A DNA stretch of 45,922 nucleotides. Source: Bacillota bacterium (GTDB lineage Bacteria; Bacillota; Clostridia; Christensenellales; QALW01). Where the stretch lies: NCBI GenBank assembly GCA_029007865.1, contig JAQXIQ010000148.1, positions 1 through 45,922 of the forward strand. The letters run 5' to 3'. The translations under genes and the position numbers were made by a program. The notes beneath the pieces are model-generated. The model was not told the DNA's origin, ran no database searches, and was given only the letters and a program-made list of their open reading frames with translations. This document shows positions 1 through 45,922 of this stretch, in pieces. Each line of letters starts with the position of its first letter. Position 1 is the stretch's first letter.

Positions 1-51
1 TACATATAACAGGAATCAAATATAGGAGCATGGCAGCTGCAAAACACGCCT

Positions 52-984
52 TCAGTTTTTGCCGCAGCGGCACGGAAGCGCCCCGAAGGACGGGTCTTCG
101 CTGAGCATAAGGAAGCCCTCCAGCGAGTCCCTGTCCGACACCGTAAGACTGTCAAAGCCCCAACGGCTCATAAAGCTCTCCAGAATGATCGTGCCGAACG
201 GAATGATATCCGCTCTGTCCTGCGGCACGCCCGGAATAAGCATTCTGTCAGCAAGCGGCTGCATGAGCTGCTCCGCCAACTGCCTGATCTGCCCCAGCGT
301 AAGGACTGTGCCCTGTACGGCGTCGCTATACTCGCGCATACCCAGCTTTACCGCGCCCAGCGTGGTAGCGGTGCCGGACACTCCCACCAGTGTCCGCGCG
401 TCAAAGGGGCGGATACTTTCGTAGCACTCCAGCTCTGGGGCTATGGCTTCCTTTACGCGCTGCAGCATCCGGCAGTCTATGCCGTCGCTGCCGCCAAAGC
501 GCTCCTGAAGCCTGACCGCGCCCAGTTTTCTGCTCATTGCCCGCACCTGTCCGTCATGCTTTACCATTACTTCGGTGCTGCCTCCTCCGATATCTATTAC
601 CGCCGTATCCTCCGCATTTGCCGCGCCCGTAAAGGCAATCAGTGCCTCCTGCTCGCCGCTGAGCAGCTGCAGTTTAACGCCGTTTTGCAAAAGCAGCCGC
701 CTAAAGGCATCGCGGTTTTCCGCCTCGCGCACCGCAGCAGTGGCGTATACATAGAGTTCCTGCGCTCCGGCCTCGGCCGCGGCCGCCGCAAACCCGGCCA
801 CTGCGTTTGCCGTGCGCTCCATGGGCTCACGCTTGAGGGTGCCGTCGGCGCTGCCCTGTCCCAGCCTGGTGGTGGTGAGGTATTTGCGCACCTGAGAAAC
901 GCTTACCGCGCCCTCAGCGCGCTCTACACGGGCTATACACAGTCTTGTGCTGTTTGTACCTATATCTATTACGGCTTTTAACAC
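52..984 (-). CDS. Ppx/GppA family phosphatase (exopolyphosphatase-like)
   Basis: ASKHA motifs VIDIGTNSTRL, ATAAVREA, LLSGEQEA, VIDIGGGSTE, RADII; GTG start with purine-rich RBS. Confidence 0.9.
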   Translation of the reverse strand: MLKAVIDIGTNSTRLCIARVERAEGAVSVSQVRKYLTTTRLGQGSADGTLKREPMERTANAVAGFAAAAAEAGAQELYVYATAAVREAENRDAFRRLLLQNGVKLQLLSGEQEALIAFTGAANAEDTAVIDIGGGSTEVMVKHDGQVRAMSRKLGAVRLQERFGGSDGIDCRMLQRVKEAIAPELECYESIRPFDARTLVGVSGTATTLGAVKLGMREYSDAVQGTVLTLGQIRQLAEQLMQPLADRMLIPGVPQDRADIIPFGTIILESFMSRWGFDSLTVSDRDSLEGFLMLSEDPSFGALPCRCGKN

Positions 985-1104
985 TTTGCTTCCCCTTTCT
1001 TTATTGAAAAATCATCGGTGCCGGCTCCGCACAACGCGCTTTGTCTGTCCGGATAATCGCGCGCTCCGGTCCGCTGCTGTATATTATACATCAAAAATGC
1101 TTAA

Positions 1105-1150
1105 AAAAAGCCCGGATATTGCGGCAAAACCGCACGATATCCGGACTTAT
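1105..1150 (-). terminator. Probable intrinsic terminator between the membrane protein gene and ppx
   Basis: CCGGATAT..GCGG-loop-CCGC..ATATCCGG hairpin with a T-run on the minus strand. Confidence 0.5.
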
Positions 1151-1209
1151 TTTATAACGGATCTTAATTTTGCCGTGCACGGCACGCTTTCCGGGGCAAT
1201 GCCAGGGGA

Positions 1210-1908
1210 CTACTGTCCGCCCTGCGGGGCATCATCGCCGCCGCTTTCCGCATTGCCGGGCTGTGCTTCCGCAGCCGTGCCGTTATCGGTTTGGGGTGTT
1301 TCCGGAACCGCGGTATAAATACTGCCGTCGGAGGAGTCTCCGGGGGCCGCATCTGTTCCATACGGGTTTGCGCCGTAGGGGTTTGCGCTGTACTGGTCTG
1401 TGCCGCATCCTTGACCGGGCTGCGCCGTCTGCAGCGTAACCGCACTGCAATACCGAATAACATTTTTAAGCATGCAGCACACGCCCGCGACGCCCAGCAG
1501 CATGCCTATGACGGACGACTTGAGTATTTCCAGCAGGTTATCCGGATAAACCAGAGACCAGAACACATACGAGCCGACCGAAAACGATTCCGCTTCGGCC
1601 TCCGCAATCCATTCGGGGTCCTGGCTTAGCACAACCCAGTAGCTGCAAAACTCGCTGACATAAATCATAAGTACAGAACAGATAATAATTACGGTTATGG
1701 CATAGCCCTTGTTTTTTGCACCCTTCAGCAGTTTATAGCCGAAGAACGCGCAGATGCCCACCACAAGCCCAAGCCAGGATGAATAAAGCTCCAAAAAAGT
1801 GCTTACCAGAAACCACGGCACCGCGCCCACCGCCGCGCCGAGAAGAGCGCCGAGAAAACCGCTTAAATAGCTGAACGCATCGCTTTTTTCGCTGCACTGC
1901 TGCTGCAT
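1210..1908 (-). CDS. Hypothetical membrane protein, ~4 TM helices with a low-complexity acidic C-terminal tail
   Basis: Hydrophobic segments (GFLGALLGAAVGAVPW etc.); GGAGGG RBS; own sigma-A-like promoter. Confidence 0.75.
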   Translation of the reverse strand: MQQQCSEKSDAFSYLSGFLGALLGAAVGAVPWFLVSTFLELYSSWLGLVVGICAFFGYKLLKGAKNKGYAITVIIICSVLMIYVSEFCSYWVVLSQDPEWIAEAEAESFSVGSYVFWSLVYPDNLLEILKSSVIGMLLGVAGVCCMLKNVIRYCSAVTLQTAQPGQGCGTDQYSANPYGANPYGTDAAPGDSSDGSIYTAVPETPQTDNGTAAEAQPGNAESGGDDAPQGGQ

Positions 1909-1947
1909 AAAGATACCCCTCCATTTTATATCAAGTTAATGTGCCTT

Positions 1948-1976
1948 ATTTTATCAAAAAAGCCTTTTGCAGTCAA
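1948..1976 (-). promoter_or_regulatory. Sigma-A-type promoter
   Basis: TTGACT-N17-TAAAAT with extended -10 TG on the minus strand. Confidence 0.6.
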
Positions 1977-2017
1977 TATGCCGACGGCAAATATTCACAA
2001 AATGCTTGCGCAGTTTT

Positions 2018-2044
2018 TTAGCACTCTAAGATCGAGAGTGCTAA
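2018..2044. promoter_or_regulatory. CIRCE element (HrcA operator)
   Basis: Perfect TTAGCACTC-N9-GAGTGCTAA upstream of an Hsp20 gene. Confidence 0.95.
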
Positions 2045-2246
2045 AGTTCACAGAATGATAATAAAATCCCGTATAAAATGAAATATTTACGAGTTATCAT
2101 ATACGCGTTGAAAGGGAAAGATAAAAAAACGGAAAGGAGTTGAGTCCGATGTGTAAGTCAGAAGCCTGCGGCAAAGGCTCAGCCGCCGGCACATTGCAAT
2201 GAGCCGAAGCAACCGTTCAGAATAATTTTTTTAAGGAGTGAGTTTT

Positions 2247-2681
2247 ATGTTTGATATTATGCCGTTTGAAAGAAATAACAACAGGACCGTCTTTAATCCT
2301 TTTAAGGAGCTCAACGAGCTGGAAAAAGCATTTTTCGGGAATAACTCAATAGCGGAGTTCAAAACCGATATTAGGGATACCGGCAGCGCGTACGAGCTGG
2401 AAGCCGATCTACCGGGCTTTAAGAAAGAGGACATACACATAGATCTTGAGGGTGACTATCTGACCATAAGCGCGAGCCGCAACGACAGCAAGGAAGAAAA
2501 GGACGAAAAGGGCAATTATGTGCGCCGCGAACGCTGCTACGGTTCCTTTACCAGAAGCTTTGACATCTCCGGCATCAAGTCCGATGAGATAACCGCCGAA
2601 TACAGCGATGGCGTATTAAAGCTTAATATGCCCAAGCGCGAGGAGATCAAACCCACCTCCAGGAGGCTGGAATTAAAATAA
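2247..2681 (+). CDS. Small heat shock protein, Hsp20/alpha-crystallin family (clostridial Hsp18-like)
   Basis: EADLPGFKKEDI, YVRRERCYGSFTRSF, DGVLKLNMPK; ATG 2247 after an AAGGAG RBS. Confidence 0.95.
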   Translation: MFDIMPFERNNNRTVFNPFKELNELEKAFFGNNSIAEFKTDIRDTGSAYELEADLPGFKKEDIHIDLEGDYLTISASRNDSKEEKDEKGNYVRRERCYGSFTRSFDISGIKSDEITAEYSDGVLKLNMPKREEIKPTSRRLELK

Positions 2682-2713
2682 ATTCCGCAAGCCTGAGCTG
2701 CAAATGAATAAAC

Positions 2714-2748
2714 AACAAACCGGACCGCCGCAAACGGCCCGGTTTGTT
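2714..2748. terminator. Bidirectional terminator-like hairpin between convergent genes
   Basis: AACAAACCGG...CCGGTTTGTT inverted repeat. Confidence 0.6.
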
Positions 2749-2764
2749 TATATTTCAGAAGTTA

Positions 2765-3754
2765 TCAGTTTTCCTTCTTCTTTTTGGAAGCTGCCACAAT
2801 AACAACAACGATTATCGCCACGGCAACCACGGCAATAACGATCCAGGCCCAGGTGGGGAAGCCTCCCGACTGCTGAGCAGCTGCTGTGCTCTGTCCGGGA
2901 GCTACGGAAGCGCCCTGGGAAGCAACTTCTGTCGGAGCCACGGTGGGAGCTACGGACGCGCCCTGAGAAGCAACGTCTGTCGGAGCCTCGGTGGGAGCTA
3001 CGGTGGGAGTAAAGGCAGGCAGGTCGAAATCCAGCTTCGCGGCAACGGCATACATATTCACCCATTCCAGCTCTGCAGGCTCATCGCTTAGGTTTTCCAG
3101 CACCAGACCGAGCAGCCAGAAGAAGCGGTAATTCTGCTCAGTATGCAATGACATATAATCTCCAATCCCCTCGGTATTACTCTCTGAGGTATCGCTGGTC
3201 AGACGCTCATTGGGGATTACGATATAGCCGCTGAAATCAGCGGGCAGTTTAATATACCATGCATCCCTAATAAATTCCACGCCGGCGCGCTGGTATTCAC
3301 CGTTATCGTTTACCATGACAACGGGGTATTCTTCATTTCCGCTGATACCGATATAAGCCGTAACCGTTTCACAAAAAGCCTGGTGCTTAATCGCAAGCGC
3401 AATTGGCTGGCTGCTATTCTTTACCTGAAGCACCATATACTTGCTTGCATAGAGATTATTCTCGTGAGCGATAAACGGGGCGAAAAAGGTGCCGTCCGTG
3501 GTAACAGTATATCCTATCTCTACATTGTCGGAGCTGTCGATCTCCGCAAGCAAGGTGTCATTCTCCGTAAGTGACGCATAACCTCCGCCCCATGAGCTGA
3601 CCACCTTTTCGATATCGAATTTTTCGGTTACCGGCAGCAGCAATGACGTGTCAAAGGGAGAGGTGTCCGGCGCCCCGGTAACCGCGGACGCCGTCAAAAC
3701 CACAGTGCAGATTACGGCGATAACAACCAGAGCTGTGAAAAGCTTTTTCCTCAT
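2765..3754 (-). CDS. Secreted, C-terminally membrane-anchored hypothetical protein (paralog 1)
   Basis: Signal peptide MRKKLFTALVV..ASA; P/T/A-rich linker; TM helix plus KKKKEN tail; GGAGG RBS supports ATG 3754. Confidence 0.85.
   Translation of the reverse strand: MRKKLFTALVVIAVICTVVLTASAVTGAPDTSPFDTSLLLPVTEKFDIEKVVSSWGGGYASLTENDTLLAEIDSSDNVEIGYTVTTDGTFFAPFIAHENNLYASKYMVLQVKNSSQPIALAIKHQAFCETVTAYIGISGNEEYPVVMVNDNGEYQRAGVEFIRDAWYIKLPADFSGYIVIPNERLTSDTSESNTEGIGDYMSLHTEQNYRFFWLLGLVLENLSDEPAELEWVNMYAVAAKLDFDLPAFTPTVAPTEAPTDVASQGASVAPTVAPTEVASQGASVAPGQSTAAAQQSGGFPTWAWIVIAVVAVAIIVVVIVAASKKKKEN
2897..3003. repeat. 48-bp coding tandem repeat (2 full copies plus a partial copy) in the linker
   Basis: Units 2897-2944 and 2945-2992 encode VAPT(E/V)APT(D/E)VASQGAS. 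Confidence 0.85.
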
Positions 3755-3788
3755 AATATTTTCCTCCGCAATACTTTGATTTGTCAGC

Positions 3789-3817
3789 ATTATAAATTAT
3801 TATCTCCCGAATGTAAA
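3789..3817 (-). promoter_or_regulatory. Sigma-A promoter of paralog 1
   Basis: TTTACA-N17-TATAAT. Confidence 0.7.
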
Positions 3818-3923
3818 TATGGATATTTAACCGTTCGTTTTGCGTGGAATAAATCCGAAAAATTGCTGTCCGCATATTGGCGTCATAAACCGGAGCCTTT
3901 TGCTGCAAGGCAGGCAAAATGGC

Positions 3924-4004
3924 GGAAATGCCATGCCCGTGCGGAAGAGCCGTAGCGCTTGGGACAAGATTATAATTATAGCGAGGAAATGCCATGCCCG
4001 TGCG
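3924..4004. repeat. 20-bp direct repeat, two copies with a 61-bp period
   Basis: GGAAATGCCATGCCCGTGCG at 3924-3943 and 3985-4004. Confidence 0.8.
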
Positions 4005-4131
4005 AAAGCGCCGGCATGAGAGGATTGACCGTCCGGCGCTCAGAGTCGGAATCACAATGCCGTATCCTTACGGCAAACAAAAAACCGAGCCGCTTACTGC
4101 GGCCCGGTCGGATGTTTGTATTCAGAAGCTA

Positions 4132-5067
4132 TCAGTTTTCCTTCTTCTTTTTGGAAGCAACCACGATAACAACAACGATTATCGCTACGACAACCACGGC
4201 AATAACGATCCACGCCCAGGTGGGGAAGCCTCCCTGCTGAGTCTGAGCAGCGGCTGTGCTCTGTCCGGGAGTTACGGAAGCGCCCTGAGAAGCAACTTCT
4301 GTCGGAGTCTCGGTGGGAGTCTCGGTGGGATCCTCGGTGGGATCTGCGGCAGGCAGGTCGAAATCCAGGGTCTCGGAAACAGCAAACATATTGACCCACT
4401 CCAGAGTGGTTTCCTCCTCGCCTCTGTTCTCAACATAAATATTGAGCTGCCAGAAGAAGCGATAATCCTGCTCGGTGCGCATTGCCATGTAGTCGCCTAC
4501 GCCTTCGGTGTTCTCCTCGGTAATGTCGCTGGTAAGGCGCTCATTGGGGATTACGATGTAGCCGCTGAAATCGGCAGGCAGAATCACATACCAGGCATCC
4601 AGGCTGAATTCCACCACGGCACGCTGATACTCGCCGTTATCGTTTACCAGAACAATGGGATACTCCTCATTACCGCTGATGCTTACGGGAGTTGTAACGC
4701 TTCCGCTGAAAGCGATGTGATAGGGAGATATGGCAGTCTCCTGGCTGCCGTTTTTAACCTGCAGCACCATGTACTTGCTGGCATAGAGATTGTCCTCATG
4801 CGCGATAAATGTCGCCCAGAAAGAACCGTCGGTGGTAACGGCATAACCGGCCGCTACATAGCCGTAGCCGTCGATTTCCACAAGATAGGTCTTGTCTTCG
4901 GTAAGGGACGCCACTCCGTCGCCGGTGGCGCTCACTACCTTGTCGATGTCAAACTGCTCGGTTACAGGCAGCAGAAGACTTGTGTCAAAAGGTGCCGCAA
5001 CCGCTGTCATTGTCATTGCACAGATTACTGCAATAACGGCAAGAACTGCAAAAAGCTTTTTCTTCAT
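4132..5067 (-). CDS. Secreted, C-terminally membrane-anchored hypothetical protein (paralog 2)
   Basis: Same architecture as paralog 1, with long shared blocks (PFDTSLLLPVTE, YASKYMVLQVKN, LPADFSGYIVIPNERLTSD); GGAGG RBS supports ATG 5067. Confidence 0.85.
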   Translation of the reverse strand: MKKKLFAVLAVIAVICAMTMTAVAAPFDTSLLLPVTEQFDIDKVVSATGDGVASLTEDKTYLVEIDGYGYVAAGYAVTTDGSFWATFIAHEDNLYASKYMVLQVKNGSQETAISPYHIAFSGSVTTPVSISGNEEYPIVLVNDNGEYQRAVVEFSLDAWYVILPADFSGYIVIPNERLTSDITEENTEGVGDYMAMRTEQDYRFFWQLNIYVENRGEEETTLEWVNMFAVSETLDFDLPAADPTEDPTETPTETPTEVASQGASVTPGQSTAAAQTQQGGFPTWAWIVIAVVVVAIIVVVIVVASKKKKEN

Positions 5068-5095
5068 TATTATGTCCCTCCATATATTTTTATAT

Positions 5096-5124
5096 ATTAT
5101 ACAACTTTGCACGAGGTTTGTAAA
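5096..5124 (-). promoter_or_regulatory. Sigma-A promoter of paralog 2
   Basis: TTTACA-N17-TATAAT. Confidence 0.7.
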
Positions 5125-5324
5125 TAGGGATATTTTCCATCCGTCCGTTTTTATAAAAATTTCAAAGGTATCTGCGAGCCTCCGACGGCAAAAGCCGTCC
5201 GCGTCACCGGATAACATGATGTGCACCATAGCGCAAAAAGGGCTTTGAAAAAGTATTTCGCACACCTTCAAAAGCGGCGGCGACTCGCAAATGCCACCCC
5301 CGACACACTATGCGGAAGCTTATG

Positions 5325-5450
5325 ATGCTGTACGGCCCCGGGCGCACCGCGCGGCCCGGCGACCGGAGGGAGCGCGCCGCCGCAGGCGGCGCGGAGGGCC
5401 GAAGGCCGTAAGGCCGAGGCCCGGGGCCGCGCGGGAAGCAGTTATTCCTG
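5325..5450. repeat. GC-rich multi-hairpin intergenic repeat element, copy 1
   Basis: 26-bp core AGGGAGCGCGCCGCCGCAGGCGGCGC (5367-5392) identical to 28149-28174; flanks similar; ends approximate. Confidence 0.75.
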
Positions 5451-5788
5451 CCGCAGCTTGTTTTTCTGTCGACACAAAAAAACATTTTTATGCTTCATTA
5501 TATGCCTAATCTGACGAAAAATGCGTTAAACTCATGTTTTCCGGCGCAAAAAGGCATACGATTGCGTAAAATCCTGCCGTCAAAGCAACATTTTTCACCC
5601 TGCAGTCCCTGTTATAATGCAATCAACAATCCATATACGCTCAAATCTCAAAAATCCGTGCAAGAGAGCCTGATTGCCAGCTGATGCACAGCCGCAAAAC
5701 TCATTTGTACTGCATATACTGTATGTACTTCATGTGCTTTTAGTGACTCAGGCCAAACTGCCGCAGTCTGAAGAAACAGGGTGATAAA

Positions 5789-8107
5789 ATGCAAAAGAAA
5801 CACAAAAAGCTTTCGGTTTACAGCATACGCGCGCTGACGGCACGCGCCGCGGAACCGGCTATACTGCTGGTTTTATCCGTTTTGCTGGCCGGCTGCTCGC
5901 CCGCAGAAGGGCTGTACCCCTTTGCGGTTTGTTTGCCGGGCGTAATATGGGACAAGCCGTCCCGGTATCTTCCCGTAGCGGCAGGCTCGATATGTGCGGC
6001 ATTGATAAGAGAGCCGTCACTGTTTAGCGTGACCATGTATTGCGTACCGGTGCTTTTATACCTGTTCTGCGTCTACTTTTTACATATAAAAAAGCTGTCG
6101 CGACAAGTTTATCGCATGGGAGCTATGGCGGTATGCTATCTTATAGCCATACTGTGCAGTGAAGACGCGGCAGCCTACGACATCATAATGGCCTGCCTGT
6201 CCTGCGTAGGAGGATGTGCACTTATACCGATACTGACCGGAGCCGTGCAGGCGCTGCAGTCGGCCCGGAAACGCAGTGCCCTTACAAAAGGTGAGCTTGC
6301 ATGCGTAGGCTTACTGATATGCTCCGTTCTGCTCTCTCTGCCCGATATAAATCTGCTGGATATCTCCTTTGCAGTGCTTATGTCCCTGATATGCATATCC
6401 GCCGCGGCGCTTGCTCTTCCCGCCGGCGAGGCCATTGCCTTTGCCTGTATGTGCGCCTCATTTTTCCTGTTAAAGGGCATGAAATCCGATGTCTGTTTTA
6501 CTCTTGCCGTAATGGCACTTTTTGCATGCTCCTTCAGAAGGCTCGGACGGTTTTCCGCTCTGCTGGGCTTTGTGCTGGCGGACGCGCTTATGACCCTGTG
6601 CATGACCGGGATGCCGGGATTTATTATACCGATGCAAACGGCAGGACTGGCAGCGGTTCCGGTCATGCTGCTTAACAAAAAGCAGACGCAGCTGCTGCGC
6701 GGCCTGGGCGGCAGTGTGCTTATACCCACCTCTTCGGAGAAAGAGCTGGCTTCCCGCTCGCTTGCAGAAATAGATACACGGCTTCGGAGCTGCTCGGAGG
6801 TATTTAACCGGTTGTCCCAGATATTTCAGGAAAGCACCGAGAACAAGCGAAGCAAACGGCTGGAGCTGTGCGCGCACGCCGCCAGCAGGATATGCTCTCA
6901 GTGCAGTAAATACGAATACTGTTGGAAAAACCGGTATTCCGATACATACTCGGACTTCCGCGAACTTGCCGGGATGATAACCGCCGCAGGCTCGCTGTCC
7001 CCGTATGATGTAAGCAAGGATTTCAAGGCAAGATGTGTAGACTGGATAGGCGTACTGCTGGATATGAACACCCAGAATGCCGCTCCGGCAGAGGATGCCG
7101 AAATAAAAAGCGGCAATATAATGATGTCAAAGCAATGCCGCAGCATTGCCGATATGCTTTTGTCTCTGGTAAAGGAAAACAGCCCCATAGAGTACGATTA
7201 TAATACCGAAGAACGGCTTTCCTCCGTTCTGTGTGAAAACGGTCTGGGCGCGCGTGATATTGTGTGCCGCTGCCGCGAAGGAAATCTGGAGTCGGTAACG
7301 GTCAGTCTGCCCGCCTGTAAAGGGGACAAGCCCTGTGCCGGTCGCATTCCGGAGCTGCTCAGACAGACCCTGGGCGCTGATTTTTCCTGCGATGAGCGCA
7401 TCTGTTCTCTTGCGTCCGGAGGCTGCCGCTGCGTGTTTACCCCGGCTCCCAGGCTGCGCGCCTGCTGCCATGCAGCCTGTAAGGTTAAGGATGGGCAAAG
7501 CGTCTGCGGGGACAGTTTTTCCCTTCTTCCTCTGCCGGGCGGAAAATATCTGGCCGCCATAAGCGACGGAATGGGCAGCGGCAGCGAGGCTGCATGCGAA
7601 AGCGAAAACGCCGTGGCCCTGCTTGAAACGCTGTGCCTTGGCAGAATGGATGTCCGGCAGGCATACGACACGGTAAACGAGCTGCTGCAGCTGAGGAAAA
7701 AAAGCGCCGAAAGCTATTCCACTATTGACGCCTGCGTGCTTGACCTGACGCAGGGAATATGCTCCTGGGGGAAAATAGGCGCTGTTCCGGGATATCTTGT
7801 GCGGGCAGGCAGAGTGCAGGCCGTAAGCGGAAACTCGCTGCCGCTGGGTATTGTAAGCGACCCCGGTCCCAGCATAACGGACAGGCTCATCAAGGACGGC
7901 GACCTGCTGCTCCTGCTGTCCGACGGCGTATATGACGCGTTGGTAAATCCATGTCAGGATGAAATCGAGCTTATTCTGCCCAGGATATACGATAAGGATG
8001 TAAACATAGTAGCGGGAGAACTGGTTAAAAGCGCTCTGAAAAAAAGCGGAGGACATGCACGGGATGACATGACCGTAATTGCGATACGCATAGAAAAAAC
8101 CGCCTGA
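5789..8107 (+). CDS. spoIIE: Stage II sporulation protein E (membrane PP2C phosphatase)
   Basis: Multi-TM N-terminus, central CxxC..CW motif, PP2C motifs CGDSF, ISDGMGSG, LSDGV, DDMTV. Confidence 0.88.
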   Translation: MQKKHKKLSVYSIRALTARAAEPAILLVLSVLLAGCSPAEGLYPFAVCLPGVIWDKPSRYLPVAAGSICAALIREPSLFSVTMYCVPVLLYLFCVYFLHIKKLSRQVYRMGAMAVCYLIAILCSEDAAAYDIIMACLSCVGGCALIPILTGAVQALQSARKRSALTKGELACVGLLICSVLLSLPDINLLDISFAVLMSLICISAAALALPAGEAIAFACMCASFFLLKGMKSDVCFTLAVMALFACSFRRLGRFSALLGFVLADALMTLCMTGMPGFIIPMQTAGLAAVPVMLLNKKQTQLLRGLGGSVLIPTSSEKELASRSLAEIDTRLRSCSEVFNRLSQIFQESTENKRSKRLELCAHAASRICSQCSKYEYCWKNRYSDTYSDFRELAGMITAAGSLSPYDVSKDFKARCVDWIGVLLDMNTQNAAPAEDAEIKSGNIMMSKQCRSIADMLLSLVKENSPIEYDYNTEERLSSVLCENGLGARDIVCRCREGNLESVTVSLPACKGDKPCAGRIPELLRQTLGADFSCDERICSLASGGCRCVFTPAPRLRACCHAACKVKDGQSVCGDSFSLLPLPGGKYLAAISDGMGSGSEAACESENAVALLETLCLGRMDVRQAYDTVNELLQLRKKSAESYSTIDACVLDLTQGICSWGKIGAVPGYLVRAGRVQAVSGNSLPLGIVSDPGPSITDRLIKDGDLLLLLSDGVYDALVNPCQDEIELILPRIYDKDVNIVAGELVKSALKKSGGHARDDMTVIAIRIEKTA

Positions 8108-8457
8108 GACCTGCCCGCAAAGTGTCAATACTACAATAAGGCGAAACATGGCTACGTTGCAGAGTATTCTTTCCGCAGCCATGTTTTACCCTGTTTTTAT
8201 GCTTATACTGGCACAAGACGCACATACATCTGTCTGCGGTGCTTATCATGATAAATACGCCATCGTCTTACGGATTCCGAGGGAATTCCTCTGAAAATCA
8301 TTGTTTTTTGCCGATAATATGATATACTGTATGTATGGTATATAATTACCATCAGATATGTATCATGCAAAACTCTGGACTTCACGCTTTTGAATACTAC
8401 TGACGGAATTAAAAAGCAAAAACCGTTCAAAAGCATATTTCTATTCCAAAAGCAACC

Positions 8458-9057
8458 ATGAGGCGGCCTATGATTGTAATAATCGTCATAATTGCAATTA
8501 TCATTATAATAATTGCCGCAGTATTTCTGAATAGCGAGCCGCCTGAAAGGAAATGCGGCCGCTTGGGGGAGGAGTATGCCGCACGAATGATAGAAAGCAT
8601 TTTGAACGGCAAAGATCATCTTTTATCCAATATTACTGTCTCTTTTGATCAAAAAAACACAGAGCTTGATAATGTCATTGTCAATGAATACGGCATTTTT
8701 ATTATTGAAGTTAAGAATTATAACGGACAGCTTGTAGGTTCTGTTGGCGATTATGAATGGCAAAAATATCATACTACCGACGCCGGAAACACTTATGTCA
8801 AAACGGTAAAAAATCCTATAAAACAAGTAAAGCGACAGATATACATACTGTCTAACTATCTGAAACAGCACAATATAAATGTTTGGATCAACGGATATGT
8901 GCTATTGCTGCACAATAACAGCCCGGTTGACAGTGAATTTATCCTTGCAGATGTCAGTGATATCGACCGGGTGATACATACGCAAAAAGTATTGCTTGAT
9001 TGCCGCACCGTTGAATCCATTATCGGGTTGCTGTCAAAAAGCCGCAACACGTTATAA
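8458..9057 (+). CDS. NERD (nuclease-related) domain protein with an N-terminal TM helix
   Basis: GRLGEE, ELDNVIVNEYGIFIIEVKNYNG, KNPIKQ; AT-rich relative to the flanks. Confidence 0.85.
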   Translation: MRRPMIVIIVIIAIIIIIIAAVFLNSEPPERKCGRLGEEYAARMIESILNGKDHLLSNITVSFDQKNTELDNVIVNEYGIFIIEVKNYNGQLVGSVGDYEWQKYHTTDAGNTYVKTVKNPIKQVKRQIYILSNYLKQHNINVWINGYVLLLHNNSPVDSEFILADVSDIDRVIHTQKVLLDCRTVESIIGLLSKSRNTL

Positions 9058-9120
9058 GCCCTTGCCTGATCCATTGCCGGGAATCTACAGGTTATATAAG
9101 AAACCTCACAGATAATACTT

Positions 9121-10011
9121 TTGGGTCTTGACTTTATATTCGCTAACGCTTACAATAGCTGCGTATTACAAAAGTCGGCACAGCCGTTTATGGCTTTTTT
9201 TGCGGCTGCGCTCAGGAAAGGAAAAACCGAATTGTATCCGGGATTTGCATCTCTTTCGTTTTTCGCCGCTCCGTGTGCCGCTCCCGCGGCCGGACTTTAC
9301 TCACCGGCGCACATAATAATGCTGCTCATTGCCGCCTGCTGTGTGGCCGCGGCGCTTTATTTTACGGCGCGCATACCGGCAGATAAAGCGTCTTTTATCA
9401 TGCGGCGCATAATACGCTGCCTGACCGCTGTGCTCTGGGTGCTGGAAATATGCAAAATAGTGTTTAATATTATAATAGGAAATGCCGATAATCCCAACTC
9501 ATACATACCGCTTTATTTTTGCAGCATTGTACTGTATGCCGGCCTTATGAGCAGTTTGGGCCGCGGCAAGCTGCAGCGTGCCGGCGATGTTTTCCTGGCA
9601 ACCGGTTCTGTAGTGGGCGGACTTGTTTTTTTAATTGTCCCTCTTACATCGCTTACCATTTACCCCGCAATTCACTTTATATCCTTTCACAGCTTTATGC
9701 TGCACTCGGTTATGGTTTATATGGGGCTGGCGCTGCTTATTACAGGCAGCATACGGCTTGGCCTGCGGGATATTATCGGATATGCCGCAACGGTACTTAT
9801 CGTATGCGCTGCAGCCCTGGTTATAAACCTGTGCTGCGATTCCAACCTGATGTTTATATCGCAAAACTATCCGTCCTCTCCGATAGAACTGATATATAAT
9901 CTGTTCCCGGGAGTATGGTTTACGGTAGTAATGATTCTGGGGCAATGCACTCTTCCGTTTATCGCGGTATACCTGCTTCTGCCCTCCCGCTGCAAGGAAC
10001 GCTCCCGCTGA
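9121..10011 (+). CDS. YwaF/TMEM164-like integral membrane protein (start uncertain, possibly 9190 or later)
   Basis: LYSPAH, IPLYFCS, FHSFMLH, SNLMFI motifs; multi-TM. Confidence 0.75.
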   Translation: MGLDFIFANAYNSCVLQKSAQPFMAFFAAALRKGKTELYPGFASLSFFAAPCAAPAAGLYSPAHIIMLLIAACCVAAALYFTARIPADKASFIMRRIIRCLTAVLWVLEICKIVFNIIIGNADNPNSYIPLYFCSIVLYAGLMSSLGRGKLQRAGDVFLATGSVVGGLVFLIVPLTSLTIYPAIHFISFHSFMLHSVMVYMGLALLITGSIRLGLRDIIGYAATVLIVCAAALVINLCCDSNLMFISQNYPSSPIELIYNLFPGVWFTVVMILGQCTLPFIAVYLLLPSRCKERSR

Positions 10012-10075
10012 GCGCGGCTTCGCTTCTTCTCCCGCTCGCCTCATTGCCTGTCCGTCCTGCATTTTACCGCTAAGT

Positions 10076-12100
10076 TCACTGTTTTTTTACGGTATCTATA
10101 TAAACGCAGGCGGGAGAACCGCACATACCGTCCGCCGATAGGCGCACATACAGTTCCGCCCCATGAAGCTCTCCGTATGCGGTTACGGTAAGCGGAATAA
10201 CCTTTTCCTCACCCGGTGCCAGTACCACCGCATCAGCGACGGAAACGGAAATCCCCTCCGGCGCATTTATATCCGGATGCGCGCAGACCGTTTGCGAAGT
10301 GAAATTGCAGCATCCGAGCATGATTTCGGTGCTCCGGCCGCTTTCCAGCCGGTAACCCGTAGTGATGAGCTCTCCCTCGCCCTTTTTCGGGTCGGGAAAG
10401 AACGGAAATGTATCGGGCGGAAACACCGGTCTGACAAAAAGCCGGCACGGCAGAGGCAAGCTATGTGCGCAGGCGCGCCGCACCTTGGCGGCGTCACGGT
10501 TATAAAGCTGCTTTGGAATGCGGTTAAAGTGCACGAAGACCGGAGCCGCGCCTATATTGATGCTGAGTCCGTCCCTCCCGGGGCAAAGACATTTTTCTCC
10601 GCCGTTCATATCTGCCACAACTACAGGAAGCCGCACCGGAAGCTGCACGCTCACCGGCTCGTCGTTCCAGAGCATAAGCACCTCGTCCCCGCCGGTATCG
10701 AAGGCCACTCCCCTGACAGGGAGGGTTGTGCTTCCCAGAGCCTCTCCCTTTCCAAGCTGCGCGCATACCGCGCAAAGCGATATAAACGCCGGAAGCGGCT
10801 CATGCCCGGAGGTAAACATTCCGAACTCGGCATTGCACTCGCCGTACGCCGGGAGCATGAAGTGAAAGGTTCTCTCCACGCCGCAGAACGGGACAAGCGC
10901 CGACGCAGCGGACAGGTAAGCGGCATGCTGATACCATTGCGTCATCCTGTCATAGCCATCCGGATTTGTGATTATCGTGCCTGTCTCGGTAAGCCATGCC
11001 GCTTTGCCGCCCCATTTTTCGGCATTAAGCATGTGCTCTGACAGCACCGGCATATCCGGGGCGGGCACAGAATCTTTATCCGGGAAAACATAAGTGTGGA
11101 AATTGTACGCATCCGTATAATCCATTACGCCGTTTTTCATCATCCACGGCCCGTAAACGGAAAATTCCGGCGCGCGCGCATAGGCACCCGGCAATATCAG
11201 GGCCTCTGTACCGCTGTCCTTAAGCCCTATGGCAAAGGCCTTCATAAAGGCTGCGTATTCATCCGGCGTACCGCAGGAGAAATGGGTGACATCCTGCTCG
11301 TTCCATATCTCCCAGGCATCCACCGCTCCATCAAAATGCCTGCCTATTTCCCGGGCAAAGCTCCTGACGGCGCTCATGGAACTTACCGCAAGTCCGTCGC
11401 GGCAGCACAGCGCGGCGGGAATATCATGAAAGCAGACGGTAATTTTTATTCCCTCCGCTTTAATATAAGAAAAGGCTTCGTCGTAGTTCTCAAAAAGGTA
11501 TTGTATCCCGTCGTTATATATATCCGAAAGCCTTATTCTCTCCCTTGCCCACTTGACGCCCGACAGTCCAAGCAACCGCGCATAATCCCTCCTGTTTTCC
11601 GATTTTACATGCCATGCGGAGGCATGGTCTACGGCAAAGGGGCTGTCCGCCACTGCACATCTGTCCGTTTTGGCAACTATGCCGAAAAAGCAGCTTAGCG
11701 CATTGCCTTTTATAAAGACCTTACACTCATAATGCCCGGGGCCCATGCCGCATTGAGAAAAATCCAGCCGGAAGCAGTTACAGTCTCTGCTTATCTCCAG
11801 CCTTCCCTTGAATATTTCTCCGCTCAGGGTGTTTTTAATTCCGTATCTGATTTTGCCGTCGTTTACAGGCGCGGTAATGACGAAAACTAACGGTTCGCCC
11901 TCCGAAAATACCGACATATTTGCACAACTGCGCATCCCAAGCACCGCATTGGGCAGATGCTCCTGGTACAGCTTAGGCATGGGAACGCTTATGGGGCGCT
12001 CCTGCACGCTCATTATATTAGCTGCGCCGCTTGGGGCATCCGCCTCCTGCCGCGGTCTGTCTTTGTGCAGGGATACGGGATCAAAACCGCTGTATGACAT
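10076..12100 (-). CDS. Glycoside hydrolase, clan GH-A (GH39/GH5-like), no signal peptide
   Basis: GVKWARE, WEIWNEQD (acid/base), YNFHTY, WLTETG (nucleophile); GGAGG RBS. Confidence 0.8.
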   Translation of the reverse strand: MSYSGFDPVSLHKDRPRQEADAPSGAANIMSVQERPISVPMPKLYQEHLPNAVLGMRSCANMSVFSEGEPLVFVITAPVNDGKIRYGIKNTLSGEIFKGRLEISRDCNCFRLDFSQCGMGPGHYECKVFIKGNALSCFFGIVAKTDRCAVADSPFAVDHASAWHVKSENRRDYARLLGLSGVKWARERIRLSDIYNDGIQYLFENYDEAFSYIKAEGIKITVCFHDIPAALCCRDGLAVSSMSAVRSFAREIGRHFDGAVDAWEIWNEQDVTHFSCGTPDEYAAFMKAFAIGLKDSGTEALILPGAYARAPEFSVYGPWMMKNGVMDYTDAYNFHTYVFPDKDSVPAPDMPVLSEHMLNAEKWGGKAAWLTETGTIITNPDGYDRMTQWYQHAAYLSAASALVPFCGVERTFHFMLPAYGECNAEFGMFTSGHEPLPAFISLCAVCAQLGKGEALGSTTLPVRGVAFDTGGDEVLMLWNDEPVSVQLPVRLPVVVADMNGGEKCLCPGRDGLSINIGAAPVFVHFNRIPKQLYNRDAAKVRRACAHSLPLPCRLFVRPVFPPDTFPFFPDPKKGEGELITTGYRLESGRSTEIMLGCCNFTSQTVCAHPDINAPEGISVSVADAVVLAPGEEKVIPLTVTAYGELHGAELYVRLSADGMCGSPACVYIDTVKKQ

Positions 12101-12263
12101 ATTGTCCTCCGTTTTTGCTCAGGGCGCGCGCAAACCTAATTGCCGCGGCCGGACCGGCGTGCATACATAAAGCATTATTGCCCGCAAATGATAAACAGTC
12201 CTAAAAGCCGCAGAGCAAAAAGCTTACGTCATCCGTTTGCAAGGTATTATCTTTCTTTCAAAG

Positions 12264-12292
12264 ATTATACCGCACCGGCACACATATTTCAA
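12264..12292 (-). promoter_or_regulatory. Sigma-A promoter of the glycoside hydrolase
   Basis: TTGAAA-N17-TATAAT. Confidence 0.6.
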
Positions 12293-12406
12293 TGCTAAAA
12301 ACATTCCTGAATATGTACTTTTTGTATGGTCTTGTGCGTTGCTTCGCAGGCGGCGATATGCCCGGGCGCAGAAAGGCTTGCCGCATGTTTCACGAAATGT
12401 ATACAT

Positions 12407-12437
12407 AAAAACGCCGCGCATGCAGCGCGGCGTTTTT
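12407..12437 (-). terminator. Intrinsic terminator of the ABC operon
   Basis: AAAAACGCCGCGC-ATGCA-GCGCGGCGTTTTT. Confidence 0.85.
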
Positions 12438-12454
12438 GCGGCTTGTTATATTGA

Positions 12455-13507
12455 TTAGCCCACCATACCGGAACGCTCAATTGACTGAACGAAGAACCTC
12501 TGGCAGAACACATACAGCACAACCAAGGGCAGTATGTGCATTATCAGCAGGGCTGCGTTATATACCTCGGTCAGAATAGAGTTGTTATCATAACCCAAAA
12601 CCTTCTGCACATAACCTGTAGCAGCGCTTGTTATCTTCATGGACAAAACATCTGCCTGCGGGTACAGTATGGAGAGATACGTCGTATCATTGTACTGCCA
12701 TACAAAGGCAAAGAGGAATACCGTGACCATTATGGGCAATGCACTGGGCAGCATTATCTGCCAGAAGGTGCGGAACGTGCCTGCACCGTCTATATAGGCA
12801 GCTTCCTCCAGCTCTTTGGGCTGATTGCGGAAATACTGACGCAGCATGAATATAAACAGTCCGTTTTTGAACATTACGCAGGTGGCGCTCATGATGATCA
12901 TGATGCTCCAGCCGGTAAGCTTTATTCCTCCGCCGCTCCTGGTGTTGAACATATCCGGAGTTATTGAAAACATCGTCAAAGGATTAAAGTTTGAAAAACG
13001 CATCTTCATGGCATCGGATATAAGCTGAATAGGCACCACAAGGGTGGCGATTACCAGGAAGAATACAAGGCCGTTACCCTTGAAACGGAACCTGGCAAGG
13101 CCGTAAGCCACCAGCGTACACGACGCCATCTGCAGCAGTCCCAGTCCCAAAGAGGACAGTACGGAACCCATAAACAGCTTGGGATACTTTACATAATTCC
13201 ACATGGCGGTGTAGTTTTCCAGCGTCAGACTTCTGGGAATAAAGATAACCGTCTGATCGTAAACGTCCTGAGCCGTTTTAAGCGAAGTGGAGAGCTGCAC
13301 GAGCAGAGGATACAGGATAAGCCAGCACAGTCCTATAAGCAGAACCCCTCTGATTATCCCCCAGATAACGCCCCTGGTCTTTTTTGACTTGAAGAACGCT
13401 TTTACCGCGGCCCAGCCCTTGAGCTTAATTACCTGAAAGGCATCTACCTCTTCGGCGCCGACCTGATTGACCTTTTTTTCAACCTTCTTTTTACTGAAAA
13501 GCCCCAT
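12455..13507 (-). CDS. Carbohydrate ABC transporter permease (MalG/UgpE type)
   Basis: PKELEEAAYIDGA EAA loop; QRFFVQSIERSG; AGGAGG RBS supports ATG 13507. Confidence 0.93.
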   Translation of the reverse strand: MGLFSKKKVEKKVNQVGAEEVDAFQVIKLKGWAAVKAFFKSKKTRGVIWGIIRGVLLIGLCWLILYPLLVQLSTSLKTAQDVYDQTVIFIPRSLTLENYTAMWNYVKYPKLFMGSVLSSLGLGLLQMASCTLVAYGLARFRFKGNGLVFFLVIATLVVPIQLISDAMKMRFSNFNPLTMFSITPDMFNTRSGGGIKLTGWSIMIIMSATCVMFKNGLFIFMLRQYFRNQPKELEEAAYIDGAGTFRTFWQIMLPSALPIMVTVFLFAFVWQYNDTTYLSILYPQADVLSMKITSAATGYVQKVLGYDNNSILTEVYNAALLIMHILPLVVLYVFCQRFFVQSIERSGMVG

Positions 13508-13511
13508 GTTC

Positions 13512-14741
13512 TCACCTCCTGCTCTTCTTAACGACTTCGTTTTCGTTATAGACAAACCTTGATATTATGGCTGCCACTATCACTATCAGCAATGCAGAGA
13601 CAAGGAAGTACAGCCAGCCCATTGCCATGCGTTCGGAAAGGCTGATGGACGTATTGCTTGCCGAATTGAACAAATAGCTTATCATCGGGTTGTTGGAACC
13701 TGTAAAAACATCGATCATGGTATACATTGTGGCAACCAGTATCATAGGCGATACCATGGGGAAGGTGATCTTCCAGAAAGCTTCCCACTTTGTGGCGCCC
13801 TCCATGTCCGAAGCCTCAAACAGAGAGGGAGATATGGTCTGCAGCGCAGCAAGGAAAATAAGTATCTGCACGCCGGAAAACAGAACTATGTTGGAAAGCT
13901 CGTTAAACGCGCCGGTAACAAAATCCACGAACGGGCTCATAAACTCTATTTCCGATAGAATGTTCTTTATTGATTCCACCATGTCAAGGTCGGTACCGCT
14001 CATGGCACCCGAAACACTGGAGCCGAATCTTGCAACCTCCCAGCTGCCTTCCTTTATCCTGGAAGCCACACCCGTAGCGGTTACAACAGGCATGAAGAAT
14101 ATAACTCTTGCAACAACTCTGCCGCGGAATTTGCTGTTAAGCACATTGGCTATCAGGAAGCTGAATACAAGTATCGCCGGTATATAGATAAGTCTGGGCA
14201 GGGTATTCTGCACGGCGGTAATATAATCACGCTTTTCGGTACATACGGTTTTGTAATTATCCAGTCCCACATAATTCAGCGTATCGCGGGTCTCTATGCT
14301 GGTCACGACCTTGCGCTGGCCGTTTTCCATTTCATAGATGACATTGCCGGAGGCGTCATAAGTTTTCTCGCCGGCATTGTTGAGTTTAAGCACCCAATAC
14401 TCCGGATTTGCGATCAGTCTTTCCGGCTCTCCGTCTTCTTTGTCGGCCGTCTGCATTACATATATCTTATTGCCCTCGGAATCGGTTTTGGGCTGGCCGT
14501 TTTCGTCCAGCTCCAAAACATAGCATTTTTCGCTGGGCTTTGCCGGGTTTACATATTCATACTGAGGCAAAAGCTCCGTGCACTGCGCCGTGCCCTGACT
14601 GTAGATACTGAGCATAAAAGATGTATACAGCGGAGAAAGAACAAAGAACAGGAAGCCCAGAAGAAACGGCAACACGAACAGCCATCCCGACAGGGAACGC
14701 TTTGTCATCAGATCCAGACCTTTTTTGCGCGGTTTGTACAT
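13512..14741 (-). CDS. Carbohydrate ABC transporter permease (MalF/UgpA type) with a ~100-aa extracellular insertion
   Basis: FVLPFLLGF; VGLDNY; LFEASDMEGATKWEAFWKITFP. Confidence 0.93.
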   Translation of the reverse strand: MYKPRKKGLDLMTKRSLSGWLFVLPFLLGFLFFVLSPLYTSFMLSIYSQGTAQCTELLPQYEYVNPAKPSEKCYVLELDENGQPKTDSEGNKIYVMQTADKEDGEPERLIANPEYWVLKLNNAGEKTYDASGNVIYEMENGQRKVVTSIETRDTLNYVGLDNYKTVCTEKRDYITAVQNTLPRLIYIPAILVFSFLIANVLNSKFRGRVVARVIFFMPVVTATGVASRIKEGSWEVARFGSSVSGAMSGTDLDMVESIKNILSEIEFMSPFVDFVTGAFNELSNIVLFSGVQILIFLAALQTISPSLFEASDMEGATKWEAFWKITFPMVSPMILVATMYTMIDVFTGSNNPMISYLFNSASNTSISLSERMAMGWLYFLVSALLIVIVAAIISRFVYNENEVVKKSRR

Positions 14742-14744
14742 TTA

Positions 14745-17528
14745 TCAGACCCCCTTAATAACGAGGTAGTCCCTTGCCGGAACAGTATATCCGTCTATTG
14801 AAACGGAAACCTCATCGTAATTGACATACACGATTGTGCCGTCGCTGTACTGCGTGCTGGTAAGAGTCTGGCTTATATTGTCATGCTTGACCATCGTCAA
14901 AGAAGCAGTATGCCCCAGCTCCTCATTGTAGCGGTTATAGAACTTTATGGCGTCATCTATCCATGCCGAATAATTTACCGAATATACATCCTCAAAATAC
15001 ACGTTGTTAATGTCCTTATTGGGAGCATACATCCAACGGTAAGCAATCCCGGCGCCGTACTCGACCGCCTTGAGCATACTTGTTGTGCTGTCACCGGACT
15101 GGTTGATGAACTCACCGGAATACTGTATGTAGCCATGGATAACAAGCTGATAGAACGGAACCGTTTCATCGGCCATATAGAATTCCGAACTCTGATTGGG
15201 CAGCTCGTATATAACATCGGTGCCGGCCAGAGTATACATATTGCCGCCAACCGTAGCTATGCTCACTCCGGCGTCGGAGAACATACCGTAAATATCGGTA
15301 TAAATCTGCTGAACCTCATTACGGTCCACAAGCGCGCCGACATGATAATCCCCGGTAAGCATATTGCCTATGGCTCCCAGCGAAACAGCGCTTATCTTGT
15401 TGCTCTGAAGGTTTTTAAGCAGGCTTTCCGAAACCGACTGAACCTTCTGAGGCTTGGTGATAAATGCCTGGTGCATATAATACTTGGTCTGCATCAGATT
15501 GTACTGATAATACATCGCATTGGAACGGGACAGCATACGCGACGCATCCAGGAATTTCATATAGTCATCAAACAGCTTATCGGTATAAACCAGAAGCACT
15601 TCGCATTCGGGATAGAGCGCTATTCCGTTATCCTGGGCATACTGCTGCAGGTCGCGGTAATCGCCCCAGCCTCCCAGCTCATTAAGCGGTCTGACGGAGC
15701 TGTATACCTGGTTGAGCAGTCCGTTATTGGACCAGCCTCTGTAGCGGACATTGATACCCTTGACACCGCTTTCGGTAAGTTTCTTAAGTATCTCCTGCGC
15801 CTCGTTGTAGGTTGTAAGGCTGTTCAGATAATCGTACTGAATGCCCATAAAGGCGCCGGTATCCGACATCGCCCCGAGCAGCTCCAGGTTAAAGTTAATG
15901 TCGTTTCCGGAGATCTGCCTGTCTTTGAGCAGGCCTTTACTTATCAGATACTCTCTGTAATAAGCCGCCATATCGGCATAATCGAGATCGCCGGGTAATA
16001 TTGTGTACTTAATGGCGATATCGCCGGAATACTTTTTCTCCTGATAGGTCTTAAGAGTGCTGCTTGCACCGAAAAGCGCCATATCGTCAAATTCCGAGAG
16101 ACGGTAGGAAGAATAAGTATAATTCAGGGTGTTGTTCTGTCCTCTGGGAACATCGCTGACGACGCTTGCAACCGCCTCGCCGTCCTCAATGATGGAAAAC
16201 AGCGTACTGTTCTGCTTCTTTATAGCCCATATCGGCAGGTATCCCTGCTCGGAATACTCCGGCTGAGTGGAATAGTCCTTGCCGCGGTCTATGCCGTATA
16301 TCTGAACCTTTAACGGATCGCTTATAGCTATCTTGCCGTTGTTGAAGTTTATCAGCGCTCCGCTTCCGTCGGGAGTAAGCATATAGCCTTTTTCCTGCTG
16401 GTCGGCGCTGCCGAAATACTTGAGCACATCCAGGTATGCAATGCAGTATTTGCTCTCATTGAACATTATCTCGTCATTCTTGATGCACACCTTAAGGCCG
16501 TCTTCCTCAAGAATATAATCAAGAGGAATCATAAACAGGTTGGTGCTGACATCAGCAACATCGTATTCGGAATGCCAGTAGTCGCGAAGCGCCACCATAT
16601 CCGGGAAATCCGGATACTCATCCTTATGGCCCTGGTAATCGTAGCCGAACTGTTCTCCGCCCTCATACCACATCGTAAAGACATTCTTGAACATATTTCC
16701 GTTAACGTCTTTAAGGCTTTGTATGAGAACCGCGACTTCTTCGCCTTCTTCAAGATTTTTCAGCTTGGGAGATATTTTATCGTACTCTTCCTTGGCGGTA
16801 TCGGTTAATTTGTCGTAAGTATCCTTGGTAAAGATCTTGTAAGCGTTTTTGATGGCTGCATAGTTTACGTTATACAGCACGCCCCATTTATCTTTTTTCT
16901 CATCATTGGACAAGCCGTTCAGTTCGTTGTTGTAAAAGGTTGTGGCAAGCTCCAGCATCTCGTCAAAAACCTGCTTGGGCATTATGGTGGGTATTTTGTA
17001 ATCGGTCTGGAAATTTCCGATTACATATTTGACCCTGAGGCCGCCCTCGTCATTATAGGTCAGGTAAAAAGGCATTATTTTGGAGCCCTGCTCGACCGCC
17101 TTTTCATACATTAGGATGCAGTTTGTATAGCTGTTCAGATCCATCTGACTGGAAGAGGTTTTATCGTTATACCTGATCTGTATCTGGCTCATCATTTCGC
17201 CGGCTTTTCCGCTGGCGTCTATAACGCTCTGCGTCGGATTGGAAAACCAGGTTTCTCCGCTGGCCTTGTGAACCAACACTATATCCAGCCGCTGTTTGTT
17301 CAGGTACAGCTCGTAAGAGCTGTTTTCCTGCACAAGATAGTAATCGACGGTGCTGCCGTTGCCCATATCCCGGTGATAAATAATGTCCTCGCTGAGCTTG
17401 TACTCCTCAAGACCGGTATATTTGTCCTCGGGAATGAACCACTCTTCAACGGCCTTTTGTACACAACCGGAGAACATACTCAGCGCCATAAGCAGAACAA
17501 GGGCAATAACCGTAAGTTTTTTTGTCAT
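14745..17528 (-). CDS. DUF5696-like large lipoprotein
   Basis: Lipobox MFSG-C; WFSNP, GYMLTPDGSGALI, YRGW, VPFYQLVIHGYI, YSDGTIVYVNY motifs; canonical position in NHL-Yip1 ABC clusters. Confidence 0.75.
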   Translation of the reverse strand: MTKKLTVIALVLLMALSMFSGCVQKAVEEWFIPEDKYTGLEEYKLSEDIIYHRDMGNGSTVDYYLVQENSSYELYLNKQRLDIVLVHKASGETWFSNPTQSVIDASGKAGEMMSQIQIRYNDKTSSSQMDLNSYTNCILMYEKAVEQGSKIMPFYLTYNDEGGLRVKYVIGNFQTDYKIPTIMPKQVFDEMLELATTFYNNELNGLSNDEKKDKWGVLYNVNYAAIKNAYKIFTKDTYDKLTDTAKEEYDKISPKLKNLEEGEEVAVLIQSLKDVNGNMFKNVFTMWYEGGEQFGYDYQGHKDEYPDFPDMVALRDYWHSEYDVADVSTNLFMIPLDYILEEDGLKVCIKNDEIMFNESKYCIAYLDVLKYFGSADQQEKGYMLTPDGSGALINFNNGKIAISDPLKVQIYGIDRGKDYSTQPEYSEQGYLPIWAIKKQNSTLFSIIEDGEAVASVVSDVPRGQNNTLNYTYSSYRLSEFDDMALFGASSTLKTYQEKKYSGDIAIKYTILPGDLDYADMAAYYREYLISKGLLKDRQISGNDINFNLELLGAMSDTGAFMGIQYDYLNSLTTYNEAQEILKKLTESGVKGINVRYRGWSNNGLLNQVYSSVRPLNELGGWGDYRDLQQYAQDNGIALYPECEVLLVYTDKLFDDYMKFLDASRMLSRSNAMYYQYNLMQTKYYMHQAFITKPQKVQSVSESLLKNLQSNKISAVSLGAIGNMLTGDYHVGALVDRNEVQQIYTDIYGMFSDAGVSIATVGGNMYTLAGTDVIYELPNQSSEFYMADETVPFYQLVIHGYIQYSGEFINQSGDSTTSMLKAVEYGAGIAYRWMYAPNKDINNVYFEDVYSVNYSAWIDDAIKFYNRYNEELGHTASLTMVKHDNISQTLTSTQYSDGTIVYVNYDEVSVSIDGYTVPARDYLVIKGV

Positions 17529-17543
17529 CTCATTTCCCTCCTG

Positions 17544-18197
17544 TTAATAACGCATGGTAACTTCCCGATATATTGTATAAACAACGCCGAATATCTGCTG
17601 CAGCAGGAAGAAAAACAGCATGCCTATAAACATTATCAGTGCCATACCCAATGCAATGCATATAATGGCAAATATTGTTCCTATTGCTCCGTACTGATGG
17701 GTTACCATCGTGCCGCAGTACAGCAGCAAGCCGGTCCAGAAAATACCCAGGAAATTAAGGAATGTAAATATCGTGCCCTCGTCCACCGTCATGAACTGTG
17801 AAAGAACGGTCAGCGCCAGGGTGAAGATAATGTACGGCATCAGAGAATAGGCCGTATAATGGAATATATCCTTAACACTTCCTTCGCCGTTAAACAGCGT
17901 GGTTATACCCCAGTTTGAATAGCACCACAGCAGCACTATCAGTATGAACACTCCGGCGTCACTGAAAACGTTGATGTTCTCCGGCCGCACGGCAAATGTA
18001 TTGAACGAATAGGCTGCAAACTGCTTGAAAATAAGCCCCGCAATTACAAACAATATATAAAGTGTAACGGATACCGCCATGCGGGCCTTTTTATCGTGCT
18101 TGAGCTCCCAGAAGCCCTTGAAGGGATGCAGCATGCAATAAAAGACATATCTGAAATCACTGAAATATTGCTTCAGCGCGGCTTTCACCTTACTCAT
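17544..18197 (-). CDS. Yip1-family membrane protein
   Basis: HPFKGFWELK, NWGITTLFNGEG, AYSLMP, THQY; ~5 TM. Confidence 0.8.
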   Translation of the reverse strand: MSKVKAALKQYFSDFRYVFYCMLHPFKGFWELKHDKKARMAVSVTLYILFVIAGLIFKQFAAYSFNTFAVRPENINVFSDAGVFILIVLLWCYSNWGITTLFNGEGSVKDIFHYTAYSLMPYIIFTLALTVLSQFMTVDEGTIFTFLNFLGIFWTGLLLYCGTMVTHQYGAIGTIFAIICIALGMALIMFIGMLFFFLLQQIFGVVYTIYREVTMRY

Positions 18198-20106
18198 CGC
18201 CTTTACCTCCAGTCTTTATAAAGCGTCTGATCTTTTTGAATATCGCCTTGCCTACAAAGAACACAACCAGTACCACAATGCCGGTCATTATATAAGGCAT
18301 TGCCACTTCCATGCGTTCATTGCGAAGCTTTGCATACGCCTCGGCATATTCGCTCTGATTATAAGCGCGCATAAAGTTCTCGCACGCCGACTCGTATTCT
18401 CCGCGGACATACTGAATTCTTCCGATCCCGGTATAAGCCAGTCTGGAATTGGACGCCTGATCCAGTACCTGTTCCCAGAGTCTTACCGCCTCGTCATACT
18501 CTCTGTTCTGCTGACACATCGTAGCGCGGCGTATGAGCTTACCGTATTCGGTAGGCTTGAACAACGTTATACGCGCCGTTTTGGAATCCAGTACGGCAAT
18601 GATCATCTGCGTGTAGGTTTCCGCCTCTTCATCGTCCGGAGCTATAATACCGTCCTCCACGGCGGCAAAAGTCAGGATGTTGATTGCGGCCGGTTCGGCA
18701 AAAGCGCCCTCTGCGCTTCCCTTGGCTCCGAATATAAAGAGCAGTTCGCCGGAGTTATTATAAGTAAATATCCTGCCCTTCTCGCTATCAAGGGCGCTGT
18801 AGATTCCGTCGGACGCAACCGCAATGTCCACCATTTTGGAGAACTCGCTGCGCTCCTGGTAATAACCGAGGTCGCCGGACGGCGGATACACGTCATTACG
18901 CACGAGGATATCCGAGCCGGTAGGAGCGATTCTTTTTATTGCCGCACCTATCTCGGACTTGCTGTTGAAGTGGCTGAACAGATCAGCCGCTTCCAGCGCA
19001 TTTATTGTACCGAATATCATTCCGTCAGCGTCCAGGCAAACATTGCTGTATTCCGTTGAAAGATTCAGCTTGGAGCCTGCTTTCTGCTCATCGGTCAGTA
19101 TCCTGCGCAGCAGTGTCGAGAGTGTCTGCTTAACCTTTGTAGCGCCTGTAAACTTTGTGAACGAGCCGTCGGAGCTAAGCTCGATAAGGCCCTTATGGTT
19201 TCCCTTGGAAACGACATACATGGTGCCTCCGTCCGAAACAACCACCTTTATGGGCTTATACTTTCCGCCGGTGGTGTTGTCTCCAGAAGTGTTGCCTTCA
19301 CCGGTTTCGCCCCCTTCGGTTTCGCCTTCGCCGGACTCACCTTCGCCTGCCTCGCCCTCCTGCTCCGTATCGGAACCGTTGTCGGCGTCAGCGGACTGGT
19401 CGGTATCGCCCGTATTATTCTGATCCGTGTCGGTATCTCCGGAAGGCTCATCTGTAGCACCGGGATCTGTTACTGTTGCGTTTTCGTCCTCTGCATTGAG
19501 CAATTCATCCAGCCCCGCAGGCTTGTTGAAGATCATATCGCAGGCATACTGGCCGGACTCGTCCAGGGTAAACCTTACGATACGTCCGTTGCCGGTATCG
19601 CAGACATAGAGCTGGCCGGCATTGTTGAATGTCAAGCCCTCCGGGCTTGAAAGACGGTATCTCTGACCGTTATACATAAACCCGGTTATGTCTGTAGTTT
19701 CCTGGGTATACTGAAGATTGCCGTTTTCGTCAAGCAAGGGCTCGCCGTTCTCGTCCACCACCAACACCGTTTTTACGGATTCCATTTTGGTGGAAATGTA
19801 TTGCTTGAGCTGGTACTTCTTGTCGATAATAATTATGCGGCTGTTTCCGGTATCCGCTATGGCAATATCTCCGTTGACCGTGGATGCTGCCATATCAGAC
19901 GGATTGAGCATGCCCTGGCTGTTCTCCCCCGTCTGGACGCCCATTGTAACGGCGTCGATTATTTTATACGGAGTATAAGCCTGCGGCTCGGCGGTGACCC
20001 AACCCTTATTGAAATTGTAGTTCTGGTACGGGGCCGCGAATGCAGTTGCGGTAAACATGCAGCATATAAGCGCAATCGCAACTCCGGTCAATAACTTTTT
20101 AATCAT
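18190..20106 (-). CDS. NHL-repeat beta-propeller/TPR protein with signal peptide and C-terminal TM anchor
   Basis: IADTGNSRI, LYVCDTGNGRI repeats; TPR-like WEQVLDQASNSRLAYTGIG; terminal TM plus basic tail. Confidence 0.85.
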   Translation of the reverse strand: MIKKLLTGVAIALICCMFTATAFAAPYQNYNFNKGWVTAEPQAYTPYKIIDAVTMGVQTGENSQGMLNPSDMAASTVNGDIAIADTGNSRIIIIDKKYQLKQYISTKMESVKTVLVVDENGEPLLDENGNLQYTQETTDITGFMYNGQRYRLSSPEGLTFNNAGQLYVCDTGNGRIVRFTLDESGQYACDMIFNKPAGLDELLNAEDENATVTDPGATDEPSGDTDTDQNNTGDTDQSADADNGSDTEQEGEAGEGESGEGETEGGETGEGNTSGDNTTGGKYKPIKVVVSDGGTMYVVSKGNHKGLIELSSDGSFTKFTGATKVKQTLSTLLRRILTDEQKAGSKLNLSTEYSNVCLDADGMIFGTINALEAADLFSHFNSKSEIGAAIKRIAPTGSDILVRNDVYPPSGDLGYYQERSEFSKMVDIAVASDGIYSALDSEKGRIFTYNNSGELLFIFGAKGSAEGAFAEPAAINILTFAAVEDGIIAPDDEEAETYTQMIIAVLDSKTARITLFKPTEYGKLIRRATMCQQNREYDEAVRLWEQVLDQASNSRLAYTGIGRIQYVRGEYESACENFMRAYNQSEYAEAYAKLRNERMEVAMPYIMTGIVVLVVFFVGKAIFKKIRRFIKTGGKGDE

Positions 20107-20123
20107 TTTATCCGCTTGCCTCC

Positions 20124-20981
20124 TTAATCCTTCATTCCCGAGGTAGCCATGGTCTCGATAATGTTGCTCTGCGAAATGACGAACATTATTATCGGAACCG
20201 ACATCATAACCACTGTTACGGCGTTACCCACGCCTGCACGCGCTATGCCGACAGATATGATCTGCTGCAGCGCGTAGGACAGAGTCTTAAGGCTCTCGGA
20301 CTGAATATAGATGGATGCACCCATATTCCACAGTCCCTGTACGGCGAATATCATAAGTGTAAGCCATGCGCTTTTGATATTGGGCATTACTATGGACCAG
20401 AATACTCTGAGATGACTTGCGCCGTCAACCCGTGCGGCTTCCACAACTGCCATCGGTATCTGGGTCATAAAGCTTCTGATAAGGTGCAGGCCCAGTGCCG
20501 AAGCAAAGACGGGAACTATAAGTGCCCACTGGCTGTCGACAAAGCCCAAGGAAGACATTATCATATATGACGGTATCCACAGCACCGCTCCGTTGAACAT
20601 AAGAGCAAGCTCTATCATCTTTGTGATGAAGCGGTTTCCGGGGAAGCGATGCAGCGCCAGCGCAAAAGCGCACAGCGAGCAGCATATTATCTGGCCTATT
20701 GTACCGACGCCGGTAATGAATATGGTATTGAAGAAATACCGGGTAAACGGCACCCATGAGGTATTCATCAGCACGAACAGGTCGGAGTAATTCTTTGTGG
20801 TCCAGTTCTGCGGGAAGATTGTAGGCGGAAACCTGAACAGCTCATCTGTAGGTTTGAAGGAGCTGCCTATTGCAAAAAGCATGGGCAGAACCATAAACGC
20901 GCCGATCAGAACAAGGAACAGCACGGTGGCGATGTCGCCGCCCAGCGAACGGTTGACTTTTTTCTTTCTTATACGAGCCAT
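20124..20981 (-). CDS. Carbohydrate ABC transporter permease (MalG type)
   Basis: VEAARVDGAS EAA loop; SFKP..ELF.FPP. Confidence 0.93.
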   Translation of the reverse strand: MARIRKKKVNRSLGGDIATVLFLVLIGAFMVLPMLFAIGSSFKPTDELFRFPPTIFPQNWTTKNYSDLFVLMNTSWVPFTRYFFNTIFITGVGTIGQIICCSLCAFALALHRFPGNRFITKMIELALMFNGAVLWIPSYMIMSSLGFVDSQWALIVPVFASALGLHLIRSFMTQIPMAVVEAARVDGASHLRVFWSIVMPNIKSAWLTLMIFAVQGLWNMGASIYIQSESLKTLSYALQQIISVGIARAGVGNAVTVVMMSVPIIMFVISQSNIIETMATSGMKD

Positions 20982-20983
20982 TA

Positions 20984-21934
20984 TCAGTCACCCACCTTGC
21001 TTATGATCTTTTGTGCCAGCTTATTGCACACTATCATCAGGAAGAACAGCAGCGTAGCCAGCGCACAGGCATAGCCCATTTCCATACGGGATCCGCCGTA
21101 ATCCTGGATATGCAGGATAAGTGTATGCGCTACATAGTCCTGCGTGGGATAACCCGCAAGCGCCGTTATCTGATCGCCGACCGAGAAAGCGCCGGTAATA
21201 CTCATTATTGCGCTGAAGAGCATCTGAGGACGCATATACGGAAGGGTGACGTACCAAAGCTCCTGCCAACGGTTTTTAACGCCGTCCAGCGCAGCAGCCT
21301 CATACAGCGTTTTGTCAACATTCTGCAAACCTGCGATAAATGTAAGGAAGGATACGCCCAGCGACGACCATAGCATCACTATGATCACGCACGGGACTAT
21401 ATAAGTCGTGTCCTCCAGCCAACGTATGTTCTGCGTTATCAGCCCCAGCTTGAGCAGGTTACCGTTTAAGTAGCCGTACGTATCGGATGAGAATATCAGC
21501 TTCCACACGACGTATACGTTAGCCAGCGTCGGCGCGTAGTATATCAGCGTCATAAGCGCCCTTACTTTGGGCGACAGCTCGTTGATCAGCCATGCAAAGA
21601 ACAGAGAAAGAATATATCCGCCCGGCCCCAGTATCACGGCAAAGAGCATGGTATTCTTTAAGGCGGTCATGAACAGATCGTCCGCAATAAACATTCTGGT
21701 GTAGTTATCCCAGAAAATAAACTTGGGAGCCTCCAGAATATTGAAGTATGTAAAGCCGTAGTATATTGCGGTTATGACCGGCAAAACCGTCAGAGTAATA
21801 AACACCAGCATAAACGGCAGCATGAATAAATACAGAATTTTGTTCTTCCATGCTTCCTTAAGCTTGGTTTTCATATAGTGCCCAAGAAAGCTCTGCTGCT
21901 TGGGCGCTGACTGTGCCTGCATTTCGTTTGTCAT
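20984..21934 (-). CDS. Carbohydrate ABC transporter permease (MalF type)
   Basis: LYEAAALDGVKNRWQELWYVTLP; MGYACA. Confidence 0.93.
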   Translation of the reverse strand: MTNEMQAQSAPKQQSFLGHYMKTKLKEAWKNKILYLFMLPFMLVFITLTVLPVITAIYYGFTYFNILEAPKFIFWDNYTRMFIADDLFMTALKNTMLFAVILGPGGYILSLFFAWLINELSPKVRALMTLIYYAPTLANVYVVWKLIFSSDTYGYLNGNLLKLGLITQNIRWLEDTTYIVPCVIIVMLWSSLGVSFLTFIAGLQNVDKTLYEAAALDGVKNRWQELWYVTLPYMRPQMLFSAIMSITGAFSVGDQITALAGYPTQDYVAHTLILHIQDYGGSRMEMGYACALATLLFFLMIVCNKLAQKIISKVGD

Positions 21935-21946
21935 CCTCTTCCCTCC

Positions 21947-24900
21947 TTACCACAAATCCTTGTTATCAAGTTTATCTTTAAACTCGTCTCTCTTACGGGC
22001 AATCTCATCGTTAACGATCTTGGAATACTCAAGCAGCACAAGGTTGCTGTCGGAGTTTGTATTGATAACTTCCTTCCATGCGAACTCGACATTCCTGCCC
22101 ATATAATAGGAGCCGGGAACTTCGGGAATTCCTACAACATAATTCCATTGATCCTTGATGGCTTCAAGCGATTTTTTGTCCCACGGAAGCTGCTCCACGG
22201 CGGCCATATTGGCTGTCTGGTAACGCGCCGCGCTGCCCAGCAAGCTCTCTATCTCGCGCCCGAACAGAGCCTGAGCCTCCGTTCCCGTCCACCAAGCCAT
22301 AAACCTCCAGGCATTTTCCCTGTTTTTGCAGGTGGACATCATAATGCAGGCGGTAACGCTTCCGGCTGTGGAGTAATCAATGGTACCGTCCTCTTTAACG
22401 GTGCCGGGAACCTTCTTGAACTCCCACAGGCCGTCTATTTCGGGAGCGAAGACGCTCAGCAGATTGTATGAGCTGTATCCCGCTATGGACACCGGGATCT
22501 CACCGGAACGGAAGCGGTTTGCAAAGTCATAGGAGTTGGGCAGACGGTTAACGGTAAAGAGGTTGGTCCACATCTTGAAGGCGTCCAGCGCCTCATCGGA
22601 ATCAAGATTTCCGGTTATTCCGTCATATTCGTACTCATCGCTCATTTTATAGATGGTACCGCCGCGCTGATAGAGCAGGGTGGCATACAGATTCAGCGTT
22701 CCGCCCACAACACCCAGTGCCGGGACCGGCATACCGAAGTTCATGCTCTTGTTCTGCAGCAGCGGGAGCAACTTGTAAATATCGTCCCAGGTATTAAGCT
22801 GGGTATCCGGATCCACGCCAAGCTCCTCAAGAATATCCGTTCTGTAATAAAGCATGGGGAAATCCTGCGTTTCCGGGAGTCCGTATACGCCGGTACGGAA
22901 GCGAAGCGGGGTAAGCGCGCTCTCATGGAACTGAGCAAAGACTTCGTCCCGTCCCTCGAAAGACTCATCGTTGAGGTTTACCACCGCGCCGCGCAGCGCA
23001 TAGTTAACCGCGTCGCTGGAGCCTCTGGTAAGGCAGACATCGGGGCCGTTGCCCGCAAGGGTCGCAGGCAGCAGCGCGCCGGAAGCCACCAGCTTGAGGT
23101 TTATGGCTATATTATACTGAACGGTAAAGCGAGAGTCTATGATCTGCTTAAGAACATTGGCGTTATCGCGGTTGCCGGCGTTTCCCGCGCCCGTCTCAAC
23201 CCAAACATTTACCGGCTCCTCGTCCCCTTCAACGGTAACGGAGCCGATGGTGTCATAATCCTCTGTAAAGGATGCAATAAAGGAGGAAATCTCATGCCAC
23301 AGCCTATCAAAGAAGCCGGCATCGCCTGCCGGAAGCTCACGCTCCGGAGCGCAGATGATAATATAATCCATCTGAAGCGGCTGCTCACGCATATCGTTGA
23401 TCCAGGTGCCAAGAGCGGCGATATTGTCTTTAAGGTCGGCGAAGCGCTCCTTGAGGGTATCCATCCTTCTTTCGATATCGTCCAGGATGAGTATCAGCTT
23501 TCTGATGATGCTTGACTGCTCGTTTGCCTTGCCGTCATAGGCATCCTTGACCTGCTGCTCAATATCCTTGAGGTTTTCGTTCTCCTGACGGAATATGCTA
23601 AGTGCCTCGGTGGCCACCTTATCAAACTGGTAATCGCGGTTAATATCAGGATCGGCACCGGTGAGCATCAGTATCTGGCGATAAGCGACATTGAGCTGAG
23701 AAAGGCTCTGCTCCGCCTGTCTGAGCGTATCGCTCAGGTCACCCAGGGTCACATCAAGGCGCAGCGTGTGTACGCCCTTGTCAAAATAGAACATCATGTA
23801 TTCGCTGCCGTCGTTACCGGCACCTACCGCATACATCTTGTAACCGGTGGAATAACCGAACTTGAGATCCTGAGTCTCGCTGCACACCTCTTTGCCGTCA
23901 AGAAGCATGCGTCTGTGAGCGTTTGCACCGCCCACAACATTCTGCTTTGCCTTAAAGGCTATCTTATAGAGTCCGGCCTCTTTGACCTCAAAAGACCACT
24001 CCATCCAGGAGCCGACATTCTGCCACTTGTCGCCGCCTATGGAGTTAAGGCGGATCTTGCTGGCATGGTAAGGCTCCATGCTGGGGGTGGAACGGTCGCC
24101 TATGGCATAAAGCGTCGGGTCGCTTTTATCGGAAGGATCCTCTGCCTGGATCTTTATAAACGTATCGTCGTTATCCTGTACGGGCGCATATCCTTTGGCC
24201 TCATATTCTTCCTGCAGCTGGCTGTAGGATTTGACCTCGTCCCTCTGATATATAACAACCTGAGATATGGCAAAGCTTTCGCTGATGGGCGAAAAGGCTA
24301 TTATATGCTCTCCCTTTGTAAGATAGAAGGAAAGCGGCTCGGAATAATATCCGAGATAATCCCGGAGCTCTCCGACCTGCCATGCTTCCTTCTCTATCTG
24401 GAAGGGTCTGAGGTCGTTATTGGTTTTTTCGTCGCGCTGAACGGGGGTCTCATTTTTCCACTGACGGGAAAACTGAACCTGCCTTGCGTCATAAAACGGC
24501 AGCTGTCCGTCAATATATACAGCTCTGGAGACAGACGACCCCTTGGATGTATATTCAATGACGCTGCTGCCGGTTTCCACCTTAAAGCTGGTAAAGTTAT
24601 AATAGTTTACCCGCACATTATACAGCCCGTCCTGAGGAACGGTGACCTTCCATGCGATAATTTTATCGTCTGAGGAGAGCACCGCCTCAATTCCGCCGAA
24701 GTTGCCCGTAGGCATCTTTTCGTCGCTTATGCTGAAATCCGAGTTAAGCACCAGATGCTCGTCATAAGGCAGGACGATATTCACATCCGGACGTGCCGCC
24801 CCGGCATACTGCGCCAGATATTCATTATATTCTTTATGATCCGCTTTGTTAACGGTGCCGGTGCTGCCGGTATCGGTATTACCGGTCTGCTCCTCGTTTT

Positions 24901-25018
24901 CGATGCCGGTACCCCCGGAGCCTGTGTTGTCTCCGTCGGCAAAGGCACTGAGTCCAAGCATCGATACGGCCATGAAGACAGTAAGCAGTGCTGCCAGCAG
25001 CTTTTTCCCGATAGCCAT
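21947..25018 (-). CDS. Large (~1020 aa) extracellular solute-binding protein with N-terminal beta-sandwich (CBM-like) domains
   Basis: Sec signal peptide (..LSAFA) without lipobox; C-terminal SBP family 1 motifs (LAGNGPDV, YGLPETQDFPMLYYRTDI, AWRFMAWW); GGAGG RBS supports ATG 25018. Confidence 0.88.
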   Translation of the reverse strand: MAIGKKLLAALLTVFMAVSMLGLSAFADGDNTGSGGTGIENEEQTGNTDTGSTGTVNKADHKEYNEYLAQYAGAARPDVNIVLPYDEHLVLNSDFSISDEKMPTGNFGGIEAVLSSDDKIIAWKVTVPQDGLYNVRVNYYNFTSFKVETGSSVIEYTSKGSSVSRAVYIDGQLPFYDARQVQFSRQWKNETPVQRDEKTNNDLRPFQIEKEAWQVGELRDYLGYYSEPLSFYLTKGEHIIAFSPISESFAISQVVIYQRDEVKSYSQLQEEYEAKGYAPVQDNDDTFIKIQAEDPSDKSDPTLYAIGDRSTPSMEPYHASKIRLNSIGGDKWQNVGSWMEWSFEVKEAGLYKIAFKAKQNVVGGANAHRRMLLDGKEVCSETQDLKFGYSTGYKMYAVGAGNDGSEYMMFYFDKGVHTLRLDVTLGDLSDTLRQAEQSLSQLNVAYRQILMLTGADPDINRDYQFDKVATEALSIFRQENENLKDIEQQVKDAYDGKANEQSSIIRKLILILDDIERRMDTLKERFADLKDNIAALGTWINDMREQPLQMDYIIICAPERELPAGDAGFFDRLWHEISSFIASFTEDYDTIGSVTVEGDEEPVNVWVETGAGNAGNRDNANVLKQIIDSRFTVQYNIAINLKLVASGALLPATLAGNGPDVCLTRGSSDAVNYALRGAVVNLNDESFEGRDEVFAQFHESALTPLRFRTGVYGLPETQDFPMLYYRTDILEELGVDPDTQLNTWDDIYKLLPLLQNKSMNFGMPVPALGVVGGTLNLYATLLYQRGGTIYKMSDEYEYDGITGNLDSDEALDAFKMWTNLFTVNRLPNSYDFANRFRSGEIPVSIAGYSSYNLLSVFAPEIDGLWEFKKVPGTVKEDGTIDYSTAGSVTACIMMSTCKNRENAWRFMAWWTGTEAQALFGREIESLLGSAARYQTANMAAVEQLPWDKKSLEAIKDQWNYVVGIPEVPGSYYMGRNVEFAWKEVINTNSDSNLVLLEYSKIVNDEIARKRDEFKDKLDNKDLW

Positions 25019-25100
25019 AAAATTCCCTCCGTTTAAATATGATACATTCTTAGCCGAATAAGCATTCCCGTCAATCGAAATCCCTATTGCACGCCATTGT

Positions 25101-25117
25101 GGGACGAAATTTGTCCC
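25101..25117. promoter_or_regulatory. Putative operator O1
   Basis: GGGAC-GAAATTT-GTCCC palindrome. Confidence 0.6.
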
Positions 25118-25161
25118 TCTTTGAAATGAGAGCAATCCACCCCGTAAATTATAACGGTATT

Positions 25162-25191
25162 ATCATAATTCATTTACCCCCTGAATGTCAA
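25162..25191 (-). promoter_or_regulatory. Sigma-A promoter of the ABC operon
   Basis: TTGACA-N18-TATGAT. Confidence 0.6.
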
Positions 25192-25262
25192 TGAATTTTG
25201 GCGGCTTTTTAATATAAGACCGAGGCAGAAAAAGCAGTTTTTTGCCGAAAAAGCGTTATAGC

Positions 25263-25279
25263 GGGACGAAATAAGTCCC
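25263..25279. promoter_or_regulatory. Putative operator O2
   Basis: GGGAC-GAAATAA-GTCCC palindrome. Confidence 0.6.
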
Positions 25280-25583
25280 TATTGTTAACATTTCCGCGCG
25301 GTGCTTCCCGGGCATCTGTACGCATTCGTGCATATTAGTGCGATGATTACAAGTATTTTTGTTCACAATACATAACAGACAGCACAGAATATACCTTTTC
25401 ACCTCAGAATCCCCTTTTGCCCGAAAAACAAGCTCAACGGGTTATTATAATGCTAACATGAGTTAAAATAAGCAATTTGATTATTTGCCTCCTGCCTATA
25501 TAATAAAGATATGCACCGGAAGCTCAACGCATGTCCGGTACAAATAAACATCTGAAAGCTCCCGACGGGACACGGTGCAACCA

Positions 25584-28025
25584 ATGACAAAACCCTTATA
25601 TAACGATTTCGGATACACTTGGTGGAAAAACGGCTACACGGGCAGCGACCGCACTCTGTACACCCGCACCAGGCTTTTCGGCGCGGCATTAAGATGCGAC
25701 AGGGGAACAATTGAGCATTTCGGTGCAATAGTCTCTCAAACCGACGAAGACTGCAGCGAAATAGACTGCCTGCCGCCCCTTGAGGTGCTTCCGGTTATCC
25801 GCAAAGACGGAGTGGAGCATTCGCTTGCCGGAATAGAGCCCACCGAAACTTACAGTTCTCCCTTCGGCCAGAGTGCCGAGGCCGGCGTATTTAACCGCAT
25901 ACTGGAAAGCGGACGCATAGTGCAGCGGAATGACCTGATGTTTTACCGCTTTGACGGTACCGACATCGGCGGAAGAATGGAGCTTGCCCTTTTCCCGGAG
26001 CACTGTGCGCTTTCCTTTGAGCTCTTTTCCCCCTGCGACTGTACGGTCAGGCTGACTCTGTCCCTGCGCCGCCCCGGAGCGTCGGCGTGCGAAGGCTCGC
26101 TGATAACACGCAGCGGCGGCAAAACGCAGTATCTCCGCGCAAGCGGGCTGGAGCCATGCGGGGACAGCTTTGCCGTAAACTCCGTGCTGACTCTGAAAGC
26201 CGGTGTTTTCAACGGTATCACGGTTATTCTGCTGCCCTCCCTTGACGGACGCCCTCTGCCCGAAACCGGCATGGTGCAGGTTTCCGCGGAAACTCTTTCG
26301 CCGGAAAAAGGCATTTCCCGCCCCGTATCAAAAACTGCCGACGGTATAATAAACATATCGCAGGATAATATGTTTTCCTGCTTCGGGCAGGACTTTAACG
26401 ATGGGAACATATACACCTGCGACCGTATGCTGCTTACTCTTAAAAACCCATATCCTTATCCGGTGCGTCTCCCGGTACGCTTTGAAAAAAATCCGCCGCT
26501 GTCCATTACCGGGCTGTGTCCGATGCTGCTGGACGAAAACGGCGAGCCCACCGGCATTCCTGTTCAGCTTACGAAAAACTGGCATTACTTCCCCCTGCAG
26601 CAAAGCGAGGTGTCCGGGCATGCCTCCGCAATATCTCCCAAGCGTCATTTTGAAGGGCAGTGGTTCCACGGCTATACCGTTATCGATCTGCCTGCAGGCA
26701 GCGTTACCAGGCTTATATATGCCTGCAGCTTTGCCGCATGGGGCAAACTGTTTGCCGCCAGCCACGCTCAGCTCTGTCTTGCAGGCTGGGGCGGCGGACA
26801 GCAATGGGAGACCAGTGCCGTCGGCTCCTTCGGCGAATCCTTCTGCTATGATATAGCGCGTTCCTGGACCTGGTGCTGTATGGGGGATATCTGTCCGGGC
26901 TTTATATATTCGCGCCTGGAGGGCAGAAAATATGACTGGACAGGCAATATAGGAGGCGGGGACTTTCTGTTTTATATAAGCGGCGGCAGGAGAATCGGCT
27001 TTGCCGCCATGCGTACAGACTTCAGGTCGCAGGGGCCCTGTATGACGGAGGTCTGCTACCGCGGACGCACACAGGACGGCGCGGCGGAGGTCCGGATAGA
27101 GATATTCATGGGCCGCACAAACGATATAGTACACGCTCTGCACCGCTTTGAATACACCTTTGTGCGCGATGTGGAATACGAGCGCATGAGCTTTTATCAG
27201 ATGGGCTCGGACAGCTATAATTACGATTACTGGGATCATGCCTGCATCGGCTCGGAAGACGGGACTGTCAAAAAATACACCATCAAGGGAGAGGGGGAAA
27301 ACAAGGTAGACCTGCCCAAGGACGGCGAATGGGGCGACTATGTCGATTACGGCATAACCCGGCCCGGTATGTACTTCGGGCTATACGGCTGCGAAAGAGG
27401 CCATGCATACGGCGACAAGCTTATGCTCATACATCAGTACGACTCCGTTATAAACGGCGCGAGCCGACCTCCGGTCATGGCGGTACGCACCAGTAATGTT
27501 ATGAACCGCTGGCGCAGCGTTTTCCCGGAGCTTGTACCGCCGGAGCGCTCCGGAAGAATAGAAAAGGGAAGCCATATAAGCGGCTGCGTCGACTATATAT
27601 GCCTCCCCGCCTCAGCAGATGAGTATTACGGAGGCAGCTCCTTCATTAAGGACATTCCGCCCGAAATATTTGATACACCGGAAATATTTGCGCGCCTGAG
27701 CGCTGCCGGACGGATTGAGCTTACAGCGCAGACCGGAGAGGTAGAACGCTTATATCCGCCCCTTATCCGGGCCTGCGGAGATACGGCCGAGTTCACCCTG
27801 CGCGGAGGCTTTGCTTATACTCCGGTAAGTATTAGCGGGCTTTCCGAATACTGCGGCTTTGAATGCCTGCGCACGGAAAACGGCACTTGTATCCCCGTAG
27901 CCGCAGAACAGGAGGTATACGGCAACGATTTCTGGCAATGCCGCTTTGACGCCGAAAGCAATACATATATACTTACCTACAACCTTCCGCAGGGGCACTA
28001 TATTATAAGAAAAAGGCAGCACTGA
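25584..28025 (+). CDS. Large hypothetical protein (~810 aa), no signal peptide
   Basis: Long ORF rich in aromatic residues and Gly; start could be GTG 25575 or ATG 25584. Confidence 0.8.
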   Translation: MTKPLYNDFGYTWWKNGYTGSDRTLYTRTRLFGAALRCDRGTIEHFGAIVSQTDEDCSEIDCLPPLEVLPVIRKDGVEHSLAGIEPTETYSSPFGQSAEAGVFNRILESGRIVQRNDLMFYRFDGTDIGGRMELALFPEHCALSFELFSPCDCTVRLTLSLRRPGASACEGSLITRSGGKTQYLRASGLEPCGDSFAVNSVLTLKAGVFNGITVILLPSLDGRPLPETGMVQVSAETLSPEKGISRPVSKTADGIINISQDNMFSCFGQDFNDGNIYTCDRMLLTLKNPYPYPVRLPVRFEKNPPLSITGLCPMLLDENGEPTGIPVQLTKNWHYFPLQQSEVSGHASAISPKRHFEGQWFHGYTVIDLPAGSVTRLIYACSFAAWGKLFAASHAQLCLAGWGGGQQWETSAVGSFGESFCYDIARSWTWCCMGDICPGFIYSRLEGRKYDWTGNIGGGDFLFYISGGRRIGFAAMRTDFRSQGPCMTEVCYRGRTQDGAAEVRIEIFMGRTNDIVHALHRFEYTFVRDVEYERMSFYQMGSDSYNYDYWDHACIGSEDGTVKKYTIKGEGENKVDLPKDGEWGDYVDYGITRPGMYFGLYGCERGHAYGDKLMLIHQYDSVINGASRPPVMAVRTSNVMNRWRSVFPELVPPERSGRIEKGSHISGCVDYICLPASADEYYGGSSFIKDIPPEIFDTPEIFARLSAAGRIELTAQTGEVERLYPPLIRACGDTAEFTLRGGFAYTPVSISGLSEYCGFECLRTENGTCIPVAAEQEVYGNDFWQCRFDAESNTYILTYNLPQGHYIIRKRQH

Positions 28026-28104
28026 GCCGCGAAAGCACAAAGCCTGTTGCTTTATGCAAAATACGGCGGGCGGGCTGCGGCAGCAAACAGCACCGGGCAT
28101 TTTT

Positions 28105-28265
28105 TACGCTGCTGAGCCCCGACGCGCGCAAACGCGGCCGGCTCCCGCAGGGAGCGCGCCGCCGCAGGCGGCGCAGGGCCGAAGCACAGCCGTGCGAGGC
28201 CCGGCCGCGGCGGAGCCGAGTAAACACAAAGGCCGGCCGGAGAGAAAATTCCGCAGTTATTCCGC
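28105..28265. repeat. GC-rich multi-hairpin intergenic repeat element, copy 2
   Basis: Shares the 26-bp core and flanking hairpin layout with 5325-5450; ends approximate. Confidence 0.75.
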
Positions 28266-28346
28266 AGACAAGCCAAGAATACCGCCGCCGAAGAAATAAC
28301 AATACCGTAATACAAAAAACGAATAATCCCTCTAAAGGAGTCCGAA

Positions 28347-29060
28347 ATGAAAAATATCATAACTTACGAAAACCTGCATTATTTCGCATACTCAAACGAT
28401 AAACTGTGCCGGGGCAAGGTAAAAGGCATTGTCCTGGACTTCTTCGGACTGGGCGCCCAGTTAATGTATGACGATCACCCATGGGGAAGAGAGCTTGCCC
28501 TGCAAAATATAATACTGGTTATACCGTATAACAATCCGTGGGCTTGGATGAACAGACAGGCCGTGGACTATACTGACGAAATAATTGATGTTTTGTTTGC
28601 GCATTACGGCATAAATGACCTGCCCATCGTTGCAAGCGGAGGCAGTATGGGAGGATTATCTGCCCTTGTATATAGTGCGTATGCACGCCGCACTCCGGTG
28701 CGCTGCGTTGCCTCCTGTCCGGTATGCGATCTGCCCTATCACTATACAGAGCGCCCGGATCTGCCCCGTACTTTATACAGCGCATTTTTTAGCTGTGCTG
28801 ATATGGATTCCGCGCTCAGAAGCGCATCTCCGCTGCATCTTGCCATGGACGGCAGGATGCCGGATATAGATTACTTTATCTTTCATTGCAGCCGAGATTC
28901 CGCAGTAAACATCAACGCGCACTCGGAAAAGCTTGTAAATATACTCAGGCATAACCGCCGCGTGGAGTACGCAATAGTCATGGACCGCGACCACTGCGAC
29001 CTGACGGAACAGGCGCTGTGCGAATACCGCAAAAGCATAACCGACGCATTTTGCCATTAA
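28347..29060 (+). CDS. Alpha/beta hydrolase (esterase/S9-like)
   Basis: Nucleophile elbow GGSMGG; SPL; Asp in CSRDSAV; His in RDHCD; AAGGAG RBS. Confidence 0.85.
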   Translation: MKNIITYENLHYFAYSNDKLCRGKVKGIVLDFFGLGAQLMYDDHPWGRELALQNIILVIPYNNPWAWMNRQAVDYTDEIIDVLFAHYGINDLPIVASGGSMGGLSALVYSAYARRTPVRCVASCPVCDLPYHYTERPDLPRTLYSAFFSCADMDSALRSASPLHLAMDGRMPDIDYFIFHCSRDSAVNINAHSEKLVNILRHNRRVEYAIVMDRDHCDLTEQALCEYRKSITDAFCH

Positions 29061-29065
29061 TGAAT

Positions 29066-29102
29066 ATGCGGCAGCGGCCTTGCCTCTGCCGCATGATTTT
29101 TT
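29066..29102 (+). terminator. Intrinsic terminator
   Basis: ATGCGGCAG...CTGCCGCAT followed by a T-run. Confidence 0.65.
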
Positions 29103-29143
29103 AACCCTGCCGGAGCATTACGCATATGTTTACGGCATGCGCT

Positions 29144-29914
29144 TTACCCGTTTTTATGCTGCACTCCGTTATTGTCAACACTGTAATTTTCCGTATATAT
29201 CAGTTCGGAAACAGAGACTATCTGATAGCCCTGTTTTATAAGCGAATCCAGAATTGCAGGCAGTGCATCCAGAATATACTTTGAATTGTTATGGAACAGT
29301 ATAATGTCTCCCGCCTTTACCTTTTTTACCGTGCGGTCTATCATGTCCTGCACGCCGAGTTCTTTCCAGTCCAGCGAATCTATTGACCATTGTATACAGT
29401 GCATGGACATATCGTTAACCGTCTGAACCACAGCGTCGTTATAATCGCCGAAGGGCGGACGGAAAACCGTAGGAGCCGTACCCGTAAGTTCCTTTATTTT
29501 ATCGTTTACGGCGGCAAGCTCCAGCTTCATCTGCTCCTGAGTCAGCTTTGTCATTCTGGGATGATTTGCCGAATGGTTCCCGATTTCAAACCCGCGTTCC
29601 GCAATGGACTTAACCTTATCCGGATACTTATCCACCCAGAACCCTACCAGAAAAAAGGTAGCGTTTGCTCCTTTTGAGTCCAGTATATCCATAATACCGT
29701 CGGTTTTATCGGCTCCCCACGCCGCGTCAAAGCTCACGGCGACTTTTTTAGCCTTAGTGTCCACGCTGTAAACCGGCTTTTTGGCTGCAAGCGCCGCCGC
29801 CGGCGCATCACTGTTCCCCACAGAATACAGTACGGCGGTAAGCGCAATAAGCAGACACGCTAACACCGCCACTATACCGGAGCGTTTTACAAATAAGATT
29901 CTCATACGGTGCAT
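29144..29914 (-). CDS. pdaB: Polysaccharide deacetylase, PdaB-like sporulation family
   Basis: SFDAAWG, ATFFLVG, HSANH, FRPPFG, WSIDSLDW, ILFHN; N-terminal TM. Confidence 0.8.
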   Translation of the reverse strand: MHRMRILFVKRSGIVAVLACLLIALTAVLYSVGNSDAPAAALAAKKPVYSVDTKAKKVAVSFDAAWGADKTDGIMDILDSKGANATFFLVGFWVDKYPDKVKSIAERGFEIGNHSANHPRMTKLTQEQMKLELAAVNDKIKELTGTAPTVFRPPFGDYNDAVVQTVNDMSMHCIQWSIDSLDWKELGVQDMIDRTVKKVKAGDIILFHNNSKYILDALPAILDSLIKQGYQIVSVSELIYTENYSVDNNGVQHKNG

Positions 29915-30064
29915 CCGTCCCCCTTACACGGTTAATTCCGGGATGCTTCCTGCATTATCCCGGTTTTTATATATAAAAGCTATGACGGAGGTCACACCTG
30001 TATACCGCTTATACGAAATATCTGGCAATATTGCATATTTTTTTATTTTTTATGGCATTCTTTG

Positions 30065-30093
30065 TTGACTCTTGACATTTTGTCACATATAAT
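30065..30093 (+). promoter_or_regulatory. Sigma-A promoter
   Basis: TTGACT-N17-TATAAT. Confidence 0.6.
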
Positions 30094-30126
30094 ATAATTG
30101 TAAGGGAAAAATATATTTTTTTACTT

Positions 30127-30153
30127 CAAAATGTGACAATTCGTCACATTTTG
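30127..30153. promoter_or_regulatory. Putative operator: perfect 11-bp inverted repeat
   Basis: CAAAATGTGAC-AATTC-GTCACATTTTG. Confidence 0.65.
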
Positions 30154-30225
30154 CCGATTGAAACAAGCAGGGGGGAGAAAAGCCGCTTGATATGCGGTAA
30201 ATAACTAAAAAGGAATGACAAAAAA

Positions 30226-30740
30226 ATGATAAGAGCTAACCTTTCAAATGAATACACTCTGGATCAACTGAGAAACGCCGAGGACTTTTTAGCCCGGATA
30301 GACGAGATCTGCTATTCTCTTGTAAAACTTCGCAGAGAATACAGCGCCCTGATAACCTCGTCCGGGCCCAAGGGCTACGTATGCCAAAGCGTGGAATGCG
30401 GCCCACAGAAGTCAACATGCGGAATAAGCGCAGAATTGCTCACCCAGCGCATATCCGAGCTGTCCAGCCGCTATCAGCAGCTATATGACCTGCTGTGTCT
30501 GCTTAGGCAGGATCTGAAAAAAATAAGCAAAACAAAAGAATTTATGCTGCTGTATCTGAGATTCAAAAGGGCTTAAACGCCGCGGAAACCACCGCGCGTA
30601 TGAACAGCTCGGTAAGGAATTATTACCGCATACGCCAACGCGCTCTTTATCCGGTATGTGAAAGCCTTCTAAAAACCGAGCTGGGCAGAAAGGTCCTGCA
30701 AAATGGCAGCTCCGCGGTCCTGCACAGATATTTCAGATAA
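30226..30740 (+). pseudogene. Frameshifted ArpU/RinA/DUF1492-like (sigma region-4-type HTH) regulator
   Basis: ORF 30226-30576 ends LLYLRFKRA*; the -1 frame from 30570 reads GLNAAETTARMNSSVRNYYRIRQRAL... to TAA 30738-30740. Confidence 0.65.
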
Positions 30741-30753
30741 AGACGCATAAAAG

Positions 30754-30781
30754 CCGCGCAGAGCAAGCTTGCTCTGCGCGG
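30754..30781. terminator. Perfect 28-bp palindrome between convergent genes (terminator)
   Basis: CCGCGCAGAGCAAG|CTTGCTCTGCGCGG. Confidence 0.7.
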
Positions 30782-30793
30782 ACAATTGAAACC

Positions 30794-31123
30794 CTACTGC
30801 TCAAAGGAATCGCACGGGCATTTTCGCCTCTTTGCAGTCTCCGGCTGGGAAATATGAACGGTATCAGCCGTACATACTCCGTCCTTATTGTGGACACAAC
30901 CCGCCGCATCACAGGAAATACCGGTATCGCGGCAAACACAGAAATCATTTTGTCCGATTTCGTTCTTCAGATTGCTGATCTCCTCTCTGCGTCTCGGTTT
31001 ATAGGTTCCGCAGAAAACAGTCCGGCAGTCTCCGCCGCTGACGCATACCTCGATGTGCCGCCTGACACAGTTGCAATCGCTGTTATGTGCACAGCTGACT
31101 GCGCCGCATTTTATAACGCTCAT
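30794..31123 (-). CDS. DUF1540 domain protein (two Cys-rich repeats)
   Basis: Two copies of CxxxxCxHN...C..I.(V/I)...C.(T/S)(Y/F); AAGGAAGG RBS. Confidence 0.8.
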   Translation of the reverse strand: MSVIKCGAVSCAHNSDCNCVRRHIEVCVSGGDCRTVFCGTYKPRRREEISNLKNEIGQNDFCVCRDTGISCDAAGCVHNKDGVCTADTVHISQPETAKRRKCPCDSFEQ

Positions 31124-31281
31124 TGTGCTACCTTCCTTCGGCTGACGATTTCATGCTTATTCTGCACCGCAGAGCCGTGTATTATACTGTAAATTACAGG
31201 AATAAAAAACGCATTTCCGGGCATAATAAGGGCAAATAAAAGCACGAAAGGAGTCTCCGGACGCCGGAGGATACTGCAGCA

Positions 31282-31521
31282 ATGGATTCTATATCTCATA
31301 TTAAAAGACAGGTGGAAGCCTATGTGGGAAAAAACGTTACTATAAGAGCGGACCGCGGGAGAAAACGCAAAAGCGAATATACCGGCACGCTGACCGGAGC
31401 ATACGCAAATGTGTTTACACTCTCCTGCATCCTGAGCGGGGTGGAACAGAATCTGACATATTCCTACAATGATATACTGACGGGGAATGTACTGTTTCTC
31501 AAAGACAAAAAGGGCGCCTGA
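31282..31521 (+). CDS. veg: Veg family protein
   Basis: ADRGRKR, Y.NVFT, TYSYNDILT; GGAGG RBS. Confidence 0.9.
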   Translation: MDSISHIKRQVEAYVGKNVTIRADRGRKRKSEYTGTLTGAYANVFTLSCILSGVEQNLTYSYNDILTGNVLFLKDKKGA

Positions 31522-31557
31522 AGGGCGCGCAAACAGGAAGTTTAAGCTATAAAAAAT

Positions 31558-31603
31558 ACAGCACACCGCGCTTGACTGAAAACCAAGTGCAGTGTGCTTT
31601 TTT
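31558..31603 (+). terminator. Terminator downstream of veg
   Basis: AGCACACCGCGCTTG...CAAGTGCAGTGTGCT followed by a T-run. Confidence 0.65.
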
Positions 31604-31649
31604 GAAATACATACAAAGCAACTAACGGAATTTGCCGCTGCATTATCCT

Positions 31650-32172
31650 GATTGCTATTTTTTCTTATATAATGACCTTCCTGAACAGCCGCAAAGGTTG
31701 CTGCTGCACATACCGGTACGGCAAGATAAACCAGCGCAATACGGCTGACGAAAAGCGGCATCGCAAATAAAAGCAAGCCTGTAACTTTATTTGCGACGGT
31801 ATGGAGCATTATGATTTTCTTTTGCAATACCGTCCCGGATATGATATTTATCAGTTTAATAATTGCAATTACGGCAATCCAAAGCCATAACCAAAGCCGT
31901 ATTTGCAAACGCGGGAGAATTTTAATCAAACATACGGCCGCAAATATTAAATCTGCCGCGCTGTCCAGTTTTGCTCCGGATTCGGAGGCCGCTTTTGTTT
32001 TTCTGGCCACAAAGCCGTCCAGCATGTCACTTATTCCCGCGGTAATGTAAAGCACATAAAATGCCGCAGAAAATGTCGTAACCGGCAGTAAAACAAAACC
32101 GCATCACATCCGAAAAACTGTAATAATATCCGCTATTAAAAACCGCGCCTGAATTGCATTTGTTTTTATCAA
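31650..32172 (-). pseudogene. CDP-alcohol phosphatidyltransferase family gene, probably disrupted
   Basis: SDMLDGFVARK..GAKLDSAAD signature; in-frame TGA at 32104-32106 in IADIITVFRM*CGF; no stop after QEGHYIRK (reads through to 31120); ends approximate. Confidence 0.7.
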
Positions 32173-32291
32173 GCAAAACCCTATCGGTACGCCGTAAAAG
32201 GGATACCTGATAAATGAATACGGCAGCGCAATACAGCCGCCCGGGCCGATATATAAGCCACCCGGTACATGTTCCGCTCAGGCAGCAGCGG

Positions 32292-32885
32292 CTATTTTAT
32301 CATGCTGCGTATGCGAAGAGGAACACCGAGGTCCGCGCAGAGCTTTTTGCAGGCCTCCTGCTCCTGCGGCGGAAGCACATCCACAATGCTGAAAATAACC
32401 TGCGGCACATACCGCTTGGCCTTAACCGCAAAATCCAGCATTGCGTCAAAGCCCTGCTCGCCGTACCGACAATTGCACTGACGCTGATATTCCTGCGCAT
32501 TTGAGGCATTGAGACTGATGGACAGAACATCCACAAGCCCTTCCATGCGAGGCGTAACATCATATCCCGCGATAAGGGAAGCATGACCGTTTGTGTTTAT
32601 GCGCACTCTGCCGCCGTTTTGCTTGACATACGCCGCCGTCCGCAGCAGCGCGTCCAGCCGCTCGGTGGGCTCACCGAAGCCGCAGAAAACGATTTCCCTG
32701 TACTGCCGGGGATCGCCTATCAGCTTTATTACCTCATCCGCTTCCGGCTCCCTGTCCAGCCAAAGATTGTAATCCGCCATGCCGTCATGGTTGTTGCGGA
32801 CGCAGAATACGCAGCTGTTGCTGCATCTGTTGGTCAGATTGATGTACAGCGAATCCTCAAGTTGATATACAAATGTGTCCTTCAT
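32292..32885 (-). CDS. TatD-associated radical SAM protein
   Basis: YINLTNRCSNSCVFC (CxxxCxxC); VFCGFGEPT; RINTNG; immediately downstream of tatD. Confidence 0.9.
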   Translation of the reverse strand: MKDTFVYQLEDSLYINLTNRCSNSCVFCVRNNHDGMADYNLWLDREPEADEVIKLIGDPRQYREIVFCGFGEPTERLDALLRTAAYVKQNGGRVRINTNGHASLIAGYDVTPRMEGLVDVLSISLNASNAQEYQRQCNCRYGEQGFDAMLDFAVKAKRYVPQVIFSIVDVLPPQEQEACKKLCADLGVPLRIRSMIK

Positions 32886-32902
32886 GTTTTACTCCGTTAC
32901 AT

Positions 32903-33670
32903 TTATTCTATCCCGAAAAGCCTGCGGGCATTATCCCTTGTAATGACGGCGGTTTCCTCCGGACTGAGATTCCACAGCTCCGCCAGCCGTGCATTGACTA
33001 TTGCCACCCTGGAAGGGTCGTTGCGCTCTCCGCGGAACGGGACCGGCGTCATATACGGACTGTCCGTTTCTATAAGCACTCTGTCCCTCGGAGCATAAGC
33101 CGCCGCCTCTGGAGCCAGCCGGGCGCTCTTAAATGTGATAAGGCCCGTAAAGGAAATGTACAGCCCCAGGTCCAGATACTCCCGCGCGGTCTCACGGCTG
33201 CCGGAAAAGCAATGCACCACGCCCTTTGTTGTGCCGCGCTCCCGAAGCAGAGACAGCATATCGGGCAAGGCATCCCTCTCATGCAGTATTACCGGCTTGT
33301 CCGCGCGCGCCGCCATATCCAGCTGCCTGCGGAGCGCCTCAAGCTGAGCCTTGCGCGGGACTCCGTCATAATGATAGTCCAGCCCTATTTCTCCCACAGC
33401 CGCGCATTTGGGATGGTTAAGCATTTCGGTCAGAGCCGCCAGTGCGTCGCCGTCCATTTCCGCAGTCTCATGCGGATAAAAACCGCAGGCGCAGTAGATA
33501 TAATCAAAGCTCTCCGCATACGCAAGCGCCGTCCTGCCGGAAGCAAGGTTTGTGCCGCACCAAAGAATATTCTCCACGCCCTTGGAGGGCAGCGAGCAAA
33601 GCAGCTCCTCGCGGTCGGCATCAAAGGCCGGGTCGTCCATGTGGCAGTGTGAATCAAACAGGTGCATCAT
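32903..33670 (-). CDS. tatD: TatD family hydrolase/DNase
   Basis: DSHCH, VGEIGLDY, ILHERDA, VHCFSG, ETDSPY. Confidence 0.93.
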   Translation of the reverse strand: MMHLFDSHCHMDDPAFDADREELLCSLPSKGVENILWCGTNLASGRTALAYAESFDYIYCACGFYPHETAEMDGDALAALTEMLNHPKCAAVGEIGLDYHYDGVPRKAQLEALRRQLDMAARADKPVILHERDALPDMLSLLRERGTTKGVVHCFSGSRETAREYLDLGLYISFTGLITFKSARLAPEAAAYAPRDRVLIETDSPYMTPVPFRGERNDPSRVAIVNARLAELWNLSPEETAVITRDNARRLFGIE

Positions 33671-34722
33671 TGTCTTATCTTCATATCCCCGTCTTTAATC
33701 CAGCCCAGCTTGCGGAACAGCAGCGTAAGCGCCCATACCAGCACTGCCGGAAGTATAAAGTGCAGCACGCCTATTTTAAGCAGTACAGACCACCATACCT
33801 CGCCTGCGGCGGTCATTTCGGTAAATGTCCCTATGCAGCCTACCAGTCCGCTGGTACCCATGCCGGCGTTTATGCCGAAGTTCTGCATCCCGAAAACGGT
33901 GGTGGCAAGCGGCCCCAGCACCGCGGAGACGATTATCACAGGCAACCATATAACCGGCTTTCTGCATATATTGGGCACCTGCAGCATGCTGGTGCCTATG
34001 CCCTGGGAGATCACGCCGCTCCAGCCGTTATCACGGAAGGACGCCACCGCAAAGCCTACCATATTGACACAGCAGCCCACGGTAGCGGCTCCGGCCGCAA
34101 GACCGGACAATTCCAGCATTGCGCACAGCGCCGCCGAGGATATCGGAGCGGTGAGCGTCATGCCCACTATCACGGATATTACAATGCCGTAAAAGATGGG
34201 GCTGCGGGTGCAGGCATCATTTATAAACATACCCACGGTTTTGAGCAGCCAGCCGAACACCGGGCTGACGAACATGGCTGCCAGCCCGCCCGAGAGCAGC
34301 ACTCCAAGCGGAACCAGTATTATGTCCACCTTGGTCTTGCCGGCATACAAACCGGCAATTTCGGCGCCTACCAGCGCGGCTACAAACGCACCTGCCGGCC
34401 CGGCGGCATAGCCGTTAAAACTGGCCACACAGCCCAAAGCTCCGGTAACGGCGCTGGAAAACACGACCAAAGGCTTATGCTTCAGTCCGTAAGCCACCGC
34501 AACTCCTATGGCGGCGCCCACTATGGGATTGCTCATAGCCATATTGGTGCCGTTGCTGCTTATAAGATCATTCAGAAAGGAGCAATACGGTATTTTGCTC
34601 AGCTGCATTATAATAGTACCTATTATAAGGGTGGCAAACAACCCCAGCGCCATATAGCTCAGCCCGTCTATGAACCACCGCTTCATCAGACGGAAAAACA
34701 GATTACTCTTTTTTTCTTCCAT
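33667..34722 (-). CDS. PTS EIIC-like membrane protein (PfoR/PfoS-type, EIIC_2)
   Basis: MALGLFATLIIG, KTKVDII, PISSAA, QGIGTSMLQVPN, AGMGTSGLVG; ATG 34722 with GGAGG RBS. Confidence 0.85.
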   Translation of the reverse strand: MEEKKSNLFFRLMKRWFIDGLSYMALGLFATLIIGTIIMQLSKIPYCSFLNDLISSNGTNMAMSNPIVGAAIGVAVAYGLKHKPLVVFSSAVTGALGCVASFNGYAAGPAGAFVAALVGAEIAGLYAGKTKVDIILVPLGVLLSGGLAAMFVSPVFGWLLKTVGMFINDACTRSPIFYGIVISVIVGMTLTAPISSAALCAMLELSGLAAGAATVGCCVNMVGFAVASFRDNGWSGVISQGIGTSMLQVPNICRKPVIWLPVIIVSAVLGPLATTVFGMQNFGINAGMGTSGLVGCIGTFTEMTAAGEVWWSVLLKIGVLHFILPAVLVWALTLLFRKLGWIKDGDMKIRQ

Positions 34723-34857
34723 GCTACCCTCCCATGTCTCCCTCTCGGATTTATATAATATAATATTTCGTTTTATGATTTCGTCAAGCAAATTCGGCAT
34801 TATACGCCCTGTCAGAAGATGATTATACGGCTTTTGCCGGGCTGAGCCGATATAAAG

Positions 34858-34886
34858 TTGCCAAAAAGTTTGCGGGGTAGTAAAAT
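34858..34886 (+). promoter_or_regulatory. Sigma-A promoter upstream of the MATE gene
   Basis: TTGCCA-N17-TAAAAT. Confidence 0.55.
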
Positions 34887-35090
34887 AAACAACTGCGCCT
34901 CTCCGGTTTTTATCAGCAAGGCCGGATGCTGTTAAACATTGCCGCCCGCGGTTTGCTCCGCTGTCGGGCAGATATCATCACAACGCACCGCAAAACATCC
35001 GCACCGCCTGCGTAAGACTTCAAAACACAAACGGCGGCGCACTATGAAAGGAACTTGCCCGCAGCCGCGGGCAGGCAACAGGTAATCAAT

Positions 35091-36473
35091 ATGCTTTCAC
35101 AAACACAGCGGCTGGGAACCGAAAGCCCCGGAAAACTGCTCTTTAAGCTGTCTCTGCCCGCAATCGCGGCTCAGATAGTAAACCTTGCATATAATCTGGT
35201 AGACAGAATGTATATCGGGAATATACCGGGGACAGGGCAAGCCGCCCTGACCGGAATGGGCGTATGCCTGCCCCTTATAATGCTGATAACGGCGTTTTCC
35301 AACCTTGTAAGTATGGGCGGAGCGCCGCGGGCTTCCATTTTTTTGGGCAAAGGCGACCAACAGAACGCCAGGCATACCATGGCCAACTGCTTAACGATGC
35401 TGCTGATTATATCCGCAGTGCTTACAACGGTGTTTTTGCTGTTTGCAAGGCCTCTGCTGCTGCTTTTCGGCGCCAGTGAAAACACCATAGAATACGCCGT
35501 GGATTATATGAGCATATATGCCGCGGGCACTGTTTTTGTGCAGCTCACCCTGGGCATGAACGCTTTTATCACCGCACAGGGCTTTGCCCGTACAGGCATG
35601 CTCACGGTTATTATCGGCGCAGCGCTCAATATAGCGCTTGACCCGCTTTTTATATTTGTTTTTGATTTCGGCGTCAAGGGAGCCGCCATAGCCACCGTGA
35701 TTTCACAGGCCGTATCCGCCGCGTGGGTGCTGATGTTCCTATCCGGCAAAAAAGCTACGCTTAAGCTTTGCCCCTCCCTTATGCGCTTAAAAGCAAGTAT
35801 CATACTGCCCTGTCTGGCCCTGGGTCTCTCGCCGTTTATAATGGGCGCAACGGAAAGCGTTCTGAATGTCTGCTTCAATACCTCGCTGTTAAAATACGGC
35901 GGAGATATTGCGGTATGCACAATGACGGTGCTCTCGTCGGTCATGCAGCTGGCAATGCTGCCTCTGCATGGGCTGACCCAGGGCTCCCAGCCCATAATAA
36001 GCTTTAATTACGGGGCCGGAGACTCCGGGCGCTGCAAGCGCACCTTTCGCCTGCTGCTTATATGCTGCGTGACATATTCCGCCGTTTTCGGTATTACCGC
36101 GATATGCGTACCCGAAATGTTTATAAAACTTTTTAACAGCGACCCCGACCTCATTGCCTTTGCGGTGCCCGCAATGCGCATCTATATGGCGGCCTGTGCA
36201 ATCTTCGGGATGCAGATAGCCTGCCAGCAAACCTTTATAGCGCTGGGCAATGCAAAATCGTCACTGTTTCTCGCCCTGCTGCGCAAGGTATTCCTGCTGA
36301 TACCGCTTATATATATCCTGCCGGCATTGCTTGAGAACAAGACAAACGCCGTATTCCTTGCCGAACCGACAGCCGACATTATTGCGGTTACCACTACGGT
36401 TATCCTGTTTTCGGTGCAGTTTTCCAAAGCCATGAAGGAGCTGGACAAAAAAAATACCATACAGGGCGTTTAG
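35091..36473 (+). CDS. MATE family efflux transporter (MepA-like)
   Basis: YNLVDRMYIG, LNIALDPLFIF, GAAIATVISQ, QPIISFNYGA; ~12 TM. Confidence 0.93.
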   Translation: MLSQTQRLGTESPGKLLFKLSLPAIAAQIVNLAYNLVDRMYIGNIPGTGQAALTGMGVCLPLIMLITAFSNLVSMGGAPRASIFLGKGDQQNARHTMANCLTMLLIISAVLTTVFLLFARPLLLLFGASENTIEYAVDYMSIYAAGTVFVQLTLGMNAFITAQGFARTGMLTVIIGAALNIALDPLFIFVFDFGVKGAAIATVISQAVSAAWVLMFLSGKKATLKLCPSLMRLKASIILPCLALGLSPFIMGATESVLNVCFNTSLLKYGGDIAVCTMTVLSSVMQLAMLPLHGLTQGSQPIISFNYGAGDSGRCKRTFRLLLICCVTYSAVFGITAICVPEMFIKLFNSDPDLIAFAVPAMRIYMAACAIFGMQIACQQTFIALGNAKSSLFLALLRKVFLLIPLIYILPALLENKTNAVFLAEPTADIIAVTTTVILFSVQFSKAMKELDKKNTIQGV

Positions 36474-36680
36474 CTCGCTAAGCCGCTCTGCCGGGTAATA
36501 TTCCGGCTTCGGTTACATTCCGTAAGCGGTTGTCAGGCAAGAAAAAAGCAGAAGCGGTTCCTCCCGGAACCCCTCTGCTCACCGTCGATGCCGATATTCC
36601 AGCCCGACACAAGCCGCAGTTATGTCATCATTATATATTATGCCGCTGCATTGCGCATGGGCAGACCGGCGCGCAAAGCG

Positions 36681-37370
36681 TTAACTGCCGCCAAGCCTTG
36701 CAAGCGCCTGCTGTGCCGCCGCCTGCTGTGCGGCTTTTTTTGTTTTTCCGGTTCCGCGGCCCATATTTTTGCCCGCAATCAGAACCGAGTAATCATATAT
36801 CCGTTCGTGTGCCGGCCCGCTCTGAGCCTCCAGCACATACTCCGGAAACGAAACCCCGTTTTTCTGCACCAGCTCCTGCAGACGGCTTTTATAGTCCACA
36901 GCCGCGCTGTAATCCGCCGTTATCTCCTGCATACGCCCTTCCATAAGCCGCAAAACAATACGCTGTGCCTCGGAAAAGCCTGCGTCCAGATATATTGCAC
37001 CGAAGACCGCCTCAAGTGCGTCGGACAGTATGCTGCTTTTATGCGCACCGCCGCATGCCAGTTCACCGTGACTGAGCCTGAGATAATCGCCCAGGCACAG
37101 GCTTTCCGCCGCCACAGAAAGAGGCTTCTCCGACACTATTGCCGCCCGTATGCGCGAAAGCTCGCCCTCCGCCTTATCGGTGCAGTGCAGGTATAAAAAT
37201 GTGCTTACGGCCAGCTCCAGAACGGCGTCGCCCAGATATTCCATGCGCTGATTACTGCCGTCCGCCTTATGCTCGCCCAGAAAGGACGGATGAGTAAGAG
37301 CCTGCAGCAGCAGGCTCTCATCCTTAAAGCTGTAGCCTATGGCCGCCTGTAATTCATCAAGCGAAGCCAT
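36681..37370 (-). CDS. rnc: Ribonuclease III
   Basis: ALTHPS, NQRMEYLGDAVL, DALEAVFGAIYLD, dsRBD DYKSRLQE..TKKAAQQAAA. Confidence 0.95.
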   Translation of the reverse strand: MASLDELQAAIGYSFKDESLLLQALTHPSFLGEHKADGSNQRMEYLGDAVLELAVSTFLYLHCTDKAEGELSRIRAAIVSEKPLSVAAESLCLGDYLRLSHGELACGGAHKSSILSDALEAVFGAIYLDAGFSEAQRIVLRLMEGRMQEITADYSAAVDYKSRLQELVQKNGVSFPEYVLEAQSGPAHERIYDYSVLIAGKNMGRGTGKTKKAAQQAAAQQALARLGGS

Positions 37371-37375
37371 AGCGC

Positions 37376-37600
37376 TTACTGCCTTGCTTCCAGATAAGCG
37401 GCAATATCCCCTACGGTACGGAGATTGGCAAGCTCCTCATCCGGGATCTCAATGCCGTACTGCTCCTCCAGGTCCAGCATAAGCGCCGCGACATCCAGAG
37501 AGTCCGCCTTCAGGTCGTCCACCAGGCTTGAATCCTTGGTGATCTTTGCCGGGTCAATGGCAAGCTGCTCCGCAACGGAAGCAATAATTTTTTCTAGCAT
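37376..37600 (-). CDS. acpP: Acyl carrier protein
   Basis: DLKADSLD phosphopantetheine site; GGAGG RBS supports ATG 37600. Confidence 0.95.
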   Translation of the reverse strand: MLEKIIASVAEQLAIDPAKITKDSSLVDDLKADSLDVAALMLDLEEQYGIEIPDEELANLRTVGDIAAYLEARQ

Positions 37601-37656
37601 AGCTTTTCCTCCAATAAATAAATTATATATGATGCCTGCAGATAACTGCAAAACCG

Positions 37657-38670
37657 TCATTCATTGCCGCTTTGCTCGGCCTGCGCCGTCAAAGCCTGCT
37701 TTATGGTGTCCACCACTCCGCCGTCCACCATGCGTACCGCCTGTCTTACGGCGGAAGCCAGCGCTTTGGCATTGGAGGAGCCGTGCCCCTTGAGCACCAC
37801 TCCGTCTATACCCAGCAGCGGAGCTCCTCCGTACTCGGTATAATCCATGCTCTTTTTGAACCGCTTGAGCGCCGGCATAAGAAGCGCCGCCCCCAGCTTG
37901 CTGCGCAGGGAGCTGGAAAATTCCCGCTTCATAAGGGATGTCATATAGCCCGCTGTGCCCTCGATGCTTTTAAGCAGCAGATTCCCGGCAAAGCCGTCCG
38001 ATACTATAACATCGGCCGCGGTAAAAACATCGCGTCCTTCCATATTGCCTACAAAATTGAGGTTCTTATCTGCGGCAAGGATGGGGAACACTTCATGGGT
38101 GAGTTCGTTGCCCTTTTCGCTCTCGGTGCCCACATTGGCAAGCGCCACCCTGGGCCTTTCCACTCCGATAACCTTGCGCATATAAATATCGCCCATCATG
38201 GCAAACTGTACAAGATTTGCACTCTTGCAATCCATGTTGGCGCCGCAGTCGATCAGCAATACTCCCTTATTGTTATTGGGCAGCATGGGCGCAAGCGCCG
38301 GACGCAGTATTCCTTTAATGCGGCCTACACGCAGCAATGCTCCAGACAGCGTCGCTCCGGTACTGCCGCAGGTGATAAACGCGTCGCCCTCTCCTGCCTT
38401 GAGCAGCTCCAGTCCCTCCACAAGAGAGGAATGGCGCTTCCTTTTTACCGCGGTCACGGGAGGCTCATCCATGCTTATGAGCTCAGGAGCATGCACAATG
38501 CTTATCCTTTGCTTTGCCTGAGGATACTTTTCCACCTCGGCGGCGGTTTTTTCCGCATCGCCGGTGAGGATTATCTCAAGCTCCGGAAATTCCTCCAGCG
38601 CAAGAGCCGCACCCTTGATTATCTCGGAGGGCGCATTGTCGCCTCCGAAAGCGTCAATTATGATCTTCAT
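37657..38670 (-). CDS. plsX: Phosphate acyltransferase PlsX
   Basis: IDAFGGDNAP, GSTGA, DCGAN, DGFAGN..LKSIEG, GGAPLLG, KGHGSS. Confidence 0.95.
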   Translation of the reverse strand: MKIIIDAFGGDNAPSEIIKGAALALEEFPELEIILTGDAEKTAAEVEKYPQAKQRISIVHAPELISMDEPPVTAVKRKRHSSLVEGLELLKAGEGDAFITCGSTGATLSGALLRVGRIKGILRPALAPMLPNNNKGVLLIDCGANMDCKSANLVQFAMMGDIYMRKVIGVERPRVALANVGTESEKGNELTHEVFPILAADKNLNFVGNMEGRDVFTAADVIVSDGFAGNLLLKSIEGTAGYMTSLMKREFSSSLRSKLGAALLMPALKRFKKSMDYTEYGGAPLLGIDGVVLKGHGSSNAKALASAVRQAVRMVDGGVVDTIKQALTAQAEQSGNE

Positions 38671-38788
38671 TTCTTCTCCGTCCCGGAATATGCCCACGCC
38701 GCCAAGCCCTGCCGCAGAACTTACCGCGCGTACTGCTTGCCCGCCGGGTACATAAACCGAACTTATAATATATAATAATAACGCATTT

Positions 38789-38817
38789 ATTATAATATAC
38801 CTGTGACAAAAAATCAA
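38789..38817 (-). promoter_or_regulatory. Sigma-A promoter of plsX-acpP-rnc
   Basis: TTGATT-N17-TATAAT. Confidence 0.55.
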
Positions 38818-38932
38818 GCACTGAAACATTACGGCGGCATTATACGCATAAATATACAGGCAAGGGATCACAAATTTCCGTATTCGCGGCGGATGCATTT
38901 CCTCCACCTGCGGATTGGCCGCGCACCTGGCC

Positions 38933-39012
38933 GCGGCAGAAACAATTCGTATTTATGCACTTTATTTGCTGCGGTAGAAACAATTCGTATTTATGCGCTT
39001 TATTTGCTGCGG
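38933..39012. repeat. 38-bp tandem duplication
   Basis: GCGG(C/T)AGAAACAATTCGTATTTATGC(A/G)CTTTATTTGCT at 38933-38970 and 38971-39008, 2 mismatches. Confidence 0.9.
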
Positions 39013-39070
39013 AATGCGCTCTGTTGAGGCCGCACCGGCGTCCTGCGCATTCTGCCCGGCTTTCAGTCCG

Positions 39071-40324
39071 TCACGGCGCAGTATCGTATCCGTCCGCGCT
39101 TCCGGTTCCGCCGCGGTGCTTCCCGCCGCTTCTGACTTTGGCCAGCACATAATGGGAGAGCGCGCACAGCATGGGAACCGCGGCCGAAACAAGCAGCGCC
39201 AGCCTGAGCCCGCCCTGCTCCGCACTTACTCCGAGCGCCGCAGCCAGGCCTGCGCCCGCTCCCTCCCCGAATGCATCTGCCATGGTCCCGGTGATAAGCG
39301 GAATGACGGCTGCCCCGGTGTCCCCGAAAACCGCCAGGGACGCATATAGCCAGGAGCCGGCAGCCGGAAAGCTGTCCGAAGCAATCAAAGCCGTGCAGAG
39401 GCCGCAGAGAATAAACGCCGCCGTGCAAACGGCATTATTTGGCGACAGCGCGGCCGTAACATAGCACGCAAAAGCGCCGACAGCGCTGAAGAAGAGAATC
39501 CGGCTCAGGTTTTTGCCTCCGCCTTTTATGCTGTAAAGCAGTCTGCCCGCGCCCATAGCGGCGGCAAAACCGCACATACACAGCAGGTCTCCCGCCGCTT
39601 TATCCATGCCCAGTGCTTTTTCCGCAAATACAGATGCCCACTGGTTCACGGTAACCTCGGCCGCCGCACCGAAGAAAATAGCCGTTAACAGCAGGACAAA
39701 AACGGGCGAGCGCATGACGGTGCCGGTGCGGGTCCGCTTTTGCTCGGGTATTGCGGGCGGAAAGGGAGCGCGGGCAAACATAAAAAAGCATACGGCAGGC
39801 AGCAGCGCCCACATAACCGGTATCAGATACCAGCGTTCACTGCCTAAAAGCGCAAGCAGGCCGGTGGTAAGAATGACGGTTATAACCTGTCCCCAGGCAT
39901 AGGCGGAATGCAGCAGGGATACATACCTGCCGCGATCGCTGTCCATAGCCGTCACCATGGGGCTGAGCAATATTTCCGTAAGCCCGCAGGCCGCTGCAAA
40001 TATCCCGGTAGCCGCCAGCATTACATAAAAAGCGTACTCCGAGAACAAAGGCACCGCTCCCAACAGCAGCAGCCCCAGAGATGCAAACGCACATGCCGGC
40101 AGGATCAGCTTTTTATAGCCTATTTTATCAATAAGCGGCGCAAAAACAATGTCTGTCAATATCTGCAGGCCGAAATTCACACCTACCAACACCCCTAAAT
40201 GCACAAAGGAAAGTCCGTACAGCGACATAAGCGGTACAAAAATCAGTGCAATAAGGTTTGTGGCTACGGCCTGGGAGAATATACCCAACAGGCTTGCGAT
40301 AAGTGTAAGCTTGTATTTTTTCAT
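39071..40324 (-). CDS. MFS transporter (FucP-like)
   Basis: ~12 TM; LIDKIGYK, EILLSP, LHSAYAWG, GAAAE, MGAGR motifs. Confidence 0.85.
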   Translation of the reverse strand: MKKYKLTLIASLLGIFSQAVATNLIALIFVPLMSLYGLSFVHLGVLVGVNFGLQILTDIVFAPLIDKIGYKKLILPACAFASLGLLLLGAVPLFSEYAFYVMLAATGIFAAACGLTEILLSPMVTAMDSDRGRYVSLLHSAYAWGQVITVILTTGLLALLGSERWYLIPVMWALLPAVCFFMFARAPFPPAIPEQKRTRTGTVMRSPVFVLLLTAIFFGAAAEVTVNQWASVFAEKALGMDKAAGDLLCMCGFAAAMGAGRLLYSIKGGGKNLSRILFFSAVGAFACYVTAALSPNNAVCTAAFILCGLCTALIASDSFPAAGSWLYASLAVFGDTGAAVIPLITGTMADAFGEGAGAGLAAALGVSAEQGGLRLALLVSAAVPMLCALSHYVLAKVRSGGKHRGGTGSADGYDTAP

Positions 40325-40350
40325 TTCATACCGTCCGGAAAAACGCAAGT

Positions 40351-40374
40351 AAAAGGCCGCCGATATCGGCGGCC
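40351..40374 (-). terminator. Terminator downstream of glnS
   Basis: Perfect palindrome GGCCGCCGATATCGGCGGCC followed by TTTT on the minus strand. Confidence 0.65.
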
Positions 40375-40451
40375 GAAATAACAAAAACCCTCAGCATCCG
40401 TGCTTCCCGCATCAATGGCAGATGCATACCCCGTGCTTGTACGCTCCTTTA

Positions 40452-42113
40452 TTACCGCTGCGCTTTGGCCCAGGAGTCCTTCAGCCCCACTACGCGGTTA
40501 AAGACAGCCTTTTCCGGTGTGGAATCCTCATCCTTGCGGAAATACCCCATGCGCACGAACTGGAAAGTATCTCCCACCTCAGCCTCCGCAAGCGCCGGCT
40601 CACACCAGCCCTGTCTGACAACCAGCGAATCGGGATTGATGCGCTGGGAAAAATCCAGGTCCTGGCCGTCACGGTCATCCAGCAGATAGTCGTACAGGCG
40701 GAACTCAGCCGGAACCGCCGCCCGGGCGCTGACCCAGTGCAGAGTGCCCTTGACCTTGCGGTTGGCTCCCTCCATACCGGAGAGCGACTGGGGGTCATAT
40801 TCGGCATATACGCAGCTGACATTCCCCTGCTCATCCGTATCATAGCCGGTACATTTGATAATATAAGCGCCCTTAAGACGCACCTCGCGTCCGGGAGCAA
40901 GACGGAAGAACTTGGCCGGAGGATCCGCCATAAAATCCTCGCGCTCGATATACAGCTCCTTTGTAAAGAGCACTTCCCGTTTGCCCAATTCCTCTTTGGC
41001 GTTGTGATTCTCCACGCTGACGGTCTGCTCACCCGTATAATTTGTTATGACAAGACGCACCGGATCTATGACCGCCATGCGCCTCAGCGCCTTTTCGTTC
41101 AGGTCCTCGCGCACGCAATGCTCCAGGAACCCCGCTTCAATTACGGAAAACACCTTGGCAACACCGCAGCGGGCGCAAAAGTTTTTAAGAGCCTCCGGAG
41201 TATAGCCGCGGCGGCGCAGTCCGGCTATCGTAGGCATACGCGGATCGTCCCAGCCCGAAACAACGCCCTGCTCCACCAGTTTTTTAAGATACCGCTTGCT
41301 CATTATAGTACGGGTGATGTTAAGGCGGGCAAACTCTGTCTGCTCCGGCCTGGATGGCACGGAAACATTCTGTATGACCCAGTTATAGAGCGGGCGGTGA
41401 TCCTCAAACTCGAGCGAGCAAAGAGAGTGCGTAACCCCTTCCATGGCATCCTGTATGGGATGGGCAAAGTCGTACATGGGATAAATGCACCATTTGTCGC
41501 CTGTGCGGTAATGATCTGCGCGCAGTATACGGTAAATTATCGGATCCCGCATATTGATATTCGGTGATGCCATGTCTATTTTGGCGCGCAGCACACGCGA
41601 GCCGTCCGGAAATTCGCCGGCGCGCATCCTGCGGAACAGGTCCAGGTTTTCTTCCGGAGTACGGTCTCTGTACGGGCTGTTCTTGCCCGGAGTGGTGAGC
41701 GTGCCTCTGTATTCCTTTATCTGTTCCGGAGAAAGATCGCACACATAAGCAAGGCCCTTTTGTATAAGCTCCTGGGCAAACTGATAGGTCACATCATAAT
41801 AGTCGGAGCCGAAGGTAAGCCTGTCCCACTTGTAACCCAGCCATTCCACGTCCCTGCAGATGGCCTGGACATAGTGCATGTCCTCCTTGGCGGGATTGGT
41901 ATCGTCCATGCGGAGGTTGCAGCGTCCGTTATACTTTTCCTTGATGCCGAAATCGATGCTCAGCGCACGGACATGGCCTATATGAAGGTAACCGTTAGGC
42001 TCGGGCGGAAATCTGGTGCACACCGTATAACCGGGGCCGTGCGCCGCTATATCGGCCTCCACCTTTTCCTCTATGAAATTACTGCTCTCAGGTATTTCCG
42101 TCATATTAACCAC
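40452..42113 (-). CDS. glnS: Glutamine--tRNA ligase
   Basis: TRFPPEPNGYLHIGH, MDDTNP, YPMYDFAH, MSKR, GWDDPRMPT. Confidence 0.96.
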   Translation of the reverse strand: MVNMTEIPESSNFIEEKVEADIAAHGPGYTVCTRFPPEPNGYLHIGHVRALSIDFGIKEKYNGRCNLRMDDTNPAKEDMHYVQAICRDVEWLGYKWDRLTFGSDYYDVTYQFAQELIQKGLAYVCDLSPEQIKEYRGTLTTPGKNSPYRDRTPEENLDLFRRMRAGEFPDGSRVLRAKIDMASPNINMRDPIIYRILRADHYRTGDKWCIYPMYDFAHPIQDAMEGVTHSLCSLEFEDHRPLYNWVIQNVSVPSRPEQTEFARLNITRTIMSKRYLKKLVEQGVVSGWDDPRMPTIAGLRRRGYTPEALKNFCARCGVAKVFSVIEAGFLEHCVREDLNEKALRRMAVIDPVRLVITNYTGEQTVSVENHNAKEELGKREVLFTKELYIEREDFMADPPAKFFRLAPGREVRLKGAYIIKCTGYDTDEQGNVSCVYAEYDPQSLSGMEGANRKVKGTLHWVSARAAVPAEFRLYDYLLDDRDGQDLDFSQRINPDSLVVRQGWCEPALAEAEVGDTFQFVRMGYFRKDEDSTPEKAVFNRVVGLKDSWAKAQR

Positions 42114-42312
42114 ATATCCTCTCCGGCCGGAATTGCACCCGGCCTTATACCCCGTAGATTTAATATATTATAACCATTAGCCGCAAAATACGCAATGCTT
42201 TTTTGTGCCTCCCTTTATGCGCTCACCGAGTACTTTTTATTGAAATGTGCGCAATATTATGCTATAATTAAGCATAAATAATTCTATCCTTGCCGGAAAG
42301 GAAGCCAGCTTT

Positions 42313-42798
42313 ATGGAGCGCAGAGATAAAATCAACTACTATCTTGACCTTGCCCTGGTGGTCAGCCAGCGCGGCACCTGCCTGCGCCGCAAATTCGGCG
42401 CGGTTATAGTAAAAAACGACGAGGTTATATCCACCGGTTATGTCGGTGCCCCGCGGGGCCGGCAAAATTGCTCCGACCTGGGGTACTGCATACGGCAGAA
42501 GCTGGAAATTCCGCGCGGAGAAAGATACGAGCTGTGCCGCAGCGTGCATGCCGAAGCCAATGCCATAATAAGCGCCTCGCGCGATCAGATGCTGGGGGCG
42601 GATCTCTATCTTACGGGCCTTGAGAACGACGGCAGCTATGTAAAAAACGCCTGCTGCTGCTCCATGTGCAAAAGAATGGTGATAAATGCCGGCATAGCAC
42701 GGGTGATAATACGGGATGACGAAACCGATTACCGCATTATCAACGTTTCGGACTGGATAGAAAACGACGAATCCCTGATGGGTCAGAGAGGCTATTGA
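42313..42798 (+). CDS. dCMP/cytidine deaminase family protein
   Basis: TCLRR, STGY.GAPRG, HAEANAI, CSMC zinc motif; TTGAAA-N17-TATAAT promoter at 42240-42268. Confidence 0.9.
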   Translation: MERRDKINYYLDLALVVSQRGTCLRRKFGAVIVKNDEVISTGYVGAPRGRQNCSDLGYCIRQKLEIPRGERYELCRSVHAEANAIISASRDQMLGADLYLTGLENDGSYVKNACCCSMCKRMVINAGIARVIIRDDETDYRIINVSDWIENDESLMGQRGY

Positions 42799-42864
42799 AC
42801 AAAAGCCGATGTACGGCGGACATTTTTTCACAGATAACACCAAACCTTAAAAGCGGTGAATTGA

Positions 42865-44025
42865 TTGGACGACATATTTACATACCTTGCCTGGAAAGGA
42901 GACCTTTCGCTCAAGGCCGCGCCTCTTAATGAAACCGACGCGCTGATTCTTTGCCGCGCCGCTTATTTCCCTATGGATGGGGCAGTGCCCGAGGACTTTC
43001 AGAACCATATAGCTCTCAAAGACGCCGCCGCAGTTATGCTGGCAGACGCCGAAGAGCGCAGATTCCTTATGGAGAACGACAAGCGTCTGCTTGCGGAGCT
43101 TGCCTCCTGTCCGCGTTTTGAGCATCTTGAGCTGTGCGGATACCGGAACAATACCGACCCTAGTACCGAAAAACAGTTTTCCGCCGTAACCGTAAAACTC
43201 GGAGACAGCCTTTTTATTTCCTTCCGCGGTACCGATTCCACGCTCGTGGGTTGGAAAGAAGACTTCAACATGAGCTTCAGCCTGATTCCGTCGCAGCTGG
43301 AGGCGGTGCGGTACCTGAAGCAAGCGGCTGCGTCCGGCGGCCGTATTATATGCGGCGGGCACTCCAAGGGCGGCAATCTTGCCGTGTATGCCGCCGCCTT
43401 CTGCGGTAAACGCCTGCAGAAGCGCATTGATGCCGTTTACAATTTTGACGGTCCGGGCTTTATTAAAGAAGTGACCCAGAGTCCGGAATACAATGCGATT
43501 TCCGGAAAAGTATACAAATTTGTGCCCCAGTCCTCCATTATAGGCAGGCTACTGACCGCAGACGAGCGCTTCATCGCAGTAATATCAGAGGAAAAGGGCC
43601 TGCGCCAGCACGACCTTTATTCATGGAGAATAGTTCCTCCCGGTCGCATGGAACCCGCCGCCGTGCAGAACAGCCCCTTTATGGGCAGGTCTCTCAACGA
43701 CTGGATAGCCGGCATGGATATGAATACGCGCAGGCAGTTCTTTGACGCCTGTTATGAGGTAATAACTCAGACCGGAGCCTCCACGCTCTCGGAGCTTTTT
43801 ACCGGTAAAAACGCATTGCTGATCATTAAAAACTACCGCGCGACGGATCCCGAGGCACGGCGTCTAATCCTGCGCGGTTTTACTCTGCTCTACAGAGCCG
43901 CGCGCGGAAATATACCGTTGCCGCATCACCGCACAGACAGCAGCGCTCCGCCCAAGCAGCCGCAAACAACCAAGGACGGCTTAAAAACGGCGCGCAGTAC
44001 AAATAAAAGTTGCGCAAACCGATAG
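42865..44025 (+). CDS. DUF2974/Mbeg1-like lipase-fold protein
   Basis: QFSAVT, FRGTD..LVGWKEDF, GGHSKGGNLA, FDGPGF, PQSSIIG; start uncertain. Confidence 0.88.
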   Translation: MDDIFTYLAWKGDLSLKAAPLNETDALILCRAAYFPMDGAVPEDFQNHIALKDAAAVMLADAEERRFLMENDKRLLAELASCPRFEHLELCGYRNNTDPSTEKQFSAVTVKLGDSLFISFRGTDSTLVGWKEDFNMSFSLIPSQLEAVRYLKQAAASGGRIICGGHSKGGNLAVYAAAFCGKRLQKRIDAVYNFDGPGFIKEVTQSPEYNAISGKVYKFVPQSSIIGRLLTADERFIAVISEEKGLRQHDLYSWRIVPPGRMEPAAVQNSPFMGRSLNDWIAGMDMNTRRQFFDACYEVITQTGASTLSELFTGKNALLIIKNYRATDPEARRLILRGFTLLYRAARGNIPLPHHRTDSSAPPKQPQTTKDGLKTARSTNKSCANR

Positions 44026-44096
44026 AATGCGGTTATAATATATACAACAATAAGCAAACCGCCTCAGTCTCATGATGCGTGAAAGGAATTGTATTT

Positions 44097-44465
44097 ATGA
44101 ACGAAACCATGTATTTCAAGGATGAGAACGGCAACGAGCTCCCGCTGACCATGATTGACGCTTTTGAATTTGAATCACAGCAGTATGCTCTGTTTGCCAC
44201 CCCCGCCGAGGACCTCAAGGATGACGAAGAGCCCGCCCTATACATTATGAAGCCCATTATCAGCAACGACGAGATCACCGATTTCGAAATGCCTACCGAC
44301 GAGGAAATGGAAGCCGTTACTCCGTTCCTTATCAGCCGACTGGAAAGCCGTCACTCCTGCAGCGGAAGCTGTTCCTCCTGCGGAGGCTGCGGCTGCGGAG
44401 ACGACTACGATGACTGCGGCTGCGGTGATGAGCACGAGCACGACTGCGGATGCGGATGTCATTGA
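44097..44465 (+). CDS. DUF1292 domain protein with a Cys/His-rich C-terminal tail
   Basis: FKDENGNE, FEFESQQYAL, TDEEMEAV; AAAGGA RBS. Confidence 0.8.
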   Translation: MNETMYFKDENGNELPLTMIDAFEFESQQYALFATPAEDLKDDEEPALYIMKPIISNDEITDFEMPTDEEMEAVTPFLISRLESRHSCSGSCSSCGGCGCGDDYDDCGCGDEHEHDCGCGCH

Positions 44466-44527
44466 TTCTGCAAACCGGGTCTGGCTCATTAACACCGTAC
44501 CTGAAAACGAGGCCTATTTTATTTCTG

Positions 44528-44556
44528 AAGGCGAGCGCAAATACGCTCGCCTTTTC
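44528..44556 (+). terminator. Intrinsic terminator
   Basis: AAGGCGAGCG-CAAATA-CGCTCGCCTTTT. Confidence 0.7.
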
Positions 44557-44568
44557 GGTTTGTCAATA

Positions 44569-45363
44569 TCACACCATAGGCATTTCAATTTTTAATCCAT
44601 AATCACCCATATATACATTCCGCTTGCCCACGATCTCCACCAAATCGTCCCTTGACATAACTGCTGCGCCGGATGCTGCCATATCATACAAGATATAAGA
44701 ATCGTCATAGTATTGAATGTACCAGTTATCTTTCTCGCTGTAGCGCCAAGCGGTTTTGATAACTCCGTACAGTTTGCCGTCAGCCTTGACATACCATGCA
44801 TAGAGATTCAGACACAGAAGCTTTTTCCCTTCGGGGTCAGTATGCGGCGGGATCGGCAATTGCTCCGCATATTCGGCCGCATTTTCGGAAAGGTGTGCGG
44901 ATATGTTCTCCATCCGCTTCATGTCTTCCTCGGTATAGCGAACCTCGGAATAGGTTTGACTTTCATTAAGCATTGCATCGGGCAAATAACGAAGCAAATC
45001 TTTGTTGTTGACAAAAGGTATTACTTGTGATACGCTATATTCGACCAAGCCAGACGGTATTGGTCTTTCGTCATGAAAGGCAATGCTGTCCAAAAGCTTG
45101 GTTTTTATTTTATTTTGGTCGATCATTACATATAGTGTGTTTCTACCTTGTTTGGAATGCTTCAAGCCTATTCTTACCGGCGTAAAATATTCGCCGTCAA
45201 TAAAACCGCCAAGCAAATTTTCAAAATAAACAGTATCGGTGTCATAATAATACCTGTTTTGATGTCTTTCGATGCCGACACTATTTGCTACAACATCTTT
45301 CATTATCGGCATTAGTTTTGCAATTTGACTAGGCGTTGCTTTTGTGTGTGTTATTTTTCTCAT
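44569..45363 (-). CDS. Hypothetical, apparently chimeric ORF; the N-half resembles a fragment of a phage/mobile-element large polyvalent protein
   Basis: 264-aa ORF; AT-rich 5' half; no clear RBS; lies next to the tRNA 3' end. Confidence 0.5.
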   Translation of the reverse strand: MRKITHTKATPSQIAKLMPIMKDVVANSVGIERHQNRYYYDTDTVYFENLLGGFIDGEYFTPVRIGLKHSKQGRNTLYVMIDQNKIKTKLLDSIAFHDERPIPSGLVEYSVSQVIPFVNNKDLLRYLPDAMLNESQTYSEVRYTEEDMKRMENISAHLSENAAEYAEQLPIPPHTDPEGKKLLCLNLYAWYVKADGKLYGVIKTAWRYSEKDNWYIQYYDDSYILYDMAASGAAVMSRDDLVEIVGKRNVYMGDYGLKIEMPMV

Positions 45364-45473
45364 ATTGGATTTTGAAAAAATAACTTATGAAGAATGATTG
45401 CTTTTCCATACGAACATGACACAAAAATTATTCCTCTTAACCATTGAGTAATAATATATTTATCAGCAATAGA

Positions 45474-45501
45474 ATTTCGTGTTGTATTTCGTGTTGTATT
45501 T
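45474..45501. repeat. 12-bp tandem repeat, possible integrase arm-type sites
   Basis: ATTTCGTGTTGT x2 followed by ATTT, ~120 bp from the tRNA 3' end. Confidence 0.7.
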
Positions 45502-45591
45502 TTAGCAAAACAGCCTTTTTGAGAGCAAATAACGCTTATTATCGGAAAGAATACAATGCCTCAAAACCCGCGTGAAATGGGCATAAATAGC

Positions 45592-45618
45592 GAAAACGCC
45601 GCATTTGCGGCGCTTTTC
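45592..45618 (-). terminator. Terminator downstream of tRNA-Val
   Basis: GAAAACGCCGCA-T-TTGCGGCGCTTTTC hairpin. Confidence 0.7.
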
Positions 45619-45621
45619 ATT

Positions 45622-45698
45622 TGGTGGGGATAGAGGGACTCGAACCCCCGACTTCTTCGATGTGAACGAAGCGCTCTAACCAGCTGAGCCATATCCCC
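45622..45698 (-). tRNA. tRNA-Val (anticodon CAC)
   Basis: Cloverleaf GGGGATATGGCTCAGCTGGTTAGAGCG-CTTCG TT CAC AT CGAAG-..GGTTCGAGTCC..TATCCCCACCA; CCA encoded. Confidence 0.97.
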
Positions 45699-45724
45699 AT
45701 TGTCTGCTGATTTCAACGCTACTA

Positions 45725-45753
45725 ATTATACTAAAAGAATAAGGGTTTGTCAA
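45725..45753 (-). promoter_or_regulatory. Consensus sigma-A promoter of the tRNA
   Basis: Perfect TTGACA-N17-TATAAT. Confidence 0.85.
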
Positions 45754-45780
45754 CGAACATTTTACCCCTGCGTTAAATAT

Positions 45781-45922
45781 CCCTGTAGTGTTACAATTGA
45801 TGTGAGACCAAAGGTATGGAAAAAAGCGATTGAGTTTGTTAGAATAAAGTCACCACAACCCAAGTCTAACGAAAGGAACTCAATCGCCATGGTTATAGTA
45901 ACAGATGTTAATCAGAAAAACA
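45781..45922 (+). mobile_element. Possible left end of an insertion sequence with a truncated CDS (ATG 45889)
   Basis: Extended -10 TGTTAGAAT, an RBS-sequestering inverted repeat and an ORF running off the window. Confidence 0.4.

What the first reader, a model, noticed from the sequence alone, without database searches (positions are those of the whole stretch)
12455..25018. Eight-gene double-permease glycan-import machine with giant SBP, NHL/TPR, Yip1 and DUF5696 subunits
Seen: eight tightly packed co-oriented genes under one promoter and one terminator. They encode two MalF/MalG-type permease pairs, only one SBP (about twice the normal size, no lipobox), no ATPase, and three non-ABC genes between the permease pairs (TM-anchored NHL propeller/TPR, Yip1-like membrane protein, 927-aa lipoprotein). 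Known: CUT1 importers in Firmicutes can share an MsmX/MsmK-type ATPase encoded elsewhere, and this gene order recurs in Bacilli and Clostridia, but I know of no mechanistic description of the accessory subunits. Inference: a Gram-positive surface 'utilisome' in which two ABC channels are scaffolded by Yip1/NHL-TPR, and the DUF5696 lipoprotein binds or cleaves the glycan for the second permease pair. Best candidate for an undescribed system in this window.
Basis: partly seen in the sequence, partly recalled or inferred. Interest (0 to 1): 0.78.

Follow-up and report, generated by a model that had tools for sequence, protein, structure and literature searches.

The report
Conserved double sugar-importer cassette with pseudo-enzyme
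A pig-gut Clostridium carries a tightly conserved eight-gene set that joins two sugar-uptake channels to three undescribed helper proteins, one of them an enzyme look-alike that has lost its catalytic residues, and nothing like it turned up in the papers searched.

Summary
Eight co-oriented minus-strand genes (12455-25018) encode a 1023-aa solute-binding protein (SBP), two permease pairs, an NHL/TPR protein, a Yip1 protein and a DUF5696 lipoprotein.

- **Conservation:** this is one copy of a widespread Clostridial cassette. All 53 full-length DUF5696 loci examined keep the gene set wherever the contig allows.
- **Fusion:** NHL/TPR and Yip1 form a single ORF in 25 of 53 loci.
- **DUF5696:** it has a GH129 fold (Z 30.5 to DagB). 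The window's copy has Ala719 and Val760 where cytoplasmic relatives keep Asp and Glu, so it more likely binds than cleaves.
- **Giant SBP:** two beta-sandwich modules (one matching a carbohydrate-binding region), a helical bundle and an oligosaccharide SBP domain.
- **Co-divergence:** the giant SBP tracks the first permease pair and DUF5696 the second.
- **Yip1 docking on the second pair:** weak support only (0.51 against 0.11 for the best control).
- **"Only one SBP":** true at this locus only. 27 of 52 loci add normal SBPs, and this genome holds nine orphan lipoprotein SBPs.
- **Other genome facts:** these four permeases are its only detected CUT1-type (sugar-importer class) permeases, and there is one MalK-type ATPase elsewhere.

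The anatomy is shown; the mechanism is inferred. No description was found in the papers searched.

The parts
25162..25191 (-). Best sigma-70-like promoter site (TTGACA-18-TATGAT), about 145 nt upstream of the first start codon
   Evidence: It is a consensus match only; hit counts for the region are close to shuffled controls.
21947..25018 (-). Giant solute-binding protein (1023 aa). Layout: N-terminal hydrophobic helix without lipobox, disordered linker, two beta-sandwich modules (81-257, 288-424), helical bundle (428-544), CUT1-type SBP fold (548-1017).
   Evidence: Pfam SBP_bac_1 at residues 622-917. Model pLDDT 86.9. Profile against PDB: oligosaccharide SBP 5ysb E 1.4e-33, and a CITase segment 5x7g E 3.6e-11 on the second sandwich. 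Foldseek matches the SBP domain only.
20984..21934 (-). Permease P2 (316 aa), MalF/UgpA-type, with an EAA loop
   Evidence: BPD_transp_1 E 2.2e-13. UgpA is the best NCBIfam match, below cut-off. Sequence.
20124..20981 (-). Permease P3 (285 aa), MalG/UgpE-type, with an EAA loop
18190..20106 (-). NHL beta-propeller + TPR protein (638 aa). It has an N-terminal signal-like segment, an acidic low-complexity insert at about 200-290, a TPR region at about 520-590 and a C-terminal TM helix at about 601-620.
   Evidence: Pfam NHL E 3.2e-15. Profile against PDB: PknD-type NHL propellers and consensus TPR proteins. Hydrophobic segments. Fused to Yip1 in 25 of 53 loci.
17544..18197 (-). Yip1-family multi-pass membrane protein (217 aa). 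Its start overlaps the NHL/TPR stop by 8 nt.
   Evidence: Pfam Yip1 E 6.8e-14. It is the only Yip1 hit in the genome. Complex prediction with P7+P8: 0.51 against 0.11 for the best control, weak support.
14745..17528 (-). DUF5696 lipoprotein (927 aa) with a GH129-like three-domain fold. Ala719 and Val760 sit at the nucleophile and acid/base columns; Asp787 is kept.
   Evidence: Pfam E 3.6e-167. Model pLDDT 89.3. DagB 5opq Z 30.5 and NagBb 5wzr Z 30.2. Profile against PDB E 4e-18. Catalytic columns.
13512..14741 (-). Permease P7 (409 aa), MalF-type, with an EAA loop. A lineage-specific extracytoplasmic insert of about 130 aa follows TM1.
   Evidence: Orthologues are mostly 290-310 aa.
12455..13507 (-). 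Permease P8 (350 aa from the ATG at 13507; 366 aa if the TTG at 13555 is used), MalG-type, with an EAA loop and a basic N-terminal extension
   Evidence: The start choice follows the RBS-like AGGGGAGAA before the ATG, read from the translation and sequence.
12411..12428 (-). Intrinsic-terminator-like hairpin with a T-run, directly after the P8 stop
   Evidence: 7 pairs, 5 of them G-C.

Best explanation
This is one copy of a widespread, strictly syntenic Clostridial cassette that builds two CUT1-type ABC sugar importers together with a fixed accessory module.

Importer 1 is P2/P3, fed by the giant SBP. Its two beta-sandwich modules are inferred to hold a polymeric or large glycan at the cell surface, while its C-terminal oligosaccharide-binding domain delivers ligand to the channel.

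Importer 2 is P7/P8. It is fed by ordinary lipoprotein SBPs. These lie next to the cassette in about half of the loci. In this genome they are nine orphan genes on other contigs.

DUF5696 accompanies importer 2. It is a surface-anchored protein with a GH129 glycosidase fold. This copy has lost the nucleophile and the acid/base, so it most likely acts as a non-catalytic glycan-binding or docking subunit.

The NHL propeller, TPR region and Yip1 membrane domain are one functional unit, either split or fused. It sits in the membrane and is inferred to organise the assembly, probably beside P7/P8.

Both channels are inferred to be powered by the genome's single MalK/UgpC-type ATPase, which is encoded elsewhere.

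Shown: gene content, synteny, folds, the missing catalytic residues, co-divergence. Inferred: physical supercomplex, roles of the accessory proteins, substrate.
For: Anatomy.

Synteny:
- 62 loci were analysed (L001, 60 fetched regions, the window). 53 have a DUF5696 ORF of 650 aa or more.
- 40 of these show the exact order with a crude ORF caller.
- 7 more were rescued as ORF-caller artefacts.
- 3 are cut by contig ends, 1 has an insertion in DUF5696, and 2 have P3 displaced downstream.
- None lacks a component where the DNA is present.

Reverse check:
- The giant-SBP N-half occurs in 87 of 399 Clostridia genomes.
- These include all 78 genomes whose DUF5696 hit scores below 1e-100.
- The two hits lie 6-8 kb apart on the same contig.

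Fusion: NHL/TPR-Yip1 is fused in 25 of 53 loci and split in 28.

DUF5696 fold: profile E 4e-18 to DagB. Foldseek E 4.9e-29. Z 30.5, rmsd 4.1 A, 587 aligned.

Catalytic columns:
- 5 of 5 short cytoplasmic homologues keep D/E/D.
- The window has A719/V760/D787.
- Spacing is 41 residues, against 43 between NagBb D435 and E478.
- Of 49 cassette proteins, 13 have the beta4 Asp, 15 have the beta5 acid, 3 have all three and 26 have neither of the first two.
- Of the 150 best library representatives, 16 have both and 53 have neither. Control column P791 is intact in 150 of 150.

Giant SBP.

Co-divergence over 41 loci, as partial correlations:
- P2-P3 0.55 and P7-P8 0.41 (known partner pairs).
- SBP-P2 0.31 and SBP-P3 0.34, against SBP-P7 -0.02 and SBP-P8 0.08.
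- DUF-P7 0.39 and DUF-P8 0.25, against DUF-P2 -0.19 and DUF-P3 -0.27.
- DUF-NHL 0.42.

Yip1 with P7+P8:
- ipSAE 0.51 (runs 0.49, 0.51, 0.59); best of 3 controls 0.11.
- The tool's verdict is weak support. The mark was reached by 58 of 80 solved complexes and 2 of 110 mismatched pairs.
- At 0.60 or under it was reached by only 7 of those 80 and by both mismatches.
- Runs agree in at least 70% of contacts. Partner pLDDT is at least 72.

ATPase: one OB_MalK hit in the genome, UgpC/MalK-type.

Orphan SBPs: nine lipobox-bearing SBP_bac_1/8 genes have no adjacent permease. The four window permeases are the only CUT1-like ones detected.

Precedent: the Yip1-family protein YknW modulates assembly of the YknXYZ ABC transporter (PMC4887032, passages read).
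Against: - No physical interaction is shown. The single complex test is only 'weak support', which by the tool's own calibration is more often wrong than right without a strong prior.
- The partial correlations largely follow gene adjacency, so recombination between paralogous cassettes could produce them without any contacts. Related loci are also not independent.
- The catalytic-residue mapping rests on sequence alignments: HMMER to a GH13 region II at E 0.0054 and MAFFT --add. No residue-level superposition was made.
- DagB itself does not keep NagBb's acid/base (PMC5698469), so non-canonical catalysis is possible. Asp787 is kept in 142 of 150 representatives.
- A minority of cassette proteins keep both carboxylates (3 of 49; 16 of 150) and may be real enzymes.
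- The picture of many SBPs feeding few permeases is not general. G326 has 48 BPD_transp_1 hits to 16 SBP_bac_1, G006 47 to 17, G110 19 to 9, G193 14 to 5 and G033 8 to 2.
- The genome is 91.8% complete in 153 contigs, so further permeases or ATPases could be missing.
- Expression evidence is weak. Only short contigs in four RNA libraries cover parts of the operon, and DNA carry-over is not excluded.
Confidence: 0.55

Rival explanations
1. This is a plain Gram-positive polysaccharide-utilisation locus. Two ordinary, independent ABC importers and some surface proteins are kept together only for co-regulation. There is no supercomplex and no direct role of the accessory proteins in transport.
For: About half of the loci carry their own second SBP next to P7/P8, as two separate importers would. 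Flanking genes are typical CAZymes and regulators that vary from locus to locus: GH10, GH3, GH43, GH30, GH20, pectinesterase, sulfatase, LacI, AraC. The only interface test is weak.
Against: Co-regulation alone rarely fixes gene content and order across 53 of 53 loci and several paralogues per genome while the flanks change freely. All seven components co-diverge, with r between 0.76 and 0.90. A membrane protein (Yip1) fused to a surface propeller/TPR, and a GH fold without catalytic residues, have no obvious free-standing job in a PUL.
Confidence: 0.22
2. DUF5696 in this operon is an active surface exo-glycosidase that uses non-canonical catalytic residues. It trims captured glycans to products that P7/P8 import.
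For: The GH129 fold is matched at Z 30. DagB and NagBb already differ in their catalytic residues (PMC5698469). Asp787 and the PDGSG motif are strongly conserved. The short cytoplasmic homologues look like real enzymes.
Against: The nucleophile column is Asp in only 13 of 49 and 46 of 150 long-form proteins, and is Ala in the window. The acid/base column is Val in the window. No acidic barrel residue is invariant across the cassette family. One enzyme specificity also fits poorly with paralogous cassettes sitting next to very different CAZymes.
Confidence: 0.15
3. The NHL/TPR-Yip1 unit is a sensor or regulator of the transporter, comparable to the PknD-type NHL sensor domain, rather than a structural scaffold. 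Alternatively the cassette recycles the cell's own envelope glycans rather than foraging for nutrients.
For: The closest solved NHL domains include the PknD extracellular sensor. No substrate has been identified. The upstream (816 aa) and downstream (674 aa) neighbours have no family.
Against: No cytoplasmic signalling domain is attached to Yip1 in either the split or the fused form. Flanking genes in other loci are plant- and host-glycan CAZymes.
Confidence: 0.08

Closest known systems
CUT1 (carbohydrate uptake transporter 1) ABC importers with a shared MsmX/MsmK-type ATPase, e.g. MalEFGK2 and the Bacillus subtilis MsmX-dependent systems (the sharing is recalled, not from a call)
   Same: Both have two BPD_transp_1 permeases with EAA loops per channel, an SBP_bac_1 binding protein and a MalK/UgpC-type ATPase encoded outside the operon.
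   Different: Here two permease pairs are locked in one cassette. The SBP is about twice normal size, with two extra beta-sandwich modules and a helical bundle. Three non-ABC genes always lie between the pairs. None of this appears in the 2026 review of glycoside transporters, where a term search for CBM, accessory, DUF and NHL gave 0 occurrences (PMC13543919).
GH129 glycosidases: DagB (ZGAL_3152, PDB 5OPQ/8RZK) and NagBb (PDB 5WZN)
   Same: Both share the three-domain architecture of N-terminal beta-sandwich, (beta/alpha)8 barrel and C-terminal beta-sandwich. Z is 30.5 and 30.2, and the profile E-value is 4e-18.
   Different: The window protein has Ala and Val where NagBb has D435 and E478. 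It is a surface lipoprotein encoded inside a transporter operon. It matches Pfam DUF5696, and no GH129 model appeared at E up to 0.01.
YknW of the Bacillus YknWXYZ transporter
   Same: Both are Yip1-family membrane proteins encoded with an ABC transporter. YknW is reported to modulate assembly of that transporter (PMC4887032).
   Different: YknXYZ is a MacB-type exporter with a membrane-fusion protein. Here the partner is a type I importer, and Yip1 is coupled or fused to an extracytoplasmic NHL propeller and TPR.
SusC/SusD-type utilisomes of Bacteroidota (comparison from general knowledge)
   Same: Both are repeated, paralogous cassettes that sit next to varied CAZyme genes and combine glycan capture at the surface with import.
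   Different: There is no homology. The cell is monoderm, import is ABC-driven rather than TonB-dependent, and no complex has been demonstrated.
Orphan SBPs sharing one translocator, e.g. AdcAII with AdcCB in Enterococcus faecalis (PMC8966984, search listing only)
   Same: This genome has nine lipoprotein SBP genes without their own permeases, and only one CUT1 permease locus was detected.
   Different: The known case is a metal system with one extra SBP. Here the count is nine sugar-type SBPs. Sharing is inferred from gene counts in a 92%-complete genome, and the pattern is not seen in five other cassette-bearing genomes.

Membership tests
CUT1-type ABC importer (TC 3.A.1.1) | Two BPD_transp_1 membrane subunits per channel, each with an EAA coupling loop | tested here: met
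   All four permeases hit PF00528 above its cut-off. The EAA-like loops are read from the translations. UgpA/UgpE/MalF/MalG are the best NCBIfam matches, all below the equivalog cut-offs.
CUT1-type ABC importer (TC 3.A.1.1) | Extracytoplasmic SBP of the SBP_bac_1 type | tested here: met
   PF01547 E 1.7e-20 at residues 622-917. PDB profile hit 5ysb E 1.4e-33. Foldseek TMt 0.72-0.77 to oligosaccharide SBPs.
CUT1-type ABC importer (TC 3.A.1.1) | MalK/MsmX-type ATPase with a C-terminal OB/TOBE domain | tested here: met
   It is not in the operon. One OB_MalK hit lies in the genome at C100, is UgpC/MalK-like and is cut by the contig end. That it serves this operon is inferred.
CUT1-type ABC importer (TC 3.A.1.1) | Demonstrated sugar import | not testable with these tools
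   This needs uptake assays.
GH129 (CAZy) glycoside hydrolase | Three-domain fold: N beta-sandwich, (beta/alpha)8 barrel, C beta-sandwich | tested here: met
   VIA-align Z 30.5 (5opq_D, rmsd 4.1, 587 aligned) and Z 30.2 (5wzr_A). The next tier is at Z about 20.
GH129 (CAZy) glycoside hydrolase | Catalytic Asp nucleophile at the end of beta4 (NagBb D435, DagB D486) | tested here: not met
   The window has Ala719 in the column where 5 of 5 short homologues have Asp. The test is by sequence alignment, not by superposition.
GH129 (CAZy) glycoside hydrolase | Acid/base Glu (NagBb E478) | tested here: not met
   The window has Val760 in the column where 5 of 5 short homologues have Glu. Spacing is 41 against 43 residues.
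Pfam DUF5696 (PF18952) | Match above the gathering score | tested here: met
   558 bits against a cut-off of 25.6, covering profile positions 19-612.
Yip1 family (PF04893) | Match above the gathering score, multi-pass membrane protein | tested here: met
   52.5 bits against a cut-off of 28.6.
NHL-repeat beta-propeller plus TPR | NHL repeats forming a propeller, followed by TPR helices | tested here: met
   NHL scores 55.8 bits against a cut-off of 20. Single TPR Pfam models stay below their cut-offs. The family profile hits PknD-type propellers and consensus TPR proteins at E 1e-30 to 1e-78.
CBM35-like carbohydrate-binding module (in the giant SBP) | Beta-sandwich homologous to a characterised CBM | tested here: inconclusive
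   Profile positions 273-400 hit residues 400-520 of cycloisomaltooligosaccharide glucanotransferase 5x7g at E 3.6e-11. That this segment is a CBM35 is recalled, not shown by a call. No binding residues were checked.
Bacterial lipoprotein (DUF5696) | Lipobox with Cys after an N-terminal signal sequence | tested here: met
   MFSGC ends at residue 22, found by a regular expression whose pattern is recalled. The giant SBP has none.

The most novel reading that the evidence does not exclude
The cassette is a Gram-positive counterpart of the Sus-type utilisome: a membrane supercomplex of two ABC channels. A CBM-bearing giant SBP serves the first channel. A catalytically dead GH129-fold protein acts as glycan receptor or gate on the second. 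An NHL-TPR-Yip1 scaffold holds them together. In this small pig-gut genome the complex is the single hub through which ten different SBPs, one giant and nine orphan lipoproteins, deliver all ABC-imported sugars.
Probability: 0.3. Interest if true: 0.85.

Novelty: new variant of a known kind. Interest (0 to 1): 0.7.

Why it matters
- **Prevalence:** the cassette occurs in roughly a fifth of the sampled Clostridia genomes (78 to 87 of about 400), often in two or three copies.
- **Family size:** the DUF5696 family has 4306 cluster representatives at E up to 1e-30 in a library of 1.84 billion proteins.
- **Gap in the literature:** no paper in the library searched mentions DUF5696.
- **If the parts work together:** sugar uptake in many gut and rumen Firmicutes would rely on an ABC importer architecture with obligatory non-ABC subunits, which current models of Gram-positive glycan foraging do not include.
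- **Pseudo-enzyme case:** a glycosidase fold recruited into a transporter, with active-looking cytoplasmic relatives available for direct comparison, is a clean test case for pseudo-enzyme evolution.
- **Annotation use:** the strict synteny gives a ready marker for glycan-uptake loci in Clostridia.

Tried and rejected
- **The search for related loci** with the single DUF5696 protein returned only one locus, L001. Synteny was therefore surveyed through the genome search and the fetch from genomes.
- **A first iterative HMM script** timed out and was replaced by plain phmmer.
- **phmmer of the single DUF5696 protein against PDB** found nothing. Only the family profile did.
- **DN674** had no PDB, Pfam or NCBIfam match. 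The atlas gave only leads to GH5/GH39-like clusters.
- **A multi-SBP hub as a general property of the cassette** was rejected. Five other carriers have ordinary permease-to-SBP ratios.
- **DUF5696 with P7/P8** could not be sent to complex prediction, because together they exceed 1000 residues.
- **Rows dropped before the synteny count of 53**: L042 (DUF5696 interrupted by a stop, other genes present), L064 (DUF5696 not labelled by my ORF caller, not followed up), and the seven short-form regions L084-L090.
- **Parts of the operon without RNA-library cover** carry no weight.

Full report
**1. Observation**

The window lies on contig C148 of a 2.0-Mb genome in 153 contigs, 91.8% complete. It belongs to a sporulating Clostridium, with SpoIIE at 5789-8107.

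Near-identical DNA occurs mostly in pig-gut metagenomes (12 studies hold the stretch or a part).

The minus strand between 25018 and 12455 carries eight tightly packed genes:
- a 1023-aa SBP
- two BPD_transp_1 permeases (316 and 285 aa)
- a 638-aa NHL/TPR protein
- a 217-aa Yip1 protein
- a 927-aa DUF5696 protein
- two more permeases (409 aa, and 350 aa from the ATG at 13507)

Pfam and NCBIfam confirm each assignment. All four permeases carry EAA-type loops, read from the translations, so both pairs should couple to a MalK-type ATPase.

The strongest promoter-like site (25191-25162) and the strongest terminator-like hairpin (12428-12411) bracket the set. Such consensus hits are barely enriched over shuffles, so one transcript is plausible but not shown.

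Short contigs from four RNA libraries of three studies, many at 99% identity or more, lie on most of the genes and bridge two gene junctions. This is only a weak hint of expression.

**2. The cassette is conserved**

PF18952 is found above its cut-off in 115 of 400 sampled genomes of the class. By my reading of that table, 78 genomes have a hit below 1e-100.

I fetched 60 regions around hits that I chose from that list: the best full-length hits, up to three per genome, plus seven short-form hits. I analysed them together with L001 and the window.

Of 53 loci with a DUF5696 ORF of 650 aa or more:
- 40 show the exact order SBP-P2-P3-NHL/TPR-(Yip1)-DUF5696-P7-P8
- 7 more were ORF-caller artefacts and hold all genes
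- 3 are cut by contig ends
- 1 has an insertion inside DUF5696
- 2 have P3 moved downstream

None lacks a component where DNA is present.

In the reverse direction, the N-terminal half of the giant SBP is found in 87 of 399 genomes. These include all 78 genomes above, and the hit lies 6-8 kb from the DUF5696 hit. The nine extra genomes have partial or no DUF5696 hits and are mostly fragmented.

Flanking genes vary freely. I scanned 26 of 41 upstream and 30 of 39 first-downstream genes and found LacI, AraC, GH10, GH3, GH43, GH30, GH20, pectinesterase, sulfatase and others.

NHL/TPR and Yip1 are one fused ORF in 25 of 53 loci and split in 28. This argues that they act as one unit.

**3. DUF5696**

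The family profile hits the GH129-like 3,6-anhydro-D-galactosidase DagB (E 4e-18) and the GH129 enzyme NagBb (E 2.5e-8).

The AlphaFold model (pLDDT 89.3) matches them best:
- Foldseek E 4.9e-29
- Z 30.5 and 30.2, against about 20 for GH36, GH13 and GH101

DagB needs Asp202, Asp486 and Glu517. NagBb uses D435 and E478 (PMC5698469, passages read).

A profile of the barrel region aligns its beta4 segment with GH13 region II.

Five short (about 570-aa) cytoplasmic DUF5696 homologues, which lack signal peptides and ABC neighbours, all keep Asp (beta4), Glu (beta5) and a third Asp.

The window protein has Ala719, Val760 and Asp787 in those columns.

| Sample | beta4 Asp | beta5 acid | both | neither |
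|---|---|---|---|---|
| 49 cassette proteins | 13 | 15 | 5 (3 also keep the third acid) | 26 |
| 150 best library representatives | 46 | 67 | 16 | 53 |

In the 150-protein set a control column is intact in 150 of 150.

The cassette form is therefore mostly, and here certainly by this alignment, without the canonical catalytic pair. I read it as a binding or docking module. A minority may still be enzymes.

**4. Giant SBP**

The model (pLDDT 86.9) shows, in order:
- an N-terminal helix
- a disordered linker
- two beta-sandwiches
- a helical bundle
- a CUT1 SBP fold

The SBP part resembles oligosaccharide binders. The second sandwich hits a segment of CITase at E 3.6e-11. I recall that segment as a CBM35.

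**5. Who goes with whom**

Distance matrices of the seven components over 41 complete loci correlate at 0.76-0.90.

After removing the shared background, the partial correlations are:
- known partners stand out: P2-P3 0.55, P7-P8 0.41
- the giant SBP pairs with P2/P3 (0.31, 0.34) and not with P7/P8 (-0.02, 0.08)
- DUF5696 pairs with P7/P8 (0.39, 0.25) and not with P2/P3 (-0.19, -0.27)
- DUF5696 also pairs with NHL (0.42) and with the SBP (0.43)

Gene adjacency and recombination could explain part of this.

Yip1 folded with P7+P8 scored 0.51 against 0.11 for the best control, which the tool rates as weak support.

**6. Genome context**

- The genome has one MalK/UgpC-type ATPase, on C100.
- Thirteen BPD_transp_1 hits were found. 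Only the four in the window were detected with the CUT1-type permease queries. Two of the others lie in loci scanned here: Pot-like (C78) and NMT1-type (C22). The rest were not classified.
- Nine SBP_bac_1/8 genes of 470-570 aa have lipoboxes and Pro/Thr-rich linkers and lie without permease neighbours. Four of them are in a row beside a GH36/31-like gene.
- In 27 of 52 other loci, normal SBP genes (up to four) sit beside the cassette.
- The excess of SBPs over permeases is not seen in five other carriers.

**7. Literature**

- 'DUF5696' gave 0 papers.
- Searches combining Yip1, NHL, ABC transporter and polysaccharide utilisation gave nothing relevant.
- A 2026 review of glycoside transporters contains none of the terms CBM, accessory, DUF, MsmK or NHL.
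- The nearest precedent for a Yip1 subunit is YknW.
- Supplementary files were not consulted.

**8. Verdict**

This is a new variant of a known kind, a CUT1 importer with an obligatory and undescribed accessory module. The mechanism remains inferred.

Noticed in passing
window 10076-12100 (-): A 674-aa cytoplasmic ORF lies directly downstream of the operon, behind its own promoter-like site (12292-12264). It has no Pfam, NCBIfam or PDB sequence match. It carries WEIWNEQD and WLTETG motifs that recall clan GH-A hydrolases (recalled). A 664-aa homologue sits at the same place in L001. The atlas gives only GH5/GH39-like leads.
   Followed up: partly
window 25575-28025 (+): A divergently oriented 816-aa ORF without a signal peptide has no Pfam or NCBIfam match. 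Its function is unknown.
   Followed up: partly
G000 contigs C76 (4383-11674), C42, C43, C54, C110, C115 (loci L094-L099): Nine orphan lipoprotein SBP_bac_1/8 genes have no adjacent permeases. Four lie in a row next to a GH36/GH31-like gene. The window holds the only CUT1-like permeases detected in this genome.
   Followed up: yes
L084, L085, L088, L089, L090 (short DUF5696 ORFs of 563-608 aa): A cytoplasmic short form of DUF5696 covers profile positions of about 190-612. It has an intact Asp/Glu/Asp set and no ABC neighbours. It is probably an uncharacterised active glycosidase family related to GH129.
   Followed up: partly
L072 (G040:C1), between about 5984 and 8746: The DUF5696 gene is split by an insertion that carries two opposite-strand ORFs (263 and 498 aa), possibly a mobile element. 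The rest of the cassette is intact.
   Followed up: no
L078 and L080 (two genomes of one genus): P3 is absent from its usual place and lies downstream, after P8 and a normal SBP gene. This is a rearranged but complete cassette.
   Followed up: partly
window 18190-20106, residues about 200-290 of the NHL/TPR protein: An acidic, Gly/Asp/Glu/Thr-rich low-complexity insert makes this protein about 140 aa longer than most split-form orthologues. The window's DUF5696 (helical insert at about 185-330) and P7 (loop of about 130 aa) are also enlarged, as in L001.
   Followed up: no
L042 (G327:C13): DUF5696 is interrupted by one in-frame TAA, giving ORFs of 291 and 444 aa, while all the other cassette genes are present. 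This could be a pseudogene or an assembly error.
   Followed up: no
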